Of a stretch of DNA of 38,054 nt, positions 1-38,054 are shown one piece after another. The position numbers and the translations under genes were made by a program. The notes under the pieces were generated by a model that saw nothing but the letters and a program-made list of their open reading frames with translations, was not told the origin of the DNA and made no database searches. Positions within the stretch are counted from its first letter, which is position 1. Each line of letters opens with the position of its first letter. The stretch lies in sequence record SRR22947725_1700; one strand, given 5' to 3'.

Positions 1-1
1 A

Positions 2-2257
2 CTGAATCCACTTTGTGGTGAGCCCGTTCATTTTCATGCAGAGGTCAGGCCCATCTTGATGGAACATTGTGCTGAATGCCATGGAGGGGTGAAAAAGGCC
101 TCTGGCTTCAGTGTCTTGTCCAGAGAATCCATGCTTCAGGACAGCGATTCGGGAAGCCCTGGATTTATCACGGGAAATGCTGAAAAAAGTTCACTGATAC
201 AGCGCTTGCGAACCAGAGATCTCGATGAACGTATGCCACCCGAAGGTCATGATCCCCTGAGTGCCGCGCAAGTTGAGGTCCTTGTCAGGTGGATTGATGA
301 GGGAGCCTCCTGGCCGCAGCACTGGGCTTTGACTCCGATCAATAAGGTGGATGTCCCCAAGGGTGTTCATCCCGTTGATCACTTTGTGAGTCAAGGTCTC
401 GATTCGGAAGGGCTGGCTTTTTCACCCAGAGCAGAACCCTCGATTCTGGCAAGGCGCCTGTTTCTGGACTTGACGGGCTTGCTGCCGAGTTCAGATGTGG
501 TGAACGGGTTCGTTGCTGATCCCTCTGAGCGTAATTACGAGGGACTTGTAGATCAATTACTGGCATCCCCCCACTTTGGGGAACGATGGGGCAGGCACTG
601 GTTGGATGAGGCACGGTATGCAGATTCATTGGGTTACGAAAAAGACAGCGTCAAAAAGGACGCCTGGCGCTACCGCGACTGGGTGGTGGATGCATTGAAT
701 GCGGATATGTCTTTTGAGAATTTCAGTCGGTATCAACTGGCCGGTGACTTGATGCAGCAAACTGAACCGGGTGCTTTGATTGCAACCAAATTACATCTGC
801 AAACCCAGTTCAATCTTGAGGGGGGGATTGATGCGGAGGAGGATCGAGTCAAGCGTGTCGTTGATCGAGTGAACATGTTTAGCTCGACCTGGCTGGGTTT
901 GACGATGGCGTGCAGTCAATGCCATGACCATCCTTACGACCCCGTAAGCCAGCGGGAGTATTATTCACTTTACGCTTTTTTCAATAATATGGATATGGAT
1001 GCTTCCTTCCTGGGGGCTGGACCCGAGAATGAGGAAACCTTATTGAAGGAACGAGCAGGCATTGCTGAGAAGCTTGAGCAAATGCTCGTGCGCCAGATTT
1101 CGAATAAAAATTTAAACAACCAGACAGTAGGCCTGTTGGGTGGATTGTTTAATTTTGACAACGACAAGGGGCTGACAAGGCATATGCGCGAGCGTGCTGA
1201 AAAACGTCGTGAGACTTACGTTTTGACTCGAGGAGACTTTCTTCGTCCAGATATACAGCAGGGTCTAGTTGTGCCCGATACACCGGGACTTTTTCCTTCG
1301 ATGGGAGATCGCGGGCAATTGCAAGATCGTGCGGATCTGGTTGATTGGCTTTTCACGGACACCCACCCCATCACAGCACGAGTGGCTGTCAACAAAGTCT
1401 GGATGCGCTTATTTGGAACCCCCCTGGTCCATACAGTGCAGGATTTTGGTTCTCGGGGAGAGCAATCGACACATCCTTTGCTTCTTGATTGGATGGCGGG
1501 ATGGTGGCAGACCGATGCTGGCTGGAGTTTGAAGCGCTTGATTAAATGGATTGTCATGTCTGACACCTATCAACAATCATCCAACCATCGGCTGGAGTTG
1601 AAACGAGTAGATCCCAATAATCGATTGCTGGCCCGACAGAATCGTTTTCGGGTGGAAGCTGAAATTATTCGAGACATCAGTTTGCAGACGGCGGGTTTAT
1701 TGAACTTGGATATCGGTGGTCCTGCCGTTTTTCCACCGATACCTGATTCGGTGCTTAATCAAAGTTTCACTAAATACGGAGGGAATTCGAAAGGACGGGA
1801 TCGATATCGGCGAGGTATTTACACTTTCTTTCGCCGAACTGCCATAGACCCGAACATGATGATCTTTGATTGTCCGGATGCTTCAGCATCCAAAGCCATG
1901 CGAGATCGTTCCAATAATGCGTTGCAGGCCATGACTACCTTGAATAACGAGGTGTTTCTGGAGAGTGCTCAAAGCTGGTCTTTTGAATTGCTTCAGACCT
2001 TACCCAACGCAACGGATACCATCAGATTGAATCATGCCTTCAAACTTGCCTTGAGCCGTGAGCCTTCTCCTGATGAAAAAGCTCAGTTAATCCGAATGCT
2101 TGGGGATGCACGGGTTGCGTTTGAATTACACGAAGAACAGGCGCTTGAATACCTGGGCTCGTATGGATCAAAAGCAATCATTCCAGGTGAGCAGGCTGCC
2201 TGGATGACGGTGCTTCGATTAATATTGAATCTGGATGAATTTTTTACACGTGAATAA
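2..2257 (+). CDS. PSCyt1 (planctomycete cytochrome c) + DUF1549 (PSCyt2) + DUF1553 (PSD1) domain protein, 5'-truncated by the window edge
   Basis: The frame is open from base 2 (LNPLCGEPVHFHAEVRPILMEHCAECH). It has CAECH with a downstream MPP, then HFGERWGRHWLDEARYADS, a second CxxCH (CSQCHDH), TARVAVNKVW, and a C-terminal LNLDEFFTRE typical of DUF1553 proteins. Confidence 0.9.
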   Translation: MNPLCGEPVHFHAEVRPILMEHCAECHGGVKKASGFSVLSRESMLQDSDSGSPGFITGNAEKSSLIQRLRTRDLDERMPPEGHDPLSAAQVEVLVRWIDEGASWPQHWALTPINKVDVPKGVHPVDHFVSQGLDSEGLAFSPRAEPSILARRLFLDLTGLLPSSDVVNGFVADPSERNYEGLVDQLLASPHFGERWGRHWLDEARYADSLGYEKDSVKKDAWRYRDWVVDALNADMSFENFSRYQLAGDLMQQTEPGALIATKLHLQTQFNLEGGIDAEEDRVKRVVDRVNMFSSTWLGLTMACSQCHDHPYDPVSQREYYSLYAFFNNMDMDASFLGAGPENEETLLKERAGIAEKLEQMLVRQISNKNLNNQTVGLLGGLFNFDNDKGLTRHMRERAEKRRETYVLTRGDFLRPDIQQGLVVPDTPGLFPSMGDRGQLQDRADLVDWLFTDTHPITARVAVNKVWMRLFGTPLVHTVQDFGSRGEQSTHPLLLDWMAGWWQTDAGWSLKRLIKWIVMSDTYQQSSNHRLELKRVDPNNRLLARQNRFRVEAEIIRDISLQTAGLLNLDIGGPAVFPPIPDSVLNQSFTKYGGNSKGRDRYRRGIYTFFRRTAIDPNMMIFDCPDASASKAMRDRSNNALQAMTTLNNEVFLESAQSWSFELLQTLPNATDTIRLNHAFKLALSREPSPDEKAQLIRMLGDARVAFELHEEQALEYLGSYGSKAIIPGEQAAWMTVLRLILNLDEFFTRE

Positions 2258-2260
2258 ATC

Positions 2261-3772
2261 ATGAACCCCAAGGAATCAGAGCTAATCCTCAAAACGAAGG
2301 AAGGAGGTTATTCGATGCTCAGGCGTGACTTTTTATTGTCGAGCGCCAGTGGGCTTGGTGCCTTGGCTGTATCGAATCTGTTTGGAGCTTCCATGGAGTC
2401 GGGAAAGAGCATGGCAGCCGTCAATCCGCTCCTGCCCCAATCACCGCATTTTCCCGGGAAAGCCAAAAATTGTATTTTCATTTTTAATGCCGGAGCCCCT
2501 TCCCAATTGGATCTATTCGATTACAAACCGAAATTAACCGAGTATCATGGTCAGCCACTACCCGACTCATTAACCGAGGGAATACGCTTTGCCTTCTTGC
2601 AAAAAGACACCGCTCGATTGATGGGCTCTCATCGCAAGTTCAAGCAACATGGTCAGTGTGGCATGTGGTTTTCAGATGCCTTACCTCATATCGCCGATTG
2701 TGCGGACGATATATGCATGATTCAGTCCATGCAGACGGATCAATTCAATCATCATCCCGGTCAACTCCTGATGCAATGTGGTCAGGCACAATTCGGTCTG
2801 CCTTCCATGGGGTCCTGGATTTCTTATGGGCTGGGAACTCAAAACCAGAATCTACCCAGTTACGTCGTGCTCAGTTCCGGCCGCGGGCCGAGTGGAGGCG
2901 CAACCTTATGGCATAACGGTTTTCTTCCATCTGTCCACGCAGGAGTATTGCTCAGGAATCAAGGTGCACCCATTTTAAACCTTGAGATGCCTCCCGGTTT
3001 GCCGCCTGAATTGGAAAGAAAAGGATTGGATGTGCTGGGGGAACTCAACCGTCAACGATTTCAAAAAGTCCAGGATTCAGAGATTAGCAGCCGGATCGCC
3101 AATTACGAATTGGCTTTTCGCATGCAAATGGCAGCCCCTGAGTTGACCGATTTATCAGGGGAATCGAATGCAGTCTTGCAAAGTTATGGCATTGACCGTC
3201 AGGAGCCAGAGAAGAGATCGGGGCGCGTTGGGACCGGCAATCACTACGCCACTTTTGGTGCCAACTGTCTCCTGGCACGCCGCCTGGTCGAGCGCGGTGT
3301 GAGATTTGTCAATATCATGTTCGCCTCATGGGATCACCATTCCAATCTCGACGCTGAACTAGGATACAACGCAGGCTGTGTTGATCAGCCTATCGGGGCC
3401 TTGATCAAGGATTTGAAACAAAGGGGGTTGTTGGATGATACACTTGTCGTATGGGGTGGCGAATTTGGACGCACCCCACTCGGCGAAAACCGCATTGGAC
3501 GAGCGGGCGTGACTGGAAGAGATCACCATCCCAATGCCTTCAGCATGTTCATGGCTGGAGGTGGTGCAAAGCCCGGGAGTGTCTACGGCAAAACAGATGA
3601 ACTGGGATGGGCACCTGTGGTCGACCCGGTCCATATCAACGATTTTCAGGCAACTTTACTTCACATGTTCGGGATGGATCATCGTCAACTTACCTTTCGG
3701 CATCAAGGTATCGACAAAAGATTGACTTCCATCACGCGAGAGTCCTCAGTGATTAATCAGCTTCTGAGTTGA
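2261..3772 (+). CDS. DUF1501 domain-containing protein with a twin-arginine-like N-terminus
   Basis: Motifs RRDFL, GAPSQLDLFDYKP, CLLARRLVERGVRFV, WDHH, EFGRTP and GRDHHP. It starts 3 bp after the DUF1553 gene, the usual pairing in PVC genomes. Confidence 0.92.
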   Translation: MNPKESELILKTKEGGYSMLRRDFLLSSASGLGALAVSNLFGASMESGKSMAAVNPLLPQSPHFPGKAKNCIFIFNAGAPSQLDLFDYKPKLTEYHGQPLPDSLTEGIRFAFLQKDTARLMGSHRKFKQHGQCGMWFSDALPHIADCADDICMIQSMQTDQFNHHPGQLLMQCGQAQFGLPSMGSWISYGLGTQNQNLPSYVVLSSGRGPSGGATLWHNGFLPSVHAGVLLRNQGAPILNLEMPPGLPPELERKGLDVLGELNRQRFQKVQDSEISSRIANYELAFRMQMAAPELTDLSGESNAVLQSYGIDRQEPEKRSGRVGTGNHYATFGANCLLARRLVERGVRFVNIMFASWDHHSNLDAELGYNAGCVDQPIGALIKDLKQRGLLDDTLVVWGGEFGRTPLGENRIGRAGVTGRDHHPNAFSMFMAGGGAKPGSVYGKTDELGWAPVVDPVHINDFQATLLHMFGMDHRQLTFRHQGIDKRLTSITRESSVINQLLS

Positions 3773-3815
3773 ACCCTGTTTTTATTCATCTCCCGTGATG
3801 CGGCTTGAATGAAAC

Positions 3816-3842
3816 TTGAATCCAATTGGATTCCCATACACT
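3816..3842 (+). promoter_or_regulatory. Candidate operator/promoter: perfect 16-bp palindrome GAATCCAATTGGATTC (3818-3833), overlapping TTGAAT and upstream of TACACT
   Basis: The palindrome was checked base by base and lies about 40 bp upstream of the 3875 start. The hexamer spacing is 15 bp, shorter than optimal for sigma70. Confidence 0.4.
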
Positions 3843-3874
3843 GAAAACCTGAACCCATGAAATAGCATCGAACG

Positions 3875-5296
3875 ATGACTAAAACAGTAATCATCCATTA
3901 TTGGGTCCTTTGCATCATGGTTTTGAAATGCATGCAGCCCCTTGATGCCTGCGCTGCCACGCGATCATTGAGCGATGACGATACGCATTTTTTGAATGAC
4001 GTACAACAACGCACGTTCAAATGGTTCTGGGATTATTCGAACTCCCAGAACGGACTCACGCTGGATCGAGCGCCCAGAGAAAATGGCTTTGCAAGCATTG
4101 CGGGGATTGGTTTCGCTTTGACTGCGTATCCCGTTGCCGTTGAACGAGGTTTTTTGAATCGAAATCAAGCTGTGGAGAAGACGTTGGCTACGCTTGAATT
4201 CTTCGAGAAATCCAGGCAAACCGAAGACCCCATTCAAACGACAGGTCACCGGGGCTTTTATTATCACTTTCTTGATCCGCAGTCCGGGTTGCGATTTCGA
4301 AACGTCGAACTCTCTACGATCGATACGGCCCTCATGATGGCTGGGGTATTATTTTGTCGTGAGTATTACGACCTGGATAACAAACTCGAAAGGCGGATTC
4401 GTGAATTGTCCGACTTCCTCTATCGACGGGTGGAGTGGGGTTGGGCGCAAGTCCGTGGTGGTTTGATCTCTCACGGTTGGAAACCCGAAACCGGGATGTT
4501 GAAGCATGATTATAAAGGATACAACGAAGCCATGCTGCTTTATATTCTAGCGATGGGGAGTCCTACCCATCCGGCTCGTGATGATGCCTGGCGAACCTTT
4601 GTCCGTTCCTGCACATGGATTGATTTTTATGGTCAACTCCATGTAAATTTCACGCCACTTTTTGGTCATCAATATTCTCAAGTTTGGATTGATTGCCGAG
4701 AGATTCAGGACAAGTTCATCAAAGGGCATGGGATCGATTACTTTGAGAATTCGAGACGTGCTACCTATGCTCAGCGAAGCTACGCCATTGAGAATCCCAT
4801 GAGATGGAAAGATTACAGTTCGAATATATGGGGGCTGACGGCCTGTGACGGTCCTTCTAATGTTGATTTGGAGTACATGGGTGAAAAAAGGCACTTCTGG
4901 ACGTACACCGCCCGTGGGGTATCGGCTCTTGGAACGCGTGATGACGGAACGATAGCACCAACTGCAGTGGGTGGGAGCATTGCCTTCGCTCCAGAAATTG
5001 TGATTCCTGCTTTAAAAGCCATGGTAAATCGATACGGGGAGGATTTATACACTCAATACGGATTTGTGGATGCCTTTAACCCATCCTTCCAGTTCGAATC
5101 TGTAACATTAGGGCATGGTCATATAGCTGCCGGAAAAGGATGGTTCGATAATGAACATCTGGGGATTGACCAAGGACCGATCATACTGATGATAGAAAAC
5201 TATCGTTCGGAATTCGTTTGGAATACCATGAAGCGCAGCCCTTATATTCAGGCTGGATTGAAGAAAGCTGGATTTGCAGGCGGGTGGTTGGATTGA
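3875..5296 (+). CDS. Exported 'glucoamylase family' protein, GH144-like endo-beta-1,2-glucanase
   Basis: Signal-peptide-like N-terminus, then GFYYHFLD, ELSTIDTA, GYNEAM, PLFGHQYS, WGLTACDGP and GIDQGP motifs of the Glycoamylase/GH144 family. Confidence 0.8.
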   Translation: MTKTVIIHYWVLCIMVLKCMQPLDACAATRSLSDDDTHFLNDVQQRTFKWFWDYSNSQNGLTLDRAPRENGFASIAGIGFALTAYPVAVERGFLNRNQAVEKTLATLEFFEKSRQTEDPIQTTGHRGFYYHFLDPQSGLRFRNVELSTIDTALMMAGVLFCREYYDLDNKLERRIRELSDFLYRRVEWGWAQVRGGLISHGWKPETGMLKHDYKGYNEAMLLYILAMGSPTHPARDDAWRTFVRSCTWIDFYGQLHVNFTPLFGHQYSQVWIDCREIQDKFIKGHGIDYFENSRRATYAQRSYAIENPMRWKDYSSNIWGLTACDGPSNVDLEYMGEKRHFWTYTARGVSALGTRDDGTIAPTAVGGSIAFAPEIVIPALKAMVNRYGEDLYTQYGFVDAFNPSFQFESVTLGHGHIAAGKGWFDNEHLGIDQGPIILMIENYRSEFVWNTMKRSPYIQAGLKKAGFAGGWLD

Positions 5297-5400
5297 CTTA
5301 TTGATCCTGTCATTTGAACGAAACGATAAAGCCTCTTAGTCATAATCAAGTGAGTGTTAATATTGACCGCTTCGACTTGAGTAGCTATCTTTTCAACATC

Positions 5401-6468
5401 ATGCTGAATTCGCAATTCATGATAATGGCCAAAGCCGGATGGCTGCTTCTTTCTTTTGCTGCAGTTATCCAGACAGGAGATGTAGATTTAAATGCACAAG
5501 ATTCATCGGCCATAAGCAACGCTGCTGAACTTTATGTCCAAGCCTTTGCACAGTTGGAGAATATAAGTCCTGTCGAAAAAAAACTCCTTCAGCGTAGTCA
5601 TGTCAGTCAACCGAATGCTAAGGAAAATACAATCCAAGTCGATGAAAGGAAATTACTGGAGCGCTTGGAGCCAGTTATTGAACTCGTCCAGACTGCTTCA
5701 AGATTAGATCAGGCCGATTGGGGAAACGAGGTGGATGATACCCCGTGGATTCATTTAGCCAGCTCAGCCAAACAGCTTCAACGAGGATTGATGCTCCAGG
5801 CTAGATTGCATATTGAAGAAAAGGAATTTGAAGAAGCTTCCAATGTGATCGTATCAGCAGTGGCATTCTCTCGTCACATAGGGCAGGATGGAATACTGAT
5901 CGCCCGGTTGATCGAATCGAGTACGTTCAAGATTGTAGCCAATCTTTGTGCCTGGAAATCAACGGCATTTCCCAAACCTGTCTTGAAGGGGATGCAGGAA
6001 GATCTAAGAAATTTACCCGTCAGTATGACGGCTAAAGAGGTTCTTCTGGCGGAAAGTCAGTATTCGGCACGACTCAGTAAACAAAATGGCAATCCCTACC
6101 CCAAAAAACAGATGGATGACTTTCTCAAATTCTACGATCAAGTTGTTGCTTTTGGAGCCTTACCGCTTGATCAATTCGAGGGTCAATTGAAAAAGCTAGG
6201 GGATTCATTCCCTGACAATATCATGATCAAAGGTGTCCTGCCGGTAATTTCACCCATGAGGCATCAGATTGCGGTTCATGAAGTCAATACGGCTCTTTTG
6301 GGGCTGGGTTTGAAAGTGTTGCTCTCGGGTCCGGTAGTGGTCAAGGATGGCAAAGATCCATCCGGCAAGGGCCCCTTTGAATACGTTCCGTTGAAGGGCG
6401 AATCTTTCGAGCTATTCAGCCAACTGATGCAACGAGGTGAAAAGCTGATGCTTCGCTTTGGAAGTTAG
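5401..6468 (+). CDS. Hypothetical exported, largely helical protein (start uncertain: 5314, 5401 or 5419)
   Basis: A long ORF fills the gap. It has a hydrophobic signal-like segment (WLLLSFAAVI), NAAELY near the mature N-terminus and a DPSGKGPFEY C-terminal motif. No catalytic motif was recognised. Confidence 0.7.
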   Translation: MLNSQFMIMAKAGWLLLSFAAVIQTGDVDLNAQDSSAISNAAELYVQAFAQLENISPVEKKLLQRSHVSQPNAKENTIQVDERKLLERLEPVIELVQTASRLDQADWGNEVDDTPWIHLASSAKQLQRGLMLQARLHIEEKEFEEASNVIVSAVAFSRHIGQDGILIARLIESSTFKIVANLCAWKSTAFPKPVLKGMQEDLRNLPVSMTAKEVLLAESQYSARLSKQNGNPYPKKQMDDFLKFYDQVVAFGALPLDQFEGQLKKLGDSFPDNIMIKGVLPVISPMRHQIAVHEVNTALLGLGLKVLLSGPVVVKDGKDPSGKGPFEYVPLKGESFELFSQLMQRGEKLMLRFGS

Positions 6469-7133
6469 TCCTTATCCAGGAGTTTTGAATGAAGTTCATC
6501 ACTCCAGCCTTTGGTCAAGAATCTGAAAATCCATTTCTGTTTTTTGCGGATACGATTATAGGCTTCATGAATATCCAGGATCATGGTGATACGACGATTA
6601 GGACAGTTTAATTCGCCCACGTCATGTGTGGCGACGGGTTTGAACCCCATCACCCGGGTGTGAAATTCATAGGGACTGTGTTTCTCTCCTTCGAAGATGT
6701 CCGTGACATAATGCGAATACTCGCGTTCCACGGTTTCCTGGCTGGCGGCTCGCATGAGTGCGGCAACCACAACGATGTAGCGTCGATAATCAGGTAAGAC
6801 GGCAAACCTTCCAATCTCCGCAATCTTGTTTTCATTCACGAAAGCCTCGACATCCAGTCCACTGTCCAATTGCTTGAGACCATACTCTTTGTAGAGCTCA
6901 AGAGGAGGATTGTACATGACCCGTAATACGCCGACAGGTTCGTCTTTTACCTGGCTTACAAACCAGGAAATATCATCACGTTCGAGGTCCACCTCCGGGA
7001 AAAAATCATCGGCATCATAAATCCAATGTTTTTCCTGGTCATAGGTCTGTTTCAGGACCGATATGGCACGATCGCGGTCTTCTCCGGATTTGACCTTGAT
7101 CACATTGACTTTATTGGAGAGGGATAAGCTCAT
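6465..7133 (-). CDS. GNAT-fold N-acyltransferase, FeeM / acyl-HSL synthase-like
   Basis: PVGVLRV and AEIGRFAV(LPDYRR) resemble the E-x-x-R-F strand of LuxI/FeeM/OlsB-type acyltransferases. Its start overlaps the upstream acyltransferase stop by 4 bp (ATGA). Confidence 0.7.
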   Translation of the reverse strand: MSLSLSNKVNVIKVKSGEDRDRAISVLKQTYDQEKHWIYDADDFFPEVDLERDDISWFVSQVKDEPVGVLRVMYNPPLELYKEYGLKQLDSGLDVEAFVNENKIAEIGRFAVLPDYRRYIVVVAALMRAASQETVEREYSHYVTDIFEGEKHSPYEFHTRVMGFKPVATHDVGELNCPNRRITMILDIHEAYNRIRKKQKWIFRFLTKGWSDELHSKLLDKD

Positions 7134-7969
7134 TTTTTGCGCTGCTGACGATTCCAGGTCTTTCCCGAAAGCTTGGAGATAGCCGACATAATTTCAAAAT
7201 GAAAATCACGTACTTCCTTCAAAGCAGGTTTCTCCTGAGTGGGGCCGGGATGGATGGGTTCTCCGAATTCAATGGAGAACGGAATATATTCAGAAATGGG
7301 ACCTTGGTTTGAGTGCTTCGGAAAGCGGATGCCGGCAGGCACAACGGGTACGCCTGTTTTCAGCGACATCTGTGCCACGCCCGAATACCCCTTGAGAAGG
7401 ACTTCTGGTTGACGATTCGTGGTTCCTTCTGGAAACACCCCCAGAGATTGTCTGGATTCAAGGGCATCAAGTGCCTGATCAAAACTTCCTTGTCCTTTGA
7501 CAAACATCGGTTTGAACACGTTTAAAAACTTGGGTCTGGCTGGCTTACGAGCGACCGTAATCACTTCTCCGAAATGATAGAGCACCCAAATTCCGGGAAC
7601 CAGACAAAAATTCCAATCTGCCAGGAAGTGGACCAGTTTTCCTTTTCGAAGGAAATGCAGCAAGGCAGGAATGTAGATTGCTTCAAGCTTCTGGCTGTGG
7701 TTCAAGGCCAGAATGAAGGGGTCCATGTTGGGATTGATGTGCCTCAAACCTCGTACCTCGACGACTTTATTACCAAAAAGCAAAAGTGTTAATTTGGTGA
7801 GCCATTTGGTCGGTGCACGATGTGTCAATGGCATGGGTGCCTTGAGGATCTCCGACATCGTAAAAGAGGCGGTATCCATCGGTTCAGGCAAGGAAACAGC
7901 AGAGACTGCTTTTTCATGCAATGACCTTCTGGATTCAGATTCTTGTTCCTGTGTCGATTTTTCCGACAT
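7130..7969 (-). CDS. Lysophospholipid / PlsC-family acyltransferase
   Basis: ILALNHSQKLE (block I, HX4E variant), HFLADW, GVFPEGT and VPVVP motifs. Confidence 0.85.
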   Translation of the reverse strand: MSEKSTQEQESESRRSLHEKAVSAVSLPEPMDTASFTMSEILKAPMPLTHRAPTKWLTKLTLLLFGNKVVEVRGLRHINPNMDPFILALNHSQKLEAIYIPALLHFLRKGKLVHFLADWNFCLVPGIWVLYHFGEVITVARKPARPKFLNVFKPMFVKGQGSFDQALDALESRQSLGVFPEGTTNRQPEVLLKGYSGVAQMSLKTGVPVVPAGIRFPKHSNQGPISEYIPFSIEFGEPIHPGPTQEKPALKEVRDFHFEIMSAISKLSGKTWNRQQRKK

Positions 7970-8026
7970 GATGGCATGAAAATTACCCTTCTTGCTGAGC
8001 CTTCGTAAAGCCGAAAACGGAGGGCC

Positions 8027-8445
8027 TTATTTTTTCCATTCTGCTCTGAGTGGTATCTCTATCTGCGGACTTCGGTGTCAGGATGGTTGTTCCATTGATT
8101 TCATCAACTCGTCGGTAACCTCGATCTGCGACAGCCACCCTTGGTCTTTGGCCCATGATTGCTTCAGTTAGTCCCAACACTTCAGGGAGAGTCTGACCAT
8201 CGTAGATATTTATTGGAGGCGATACGGCGCTTACAATGACACCACTCTCAGCAGTGATACCTACGGATGCTTTGCTACACAATCAACCTGTGGCTCATGG
8301 AGAGAATGAATTTTGTTTTTGTCCTTACGTTTTTGAAGGAGTACTCGCTAGTAATTCATGAGATCCGCCATGTGAGCTTTGATCATGTCCTTTGGTGGTT
8401 TCCGATGCAATTCCCTCAATAATACCCGGTTATTGTGCGTGTTCG
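8027..8445 (-). pseudogene. Decayed IS5-family transposase fragment
   Basis: The minus-strand translation gives RTITG/VLLRELHRK...NY*RVLLQKRKDKNKIHSLHEPQVDCVAK/SKASVGITAESGVIV...YDGQTLPEVL...AVADRGYR. This matches the IS5 DDE core but has a frameshift (~8427), an in-frame TAG (8348-8350) and an internal deletion (~8273). Both ends are missing. Confidence 0.85.
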
Positions 8446-8483
8446 TGTGGCGTGTAACAAATGAAACGCATGCGGGTGCAAGC

Positions 8484-9485
8484 CTAAAGCTTTATGGGCC
8501 TGCCTTCTTTGAACGATTGTTCCGCCTTGTCGCACAGGATATGGCTCATGATCACATCAGATTCACCAATGGGTAAGGGTTTCCCTGTGCGGATGCAATG
8601 ATGAAAAACTTTCAATTCTTCGACGTAGGCCTCTCGGTAACGGGTTGGGAAGGAGTGCTCAATGGGCGGCCTGTTGATACCTGAGTGGTTGGAAAGGACG
8701 GTTGATCTGGGAGATCTATTTTCAGCCTGAATCATCCCTTGACCGCCGAAGGCCTCAATGCGTTGATCATACCCATAGGATGCGAAGCGGTTCACATCAA
8801 TACTTGCCAATAAACCGCTCTCGTATTTAAGCGACACGAGGACGTTGTCGAGGTCTTTCAAATCCCGGATATCGTCCACAAAGTTACTTCCTATCGCATA
8901 CACTTCTATGGGGTTCTCATGCGTGATGAAACGCAACATGTCAAAATCATGAACAATACAATCATGAAAAATGCTGTGGGACGTCCGGATGTAATCCATT
9001 GAGGGAAGAGGGGAATCTCTGGAAGTGAGACGCATTAATTGAGGGGAACCGATGGCGCCAGCCTGAACTTGACTGGCCAAGTCGGCAAAACTCGGGTCAA
9101 ATCTGCGGTTGAACCCAACAAACAGGCCCTTGCCTGCTTTTTGTGATGTGCTGAAGCATTCCCTGATTTCATTCAAACCGTTGCCAAGCGGTTTTTCGGT
9201 GAAAACGGCTTTGCCTGCATTCAATGATGCAATGATCTGTTGATAATGTTCGCCTGTAGGGGTCGCTACAATGACAGCCTCGATGGAGTCATCCTCAAGC
9301 GCTGCATCCATTTGGGTGGAACTCGCGCAATTAAAGTCACTACCAATACACGCAGCTTGTTCTGGATCTACATCCACGACATGTGCAAGTTCAATTTGAG
9401 GTAAAGTCCGAAGGCTTTGTAAGTGGAATTGGCCGGCCCTGCCCAGACCGATGAGGGCGATGCGGAATGGTTTATCTTGATCCAT
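8484..9485 (-). CDS. iolG: Gfo/Idh/MocA oxidoreductase, myo-inositol 2-dehydrogenase-like
   Basis: RIALIGLGRAG Rossmann motif, FTEKP, GFNRRFD, HDFD and YGYDQRIE. The likely start is MDQDKP at 9485, which avoids overlap with the porin gene. The substrate is inferred. Confidence 0.75.
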   Translation of the reverse strand: MDQDKPFRIALIGLGRAGQFHLQSLRTLPQIELAHVVDVDPEQAACIGSDFNCASSTQMDAALEDDSIEAVIVATPTGEHYQQIIASLNAGKAVFTEKPLGNGLNEIRECFSTSQKAGKGLFVGFNRRFDPSFADLASQVQAGAIGSPQLMRLTSRDSPLPSMDYIRTSHSIFHDCIVHDFDMLRFITHENPIEVYAIGSNFVDDIRDLKDLDNVLVSLKYESGLLASIDVNRFASYGYDQRIEAFGGQGMIQAENRSPRSTVLSNHSGINRPPIEHSFPTRYREAYVEELKVFHHCIRTGKPLPIGESDVIMSHILCDKAEQSFKEGRPIKL

Positions 9486-9507
9486 TGATTTGTTTGATCT
9501 GATTAAA

Positions 9508-11910
9508 TTATTGAAAAACTTTTGTCCAGGTGATGAAAATACCGTGAGCATCATAATCGAGATAACCATTACTTAAGTCATCTCGGTATCGGTAGTAGGC
9601 ATATTGAACTCCGAGTGTATCACGTTCCGAAAGCTGCTTGTGCACTTCAAACTGCCAGGCATGCTGACTGAATTCCGATCCCATGGGCAATCCCAAGGGC
9701 AAGGATTGCCCATAGTCAGCATGGCTGAATGTATAGTTGGCCATCAATCGGGTTGATTCATCATATAAAAATGTCCATGAGGAAAACAACGTGTAGAGAT
9801 CACCTGCGTAAGGTGCGATGGTATCGTTGTCATTGATGCCGGAAACAATCCGCGAGTCGGTGTAACTTGCCGATCCCATCCAGAACCACCTGACAGCAGG
9901 AGTCAGTGTAGTGGTGAAACGATAGGTGTGACTATCAAAATCACCTGCCAGCAGACTGCCAGCAGGGTAAGTCACGCCATTCAGATTCAAGGTCCCAATC
10001 GTGGTTCTGTAATCGGATTGTTCGCCTTCATAGGCAAGGGACGTTTTTAGCCAGCGAGCGGGTTTCCATGTCGTCTTCAGTCCCCAGTTCTGACCTTCCG
10101 TTTCGCGCTCAAGTATAGCTGCCGGATACCCGTTTCCGGGCTGTGGTCCACGATCTGTATCCAGCAGGTTGTTAAAATCGTGATGACGTCGCCTGTATCC
10201 ATAGGTAGGGTTGAAACTCCATTGGTTCAAGGGCGAAAAAGTAGTTCCTAACTCCACGTTTGCGTGCCGCCCCTTGGCATCCGTGTCTCGCATGAAATCC
10301 TCGCGAGAATCAAAGCTGTCATCCAGCAGCGAGTTCTCCGTCTGGCCAATGGATTCCTGCTGAATCCTGACGTCTGTGTAGAGAATCGTATTTGCGATGC
10401 CTGTGTGCCGTAATCCAAAGTTTTCTTCGATTTGAAAACGGTCAACATTGCTGCCCAAGGTGGTGGGAGTGCCAAAGAAGGTCGTGTCACCGGTTCCTTT
10501 GCGCCGAGTCCATTCGGTTTGAATGCCTGCATAACCAGTTGTATGATGCGACGGTTCCAGAAGACTGTTGAGATTCATGATGTGGGATTCACTGCTCAAC
10601 TGGATCCCTCTTGTCGAGAAGGGCATGCCTGCTCCTGCCGGATTGCTGGGATCGAAGTTTCCCAGAGCAAGATTGGCATCTCCGTCAAGATGTGAGTAAT
10701 AGTAGCCACCGCTTGCCAGCCACCATGGTTTGAGTTTTTTTTCCACTGTGAGTGCATTGGAACCCTGAAAATGGTCGTAGTCATCTTCCTGTGTCGACAC
10801 AAAGCCGGGAAGCAGGTCCCCGTCGCTGATGAAATCTCCCGTTTCAAGTGTGTGGGTTTGGCTGTAGAATTCACCACGAAAATCATCCTGGATGCGGAAT
10901 CCGTTCCATTCATGCTCCAGCCCAAGCGTGATGATATGTGTTTCCTGATCGATACGTTTCCAGGCTGGGAAGATACTTCGACCGTTAAAGGCTGCATCAA
11001 AGGCAGGTCCCCATTGCAGCATGGATTTGCTGCCGTTGCGTGATCTGTATTCGTAACCAACAGTCAAGCTGGGCAAATCAGGTCGATTTAATCCGAATTC
11101 AAACCAAACATTGGAAAGATCCAGATGAAGATCACGATTCAACGCATATGGACCGAGGTTGAAACTGGGAGAATAACCACCGTGAGGGTCGTCGTATGTT
11201 CTGGCTTGATCCAGTCCAAAACGGAAAAACCCAAGATCTCGCTTTTGAATTTCGGCTTCGACGTTGTATCTGTCATTGGGGGCCGTTATTCTGCCATCAC
11301 CTGAAAAGGAAGTACCACCTTCGAGCGTTTGTTTCCATTCGAAATTCTGAATTCCGCCATTGACTCCATCGCGCATCCAGTAGTGCTCGCGAAAGGCATT
11401 TTTGTTGCCGTCGACTGCAATGAACCGTAATTGAGGTGCTACCTTGAAATAAAATGATTCCTCTGAGATATCTTCAAAAGGCAATCCCTGATCGATCCAC
11501 GCCCTTAATAACCCTATTTCTTCGTTAGTGAGTTTATCTCCTTTGCCAATGGGAGGCATTTCGTAGTCTTCCTCCAGATGAGCCACAAATTGAATCAATG
11601 TGCTTTCAGCGCTATTGCCGATTTCAATGTTGGATCCATAGTCGCCCTCTTTGAGTGCCTCTGCACGACTTGTCAGACGATAATCTCCCTCGATGTTTTC
11701 CTGGCCGTGACATTGAAAGCACGATTCCCTGAGGATAGGCAGGATATCCGCATTAAAGTCAACGTTCCTTGCAGTTGGTGGAGGGAGTGGATCGTTTTGG
11801 CCGAGTAATATAACGAAACTCTTTGCCATAGCCACCAGCAAAAAAAAACGAATGCAGGTTCCTGCAATGTAATGGAGGGATTTCTTTGGAGTGATAGCAG
11901 TCATACGCAT
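9508..11910 (-). CDS. MtrB/PioB-like outer-membrane beta-barrel with a fused N-terminal PSCyt1 monoheme cytochrome c domain
   Basis: A signal-like leader is followed by VDFNADILPIL..CFQCH...EMPP...LLRAWIDQG (PSCyt1), then DGNKNAFREHYW.RDG resembling the MtrB/PioB N-terminus. About 650 aa of alternating aromatic beta-strands end in HGIFITWTKVFQ. The gene lies directly downstream of a multiheme cytochrome. Start is 11910 or 11904. Confidence 0.75.
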   Translation of the reverse strand: MRMTAITPKKSLHYIAGTCIRFFLLVAMAKSFVILLGQNDPLPPPTARNVDFNADILPILRESCFQCHGQENIEGDYRLTSRAEALKEGDYGSNIEIGNSAESTLIQFVAHLEEDYEMPPIGKGDKLTNEEIGLLRAWIDQGLPFEDISEESFYFKVAPQLRFIAVDGNKNAFREHYWMRDGVNGGIQNFEWKQTLEGGTSFSGDGRITAPNDRYNVEAEIQKRDLGFFRFGLDQARTYDDPHGGYSPSFNLGPYALNRDLHLDLSNVWFEFGLNRPDLPSLTVGYEYRSRNGSKSMLQWGPAFDAAFNGRSIFPAWKRIDQETHIITLGLEHEWNGFRIQDDFRGEFYSQTHTLETGDFISDGDLLPGFVSTQEDDYDHFQGSNALTVEKKLKPWWLASGGYYYSHLDGDANLALGNFDPSNPAGAGMPFSTRGIQLSSESHIMNLNSLLEPSHHTTGYAGIQTEWTRRKGTGDTTFFGTPTTLGSNVDRFQIEENFGLRHTGIANTILYTDVRIQQESIGQTENSLLDDSFDSREDFMRDTDAKGRHANVELGTTFSPLNQWSFNPTYGYRRRHHDFNNLLDTDRGPQPGNGYPAAILERETEGQNWGLKTTWKPARWLKTSLAYEGEQSDYRTTIGTLNLNGVTYPAGSLLAGDFDSHTYRFTTTLTPAVRWFWMGSASYTDSRIVSGINDNDTIAPYAGDLYTLFSSWTFLYDESTRLMANYTFSHADYGQSLPLGLPMGSEFSQHAWQFEVHKQLSERDTLGVQYAYYRYRDDLSNGYLDYDAHGIFITWTKVFQ

Positions 11911-11921
11911 TCTTATCTTGA

Positions 11922-12722
11922 TTAGAATCGCATTTTGGGATCCACCATGGAGCCGTGGACTTGCGTGTGACAGCCCGCAGTCCAACAACTGCCAGCCTGC
12001 ATACTGAAACTATGGGGTGCTTTCCCTATGAAAATGTCTCCTGATCCCGGGAATTGAATTTGAGAATGACATTTGAGACAGAGATTCGAATCGCGTTGGA
12101 TCAGCATTTTGGAATTCACAGAGCCGTGTGGGTCATGGCATTCGGTACAACCTTCCCTCATGGCCTCATGCTCGAACACAAATGTGCGGGCCTGTTCTTG
12201 ATGACACTCTGCGCAGGATTGATTCAATCGGGCAAACGCAAGCCCTCCCGATGGCTTGCTCATGTCGCGACCATGTGGATCATGGCAGTCCACACAGTTC
12301 ATTAAGTCTTCGAGTACGGGGTGGTGGTTGGGGAGACTGAACTTGGCGTGGATTTCCTGATGACATTCCATGCAAGAGGCTGAGTCATCCCCGGGATTGT
12401 GAATAAAGATCCCTTTCCCTCCACCTGCCTTGATGTGAAGGCTTCCGGGGCCATGACACGATTCACAACCGGATGAACCGATAGATCCTTGATCATCCAT
12501 ATGAAATCTGGCATGCGGACTGGAGGGGAAAACATCGACTATCGTAGTATGACAATCAGAGCACGCATCGTTTCCAGCAAAGCTTGCCCCTTCAATTTCA
12601 GGGGGACGAACAATGGCGACTTTGGTGGTGGTGCCACAAGAAGTGCTTCCCAGACTAATCCAAAAAGCGGCGACTACAGTGATGAGTCCTCCGCATATAG
12701 AGTGCAATTTCTTTTGGCTCAT
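11922..12722 (-). CDS. MtrA/DmsE-like multiheme cytochrome c (7 CxxCH + 1 CX4CH), possible lipoprotein
   Basis: Heme motifs CSDCH, CESCHGPGS, CMECH, CVDCHDPHG, CAECH, CTECHDPHGS, CLKCH and CWTAGCHTQVHGS. It also has DmsE-type linkers (PNHHPV, FVFEH) and a hydrophobic leader ending STSC. Confidence 0.88.
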   Translation of the reverse strand: MSQKKLHSICGGLITVVAAFWISLGSTSCGTTTKVAIVRPPEIEGASFAGNDACSDCHTTIVDVFPSSPHARFHMDDQGSIGSSGCESCHGPGSLHIKAGGGKGIFIHNPGDDSASCMECHQEIHAKFSLPNHHPVLEDLMNCVDCHDPHGRDMSKPSGGLAFARLNQSCAECHQEQARTFVFEHEAMREGCTECHDPHGSVNSKMLIQRDSNLCLKCHSQIQFPGSGDIFIGKAPHSFSMQAGSCWTAGCHTQVHGSMVDPKMRF

Positions 12723-12819
12723 GAGTTAGATTCAGAACGAACGTTACGCAACCTACTTATCCTGCATGTATTCTGCAACCATTTAGCAGCCTGGCTGATG
12801 ATGTGTCAGTAAAGAAAGC

Positions 12820-14301
12820 TTAGTCCTTTTTCCTGAAGAGTCGGCTCAGCGTGGGAAGCATAAATATCACCAAGAGGACAGTAACCATGGTAAGACAAAA
12901 AGGACGGGTCAGAAAGGGCATCCAGTCACCCTCAGTTTTGATCAAGCCCGTTCGGAGGTTTTTTTCCACCATAGGCCCAAGGATGAGTCCCAGAATGAGC
13001 GGAGCCAAGGGGATCGCCAGAAGCTCGAGTCCAAATCCGATCAACCCGAACAGAGCCATGACATACACATCAAACATGCTGTTTTGGAGTGAGTAGGCAC
13101 CCACTACTGAAAACACCACGACAGCGGTGAGTACCCAGTGCCGAGGGAGTTGAAGGAGTTTGTCGAATGTTTTGATTCCGATCCAACCAGCTGGGAGCAA
13201 TAAGATTTGCGTGATAAAGGCGATTGCAAAAATTGACTGAACCTGTGATCCACTTTGTTCAAAGATCATGGGGCCGGGTTTGATGTCGTAAACCATCAAC
13301 GCTCCCAGCACGATGGCTGTCACGGCATCTCCTGGAATGCCGAAGACCAGTGCAGGGATCCATGCACCGCCAACCGCCGCGTTATTGGCACTTGTCGGCG
13401 CAATCACGCCTTCATCGCTTCCTGTACCGAACTCTTCTGGAGATTTGGAAGTTTTTTGAGCAAGTCCATAAGCTCCCCATGCGGCAATATCCGCGCCGGC
13501 TCCAGGGAGGGCCCCGATCACCGTTCCCACCAAAGCGGATTGCCCGATCAATCGTTTTCTCCCCGTCAGATTTTTCAATATACTTTTGAATGGTATTCTG
13601 GCGCTCTTTGTGGATTTCAAATGATCTTGGCTGGACTTTGAGATGGATGGTTGCCACAGATTTCGAAGCACTTCAGATAAACCGAATAATCCGATCATGA
13701 CGGGGATGAACTGGACTCCATCCATGAGTTCATTTTTACCATATGTGAATCGTTGTGCTCCGCTGACAATGTCAAGTCCAACAGTGGAGATGAGCATTCC
13801 CAAACTTGCCGCCAGGATGCCATTGAGTGTGTTTCCTGCGCTGACCAAGGCACTCAGGCTGAGACCGAATATGGCAAGCCAGAAGTATTCAAAAGAACTG
13901 AACTTCAAAGCGAACTTGGCTAATTGTGGTGCAAGAAATATCATCAGAAGTACTCCGATCATACCGCCCATGCAACTGCAGCAAAGATTCAAGTAAAGTG
14001 CTTGCATGCCTTTGCCCTTGCGTGCCATCTGATGTCCGTCCAGTGTGGCTGCCGCAGATGCCGGGGTTCCTGGGATCCTCAGGTAAGTAGCGGGGATATC
14101 ACCGGCGAAAATAGCGGTAAAACTGACTCCAATGATCATCGCTAAACCCGCATCGGCAGGCAGGTAGTAGCTCAAAGGAATGATCAGGGCCACGGCCATG
14201 GTTGCCGTCAGGCCCGGAGTGGCACCGACAAAAATGCCAAATACCATTCCCAGTAGCCAGGGAATCAATGTGCCTGGCTGAAATAGCTCGATCCAGTTCA
14301 T
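12820..14301 (-). CDS. tctA: Tripartite tricarboxylate transporter large permease subunit
   Basis: Highly hydrophobic, with VGATPGL, IPGTPASAAATLDGH, GALPGAG, SANNA and GIPGD motifs of TctA. Confidence 0.9.
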   Translation of the reverse strand: MNWIELFQPGTLIPWLLGMVFGIFVGATPGLTATMAVALIIPLSYYLPADAGLAMIIGVSFTAIFAGDIPATYLRIPGTPASAAATLDGHQMARKGKGMQALYLNLCCSCMGGMIGVLLMIFLAPQLAKFALKFSSFEYFWLAIFGLSLSALVSAGNTLNGILAASLGMLISTVGLDIVSGAQRFTYGKNELMDGVQFIPVMIGLFGLSEVLRNLWQPSISKSSQDHLKSTKSARIPFKSILKNLTGRKRLIGQSALVGTVIGALPGAGADIAAWGAYGLAQKTSKSPEEFGTGSDEGVIAPTSANNAAVGGAWIPALVFGIPGDAVTAIVLGALMVYDIKPGPMIFEQSGSQVQSIFAIAFITQILLLPAGWIGIKTFDKLLQLPRHWVLTAVVVFSVVGAYSLQNSMFDVYVMALFGLIGFGLELLAIPLAPLILGLILGPMVEKNLRTGLIKTEGDWMPFLTRPFCLTMVTVLLVIFMLPTLSRLFRKKD

Positions 14302-14320
14302 CCTATGCTTGAGTTCATCC

Positions 14321-15274
14321 TCATTGAACCATGCTCAGAGCTTTGCGCAGGGACTGGGCGATGAAGCCAATGCCCTGTGAGCGAGGCATGTCCCTGAAGC
14401 GTTGGTTGAATGGTTCTGCCATCACTGGACCGCGAATCCCTTGTTGAGCTAATCCGTTCAGGAAACCTGCTGTGTCTATGACCCCAGTGGAGCAGGGTAA
14501 TTCACGACGGTTGTCTTGCAGGAACGAGCGTTTGATTCCTGGCTGAGCGTCATTGAGTTCTATGCTCACTACATGTTTGGGTTTGAGTAATTTGAGGTCC
14601 TCGAGGTTATCTTGAGCGTTGTGCCAATGCCAGCAATCCATTACCAGACCCACTGAGTCCAGTCCAATGGATTCAATGAGCTCCAAGCCTTCGCGTAAAG
14701 TGTGGATAAATGGGAATTTACGGCGATTGCGCAACGACTCGGTTCCAACATACTCCATTCCAAACCGCAAACCGTGATCTGCAAGTATCTTGGAAATTTG
14801 TTTCAAGCGCATGCTGTGCTGCTTGAAGTTTTCCTTGTAAGTCAATGTGCTATGGTTGGGCATGATGTGAGTGATGGCACTTGCAACGCCCGCCTTTTTC
14901 AGGGATTTTGCGACGGAGGGAAGACTTCGAATGTCATCCTGAAATCGACTTTCGTCTTTTCTGAATTCTACGGGCATGCTGGCCGTGCCCCATTTTAAAT
15001 CAGCTTCCATCAATTGCTTCGCGTAGCTTTCATGGTCCGCATCGTTCCATTTCTGGATTTCCTCAGTGTGAGCACCCACCGATTGAAAACCAAATTGCCT
15101 GGCCCATGAAATAGCCTCATTTTGATTGCCATGAATGCCCAGTTTCCAAACAGTGAGATCCAGGGTGAAGGCATCAGAAGCAGCCGCAGCGGCTGCCTCT
15201 TGATTGAATATTGAAGTGGCTGCAACGGCACCTGTTATTAAACCAGAGCGCCGCATCCATTCTCGACGGTTCAT
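14321..15274 (-). CDS. Tat-exported sugar-phosphate isomerase/epimerase (xylose isomerase-like TIM barrel)
   Basis: MNRREWMRRSG twin-arginine leader, then GMEY, VMDCWHW, ELND and MAEPF metal-site motifs. An alternative start lies at 15328. Confidence 0.8.
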   Translation of the reverse strand: MNRREWMRRSGLITGAVAATSIFNQEAAAAAASDAFTLDLTVWKLGIHGNQNEAISWARQFGFQSVGAHTEEIQKWNDADHESYAKQLMEADLKWGTASMPVEFRKDESRFQDDIRSLPSVAKSLKKAGVASAITHIMPNHSTLTYKENFKQHSMRLKQISKILADHGLRFGMEYVGTESLRNRRKFPFIHTLREGLELIESIGLDSVGLVMDCWHWHNAQDNLEDLKLLKPKHVVSIELNDAQPGIKRSFLQDNRRELPCSTGVIDTAGFLNGLAQQGIRGPVMAEPFNQRFRDMPRSQGIGFIAQSLRKALSMVQ

Positions 15275-15441
15275 GCTGAAAACGGATTCTGGCTTATCCG
15301 AGTTTGGTCTGGGAGTGGTTGTTTGCATGCCTCCCTGATACTGGAAGCCGGGATTCAGGTCAATGTCAGGTTGGGCAGCATCTATGCATTTGGATCCATT
15401 CCTTGATGCGTCGTGAGTCAATCTTCCATGGGCATGCAAGG

Positions 15442-15471
15442 AAAAAACCCGCTACTAACGTAACGGGTTTT
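15442..15471 (-). terminator. Intrinsic terminator downstream of the DUF1080 gene
   Basis: The minus strand reads AAAACCCGTTAC-GTTA-GTAGCGGG-TTTTTT: a stem with one G-U pair, a 4-nt loop and a U6 tail, 27 bp after the stop codon. Confidence 0.75.
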
Positions 15472-15498
15472 ACTTGTTCAATGAGTGTCTGCTTTCAT

Positions 15499-16809
15499 TC
15501 AACGCAGTGCTTTGATACGTATATTTTTGAAAGCGACCGGATCGCCGTGACCCGCAAATCCAAAATAACCCTCATACCGGTTCATGCCCGGATGAGAGGA
15601 GCCCCCCATGAAATCCTTCACTTCCCTGAGGTCGTCATCAAGAATGGTTGTGCCATTCAATACAACTTTAATCCTGGAGCCCTTGACTGTTACTTCCTGC
15701 TCATTCCATTGACCCACAGGTTTTAATGCACCTCTTTTGGCTGCGACCATGCCGTAAGCTGATCCGTGGTATTGACGTTTATCCAGCTTGGCATACTTAT
15801 CCGCAGTGTTATCGAGCACCTGGAGTTCGCACATGCCGTTGTAGGCGGTGTTACCCTGTCCCGGATATCGAATTGCCAGTCCATTGTTGCCGCCTGGAGG
15901 CAGTTTGAATTCGAGGCGAGCGACGAAATCAGTAAGGTTTTGATGATGGTAGATCGTTCCGCCGTTATTGGGTTTACAGACGATAGCGCCGTCTTTTACC
16001 TGGTAATTGTCAACGGGTCCATTCCATCCATCTAAATTTTTACCATTGAAAATGGGCTTGAACCCTGGCTCGGCGAGCATTTGCTCCACTTCGTTGTCTG
16101 GAATTTCTCGAACGAAGATGTTTCGCCAACGGATTTCTCCACCATGTGTTTGAAGTTGAACGGGTCCCTTATCCCAAAGTGGCTTGGATCGGTCCCAGAA
16201 GTTTTCCATTTTGGCGTGCTCCACGACTAATTGATCATTCAGGTAAATGGTGGTGTAATCCTTGACCTGGATAATGCGAAAGGAGTTCCACTCTCCAAAA
16301 GGACGGTCAGCCAATACCATGGGGTTTTTCCCTGGCGCTCCGGCACTGTTGTTCCACAAGCCACCTGATCCCTTGTCTGCATCGATGTTCCATTTTCCAC
16401 CTTCTTTGGTGTAATCCCAGATTTGAACTTGCGGGTTCCCTCGCAGGTAAATGCCGCTATCGGCTTTGGCGACGGTCTTGTAATCAATCAGGAATTCCAT
16501 GTTGCCATAATCCTGATCAGTTGTCAGATAAACGCCGTGGCCATCATTCACCAGTTCCCCGTTGTCAACAGTCCAGTGCTTTTTGACATCTTCCAGATCT
16601 TTATCCCTCTTGGTTTTGCGCTCTTCATCGGACATCGCCCAAAGCTTGCGGGGATCAAAATGACCCATTCCATGCCAGCCCGAAAGGTCTTTGCCATTGA
16701 ACAACGCAGTGAATCCTGTAGGCGGTTGATTGAGTTCTCCAGCCTGCACTGCATTCAAGCTGCCCAAACCGACCGCGCATGCAGTTAATAAGATAGTTTT
16801 GATTTTCAT
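15499..16809 (-). CDS. Exported tandem DUF1080 protein (3-keto-glycoside hydratase/lyase-like)
   Basis: Signal peptide MKIKTILL..AVQA, then two repeats each starting (L/I)FNGK(D/N)L.GW, with DSGIYLR/NNGLAIR, GEWN/GQWN and LQTHG/FAGHG motifs. Confidence 0.9.
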   Translation of the reverse strand: MKIKTILLTACAVGLGSLNAVQAGELNQPPTGFTALFNGKDLSGWHGMGHFDPRKLWAMSDEERKTKRDKDLEDVKKHWTVDNGELVNDGHGVYLTTDQDYGNMEFLIDYKTVAKADSGIYLRGNPQVQIWDYTKEGGKWNIDADKGSGGLWNNSAGAPGKNPMVLADRPFGEWNSFRIIQVKDYTTIYLNDQLVVEHAKMENFWDRSKPLWDKGPVQLQTHGGEIRWRNIFVREIPDNEVEQMLAEPGFKPIFNGKNLDGWNGPVDNYQVKDGAIVCKPNNGGTIYHHQNLTDFVARLEFKLPPGGNNGLAIRYPGQGNTAYNGMCELQVLDNTADKYAKLDKRQYHGSAYGMVAAKRGALKPVGQWNEQEVTVKGSRIKVVLNGTTILDDDLREVKDFMGGSSHPGMNRYEGYFGFAGHGDPVAFKNIRIKALR

Positions 16810-16916
16810 GGTATTGATTTGATCACAAAGGTTGCCTTCTGTGCTCATTGATGTGGTCCAATTGTCCAAGAAAGATGATGAAAAGCCAGCGTAAAATCAG
16901 TTGCGATGAGTTGTTT

Positions 16917-17636
16917 TCAATGTGTCGTCTCCTCAAGGATGCGCGTAATCGCTTGGGCTGCCTCTGCTGGATGAGGTGCTGCATAAATTGGACGCCCGAT
17001 GACCAGTCGACTGGCTCCAGCTGCGATCGCCTCCTTAGGGCCCAGAGTGCGCTTCTGATCTCCCATGGCATCCTTTTGAGCGCGAATACCCGGGGTCACC
17101 AAGTGAACGGAAGGAGGCAACAGGCTGCGAAGCCGCGTCAATTCCAATGGAGAACAAACGAGTCCACGTAATCCATGCGAGACGGCCATCTCAGCCAATG
17201 CAGCAACCTGATCTTCGACTCCATGCGGCACTCCGATCGCACTTAACTGGCTTTGATCCATGCTGGTTAGCACGGTCACCCCCAGGATAACGGGGGGGGC
17301 GATTCCAAGAGAAGAGGCTGTTTCCTGAGCAGATTGCTCGGCTGCTTTGATCATCTCGGGACCTCCAGCGCAATGAATGGTCATCCATTGGACATTCAGC
17401 CTGGTTGCGTTGGCAACAGCTTTGGCGACGGTGTTGGGAATATCATGGAATTTGAGATCCAGAAATATTTCCTTACCCAGTGCCTGGATCGTTTTGACTG
17501 TATTCGAGCCGCCGTTCGTGAATAATTCGAGGCCAATTTTAAAACCTCCCACATGAGGATAAATATCCTCTGCCAGCGCCATAGCCTTTTCGGGCGAGGG
17601 AACATCAAGAGCTGCAAGTATTGGATTCGACTCCAT
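16917..17636 (-). CDS. pyrF: Orotidine-5'-phosphate decarboxylase
   Basis: ILAALD, FKIG, FLDLKFHDIPNTV catalytic motif, VTVLTS, VTPGIR and VIGRPI. Confidence 0.97.
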   Translation of the reverse strand: MESNPILAALDVPSPEKAMALAEDIYPHVGGFKIGLELFTNGGSNTVKTIQALGKEIFLDLKFHDIPNTVAKAVANATRLNVQWMTIHCAGGPEMIKAAEQSAQETASSLGIAPPVILGVTVLTSMDQSQLSAIGVPHGVEDQVAALAEMAVSHGLRGLVCSPLELTRLRSLLPPSVHLVTPGIRAQKDAMGDQKRTLGPKEAIAAGASRLVIGRPIYAAPHPAEAAQAITRILEETTH

Positions 17637-17681
17637 AGGTATCTTGTTTGGAATATTTAAACTGACAAAACTGCAGCCCCG

Positions 17682-19913
17682 TTACAATCCCAGAGCACTC
17701 AGTTTGGACTCCATGGCTTCAGCCCATAGCTCGTATCCCTTTTCACTTAAATGCAGAGCATCTGGCATGACAGAAGCAGGCAGGTTTCCTTCCTCATCAA
17801 GGAAGATATTTCCCACATCCATATAGTGAACATGGTTTCCATCATCAAAGCGTCGAATAATCTGGTTGATTCCCTGGTTGGTGATTCGTCCTGCATCATG
17901 AGGAGTGCGTCCGCGAGGGAACACGCCCAGAAGCAAGACCTTCGTTTGAGGGGATTTCTCTTTCATGATCTCAAGAATGCGTTCTACACCAGCAGCCGTT
18001 TCAACTGGTGCCTGCATCTTGTGTCCGGTGTTGTTCGTGCCGACCATAAGTACCGCGACCTTTGGCTGGATGTTATTGAACTGCCCTTTGTTCAGTCGCC
18101 AGATGACATGTTCTGTTCGGTCACCACCGAAGCCCAGATTAACGGGTTTACGATCGGCGTAGTATTTGTTCCAGACAGATTTTCCATTGCCTTCCCATCC
18201 CTGAGTGATTGAATCACCAATAAAAGCCAGATCGATGTCACCTTTCTTCACAATGGCTTTCTTGGCCTGGTCTCGCTCCCTCCACCATGATTCATCTCCT
18301 CGGGTATTTGGTATGACCGCTGGGTTTACATCGTAAAAATGTCGAATGTCATTGTATCTGCGCTGGAGCCCTGCCAGCACATTTTTGTAGGCCGGATCCT
18401 TATGCAGGCTCTTCATTTCGCTCGGGTCCGTGACAAGGTCGTAAAGGTTCCACTCTCGATTGCGAGGGAAGTACATGAGCTTGTGTCGCTCGGTCCTCAC
18501 ACCGTCATGAATCGGAACTTCATGCACTGCTGCATTTTCATAGTAAGCATAATAAATGGCATCTCTCCAGTCGGGTGTCTTGTTACCTCCGTTTTCAAAC
18601 AGCGGTTTCAGACTTCGTCCCTGCATTTCTGTCGGTACATTGACTCCTGCTATATCGAGGAAGGTGGGCCCATAATCGATATTCTGAATCATGGCCTCAG
18701 ATCGTGTGCCTGGGTTTACTTTGCCTGGCCATCGCACCAGAAACGGCATTTTCAATGACTCTTCGAACATCCATCGTTTATCATACCAACCATGTTCTCC
18801 GAGGTAAAACCCTTGATCGGAGGAATAGATGACGAGGGTGTTCTCGGAAAGTCCATTCTGATCCAGATAATTCAAAATACGTCCCACGCTGTCATCGACG
18901 GCCTGAACAGATCCAAGGTAATCGTGCATGTATCGCTGGTATTTCCACTTTGTGATTTCCTTTTCTGACAATTTACCAGATTTCATTTTATGAATGAAAG
19001 ATTGGTTTTCCGGTTCGTAATAAGAATCCCAAACTGCCTTTTGCTCGGCATTCATGCGGCGGTATTCGCCATTGCCCAGGTTTTTAAAATGCTCGGTAAA
19101 TTGATTTTCACCATGAAATTTGGTGTCATGCCCCCAGTGGAAATGATCCTTCAAAGTCATTTCGTTTTCCTTGAGCAGCTTGGATCGACCTGAATAGTCA
19201 TCAAAGAGTGAGGCAGGCTCAGGAATCGTTCCCATTTTGTAACGCCCGAAATGCCGGGGGTGAGGGGACCAGTTACGATGAGGCGCTTTATGCTGACACA
19301 TAAGCATGAACGGTTCGCCACTCTCTTTTTGATCTTTCATCCAATCAAGTGCCAGATCAGTAATCAAGTCGGTGCAATACCCCTGATACCGTTTCCTCGA
19401 GCCATCCATTTGGATCAAATCCGGGTTGTAATAGCTTCCCTGCCCGGGAAGAATTTCCCAATAATTAAATCCTGTTGGATTGGTGCCCAGATGCCATTTA
19501 CCGATCATGGCCGTCTTGTAACCGGCGTTTTGCAGGATTTTTGGAAACGTTGTTTGATTGCCATCGAAGCGATCGCCGTTGCGCAGGAATCCATTTAAAT
19601 GACTATGTTTGCCCGTCAGGATACATGCACGCGAGGGACCGCAAATCGAATTAGCACAAAATGAGTTCACATAAAGTGCTCCTTCATGGGCTAAACGGTC
19701 GATATGCGGAGTCTGGTTGACTTTCGATCCGTAAGCGCCTACAGCCTGTACTGCATGATCATCGCTGAAAATAAAGACGATGTTCGGGCGCTTTGATTTG
19801 GCAGCCTGTGAAGAGTCTCCCTGGAGCATACCAATGACAAGCAGCACAGATAGACCACTCCATTGAAGAAAGATCATGAGCCGGCGCAATAAACAGCGAA
19901 AAGGGTTCTGCAT
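17682..19913 (-). CDS. Formylglycine-dependent sulfatase fused to a C-terminal SGNH/GDSL esterase (start uncertain: 19997, 19913 or 19877)
   Basis: Sulfatase motifs RPNIVFIFSDD, CGPSRACILTG, GKWHL and SSDQGFYLGEHG. C-terminal SGNH blocks FIGDSIT, GFGGD, GTNN and PDALHL. Confidence 0.92.
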   Translation of the reverse strand: MQNPFRCLLRRLMIFLQWSGLSVLLVIGMLQGDSSQAAKSKRPNIVFIFSDDHAVQAVGAYGSKVNQTPHIDRLAHEGALYVNSFCANSICGPSRACILTGKHSHLNGFLRNGDRFDGNQTTFPKILQNAGYKTAMIGKWHLGTNPTGFNYWEILPGQGSYYNPDLIQMDGSRKRYQGYCTDLITDLALDWMKDQKESGEPFMLMCQHKAPHRNWSPHPRHFGRYKMGTIPEPASLFDDYSGRSKLLKENEMTLKDHFHWGHDTKFHGENQFTEHFKNLGNGEYRRMNAEQKAVWDSYYEPENQSFIHKMKSGKLSEKEITKWKYQRYMHDYLGSVQAVDDSVGRILNYLDQNGLSENTLVIYSSDQGFYLGEHGWYDKRWMFEESLKMPFLVRWPGKVNPGTRSEAMIQNIDYGPTFLDIAGVNVPTEMQGRSLKPLFENGGNKTPDWRDAIYYAYYENAAVHEVPIHDGVRTERHKLMYFPRNREWNLYDLVTDPSEMKSLHKDPAYKNVLAGLQRRYNDIRHFYDVNPAVIPNTRGDESWWRERDQAKKAIVKKGDIDLAFIGDSITQGWEGNGKSVWNKYYADRKPVNLGFGGDRTEHVIWRLNKGQFNNIQPKVAVLMVGTNNTGHKMQAPVETAAGVERILEIMKEKSPQTKVLLLGVFPRGRTPHDAGRITNQGINQIIRRFDDGNHVHYMDVGNIFLDEEGNLPASVMPDALHLSEKGYELWAEAMESKLSALGL

Positions 19914-20011
19914 CCCCAAAGACTCTAAAAGACGAGCCCAGTAGTCAAGCCAGTCCTTTCTATTCAATCGATACTCGTTATTTAAAATTGTATCCACTAT
20001 AACCTCATTAC

Positions 20012-21859
20012 GTGAAAGGCATTCGAGCCATCATACATTCATTAGTCCATTCCTGGCATTTGTTCGTGCGCAGGCATTGGCAGGGCTTTCTCGGCTGGAG
20101 AGAGCGTTTTCGTTTTACGGAAGAGGCCTTGCATCTCCTGATTGCGGGCGGAATTGGGATTATTGGAGGCGTGGTGAATGTCGTCTTCGTGAAACTTATT
20201 GTCGGGTGTCAAGATCTTGTCTGGGCAAAGGGAAATTCTACTTCATTAACTCCATTTCAGGGAACGGAATGGGAGCGTCTATTGATTCCAGTGGCAGGGG
20301 GCTTGATCGCTGGTTTGTTATTGTATCTCGGACTTAAATGGTCTGCGAAAAAGGGGAGTAACAATTTACTTGAAGCGGTTTCGATGGGAGACGGTAAATT
20401 GCCTTTCAGAACCGCAGTTACTCAGGCTTTTTCTTCCATGGTAAGTATTGTTTCTGGAGCTACTATTGGTCGAGAGGGTTCCATTACGCAGTTTACGAGC
20501 ATGCTTGCTTCTAAATGGGGAGCGCTGGCGCGCTGGCACCCTTATCGCTTGCGGTTAATGGTTGCTTGTGGTGCGGCCTCTGGAATGGCTGCAGCTTACA
20601 ACGCACCGATCGCAGGGGCCGTATTTGCTGCGCACATTGTGCTCGGTAATTTCTCCATGCATTTGTTCGCGCCCTTGATTTTTTCCTCAGTGGTTTCTTC
20701 CATGGTCTCCAGAAGTTTTTTTGGAATGGCACCTCTTTACAGAACTTCCCTGGAAATGGACCTTACTTTGTTTCAATTACCCTGGTTTCTGGTGCTGGGA
20801 GTCTTGTGTGGATTAATGGGAGGTTTGTTTCTGAAATCAATGCTGTGGGTTCGGGGTGTCTTCCAAAGATTTTCAATCCCAATGCCTTTCAAACTGGCAC
20901 TCGGAGGTCTGGCAATCGGCGTGTTGGCCTTCCGTTTTCCGCAAGTACTTGGTAATGGTTATTCAGGCGTGAATCTTATCATGGCTAATCAATTGAATCT
21001 CGCAGCAGTGGTGGCCTTGTTTTTGTTGAGATGGTTGGCCACGATCCTTGCGGTTGGCTCCGGGGCCTTTGGGGGCGTGATGACCCCGGTTTTGTTTCTT
21101 GGAGCGGCTCTTGGGGGAGTGTTTGGTCTTTACGGCATGCAGGAACAGTGGCATCCCGACATACCGGTGGCTGTTTTTGCTTTGGTTGGTATGAGCAGCA
21201 TGCTGGCCGCGACCACTCACAGTCCGCTACTGGCGATGATCATGGTGTTTGAAATTTCGCTGAACTACAGTTTGATGCCTGCATTAATGATTTCCTCCGC
21301 GATTGCGACGCTTGTTGCGCGGCAAGTGCATCGGACCAATATCTACAGTGAAACCCTCTACGCCAAAGGACTGGATGCTTCCTGGGAATCGGACCGGTTC
21401 GGCGAGGCCTCGCGGCAACGCGTTGGAGACCTCATGCGACACCCGGTGCCACCCGTGCGAGACAACGATTTCTTTGCGGATATTGCAGATCGGTTCATTA
21501 CCAGCTCCTATCACTTCCTTCCTGTGGTGGATCAGCGCATGCGGTTGCTGGGCGTGGTTGCCCTCAGCGATCTCAAGGAGTATCTGCAGATGGGGGAACA
21601 ACTGAAAAGCGTCATTGCCATCGATATCATGCGCCCCGCTCCCAAATGCCTGACACCCGGCCAGCGATTGGACGAAGCCCTGTCGGTTTTGCTGGGAGCT
21701 GAAATGCGGAACGTCCCAGTGGTAAATAACGGCAAAGACAAAAAACTCATCGGTGCTGTGAATCGCTCTGAAGCACTCGGGCAACTCGCCGAAGCAATGT
21801 CTTCTCCCAGCCTGAAATCCGGCACAGGACGTAGCGAATTAAACAATCAAAAAGTATGA
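20012..21859 (+). CDS. ClcB-like CLC chloride channel protein with C-terminal CBS pair
   Basis: Many transmembrane segments, with IGREGS, ACGAASGMAAAYNAP and GGVMTP motifs. The tail is a CBS pair (VGDLM...LPVVD...DIM...VPVV). Confidence 0.92.
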   Translation: MKGIRAIIHSLVHSWHLFVRRHWQGFLGWRERFRFTEEALHLLIAGGIGIIGGVVNVVFVKLIVGCQDLVWAKGNSTSLTPFQGTEWERLLIPVAGGLIAGLLLYLGLKWSAKKGSNNLLEAVSMGDGKLPFRTAVTQAFSSMVSIVSGATIGREGSITQFTSMLASKWGALARWHPYRLRLMVACGAASGMAAAYNAPIAGAVFAAHIVLGNFSMHLFAPLIFSSVVSSMVSRSFFGMAPLYRTSLEMDLTLFQLPWFLVLGVLCGLMGGLFLKSMLWVRGVFQRFSIPMPFKLALGGLAIGVLAFRFPQVLGNGYSGVNLIMANQLNLAAVVALFLLRWLATILAVGSGAFGGVMTPVLFLGAALGGVFGLYGMQEQWHPDIPVAVFALVGMSSMLAATTHSPLLAMIMVFEISLNYSLMPALMISSAIATLVARQVHRTNIYSETLYAKGLDASWESDRFGEASRQRVGDLMRHPVPPVRDNDFFADIADRFITSSYHFLPVVDQRMRLLGVVALSDLKEYLQMGEQLKSVIAIDIMRPAPKCLTPGQRLDEALSVLLGAEMRNVPVVNNGKDKKLIGAVNRSEALGQLAEAMSSPSLKSGTGRSELNNQKV

Positions 21860-24800
21860 GACTCCTTTACAAACAAGTAAACCAATTCGGAAACGCACGT
21901 ATCATGGTCGTGATTGCTGTGGGAATGTTGTTTTCCTCGATGGACAAATTCAGCGCGGCGGAACCTGTTGCCAGCTCCGAGCAATTGCCGCGGATACAAG
22001 CAACCGAAGTGGCGGATGTCATGTCTGCTTTCGAAGTACGTGAAGGGTTTACGTTGGACCTGGTGGCAGCGGAACCTTTGGTGGTTGATCCGGTGGCCAT
22101 GGATTTTGATGCATGGGGAAGGGCTTTTGTCGTCGAAATGCGGGGATACTCGGAGAGACGCCCCGAAAGGCTCGGCCGGATCAAGATGCTTGAAGATATA
22201 GATAAAGACGGATCCTTCGATCAAAGTATTGTTTATGCGGATGACCTGCCTTGGCCGACGGCAGTCATGTGTTACGATGGGGGAATCTTTGTAGGAGCGA
22301 CACCAGATATTTTTTATTTCAAAGACACCGACGGTGATGGCTCAGCCGATATCCGGCAATTGGTATTTACCGGTTTTGCTTCTGCAAGTGCACCTTATCG
22401 AGTGGACCAGTTGAACATGCAAGCCATGTTAAATTCGTTTCATTGGGGGCCGGATAACCGGATCCACGGAGCCACAGGCCCTGTCGGAGGCAAAGTCTAT
22501 TCACCGCTTCGTCCGGATCAGGCCTCTTTGAATTTGCGTGGGAAAGATTTTTCGTTCGACCCAAAAACGCTGGAATTACGCGCCGAAAGTGGAGGAGCAC
22601 AAAATGGGATGTCTTTTGATAGCCACGGAAGGAAATTCGTCTGCAGTAACAGTGATCACCTGCAATACATTGTTTATGATGAGGCATTCGCCGGCCTGAA
22701 TCCATTCATCAAACAGCAACCGGCAAGGATCAGCATCGCGGAAGATGGACCCGCCGCTCCGGTTTTTAGGATCAGTCCGGATGAACCTTGGAGAATCGTG
22801 CGTACGAAATGGCGTGTAGCAGGTGCCGTGCGTGGGCCTGTTGAAGGAGGCGGTACTCCTTCTGGGTATTTTACGGGGGCAACGGGAGCGACTTTGTATA
22901 CAGGAGACGCCTGGTCAAGGGAGTATGCAGATCATGCCTTTATTGCTGATTGCGGCAGTAATCTGATTCACAGAAAAGGAATATATCCGAAAGGTCATGT
23001 CGCGACCGCGCGGCGTCCAGCAGAGGAATCGGGCATAGAATTTGTGCGCTCCTCTGATACCTGGTTTCGCCCTGTTCAATTTTCCAACGCTCCGGATGGT
23101 AATCTTTATGTAATGGATATGTACCGAGAAGTCATTGAGCATCCATGGTCGTTACCCGACGGAATAAAGCAATTTCTTGATCTCAATAGCGGCAACAATC
23201 GGGGACGCATTTATCGTATTCGAACAATTGAAGGTAAAGCCAAACAACGGAAATTGCCTGGTGAAGCAAAGGCCATGGAGCTGGTGCAAATGCTTGGTCA
23301 TTCCAATCATTGGCACCGTGAAACCGCAAGGCGCTTGCTTGTTCAACGAAATATGATCCACTTACAGGATGCCGTGAGAGCATTATTGAAGGAGTCGGTT
23401 GACGTTTCTGCTCAAGTGAACGCAGTGCAGGTACTCCATGGTTTCGGGAATTTGACAGCTGATGATGTGGAGACGGTTTTTCGAAGTAAATCCAGCGCGG
23501 TTCATCTGGCCTTATTAAAACTGTTGGGCAACAGGGACGAATTGAGTCCATTTGATGTACCGTTTGAAAAATATATCTCTAAACTTATTCTTAATAATCA
23601 AACTAGGTTTCAAGCCACTTTATTACTGTCCAAATTTCCGTTTCATTCATCCAGACAATCTGAGTTTCTTTGGCGCGCCATGTCCCTCGAAAAAGAAGAC
23701 AAATACTGGATGCAATTTGCAGTGCTGAACGCGATGAATTCTTGTCGCTCCGATTTTTTGAATCACATGATCGCCAAAGGGGAAATCGGAGGTAATTTGT
23801 TCCATGATACGGGCGGATTCTATCAATTTTTTGGGGCATCAAGTGATAAGAAGGAAATGGCGCAGATATTTCGATTCGTTTTCGAAGCTCCCATTTCAGT
23901 GGATACTCTGGATGCCTTATCCTCGTTGAGTCATGGTATGCGTCAGAATGGGAAAGGCTGGTCAACGGTTCTAACCGATACAGAGCTGGCTCATGCTCGA
24001 GAAAGGTATTTAGTCTGGATCCAGAGTCAGGCTCTGGACGACCTCTCATCAGCAGGGAAAATCATCGGACTCATGGGTGAGATGATGAATGAAGATCTCA
24101 AACAGAGTTGGAAGACCATGCTTTCTGAGTCCGAGTGGGCCATCTTGCATTCTGAACTGCTGGCTTCCCTTGCCAATGTCTTTTCATTGAGTGATCTTGA
24201 CTGGGTATGCGAACAGTGGTCCTCCTGGAGTCCATCAGTTCGGCAAGTTGCTCTTGCTTTGATGATGTCGCGTGATGAATTGTTGCTTGCATACTTGAAA
24301 TCAGCTCAGGAAAAACCGGAGCTTATAAAAGATCTGACATTCTCTCAGAGAAGGAATCTTCAACATCATCGTTCGGATAAGGTTCAACAGTCAGCATCTC
24401 GACTCTGGGATCCCTCTACAGAAAATGTAACGAAGAAGTCTGTGGAGGATTTTGGAGAAGCGCTGTTACTTGAGGCTGACATGGATAATGGCCAACGAAT
24501 CTTCAACGAACGGTGTGCTTCCTGTCATCGTGGTAATGGAGAAGGGTTTGCTCTGGGCCCTGATCTTATTTCCATTAAAACATCCGGGAAGAACCGTATT
24601 CTGGACAGTATTCTATACCCAAACAGAGAAGTGCAACCGCAGTATATCTCATATGAGATAGAGACAACTGAAGGGGAAAGTGTCGTAGGCTTGATCGCTC
24701 AGGAATCTCGTTCGCTCATGGTCGTCAAACAGGCAGGTGGGATAACTCAAACGATACAACGGCAAAAAATTGCTTCTATCGATGGAACAGGAAATTCCAT

Positions 24801-24882
24801 CATGCCCTCAGGGCTATTGGAGGGAATGACAACTCAGGACGTAGGTGATTTGCTGGAGTACATCGTTCAACTGAAACGTTGA
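21856..24882 (+). CDS. PVC-type heme-binding protein (putative membrane-bound dehydrogenase propeller + helical repeats + C-terminal cytochrome c)
   Basis: LVAAEPLVVDPVAMDFD, DTDGDG, WFRPV..APDG.LY..DMYR, CASCH, GPDL and SIMPSGL. Confidence 0.9.
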   Translation: MRLLYKQVNQFGNARIMVVIAVGMLFSSMDKFSAAEPVASSEQLPRIQATEVADVMSAFEVREGFTLDLVAAEPLVVDPVAMDFDAWGRAFVVEMRGYSERRPERLGRIKMLEDIDKDGSFDQSIVYADDLPWPTAVMCYDGGIFVGATPDIFYFKDTDGDGSADIRQLVFTGFASASAPYRVDQLNMQAMLNSFHWGPDNRIHGATGPVGGKVYSPLRPDQASLNLRGKDFSFDPKTLELRAESGGAQNGMSFDSHGRKFVCSNSDHLQYIVYDEAFAGLNPFIKQQPARISIAEDGPAAPVFRISPDEPWRIVRTKWRVAGAVRGPVEGGGTPSGYFTGATGATLYTGDAWSREYADHAFIADCGSNLIHRKGIYPKGHVATARRPAEESGIEFVRSSDTWFRPVQFSNAPDGNLYVMDMYREVIEHPWSLPDGIKQFLDLNSGNNRGRIYRIRTIEGKAKQRKLPGEAKAMELVQMLGHSNHWHRETARRLLVQRNMIHLQDAVRALLKESVDVSAQVNAVQVLHGFGNLTADDVETVFRSKSSAVHLALLKLLGNRDELSPFDVPFEKYISKLILNNQTRFQATLLLSKFPFHSSRQSEFLWRAMSLEKEDKYWMQFAVLNAMNSCRSDFLNHMIAKGEIGGNLFHDTGGFYQFFGASSDKKEMAQIFRFVFEAPISVDTLDALSSLSHGMRQNGKGWSTVLTDTELAHARERYLVWIQSQALDDLSSAGKIIGLMGEMMNEDLKQSWKTMLSESEWAILHSELLASLANVFSLSDLDWVCEQWSSWSPSVRQVALALMMSRDELLLAYLKSAQEKPELIKDLTFSQRRNLQHHRSDKVQQSASRLWDPSTENVTKKSVEDFGEALLLEADMDNGQRIFNERCASCHRGNGEGFALGPDLISIKTSGKNRILDSILYPNREVQPQYISYEIETTEGESVVGLIAQESRSLMVVKQAGGITQTIQRQKIASIDGTGNSIMPSGLLEGMTTQDVGDLLEYIVQLKR

Positions 24883-24909
24883 AATCAACTTCGAACAGGC
24901 GAGTTTCTT

Positions 24910-25884
24910 GTGACACGCATCCTGATCATTACAGATGTTCACTACGCGAGTGAGGCGGAGAGAACAAGGGGAGACTATGAATCCCGAACGGTTTCCAATC
25001 CATGGCTACGGTTTCTTTTGAAACAATACCAGAATTTCTTGTGGCGTAGAGACTCCTTTGGGTGGAATCATTATTGTGATCGTTTTATTTCAAGAGCAGG
25101 GGACCCAGACTGGGTGATTGGAAATGGAGATTACTGCTGTGATTCAGGATTTATTGGAGTGGCTGATGATCCTTCCATGTCCAGTGCTCAGGCTTGTTTA
25201 GGAAAGTTGCAGCATGCTTTTGGGGATAAGTTTATCGGGATGATAGGGGATCATGATCTGGGTAAGAAAAGTATGTTCGGTGGATTTGGGGGAATGCGGC
25301 TGAAGAGTTGGGAGCGCTGCACGGGGAGCCTTGGACTAAAGGCGTTTTTTCGATTGGACATTGAACAGCACGTTTTGGTTGGAATGAATTCCACCCTCAT
25401 TGGGTTGCCTGAATTCGTCCCTGACTGTCCTACAGAAGAATATGAAACATGGAATGCGTTACGTGAAAAGCATCTCGATACACTAAGAGATGCTTTTGAG
25501 TCCATAGGAGGAAAACAAAGGATCATTCTTTTCCTGCATGATCCCACCGCAATTCCTTATCTCGCAAACATTCCTTGGGTTCGGTCAAAATTATGTCAGA
25601 TTGATGCTACAATCATTGGTCATTTACATTCTCCATTGATCATGCAAATGAGTCGATTACTTGCAGGGATGCCAAAGATACAAGGCATGGGGCATACCGC
25701 ACTTAAAATGTCCACGGCTTTGCAAAAAGCAAGAGAGTGGAACCCGTTTAATGTGAAATTAGTACCCGCACCCGGTGGGATTGAAATCTGGAAAAAGGGA
25801 GGTTTCGGGGAGTTGACCTTGAACTCATCAGACACTTCGTCGGGTTTACATTTCCAAATAAAATCTCTGGTGAGTGAGCGATGA
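24910..25884 (+). CDS. Calcineurin-like metallophosphoesterase
   Basis: TDVH, GNGD, GDHD, LHDP and GHLH metal-binding blocks in the expected order. Confidence 0.8.
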   Translation: MTRILIITDVHYASEAERTRGDYESRTVSNPWLRFLLKQYQNFLWRRDSFGWNHYCDRFISRAGDPDWVIGNGDYCCDSGFIGVADDPSMSSAQACLGKLQHAFGDKFIGMIGDHDLGKKSMFGGFGGMRLKSWERCTGSLGLKAFFRLDIEQHVLVGMNSTLIGLPEFVPDCPTEEYETWNALREKHLDTLRDAFESIGGKQRIILFLHDPTAIPYLANIPWVRSKLCQIDATIIGHLHSPLIMQMSRLLAGMPKIQGMGHTALKMSTALQKAREWNPFNVKLVPAPGGIEIWKKGGFGELTLNSSDTSSGLHFQIKSLVSER

Positions 25885-25978
25885 TTGTGATGAGTTTTTT
25901 CGTGCGGAAATTGACAAGCGACTCGAAAAATCGTTTTTACGTCTCATGTGCAGGTAGTTTACAGTATTAATGGCATTC

Positions 25979-26869
25979 TCAAATGCAGACGCTCAGTGCA
26001 TGTGGCAAAACGGTGACCTTGGCTCTTTTCCCTGAATAAATTTCTCCATCCAGATTCCACAGCGTGGTTTTTAGCGCATCAATCTCGAACTCCTTGCATT
26101 GAATGCAAGAAATACCAGGCTCATGTATGTGGTTTCCTTTGGGTAGTTTCTGAAACAAGCGCATCAATGCCCACCGTCCTGATTGCTTGAGGAAAGTCAA
26201 ATCCATCTTTCCATCGTCAAATTTTGCCGAGGGGGAAATCATCATACTTTTTCCTACGTTGCGTGTATTGCTGGCGACAATTAAAGAAAAAATACCTTCC
26301 ATGGTTTGGCTGTCAAAAGTAAGTTTTGCCTGCTGACTTCGATTTCGAATTATTTCCCATAACCCGGCTATATGATATCTGGTTTTTTTGATGCAACGGA
26401 GCGATTCGGCTACCGCGTTGGCTGACGCGAACATTCCCCATCCGCAAACATTGAAAGCAAAATGGCATGAGTTATCAAGGTGGATCTTGAATAGGTCGAT
26501 GTTGGTGTGATCCGCTCGAATAATCATTCTCAAAGCGTCATTGAAGTTGAATACTCCCACATCCTCTAGAAATGAGTTGCCTGTTCCTCCGGGGAGAAGG
26601 CCGACAGGCATCATCTCCTCTGGTGGTCGACGCATGATGCCATTGATAATTTCATGCATCGTCCCATCACCTCCCAATCCGCAAATGGTCTTTTCTGGAG
26701 CATAGGAAAGAGAGCGGGCAACCTTCATCGCATGACCTTTGCGTTGAGAAAAATCGACGTTTACCTTGATTCCATGATCATTCAAGGTGGAAAGAGCCTT
26801 GTGAGCCAGCGCACGATTGTCCTGAGTTCCTCCAAAGGGGTTGACGATCAGGTGAACAGTTCGATTCAT
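25979..26869 (-). CDS. Diacylglycerol/sphingosine kinase family lipid kinase (YegS/DgkB-like)
   Basis: IVNP, GGDGT.HE..NG, LPGGTGN, DDGKMD and NLDGE. Confidence 0.92.
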   Translation of the reverse strand: MNRTVHLIVNPFGGTQDNRALAHKALSTLNDHGIKVNVDFSQRKGHAMKVARSLSYAPEKTICGLGGDGTMHEIINGIMRRPPEEMMPVGLLPGGTGNSFLEDVGVFNFNDALRMIIRADHTNIDLFKIHLDNSCHFAFNVCGWGMFASANAVAESLRCIKKTRYHIAGLWEIIRNRSQQAKLTFDSQTMEGIFSLIVASNTRNVGKSMMISPSAKFDDGKMDLTFLKQSGRWALMRLFQKLPKGNHIHEPGISCIQCKEFEIDALKTTLWNLDGEIYSGKRAKVTVLPHALSVCI

Positions 26870-26960
26870 TCTTGGTATCTTGGTTCATCCTCAGATCATG
26901 GATCAAGGGAGATTTTGTATTCAATATTGACTTGTAAAAGTTCTTATTCACCATGCACGC

Positions 26961-27593
26961 ATGAAAAGCGCCTCCGGCATCATCAAGAAAATCATCATAC
27001 TCTTAATACTCCTCTGCATTGTTGGGGTAGGCTTTTATATTTACACAAACAAAGAGGCACAGTCGGCCATCAAAGATGCAAAATGGATTTATGATAACCG
27101 AGATCCACAATTGTATGAAGGTGAAGAGTGGCTGGACGGTGAGATTGTTAAGGTGTTGGATGGGAATTGGGTCTATGTGAAAATTCCTGAAGGGTTTGTA
27201 TATGGATTGCGAATACGAGGATTGGAAGCTCCCACCCTTGCCGTTTTGTTGGGAGACGATACTCTGAGGATGGGTAAAGAATCGCAGACCTTCCTCGAAG
27301 AACTTGCGCTTCGTAAAAAAATACGGTTTCAAGCCATCGACATGAATGACTCTCGATATGGTCATGGATACATAGAATTTCAGGGAAAGTCCATCGTGTT
27401 ACCAATGGTCAAGGCAGGGATGGCAAAACTCAAGCGAACCGAGATCACTCACTTTTCGGACGAGGAACTCTGGGAATTGCTCCAGATTGAGCGGGAGGCA
27501 GTAAAGTCGGGGGTAGGCATCTGGGATCCCTCCCTCATCCTTGATTGGACCATGGGTGACTTCAGTTCAGATTCAACAACGCCAGGGCTCTAA
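26961..27593 (+). CDS. Membrane-anchored thermonuclease (SNase)-fold protein with degenerate active site
   Basis: An N-terminal TM helix, then VKVLDGN, RIRGLEAP, MVKAGMA and EREA...GVGIW, matching SNase secondary motifs. Confidence 0.7.
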   Translation: MKSASGIIKKIIILLILLCIVGVGFYIYTNKEAQSAIKDAKWIYDNRDPQLYEGEEWLDGEIVKVLDGNWVYVKIPEGFVYGLRIRGLEAPTLAVLLGDDTLRMGKESQTFLEELALRKKIRFQAIDMNDSRYGHGYIEFQGKSIVLPMVKAGMAKLKRTEITHFSDEELWELLQIEREAVKSGVGIWDPSLILDWTMGDFSSDSTTPGL

Positions 27594-27669
27594 ACATCAG
27601 CGATTTCGCAGCCTTTTCAGCTACTGCGAACAAAGAGATCCTGTTGTTTCAGCATTGCTGGGTTAGGCT

Positions 27670-29694
27670 TTACCGAAGTTCTTTCCACAAAAAAGTGTGA
27701 ATCATGGCTTCGACAAATGCTCGCTGAGGATTATCCGAGGCTCCTCCGTGACCGCCTTCCATGTTTTCATAGTAAAGAACATCGTGGCCTTGATTCGTCA
27801 TTTTGGCGACCATTTTACGTGCATGTCCAGGATGTACTCGGTCATCTCTTGTGGAGGTAGTAAAAAGTACCCTAGGATATTTCATACCGCTTTCCACCAA
27901 TTGATAAGGTGAATATTTTTGTAAAAACGCCCACTCCTCGGGAAGGTCAGGGTTCCCGTATTCTCCCATCCAGCTGGCACCGGCCAGGAGTTTATTGAAT
28001 CGCTTCATGTCCAATAGTGGAACTTGACAAACCACGGCCTTGAACAAGTCGGGACGTTGAACAATCATGTTTCCCATCAGAAGGCCGCCATTTGATCCAC
28101 CACGAATACCCAGATGCCCAGGAGTCGTTACCTTTCGTTCGATCAGATGTTCTGCGATGGCTATGAAATCATCGTAGGCACGCTGGCGATTTTCCTTAAG
28201 CGCTGCTTGATGCCAGCGCGGACCGAACTCACCACCCCCTCTGATATTGGCAAGCACATACACACCCCCGTTCTCAAGCCAACTAATACCTGTGGTGGCT
28301 CGGTAACTGGAAAGCATAGAAATTTCAAAGCCACCATAACCATAAAGGAGGGTTGGGTTTTGGCCATTCAAGGCCATACCTTCTTTGCTGACCATGAAGT
28401 AAGGCACTCTTGTGCCATCTTTGGAAATCGCCTCCATTTGATCAATTTTCAGTCCTTTGGTAGCGAAAAATCCTGGTTGGGATTTGATGAGGCGCTGATC
28501 GCCAGTATGCAGACTTCCAAGATAAAGGCTGGCTGGCGTCAAAAAATCCGTCACGGTCATCCAGTAATCATCGGAAGTTTCCGAATCCACACCCCAGGCA
28601 GTCACCGTTCCTAATCCGGGAGAGTTCAGATCCTCTTGAATCCACCGATCTCCTTCTTTTCTGACGCTGATCAACCGGTTTCGGACATTGTCCAGCACAT
28701 TGATGAGTAAATAGTTTTTCGTGGAAGAAAAATCATCAAGCGAGGTGCGTTTGCCTGGGGAAAAGAGAACTGATAAGTCTCTTTTCCCATCAAGGTAGGC
28801 AGTTAATTCAGAAGCAAGCAGAGAACCTGCCTTGTAAGTTTGATTCGGTGTAACCCAATCCTTGCGCAATGTAAGTAGAATATGATTCTTGAAAAAACTG
28901 ACCTCAGCGCCGTCCGGTTTGTCAATGCGAACCCAATCCGTACCTTTCCTGATAAAGGACTCGTTGGTCCAGAATGTGGTTGACCTTTGAATGAGCTCAT
29001 GGCGGTTGCCGTGGTCATGGACGACATAAGCTCCCACCGAAACGTCGGTTTGTTTGCCGACAAAGGTGAGTTTGGCATCTTTCAGTGATTGACCTCGATT
29101 CCAGAGCTTGATCAACCTTGGATAGCCAGAGTCGGTCATGGAATCATTACCAAAATCAGTGCCCACATACACCGTGTCTTCGTTGATCCAGCTTACTCTT
29201 GATTTTGCCTCAGGCAGAATGAATCCATCTTCTATCAACGATTTTGTGGATAAATCAAATTCACGTATGACGGTTGCATCAGCGCCTCCCCGTGAAAGAC
29301 GCAATAGGCACCTTTTAAAATCTGTTCTGCGTATCGTTGCACCTTTCCAGACCCAGTTTTCACCTTCAATATCGCTTAACTTATCGAGATCCAGAACTGT
29401 TTCCCATGACGGATCCTCTTTCAGGTATTCCTCCATGGTGGTGCGTCGCCAAATTCCTTTCGGATGGGCATCGTCGCGCCAGAAATTATAGAGCTTTTCA
29501 CCGTAAAGAGTAACGCCAGGGATGCGTTTCTTGGAATCCAGAGCGGCCAGTAGTCTTTTTTCGAGTATCTCGAAACCGGTTTCGGCAGTCAGCTCGTCCT
29601 TGCTAAGCTGGTTGAGCGATTTCGCCCATTCAATTGCTTTCTCAGATTCTACTTCCTCCAGCCACAAATACGGGTCTTTATCCACTTCACTCAT
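27670..29694 (-). CDS. Prolyl oligopeptidase (S9A serine peptidase)
   Basis: DPYLWLE, YGYGGF, NIRGGGEFG and the triad motifs GGSNGG / DDRV / GGH. Confidence 0.95.
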   Translation of the reverse strand: MSEVDKDPYLWLEEVESEKAIEWAKSLNQLSKDELTAETGFEILEKRLLAALDSKKRIPGVTLYGEKLYNFWRDDAHPKGIWRRTTMEEYLKEDPSWETVLDLDKLSDIEGENWVWKGATIRRTDFKRCLLRLSRGGADATVIREFDLSTKSLIEDGFILPEAKSRVSWINEDTVYVGTDFGNDSMTDSGYPRLIKLWNRGQSLKDAKLTFVGKQTDVSVGAYVVHDHGNRHELIQRSTTFWTNESFIRKGTDWVRIDKPDGAEVSFFKNHILLTLRKDWVTPNQTYKAGSLLASELTAYLDGKRDLSVLFSPGKRTSLDDFSSTKNYLLINVLDNVRNRLISVRKEGDRWIQEDLNSPGLGTVTAWGVDSETSDDYWMTVTDFLTPASLYLGSLHTGDQRLIKSQPGFFATKGLKIDQMEAISKDGTRVPYFMVSKEGMALNGQNPTLLYGYGGFEISMLSSYRATTGISWLENGGVYVLANIRGGGEFGPRWHQAALKENRQRAYDDFIAIAEHLIERKVTTPGHLGIRGGSNGGLLMGNMIVQRPDLFKAVVCQVPLLDMKRFNKLLAGASWMGEYGNPDLPEEWAFLQKYSPYQLVESGMKYPRVLFTTSTRDDRVHPGHARKMVAKMTNQGHDVLYYENMEGGHGGASDNPQRAFVEAMIHTFLWKELR

Positions 29695-29841
29695 TTCAGG
29701 AGCATGCTGTGCGAGCGTTATCTGTCAATTGATCTTTGCCCCTTGCAAGTGATGATTTCGTTGGAGAGTCATGAGTTAGTGAACACTTTTATCTGGTGTT
29801 CATCAGACTTAGTTTTTATCTCTAATGGCAGGGTAAATAAT

Positions 29842-31407
29842 ATGACAGACTCGACGGACACATTGGATGAATTGCTGACATGCAGGCTGGGTGCTGGGAA
29901 AAGGGACGTTCAGCCCTGCACAATTGTGATTTTTGGTGCCAGTGGGGATCTTACATCACGCAAGCTTATTCCCGCTCTCTATCATTTGTATAAGGAGAAA
30001 CAATTGCCTCAACCTTTTCGAATCCTCGGATTTGCCAGGCGCGACAAATCTGACGACTCCTGGCGCGCTGAGCTTTTGGAAGGGCTGAAAAAATACTCGC
30101 GAAGCAAGAGTGTGGACTTGGCATTATGGGCTCAGTTTGCTGAAACTATTTTTTATCACCGAGGTGATTTGAGCGATTTAGAGGCCTACAAATCGCTCAA
30201 GATTTCCCTGGATCAAGCTGAGGATGATCGTTTGAAGAAGAATCTCCTGTTCTATCTGGCCATTTCCCCCAGTCAGTTCTCAGAAGCTGTCCAGCACCTC
30301 AGTGAGGCAAGGCTCTTGTCCAAGGAAGAAACAGGTGACCATTGGCAGCGAATCGTTGTTGAAAAGCCTTTCGGACATGACGGACCGTCCGCTCACGAAC
30401 TGAATGAGAGTCTTACTCATCACGCACATGAACGTCAGATTTACCGTATTGATCATTACCTCGGCAAAGAGACGGTTCAGAATATCATGGTGTTTCGTTT
30501 CTCTAATTTCATCTTCGAGGAACTTTGGACGAGGCAATCCATTGACCATATTCAAATCACCGTGAGTGAAAAGCTCGGGGTCGGCTCACGTGGAGGATAC
30601 TATGAAGAAGCTGGTGCACTTCGTGATATGGTACAGAACCACCTCCTTCAGGTCATGTCTCTCATTGCGATGGAACCCCCGGTTTCTTTGGATGATGAAT
30701 CCATTCGTGATGAAAAAGTAAAACTTCTTCAGAGTATTCGTCCGATGACGGAGGAGGATGTCGCGAAACGTGTTGTCCGAGGGCAATATTTTGCGGGAAT
30801 GATGGACGGTGAGATGCGCCCTGCCTACCGGCAGGAACAAAAAGTGTCCCCTACATCCAACGTGGAAACCTATGCCGCCATGAAGTTATTTGTGGATAAC
30901 TGGCGTTGGTCTGGTGTGCCTTTCTACCTGCGAACTGGAAAAAATTTACCTTTGAGTGCCAGTGAGGTTCGTGTTCAGTTCCGTCCTGTGCCGAATGTGC
31001 TTTTTGCTGCCCAATGTCAACATAACCTTGATTCCAATGCGCTCACATTGAGGTTGCAACCTAACGAGGGGATCAACCTACGATTCAATGGCAAGGTCCC
31101 CGGTAACAGTTCCGAATTGCGGCCAGTGAGCATGCAGTTCAGTTATGATACGGAATTTGGCGCCTACACTCCAGAGGCTTACGAACGATTGCTTCTGGAA
31201 GCCGTAGCAGGGGATGCCACCCTTTTTATCCGTCGTGATGAGGTCGAGGCGGCCTGGAAGGTTGTGGATACCATTCGAAAGGCATGGAAGGACAAGCCAT
31301 TGAGTAATCGCGAGTTTTATTCCGCTGGAACCTGGGGTCCTGAAGCTGCTGATGAATTATTGGGGCGCTCTGGTCATAGGTGGAGAAATCCTGTGATCCA
31401 CTCTTAA
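29842..31407 (+). CDS. zwf: Glucose-6-phosphate 1-dehydrogenase
   Basis: IFGASGDL, EKPFG, RIDHYLGKE, DMVQNH and WRWSGVPFYLRTGK. The likely start is MTDSTD at 29842. Confidence 0.97.
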   Translation: MTDSTDTLDELLTCRLGAGKRDVQPCTIVIFGASGDLTSRKLIPALYHLYKEKQLPQPFRILGFARRDKSDDSWRAELLEGLKKYSRSKSVDLALWAQFAETIFYHRGDLSDLEAYKSLKISLDQAEDDRLKKNLLFYLAISPSQFSEAVQHLSEARLLSKEETGDHWQRIVVEKPFGHDGPSAHELNESLTHHAHERQIYRIDHYLGKETVQNIMVFRFSNFIFEELWTRQSIDHIQITVSEKLGVGSRGGYYEEAGALRDMVQNHLLQVMSLIAMEPPVSLDDESIRDEKVKLLQSIRPMTEEDVAKRVVRGQYFAGMMDGEMRPAYRQEQKVSPTSNVETYAAMKLFVDNWRWSGVPFYLRTGKNLPLSASEVRVQFRPVPNVLFAAQCQHNLDSNALTLRLQPNEGINLRFNGKVPGNSSELRPVSMQFSYDTEFGAYTPEAYERLLLEAVAGDATLFIRRDEVEAAWKVVDTIRKAWKDKPLSNREFYSAGTWGPEAADELLGRSGHRWRNPVIHS

Positions 31408-31449
31408 GTGCAAAGATCAATCAACACTCAGCTGCATCAAAACTACCTC

Positions 31450-32187
31450 ATGAAAGAACTTCGATATCGTGCTCAAGTTTTCAAAAACCCTGCGTATCTG
31501 GTTTCTGCAGCGGCGCGCCAATGGCTCGAGGCAGTAAAAGTTCTGAAAGACAATCAGCCATTCAACGTTGCTCTTTCCGGTGGTCGAATAGCGGCTCCAT
31601 TCCTTCAGGAAGCTTCGGCACTGTTTGGCAAATCGCCAGCTCTTCTGAAACGACTCAATGTTTTTTGGGCAGATGAACGTTGTGTTGGTCCAGAGCATCC
31701 AGATAGTAACCATGCGATGTTTCAGGAAAACTTTGCAAATCCAGTTTCATTCCCCGATTCGAGGGTTTTCAGGTTTCGAGGTGAAGACGATCCAGACAAA
31801 GCCGCCAAATCAATGGCATCCACATTGAAAGTCAAACTTCCCTTGAATTCAAGAGGTGTGCCTACATTTGATCTTATCTTTCTAGGTATGGGGGAGGATG
31901 GGCATGTGGCGTCTCTTTTTCCCGAGAATATGGCAGAAGACCTCACGCGCCCTGATCGTCACGTGTTTCAAGTTGTCGCTTCCAAACCACCTCCACAAAG
32001 ACTTACTTTATCTTACGATGTTCTGGAAGCATCCAAGCATGTGTGGGCCCTCATCAGTGGCGCCGGAAAAGAAACAGCCTTGCGGGAATCCATTGGACAC
32101 CACGGGCAAACTCCATTTGCCCGTGTCATTCAAACTAGAGTTCACACCGAAATATTGACGGATATAGCCATCAATGATCATGTTTGA
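31450..32187 (+). CDS. pgl: 6-phosphogluconolactonase
   Basis: ALSGG, FWADERCV..HPDSN, LGMGEDGHVASLFP and KPPPQRLTL. It lies directly after zwf. Confidence 0.95.
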   Translation: MKELRYRAQVFKNPAYLVSAAARQWLEAVKVLKDNQPFNVALSGGRIAAPFLQEASALFGKSPALLKRLNVFWADERCVGPEHPDSNHAMFQENFANPVSFPDSRVFRFRGEDDPDKAAKSMASTLKVKLPLNSRGVPTFDLIFLGMGEDGHVASLFPENMAEDLTRPDRHVFQVVASKPPPQRLTLSYDVLEASKHVWALISGAGKETALRESIGHHGQTPFARVIQTRVHTEILTDIAINDHV

Positions 32188-32324
32188 ATTCGTTTCATAG
32201 GCTCAGCCAGTCAGGAAATAGAAAAAACAGAAGTCACCCAATTAATCTGCTTCCCAGGTCTGGTGTTTTTTGACTCAAGATAACTGCATAAATCTTGGAA
32301 TAGCGGCTGAAATGAGATAGATTC

Positions 32325-35300
32325 ATGCAATCTATGGATCCTCAATTCAACATTCGACGGGTAATCGGTTTGCTTTTAGTACTGTCTTTGTGTGTTGCTC
32401 AAGCTGCGGGCCGTCAGCTGACTGGAGGGCACGCACCTGCGTCCTCCGTTCCCATTCCTCCTGAAAATGCCGCTTCGACCTTCACTGTTCCTGAAGGTTT
32501 TGAGATGAGACTGTTCGCAGCGGAACCCGACGTAGTGAATCCTGTTGCGATGGATTGGGATGAGCGTGGCAGATTGTACGTGCTGGAACTTTTTGAATAT
32601 CCTCTGGGTGCCAAGCGCGGTGAAAAGCCGAGAGATCGTATCCGTATTCTGGAGGACACGGACGCTGATGGTCGAGCGGACAAATCTACTTTGTTTGCCG
32701 ATGGTCTGAACCTGGCCACAGGTTTGTTGTTGGGAAATGGTGGTGTCTATGTAGGGCAAGCACCCTACTTGCTGTTCCTTGAAGATACCAATGGAGATGA
32801 TCGTGCCGATAAACGGACTACCCTTCTGGGTGGGTTCGGATTGGAAGATAGACATGAGCTTTTGAATGGATTTGCCTGGGGGCCCGATGGATGGCTATAT
32901 ATGACACAGGGCGTTTTCACTCATTCTAAAGTGAAGGACCCTGAACACCCAGAACGCCCTGAAGTCATCATGAATGCTGCTGTCGGGCGTTTCCATCCGG
33001 ATACAAAAGCGTTCGAAGTCTTTGCTGATGGTGCCTCCAATCAGTGGCATGTTGATTTCGACCGTTTTGGAAATGCATTTGTCAGTGCATGTGTGATTGA
33101 CCATTTATTCCACATGGCACCCGGGGGGCTTTATACCCGTCAAGCGGGACGACCTGAGCATGCCTATAGCTACGAACTTCTGCCGTCTATTGTAGACCAT
33201 AAACATTACCGCGCTGCTTATTGTGGCATATCAATCTACCAAGGGAACCAATACCCGCAATCCTATCAAGGTCGCGTGCTCATGGGGAATATTCATGAGA
33301 ATGCTGTCAATATGGATCGTTTGGAGCGCGATGGTTCGTCTTTTAAAGCCCATGCATTGGATAACTTTGTTGAATCAACCGATGGTTGGTTTCGTGCTGT
33401 GAGTGAGCAAATTGGGCCTGATGGCACTGTCTGGATCGCTGATTGGTATGACAAATATCCATGCTATCAAAACGCTAACGCAGATCCCGAGGGTGTGGAT
33501 CGTCAGTATGGACGCATCTGGCGTGTGGCATATGTGGGGGATCAGCCTGATAAACCACTGCCCAGCAGACCTGCAGTCAACATGAATCTCGCTCTCAAAA
33601 GCAGTCAAGATCTCATTGGTTTATTAGCTCATTCAAACGTATGGCATCGGGAAACCGCTCAACGTTTGCTCAACGAACGAAAAGACAATCATACTCAAAA
33701 AAGTCTAGTAAAATTGATGGAAACTGGCGATTCCATTGAGTCACGACTTACGGCACTCTGGACTTTGCACGGCGCTGGATTAATTGATGAATCCATCCTC
33801 AAAAAAGCAGAAGAAGATGGGCATTTTGCGATCCGAAGCTGGGCAGCACGCCTCACTGGTGAGCGACGTTCATCAGACCTGCAGGCATTGGCTAGATTGC
33901 AACGGCTTGCCGAAGATCGCCATCCCTCCGTGAGAAATGCAGTGGCAACGGCCTTGAGGCAATACAGCTCCGGAGCCTTGACTGTGAACCGTCCATCTCG
34001 AGTCAATGTGTCATTATCTGATTTGGGCCCGATATTTGCGAGCTTGATTCAGGCTTCCGCAGCAGAAGAAGATCCGCTTATTCCATTCATGACCTGGATG
34101 GCATTGGAACCTTGGATGACTGAAGCACACGAGGTAATTTTAAGCTGGCTGGTTAGCAATGGAGAATCCACAAAACCCCTCAGTCAGAAAATACTTTATA
34201 AAACCATGCGACGGCTCTGTGATCAGGCTGATGCAGGTGTCATGGGGGCGGCGGCTGAAGCGTTGTCTGATCTGTTGTCAGGCGACCGCGAGCTCTTGTT
34301 GAGTGGTTTGGATGGTTTGATTGACGGTCAAAAACTCACCAAAACCTTGCCTGCTGGAAATGGAAAAGCCTTACTTGTTCAGCTTTCAAAAGCAACGGAC
34401 CCCTCGTTGCGTCGACGTTACTGGCAGCTTGGCTCACTCTGGGGAGATGATGCTACTGTGGAGCAGTTGGCAGGGATTATATCGAATCCATCCACAAAAA
34501 AAGATGAATTGGGGTTAGCGATCGGTCTTGCGAGACAAATCAATCATCCGGAAATTATCAACGCATTGTTATTACGTATCGAGTCAGGAGCACAATCGGA
34601 CATGGTGAATGATGCCATTGAAGCTCTGGGGACACATCAGGATGCTCGTGTGCCTGATCTCCTGATTAACCTTTGGCCTGAGTTTGGTATGGCGCAAAAA
34701 CAGATCAGCACAGCAGTACTGGTATCCAGGCCAACGTGGTTGAATGCTTTTTTATCCGCCGTGGAATCCAGGAAGATTTTACCTGCTGAAGTGCCGACAT
34801 CCGTCATCCGGTCGTTGGCTAACCATCGAGATGATGACATCAAAGCGCGGGCGCAAAAAAGCATCGGCCGTTTCCGCGAACCCAATGCCAGTATGGACCG
34901 CTTGATTGATGAAAAAAGAAAAGTGGTTCTTGAGGGGGAACCGGATCCGGTCAACGGGCGTCAATTGACCGAAATGGTATGTCTGGTCTGTCACCAGCTT
35001 CATGGCAAGGGAGCAAATGTAGGCCCGGATCTGACAGGGGTAGGGCGATCTACTCTGGATGCCCTTCTGGCCAATGTGATCAATCCCAATCAGCTCATTG
35101 GGGCAGGTTATGAGAACACGGTCATCGAAACCAAAGACGAACGCAGTGTGAGTGGTCGTTTAGTGGAAGAAACGGATAGCTATGTCAAACTGCTTGCAGC
35201 CGGCCCACGCGAGGAGGTCATTTCCAAATCCGACATTCAAACACGCGCAATCACCGCAAATTCGGTGATGCCTGAGGGATTGGAGCAAATGGAAGATAAA

Positions 35301-35831
35301 GACTTCAGAGATATGATCTGGTTCATCCTGAATCCTCCAGAAGATCAAAGGCCCTTGACCGCTGCCTTGCGGCGTGAACTCGTGGGCGAAGCACCAGATA
35401 GTGTTCAACGCGATTACGAATCCATCAGTCTCTGGAACCCTGACTGGCAAGTTGAATCCTCAGAAAAGGGTAATGCTCCCTCTATTGAACCGGATTGGGA
35501 AGCTGCAAAAAACGTTTTGGTCACGCATCCTTTCTGGCATCAGCGTGGAGCTGCATTGCTGAGAAAAATAAATATACCTGCTCAGGGGAACACCTTCCTT
35601 CGGTTCAAGGTCGCCTCTGCGGCAGAAGGTCAATGGGTGCTGCGTGTGTTTGCGGACCTGAAGCTTGTTCAACGACATAGTGTTTCTCGTCAAAAAGGCG
35701 TATGGAACACGGTGGAAATCGACTTGACGCCATTTGCTGGAAAAGAAATTCCTATTCGCCTCGAAAATTATGCTTATGACATGAAGAACGACTTTGGATA
35801 CTGGGGGCCGATCAAGTTGATCACCAAGTAA
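32325..35831 (+). CDS. PVC-type heme-binding protein (dehydrogenase-like propeller + HEAT-like repeats + cytochrome c + extra C-terminal beta domain)
   Basis: Signal peptide, FAAEPDVVNPVAMDWDERG, two DxxxDGRAD-like repeats, GPDG...ADWYD, CLVCH, GPDLTG and SVMPEGL, followed by about 140 extra residues. Confidence 0.9.
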   Translation: MQSMDPQFNIRRVIGLLLVLSLCVAQAAGRQLTGGHAPASSVPIPPENAASTFTVPEGFEMRLFAAEPDVVNPVAMDWDERGRLYVLELFEYPLGAKRGEKPRDRIRILEDTDADGRADKSTLFADGLNLATGLLLGNGGVYVGQAPYLLFLEDTNGDDRADKRTTLLGGFGLEDRHELLNGFAWGPDGWLYMTQGVFTHSKVKDPEHPERPEVIMNAAVGRFHPDTKAFEVFADGASNQWHVDFDRFGNAFVSACVIDHLFHMAPGGLYTRQAGRPEHAYSYELLPSIVDHKHYRAAYCGISIYQGNQYPQSYQGRVLMGNIHENAVNMDRLERDGSSFKAHALDNFVESTDGWFRAVSEQIGPDGTVWIADWYDKYPCYQNANADPEGVDRQYGRIWRVAYVGDQPDKPLPSRPAVNMNLALKSSQDLIGLLAHSNVWHRETAQRLLNERKDNHTQKSLVKLMETGDSIESRLTALWTLHGAGLIDESILKKAEEDGHFAIRSWAARLTGERRSSDLQALARLQRLAEDRHPSVRNAVATALRQYSSGALTVNRPSRVNVSLSDLGPIFASLIQASAAEEDPLIPFMTWMALEPWMTEAHEVILSWLVSNGESTKPLSQKILYKTMRRLCDQADAGVMGAAAEALSDLLSGDRELLLSGLDGLIDGQKLTKTLPAGNGKALLVQLSKATDPSLRRRYWQLGSLWGDDATVEQLAGIISNPSTKKDELGLAIGLARQINHPEIINALLLRIESGAQSDMVNDAIEALGTHQDARVPDLLINLWPEFGMAQKQISTAVLVSRPTWLNAFLSAVESRKILPAEVPTSVIRSLANHRDDDIKARAQKSIGRFREPNASMDRLIDEKRKVVLEGEPDPVNGRQLTEMVCLVCHQLHGKGANVGPDLTGVGRSTLDALLANVINPNQLIGAGYENTVIETKDERSVSGRLVEETDSYVKLLAAGPREEVISKSDIQTRAITANSVMPEGLEQMEDKDFRDMIWFILNPPEDQRPLTAALRRELVGEAPDSVQRDYESISLWNPDWQVESSEKGNAPSIEPDWEAAKNVLVTHPFWHQRGAALLRKINIPAQGNTFLRFKVASAAEGQWVLRVFADLKLVQRHSVSRQKGVWNTVEIDLTPFAGKEIPIRLENYAYDMKNDFGYWGPIKLITK

Positions 35832-35845
35832 ATTGGCAAACCCGA

Positions 35846-36763
35846 TCAGGCCGGGAGTTGGAAACTCCCGGATTTCCATTCCTTCTCTATTTGAGTTTTG
35901 ATTTGTTTGCAGCCCAAACGTTGAAAACATTCCTTCACGGCTGGAAATTGTTCGGTCAGGATTCCGGCCAGAAGGAGATATCCGCCGGGTTTGAGGCGGT
36001 TGAGAATGGTTTCCGCGTGTGATTTCAGGAGGTCATGCATGAGATTGGCACAGACCAAGTCATATTTATTGCCTGTCTGTGGCTTCAATTTCGTCAGGTC
36101 ACTTCGAGATACCTGGATAAGGTCAGAGACATCATTGCTTTCGGCATTGTCACGCGTAACGGTCACTGAATCTGGATCAAAATCAAAGGCTTTCACTGGG
36201 ATGTATCCAAGCTTGGCAGCGGCGATAGCAAGGATACCTGAACCCGTGCCGACATCCAGAAGCGAGGGATGGCTCAGCTTGGATTGGAGGCGTTCGATTT
36301 CTTCAAGGCAAAATCGTGTTGTAGCGTGCTGCCCTGTGCCAAAGCTCAGCCCCGGATCCAGAACGATCAGTGATTGACTTTTCCGGGGCTTTCGACGGTT
36401 CCAGCTAGGCTTGATCAGCAGACGGCTACCTATCTCGAGAGGTTTGAAATGCCGTTTCCAGGATTCCTGCCAATCATTGGCTTTGATTTTGCGACATGTG
36501 GCCTTCCAATTCTGGTTTCTTGTTTCACCCGGAAAAAACTCCAGCACCTGCCGCTTGAGTTGGTGATTGCGCTCTCTGGACCATTGGGAGCGCTCTGTAA
36601 TAAACGCAGAAACAATGGCTGAATCACTTTCAAGTGGGCAATAAGCGGAGGCAGGTTGATCCAACAAGGCAGACAGCAATTCAGTGACCGGTTCATCCAG
36701 GCATTTCGGTACTTCAATGGAAATCTGCCAGACAGGGGTATCCTTAGTTGCTGCTGAAGACAT
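35846..36763 (-). CDS. prmA: Ribosomal protein L11 methyltransferase
   Basis: DWQESWKRHF, LDPGLSFGTGQHATT, LDVGTGSGIL, ANL and LAGIL. Start is 36763 or 36805. Confidence 0.95.
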   Translation of the reverse strand: MSSAATKDTPVWQISIEVPKCLDEPVTELLSALLDQPASAYCPLESDSAIVSAFITERSQWSRERNHQLKRQVLEFFPGETRNQNWKATCRKIKANDWQESWKRHFKPLEIGSRLLIKPSWNRRKPRKSQSLIVLDPGLSFGTGQHATTRFCLEEIERLQSKLSHPSLLDVGTGSGILAIAAAKLGYIPVKAFDFDPDSVTVTRDNAESNDVSDLIQVSRSDLTKLKPQTGNKYDLVCANLMHDLLKSHAETILNRLKPGGYLLLAGILTEQFPAVKECFQRLGCKQIKTQIEKEWKSGSFQLPA

Positions 36764-36808
36764 AGGAGATTGATTCGGATGGTTCAGGTCAATGATGACA
36801 CCCACTGT

Positions 36809-37579
36809 TCACACGGAAGCTGCAATTGCCTTCTCCTGAAGTGTGATCAATTCTTTGATTCCCTTGCTGCCAAGCGCCAGCAACTCTGTAAGCTCGCCAT
36901 GGTGGAAAGTTCCTTTTTCACCTGTGCCCTGAAGCTCTATGTATTCGTCCTTGTCAGTCATCACAAGATTCATATCGACCTCGGCATTGACATCCTCTTC
37001 GTAATTCAGATCCAGCAGTGGAACGCCATCTACAACCCCCATGCTGACGGCAGCAACACCATTCACGATAGGGCTTGTTTTGAGAAGTTTCTTATCGAGT
37101 AATGTCTGAATTGCGAGGGATAATGCGACGAACCCACCAGTAATCGAAGCAGTGCGTGTACCTCCGTCGGCTTGAAGGACATCACAATCAACCCAGATAG
37201 TTCTGGGCCCCAACTTATTGAGGTCGACAGCTGCACGAATGGCTCGTCCGATCAATCGCTGGATTTCCTGGGATCGGCCATCAATGCGCCCTCTGGTAGC
37301 GTCCCTTTGTTTTCGGCTGTGGGTAGAGTAGGGAAGCATGGAGTATTCCGCAGTGATCCAGCCACCTTCCTTTTTCTGTTCTTTCATCCAGCGAGGGACT
37401 TTTTCTTCGATGGTGACACCGCAAACAACTCGCGTGTTTCCCCATTCAATGAGCGTGGAGCCCGTTGCGTGGGGTGCGATATTATTTTTAAATTGAATGC
37501 CACGAAGCTGATCTGGTAACCGGTCTTCGGAGCGCTTTGGTAGAGGTCTTGAGCTGCTATTTGCATTGATATCTGACAT
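36809..37579 (-). CDS. rph: Ribonuclease PH
   Basis: GWITAEYSMLP, GRSQEIQRLIGR, DCDVLQADGGTRTASITG and DLNYEED. Confidence 0.97.
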   Translation of the reverse strand: MSDINANSSSRPLPKRSEDRLPDQLRGIQFKNNIAPHATGSTLIEWGNTRVVCGVTIEEKVPRWMKEQKKEGGWITAEYSMLPYSTHSRKQRDATRGRIDGRSQEIQRLIGRAIRAAVDLNKLGPRTIWVDCDVLQADGGTRTASITGGFVALSLAIQTLLDKKLLKTSPIVNGVAAVSMGVVDGVPLLDLNYEEDVNAEVDMNLVMTDKDEYIELQGTGEKGTFHHGELTELLALGSKGIKELITLQEKAIAASV

Positions 37580-37776
37580 AATGCGCGATCGTGCCAAAGG
37601 TATTGGTGCAAAGCAAACGGAATGCGCTCATTTTTTCAAAAGGTTGAATCTTGATGCTTAAAAGGGCGTTTTTCGAATTTCATCAGAGTGACAGCAGAGA
37701 ACTCCTCAATGAAACAATCAAGGGGGTTTTTGCGGCGTTTGAGTAAACTTCTGGCATCAATGGCTCCAAGCTCGAA

Positions 37777-37807
37777 TTGACAAGCAATTAGGTTTCAGTC
37801 ATAAACT
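37777..37807 (+). promoter_or_regulatory. Possible sigma70-type promoter for asd
   Basis: An exact TTGACA at 37777-37782 and TAAACT at 37802-37807, 20 bp before the ATG. The 19-bp spacer is longer than optimal. Confidence 0.35.
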
Positions 37808-37827
37808 TGCCGCCTTTATTAGATAAT

Positions 37828-38054
37828 ATGAATCAAAATCCTCACGTGGCCATTGTAGGCGCTTCAGGTGCCGTAGGTGTCGAAATGATCAAAACCTTGG
37901 AGCGTCGATCCTTTCCGATTGGCAAACTGACTCTTCTTGCCTCGAAACGTTCGGCCGGCAAAACATTGAAATACAGGGGCAGTGAAATTGCGATTCAAGA
38001 ATTGACGGAATCGGCATTCGAAAATGTGGACATCGCCTTATTCAGTGCCGGTGG
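37828..38054 (+). CDS. asd: Aspartate-semialdehyde dehydrogenase, 3'-truncated by the window edge (absent from the ORF track)
   Basis: Manual translation gives MNQNPHVAIVGASGAVGVEMIKTLERRSFPIGKLTLLASKRSAGKTLKYRG...DIALFSAG. Confidence 0.95.
   Translation, partial: MNQNPHVAIVGASGAVGVEMIKTLERRSFPIGKLTLLASKRSAGKTLKYRGSEIAIQELTESAFENVDIALFSAG

What the first reader, a model, noticed from the sequence alone, without database searches (positions are those of the whole stretch)
9508..12722. Unusual porin-cytochrome conduit: short MtrA-like cytochrome plus an MtrB-like barrel with its own fused cytochrome c
Seen: two co-oriented genes 11-17 bp apart, a multiheme DmsE/MtrA-like cytochrome and a ~800 aa beta-barrel. 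The barrel begins with a complete planctomycete-type monoheme domain (CFQCH at 11707-11721, downstream MPP). Established: MtrAB, MtoAB and PioAB are outer-membrane electron conduits whose barrels carry no heme and rely on separate shuttles (MtoD, PioC, STC); Cyc2 fuses one heme to a porin but has no MtrA partner. Inference: this is a hybrid design in which the periplasmic shuttle is tethered to the barrel N-terminus, giving up to 9 hemes across two proteins. I do not know of a characterised example of this architecture. It would give an apparently carbohydrate-degrading PVC bacterium an extracellular electron transfer route.
Basis: partly seen in the sequence, partly recalled or inferred. Interest (0 to 1): 0.88.

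Follow-up and report, generated by a model that had tools for sequence, protein, structure and literature searches.

The report
Heme-fused porin-cytochrome electron conduit
Two adjacent genes encode an eight-heme relative of MtrA and a 26-strand MtrB-like outer-membrane barrel with its own cytochrome c domain, a conserved but biochemically untested Verrucomicrobiota version of the bacterial heme wire through the outer membrane.

Summary
Window 11922-12722(-) encodes a 266-aa cytochrome with 7 CXXCH plus 1 CX4CH. It is homologous to MtrA (PDB 6r2q_A, E 1.5e-22). Eleven bases downstream, 9508-11910(-) encodes an 800-aa protein: a PSCyt1 monoheme domain (CFQCH, MPP) followed by a 26-strand barrel. 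The barrel's best solved fold match by far is MtrB (Z 22.2 against 14.2 for the next).

The fusion is not an assembly artefact. Of the 115 best-150 barrel relatives whose match reaches the barrel's start, 69 carry the heme extension, and they separate from unfused barrels at a single tree branch. The octaheme gene sits directly upstream in 52 of 52 testable fused loci and in 29 of 30 loci from an unbiased phylum sample. A complex model threads the cytochrome through the barrel (0.84 against a best control of 0.22), but a like complex is already solved.

New here:
- Unfused relatives often carry NapC/NirT-type or other multiheme genes beside the pair; fused loci carry none (0 of 57) and often a cupredoxin instead (24 of 57).
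- RNA-library contigs from three marine studies cover both genes.

The gene pair was in print by 2017, and a heme motif on such a porin was mentioned in 2026. This scan also found the architecture before on another genome. It is a new variant of a known kind, uncharacterised.

The parts
11922..12722 (-). Gene for the octaheme c-type cytochrome (P0001, 266 aa), an MtrA/DmsE-type homologue that is two hemes shorter than MtrA
   Evidence: ORF and translation. NCBIfam: GSU2203 decaheme 1.3e-47 (162.6 bits, cut-off 325) and DmsE TIGR03508 4e-42 (144.5 bits, cut-off 192.2). PDB: 6r2q_A at 1.5e-22.
12636..12722 (-). Signal peptide ending in the invariant Cys29 (probable lipobox, so a probable lipoprotein)
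   Evidence: C29 is invariant in 29 of 29 homologues and directly follows the hydrophobic stretch; the consensus is L-x-S-C. Lipidation is inferred, not tested.
11967..12563 (-). Heme-binding region: CXXCH at C54, C86, C117, C143, C170, C192 and C215, plus CX4CH at C246-H252, with eight invariant further His (H70, 96, 134, 150, 185, 199, 237, 256) as candidate distal ligands
   Evidence: Invariant columns of alignment A2. The assignment as distal ligands is inferred.
11911..11921 (-). 11-base spacer between the two genes
   Evidence: Sequence. Contigs from RNA libraries and a DNA run bridge it (records 14, 22, 29, 5).
9508..11910 (-). Gene for the heme-domain/barrel fusion protein (P0002, 800 aa including the signal peptide)
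   Evidence: The 80 best rows match 59-100% of its length.
11461..11790 (-). Periplasmic class-I-like monoheme domain (PSCyt1, residues 41-150), with CFQCH at 11707-11721 and MPP at 11551-11559
   Evidence: Pfam PSCyt1 2.4e-13. C, C, H and M-P-P are invariant in 42 of 42. Domain model pLDDT 89.4. The nearest solved folds are the heme domain of hydrazine synthase alpha and c-554/c6-type cytochromes, all weak (E 0.012 or worse).
9511..11460 (-). 26-strand outer-membrane beta-barrel of MtrB fold (residues 151-800)
   Evidence: DSSP of the model shows 26 long strands. Foldseek top hit is 6r2q_B, E 2.6e-13, TMt 0.66. VIA-align gives Z 22.2, rmsd 3.8, 567 residues aligned, with the next chain at Z 14.2.
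11840..11848 (-). T9 run inside the barrel's signal-peptide coding part; one base shorter in one RNA-library contig
   Evidence: table 4 (run X14 only; X16 and DNA run X12 show T9); in the shorter form only start codons 36-40 residues before C64 remain. It was not followed further.

Best explanation
The two genes encode an outer-membrane porin-cytochrome electron conduit of the MtrAB type, in a form specific to Verrucomicrobiota.

The eight-heme cytochrome is probably lipid-anchored by Cys29. It is threaded through the lumen of the 26-strand barrel and forms a heme wire across the outer membrane. The barrel's N-terminal His/Met-type monoheme domain hangs at the periplasmic mouth. It serves as the ninth heme and passes electrons between the wire and soluble periplasmic carriers. 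In MtoAB and PioAB that job is done by separate small carriers (MtoD, PioC).

What is shown: homology of the cytochrome to MtrA, the MtrB fold of the barrel, the conserved heme ligands, strict gene pairing, a single origin of the fusion (or a single loss), and presence in RNA libraries.

What is inferred: insertion of the cytochrome into the barrel (model only), lipidation, and the relay role of the fused heme.

The direction of flow is also inferred. I judge inward flow most likely, at about 45%: uptake of electrons from extracellular reduced iron or humics toward cytochrome c or cupredoxin and a terminal oxidase. The reasons are:
- The fused clade lacks the NapC/NirT quinol-dehydrogenase-type and extra multiheme genes that sit beside its unfused relatives.
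- It carries a Met-ligated class-I-type heme.
- It is often flanked by a cupredoxin.
- The high-quality genomes that carry it have heme-copper oxidases.
For: Cytochrome:
- MtrA homology: 6r2q_A at E 1.5e-22.
- DmsE and GSU2203 family hits at 4e-42 and 1.3e-47.
- Eight heme motifs and eight further His are invariant in 29 of 29 homologues.

Barrel:
- 26 strands, pLDDT 85.4.
- MtrB is the top match by Foldseek (E 2.6e-13, TMt 0.66; next 3.9e-10, TMt 0.48) and by VIA-align (Z 22.2, rmsd 3.8, 567 aligned; next Z 14.2).

Gene pairing:
- The octaheme ORF lies directly upstream on the same strand in 52 of 56 fused loci. The other 4 start at a contig end.
- It does so in 29 of 30 loci found with a barrel-only profile in 401 sampled Verrucomicrobiota genomes.

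Complex model: ipSAE 0.84 against a best of 3 controls of 0.22. That mark was reached by 51 of 78 solved complexes and 2 of 108 mismatched pairs. The runs agree in at least 54% of contacts and the partner's pLDDT is at least 66. Contacts lie on barrel residues 175-775 across the strands and on cytochrome residues 60-266.

Heme domain:
- PSCyt1 at 50.9 bits.
- C/C/H and MPP are invariant in 42 of 42.
- It is present in 43 of 44 full-length homologues and in all 69 representatives with an N-extension of 110 or more residues.
- Fused and unfused barrels separate at one branch with SH-like support 100, on barrel columns only.

Wiring contrast:
- 0 of 57 fused loci (6-kb flanks) hold another ORF with 2 or more CXXCH.
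- 15 of 26 non-fused loci (1.5-kb flanks) hold an ORF with 3 or more CXXCH. Seven are NapC/NirT-like, 2 are c554-like tetrahemes, and 6 are a further MHC.
- A relative of the cupredoxin-Ig ORF of L004 lies in 24 of 57 fused loci. PF00127 was confirmed in 9 of the 11 scanned.

Genomes carrying the fused form (G001, G352, G331, G037):
- Cytochrome c assembly genes in 4 of 4.
- Heme-copper oxidase in 3 of 4.
- NapC/NirT over the cut-off in 0 of 4.

Expression: RNA-library contigs from 3 studies cover both genes and bridge their junction.
Against: - Nothing here is biochemical. Heme attachment, membrane location and electron transfer are all untested.
- The complex tool folded the chains without my alignments and without hemes. 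A like complex (MtrAB, 6R2Q) is solved, so the pass may reflect memory of that structure. It shows likeness, not binding.
- By sequence the barrel is not a Pfam MtrB_PioB member: no hit at E up to 1, 1 of 44 homologues at 1.2e-7, and no MtrB hit with the family profile against the PDB.
- The window has no cupredoxin, oxidase or other cytochrome gene next to the pair. The neighbours are a TctA transporter and a Gfo/Idh/MocA oxidoreductase.
- The nearest held genome, G001 (79% complete), shows no heme-copper oxidase.
- The argument for direction rests on gene neighbourhoods and on a recalled rule of thumb that His/Met class I hemes are high-potential. PccH, to which 6 of 44 homologues show a Pfam match, is recalled to be low-potential.
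- RNA-library contigs do not prove transcription, because DNA can be present in such libraries (note).
- The scan used a peptide pattern that lies inside the heme domain. It could only find fused forms.
Confidence: 0.75

Rival explanations
1. Same conduit, opposite direction. It exports respiratory electrons to extracellular acceptors such as humic substances, Fe(III) or Mn(IV), as He et al. 2017 proposed for Verrucomicrobia porin-MHC clusters. The fused heme receives electrons from periplasmic carriers.
For: The homology and fold are those of MtrAB, which is best known from an Fe(III) reducer. He et al. 2017 (PMC5615132, section 12) and the 2026 preprint (passages) read such clusters this way. 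PMC13608581 (passages) links such loci in cultured Limisphaera to presumed iron reduction. The unfused sister clusters carry NapC/NirT-type genes, as CymA-MtrAB does.
Against: The fused clade is the one that lacks NapC/NirT and extra MHC genes: 0 of 57 loci and 0 of 4 genomes over the cut-off. A Met-ligated heme and a neighbouring cupredoxin fit high-potential partners better; this is an inference from recalled potentials. The window's sequence is held by marine water-column metagenomes, and the oxygen status of those samples is unknown to me.
Confidence: 0.3
2. It is a non-respiratory surface redox device. It might be an assimilatory ferric reductase that frees iron from ligands for uptake, or a sink that detoxifies extracellular oxidants, with no role in energy conservation.
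For: The host looks like a carbohydrate degrader: sulfatase, glucoamylase and 3-keto-disaccharide hydrolase genes lie in the window. The pair stands alone, without respiratory genes nearby. The organism occurs in marine metagenomes, where iron is scarce (iron scarcity is general knowledge).
Against: Nine hemes and a dedicated 26-strand barrel are a costly device. No iron-uptake genes are conserved beside it (clusters). The conserved cupredoxin neighbour has no obvious place in this reading.
Confidence: 0.1
3. It is not a conduit. The barrel is a solute porin or transporter that happens to carry a PSCyt1 domain, as many PVC proteins do, and the neighbouring cytochrome acts elsewhere in the periplasm.
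For: PSCyt1 is fused to many unrelated proteins in this phylum (rows P0083-P0122; window 56-2257). There is no Pfam MtrB_PioB match.
Against: The pairing with an MtrA homologue is strict: 52 of 52 testable loci and 29 of 30. MtrB stands 8 Z units above every other solved barrel. The complex model passes its controls. The model shows no plug domain.
Confidence: 0.04
4. The fusion is an assembly or gene-calling artefact that joins a cytochrome gene to a barrel gene.
For: None was found. Unitigs of several runs break near 11440-11469 (table 8), close to the domain boundary.
Against: All 69 representative proteins (clusters at 50% identity) with a long N-extension carry a CXXCH. The same holds for 48 of 49 loci; the one exception is cut off by a contig end. 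The fused forms are monophyletic. The unitig breaks overlap by 30 bases, and two variants (records 12 and 13) span them. I read that overlap as word length minus one, assuming 31-letter words, and take it for a strain bubble.
Confidence: 0.01

Closest known systems
MtrCAB of Shewanella (structure 6R2Q)
   Same: The periplasmic multiheme cytochrome is homologous to MtrA (E 1.5e-22). The barrel has 26 strands and MtrB is its best fold match (Z 22.2). The genes are adjacent in the order cytochrome then barrel. A model places the cytochrome in the lumen.
   Different: It has eight hemes, not ten, and the last motif is CX4CH. The cytochrome is probably a lipoprotein. No MtrC-like surface decaheme gene lies near it (0 of 57 loci with another multi-CXXCH ORF). 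The barrel carries a covalent-heme domain and shows no detectable sequence match to Pfam MtrB_PioB. That 6R2Q chain A is MtrA is recalled; the PDB table gives that chain an odd name.
MtoAB-MtoD and PioAB-PioC of Fe(II) oxidisers
   Same: They are two-component conduits without a surface cytochrome. They use a small high-potential periplasmic carrier at the inner end (PMC10654088, passages). The fused heme domain could fill that role.
   Different: In those systems the carrier is a separate gene product; here it is fused to the barrel. Those cytochromes are decahemes. CymA-type partners are absent from the genomes carrying the fused form. Iron oxidation by the present system is untested.
Verrucomicrobia porin-MHC clusters of He et al. 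2017 (mSphere, PMC5615132) and EET3/EET4 of a 2026 preprint (10.64898/2026.05.27.727921)
   Same: He et al. describe a porin with at least 20 transmembrane strands beside a periplasmic cytochrome with eight conserved heme sites, in Verrucomicrobia (section 12 read). My barrel-only profile finds such pairs in 30 of 401 sampled genomes of the phylum.
   Different: The text I could read does not mention a heme domain on the porin (He et al. section 12 and nine passages of the 2019 follow-up; the words 'fused' and 'monoheme' are absent from the preprint's main text). Those clusters often include an extracellular MHC, and the fused clade has none nearby. Whether their porins belong to my fused or unfused clade could not be checked, because supplements and figures were not available.
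Cyc2 / Cyc572 fused cytochrome-porins
   Same: They have an N-terminal single CXXCH followed by an outer-membrane barrel in one polypeptide (PMC10654088 and PMC6344600, passages).
   Different: The Cyc2 barrel is small, about 17 strands according to PMC10654088. Its heme is thought to sit in the barrel, and it has no MtrA partner. Here the barrel has 26 strands, a partner octaheme fills the lumen in the model, and the heme domain is a full 100-residue class-I-like fold outside the barrel. No sequence test against Cyc2 was made.
Geobacter OmaB-OmbB-OmcB porin-cytochrome complex
   Same: It has an octaheme periplasmic cytochrome plus a porin (PMC6344600, passage). The best NCBIfam hit of the cytochrome is a Geobacter-named family, GSU2203.
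   Different: The Geobacter complex includes a surface dodecaheme lipoprotein, and its porin carries no heme. The papers read describe its components as not homologous to Mtr, whereas this cytochrome is clearly an MtrA homologue.

Membership tests
DmsE/MtrA decaheme cytochromes (TIGR03508) | Score at or above the curated cut-off of the family model | tested here: not met
   144.5 bits against a cut-off of 192.2; E 4e-42. It is a homologue but not a member by NCBI's threshold.
DmsE/MtrA decaheme cytochromes (TIGR03508) | Ten CXXCH heme sites | tested here: not met
   7 CXXCH + 1 CX4CH = 8, invariant in 29 of 29.
DmsE/MtrA decaheme cytochromes (TIGR03508) | Sequence homology to structurally solved MtrA | tested here: met
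   6r2q_A at E 1.5e-22. Residues 115-258 align to chain residues 181-323, including the terminal HGS motif.
MtrB/PioB outer-membrane barrels (Pfam PF11854) | Match to the family HMM | tested here: not met
   No hit for P0002 at E up to 1. 1 of 44 homologues hits at 1.2e-7. There is no match in the nearest genome G001 and no MtrB hit by the family profile against PDB sequences.
MtrB/PioB outer-membrane barrels (Pfam PF11854) | 26-strand barrel wide enough to hold a multiheme cytochrome | tested here: met
   26 long strands in the model. 6r2q_B scores Z 22.2, rmsd 3.8, 567 of 649 residues aligned, with Foldseek TMt 0.66.
MtrB/PioB outer-membrane barrels (Pfam PF11854) | Encoded next to, and binding, an MtrA-type cytochrome | tested here: met
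   Adjacency holds in 52 of 52 testable loci and in 29 of 30. Binding is modelled only: 0.84 against a best control of 0.22, and possibly from memory of 6R2Q.
PSCyt1, Planctomycete cytochrome C domain (Pfam PF07635) | HMM match over the cut-off with CXXCH and the downstream MPP | tested here: met
   50.9 bits against a cut-off of 22 on residues 64-120. C64/C67/H68 and M118-P119-P120 are invariant in 42 of 42.
Verrucomicrobia porin-MHC cluster (He et al. 2017) | Porin with at least 20 strands adjacent to a periplasmic cytochrome with eight conserved heme sites, in Verrucomicrobia | tested here: met
   26 strands and eight conserved sites. Record titles of the related loci name Verrucomicrobiota for most. 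Identity with the authors' own genes could not be tested: no sequences from the paper were available, and supplements were closed.
Cyc2-type fused cytochrome-porin | Small barrel (about 16-17 strands) with an N-terminal heme and no partner cytochrome | tested here: not met
   The barrel has 26 strands and there is an obligatory partner gene. The strand number of Cyc2 is taken from PMC10654088 (passage). Sequence similarity to Cyc2 was not tested.
TonB-dependent receptors | 22-strand barrel with an N-terminal plug domain | tested here: not met
   The model has 26 strands, and the N-terminal domain is a helical cytochrome fold, not a plug. TBDR chains align at Z 13.8 or less with TM 0.48 or less, well below MtrB. 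There is no Pfam TonB_dep_Rec or Plug hit.

The most novel reading that the evidence does not exclude
The heme-fused clade is an electron-uptake conduit. In abundant marine, freshwater and soil Verrucomicrobiota otherwise regarded as plain sugar degraders, the octaheme wire takes electrons from extracellular Fe(II) or reduced humic matter. It hands them to the barrel-tethered His/Met heme, and from there to cupredoxin or cytochrome c and a heme-copper oxidase. The clade would have arisen once from a NapC/NirT-coupled outward-type ancestor, or the reverse, by swapping the inner partner. That would be a natural rewiring of an Mtr-type conduit between the quinol pool and the high-potential branch.
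Probability: 0.3. Interest if true: 0.8.

Novelty: new variant of a known kind. Interest (0 to 1): 0.6.

Why it matters
Porin-cytochrome conduits are the known route for electrons across the Gram-negative outer membrane. All solved or characterised ones have a heme-free barrel and free periplasmic shuttles. Here the first periplasmic relay is built into the barrel, which fixes the geometry of the hand-over. That makes the inner end of such a conduit directly testable: delete or swap residues 41-150. The fused and unfused sister clades differ in their neighbouring genes, with a cupredoxin on one side and NapC/NirT or extra multihemes on the other. This offers a natural experiment on what sets the direction and the partner of an Mtr-type wire. 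The family is widespread: 1184 representative proteins at E up to 0.001, found in marine, lake, soil and peat assemblies by record titles and run labels. If it is active, it adds extracellular redox chemistry to organisms counted as polysaccharide degraders in carbon budgets.

Tried and rejected
- Sequence links from the barrel to MtrB gave nothing: Pfam on P0002 at E up to 1; profile A1 against PDB sequences, which gave only three hits, all to the heme domain; and PF11854 in genome G001, where the 14 control genomes contain no true MtrB either.
- The window's own genome is not held. Genome-wide questions were put to the nearest genome G001 (79% complete, sharing 47% of the window's words) and to three other genomes carrying the fused form.
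- The complex model names no barrel residue below 175 among its confident contacts. The docking of the fused heme on the octaheme stays open, and this counts neither for nor against it.
- Foldseek of the heme domain alone found no solved structure at E up to 0.001. The best was hydrazine synthase alpha at E 0.012, followed by c-554/c6-type cytochromes. This is consistent with a class-I-like fold but weak.
- The promoter and terminator scan of 9200-13000 gave nothing above chance: 2 promoter-like sites against 4.4 expected and 5 terminator-like sites against 3.6 expected, none placed to inform operon structure.
- A literature search for 'Planctomycete cytochrome C' + porin + multiheme returned 0 papers. 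'Fused cytochrome-porin' papers concern Cyc2 only.
- No model coordinates are available in the script box, so heme-to-heme distances and the side of the membrane for each contact could not be measured.
- The TonB-receptor reading and the chimeric-assembly reading were considered and rejected (see rivals).
- Parts of the stretch without RNA-contig cover in X16 and X17 (table 2) say nothing.

Full report
**Observation.** On the minus strand, window 11922-12722 encodes a 266-aa protein (P0001). After an 11-base spacer, 9508-11910 encodes an 800-aa protein (P0002).
- P0001 has seven CXXCH motifs and one CX4CH.
- P0002 has CFQCH at residues 64-68 (11707-11721) and MPP at residues 118-120.
- Pfam places PSCyt1 on residues 64-120 of P0002 (50.9 bits, cut-off 22) and nothing on residues 150-800.
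- NCBIfam places P0001 near the GSU2203 and DmsE decaheme families (1.3e-47 and 4e-42), but below both curated cut-offs.

**The cytochrome.** Against PDB sequences the best match is chain A of 6R2Q, the Mtr complex, at E 1.5e-22. That this chain is MtrA is recalled, because the table gives it an odd molecule name. The family is very large and well conserved: 6924 of 8000 scored candidates reach E up to 0.001, with about 60% identity among the best rows. In an alignment of 29 members the following are invariant:
- all eight heme motifs;
- eight further histidines, which is the number needed for bis-His ligation of eight hemes (my inference);
- Cys29, directly after the hydrophobic signal segment (consensus L-x-S-C).

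I read Cys29 as a lipobox and the protein as a probable lipoprotein. This is not tested. Compared with MtrA the protein is two hemes shorter.

**The barrel.** AlphaFold2 with 44 homologues gave pLDDT 85.4 and pTM 0.75. The model has a helical domain at residues 50-140 followed by 26 long strands at 152-799, with short turns on one side and longer loops on the other.
- Foldseek against the PDB ranks MtrB (6r2q_B) first: E 2.6e-13, TM 0.55/0.66. TonB-dependent receptors follow at TM 0.48 or less.
- An independent all-against-representatives alignment gives MtrB Z 22.2 (rmsd 3.8 A, 567 residues, model 151-799 on chain 49-695), with the next chain at Z 14.2.
- By sequence the barrel is not a Pfam MtrB_PioB member. 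The window protein has no hit, 1 of 44 homologues has one at 1.2e-7, and a family profile against PDB sequences finds no MtrB.

So the barrel works like and looks like MtrB, but family membership by the curated model is not met.

**The heme domain.** Modelled alone with 42 homologues, it reaches pLDDT 89.4.
- Its nearest solved folds are the C-terminal heme domain of hydrazine synthase alpha and small class-I cytochromes (c-554, c6). All are weak, at E 0.012 or worse.
- The profile search also touched hydrazine synthase, PccH and FoxE.
- Cys, Cys, His and Met-Pro-Pro are invariant in 42 of 42, which suggests His/Met ligation (inference).
- Both ends of an even-stranded barrel face the periplasm (established topology of outer-membrane barrels), so the domain should hang at the periplasmic mouth.

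**Is the fusion real and conserved?**
- The word-indexed search returned 80 rows that match 59-100% of P0002. Of these, 79 carry PF07635.
- The genome scan gave 56 loci with a barrel relative. Its seed pattern lies inside the heme domain, so it could only find fused forms.
- For an unbiased test I built a barrel-only alignment (A3) and searched 1.84 billion representatives: 1184 hits at E up to 0.001.
- Among the best 150, 115 begin at the start of the profile. Of these, 69 have an N-extension of 110 or more residues, and all 69 carry a CXXCH (68 have one, 1 has two). Another 41 have a short N-terminus; 39 of them are plain signal peptides without heme and 2 are truncated fused forms. The remaining 5 are other cases.
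- A FastTree tree of 96 barrels used barrel columns only (59 fused including the window, 37 unfused; rows with fewer than 600 barrel residues were dropped). It separates the two forms at a single branch with SH-like support 100. Because the root is unknown, this means either one gain or one loss.
- Independent assemblies agree. Contigs of a DNA run and of three RNA-library runs lie on the stretch at 95-100% identity.

**Gene pairing.**
- In the 56 fused loci an MtrA-like ORF lies directly upstream on the same strand in 52. The other four (L016, L018, L019, L033) begin at a contig end.
- In an even sample of 401 Verrucomicrobiota genomes the barrel-only profile matched 30 genomes (22 of 185 genera). 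In 29 of the 30 best loci the octaheme ORF is adjacent; L103 is fragmentary.
- 4 of those 30 are fused (L083, L084, L085, L087).

**Complex model.** With chains cut to 759 + 237 residues, the tool (ESMFold2; my alignments were not used and no hemes were included) gave ipSAE 0.84, 0.83 and 0.84 against controls of 0.00, 0.22 and 0.00.
- The mark was reached by 51 of 78 solved complexes and by 2 of 108 mismatched pairs.
- The runs agree in at least 54% of their contacts, and the partner's pLDDT is at least 66.
- Confident contacts lie on alternate residues of nearly all strands between 175 and 775, and on cytochrome residues 60-266. I read this as the cytochrome lying in the lumen.
- Because MtrAB is solved, the pass may come from memory and shows likeness only.

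**Neighbourhoods: the new point.**
- In 57 fused loci with 6-kb flanks, no other ORF has even two CXXCH motifs (0 of 57).
- In the 26 non-fused loci, with only 1.5-kb flanks, 15 hold another ORF with three or more CXXCH. Seven are NapC/NirT-like ORFs downstream of the barrel (PF03264 confirmed in 3 of 3 scanned). Two are c554-like tetrahemes. Six are a further MHC upstream.
- None of these three kinds has a relative in L001-L080.
- Instead, 24 of 57 fused loci hold a relative of a secreted cupredoxin-Ig protein. In most it lies just after the barrel or just before the cytochrome gene. PF00127 was confirmed in 9 of 11 scanned, and most have type-I signal peptides.
- The four held genomes carrying the fused form have cytochrome c assembly genes in 4 of 4 and cupredoxins in 4 of 4. 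They have heme-copper oxidases in 3 of 4; the exception, G001, is 79% complete. None has NapC/NirT over the cut-off.
- The window itself has no such partner beside the pair. Its neighbours are a TctA transporter, a Gfo/Idh/MocA oxidoreductase and carbohydrate-active genes.

**Mechanism.** I commit to an outer-membrane porin-cytochrome conduit in which the fused heme is the periplasmic relay (0.75). On direction I lean to inward flow, at about 45%, against about 30% for outward flow. The reason is that the fused clade has exchanged quinol-dehydrogenase-type and multiheme partners for a Met-ligated heme and, often, a cupredoxin. This rests on neighbourhood statistics and on recalled redox tendencies, not on measurement.

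**Presence and expression.** The 3.2-kb stretch is held almost whole by 13 DNA runs labelled marine metagenome, from five studies, and in part by 6 RNA-library runs. Contigs of RNA libraries from three studies cover both genes and bridge their junction: X14 11549-12376, X16 11600-11995 and X17 11862-12064. Contigs cannot show a single transcript, and DNA carry-over is not excluded.

**Literature.**
- He et al. 2017 (PMC5615132; section 12 read in full) reported Verrucomicrobia porins with at least 20 strands clustered with periplasmic eight-heme cytochromes, sometimes with an extracellular MHC, and proposed electron transfer to humics. A heme on the porin is not mentioned in that section.
- The 2019 follow-up (PMC6344600, passages) adds nothing on this point.
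- A 2026 preprint (10.64898/2026.05.27.727921, passages) defines Verrucomicrobiota clusters EET3 and EET4 and reports their transcription in peat. The words 'fused' and 'monoheme' do not occur in its main text.
- My searches found no paper that characterises the fusion.
- Supplements and figures were closed and may hold more.
I re-derived it independently here.

**Verdict.** It is best filed as a new, uncharacterised variant of the known porin-cytochrome kind. The contrast between the fused and unfused clades is the most useful new lead.

Noticed in passing
window 11840-11848 (-): A T9 run lies in the barrel's signal-peptide coding part. It is one base shorter in one RNA-library contig (X14 record 14), but not in X16 or in DNA run X12. 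In the shorter form only TTG, GTG and ATG starts 36-40 residues before C64 remain. It could be a homopolymer error, a strain difference or a slippage site.
   Followed up: partly
L004:8375-9667 and relatives in 24 of 57 fused loci; G331 contig C21 just after the barrel: A secreted protein with a plastocyanin/azurin-type copper domain followed by Big_7 Ig domains is a frequent third gene beside the fused-type pair. In some loci it also carries InlB B-repeats or a glucose/sorbosone dehydrogenase domain. Whether it sits in the periplasm or on the cell surface is open. It is not beside the pair in this window.
   Followed up: partly
L093, L095, L097, L100, L101, L102, L112 (downstream of unfused barrels): The unfused sister clusters carry a NapC/NirT-type cytochrome gene right after the barrel. 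This gives a CymA-MtrA-MtrB-like three-gene set in one family of the phylum (f11, 19 of 35 sampled genomes with a barrel match).
   Followed up: partly
window 56-2257 (+): A second PSCyt1 domain occurs in the window, here in the usual PVC architecture PSCyt1-PSCyt2(DUF1549)-PSD1(DUF1553). The heme domain fused to the barrel belongs to a domain family that is widely reused in this phylum.
   Followed up: no
window 21856-24882 (+) and 32325-35831 (+): Two large DUF7133 proteins are present. The first has a C-terminal cytochrome c match and the second has HEAT repeats and one CXXCH. They may be further periplasmic heme proteins that could feed or drain a c-type electron pool.
   Followed up: no
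window 8484-9569 (-) against 9508-9510: The longest frame of the downstream Gfo/Idh/MocA gene overlaps the barrel's last 62 bases. The Pfam NAD-binding domain starts at residue 35 of that frame, so a later start (the Met at residue 29) is likelier and the overlap is probably not real.
   Followed up: no
P0265 (914 aa) and P0020, P0028, P0034, P0040 (899-994 aa): Some fused homologues have a longer N-terminal extension. P0265 has two CXXCH motifs, and the others carry extra PccH or Cytochrome_CBB3 Pfam matches. A two-heme version of the tethered domain therefore exists.
   Followed up: no
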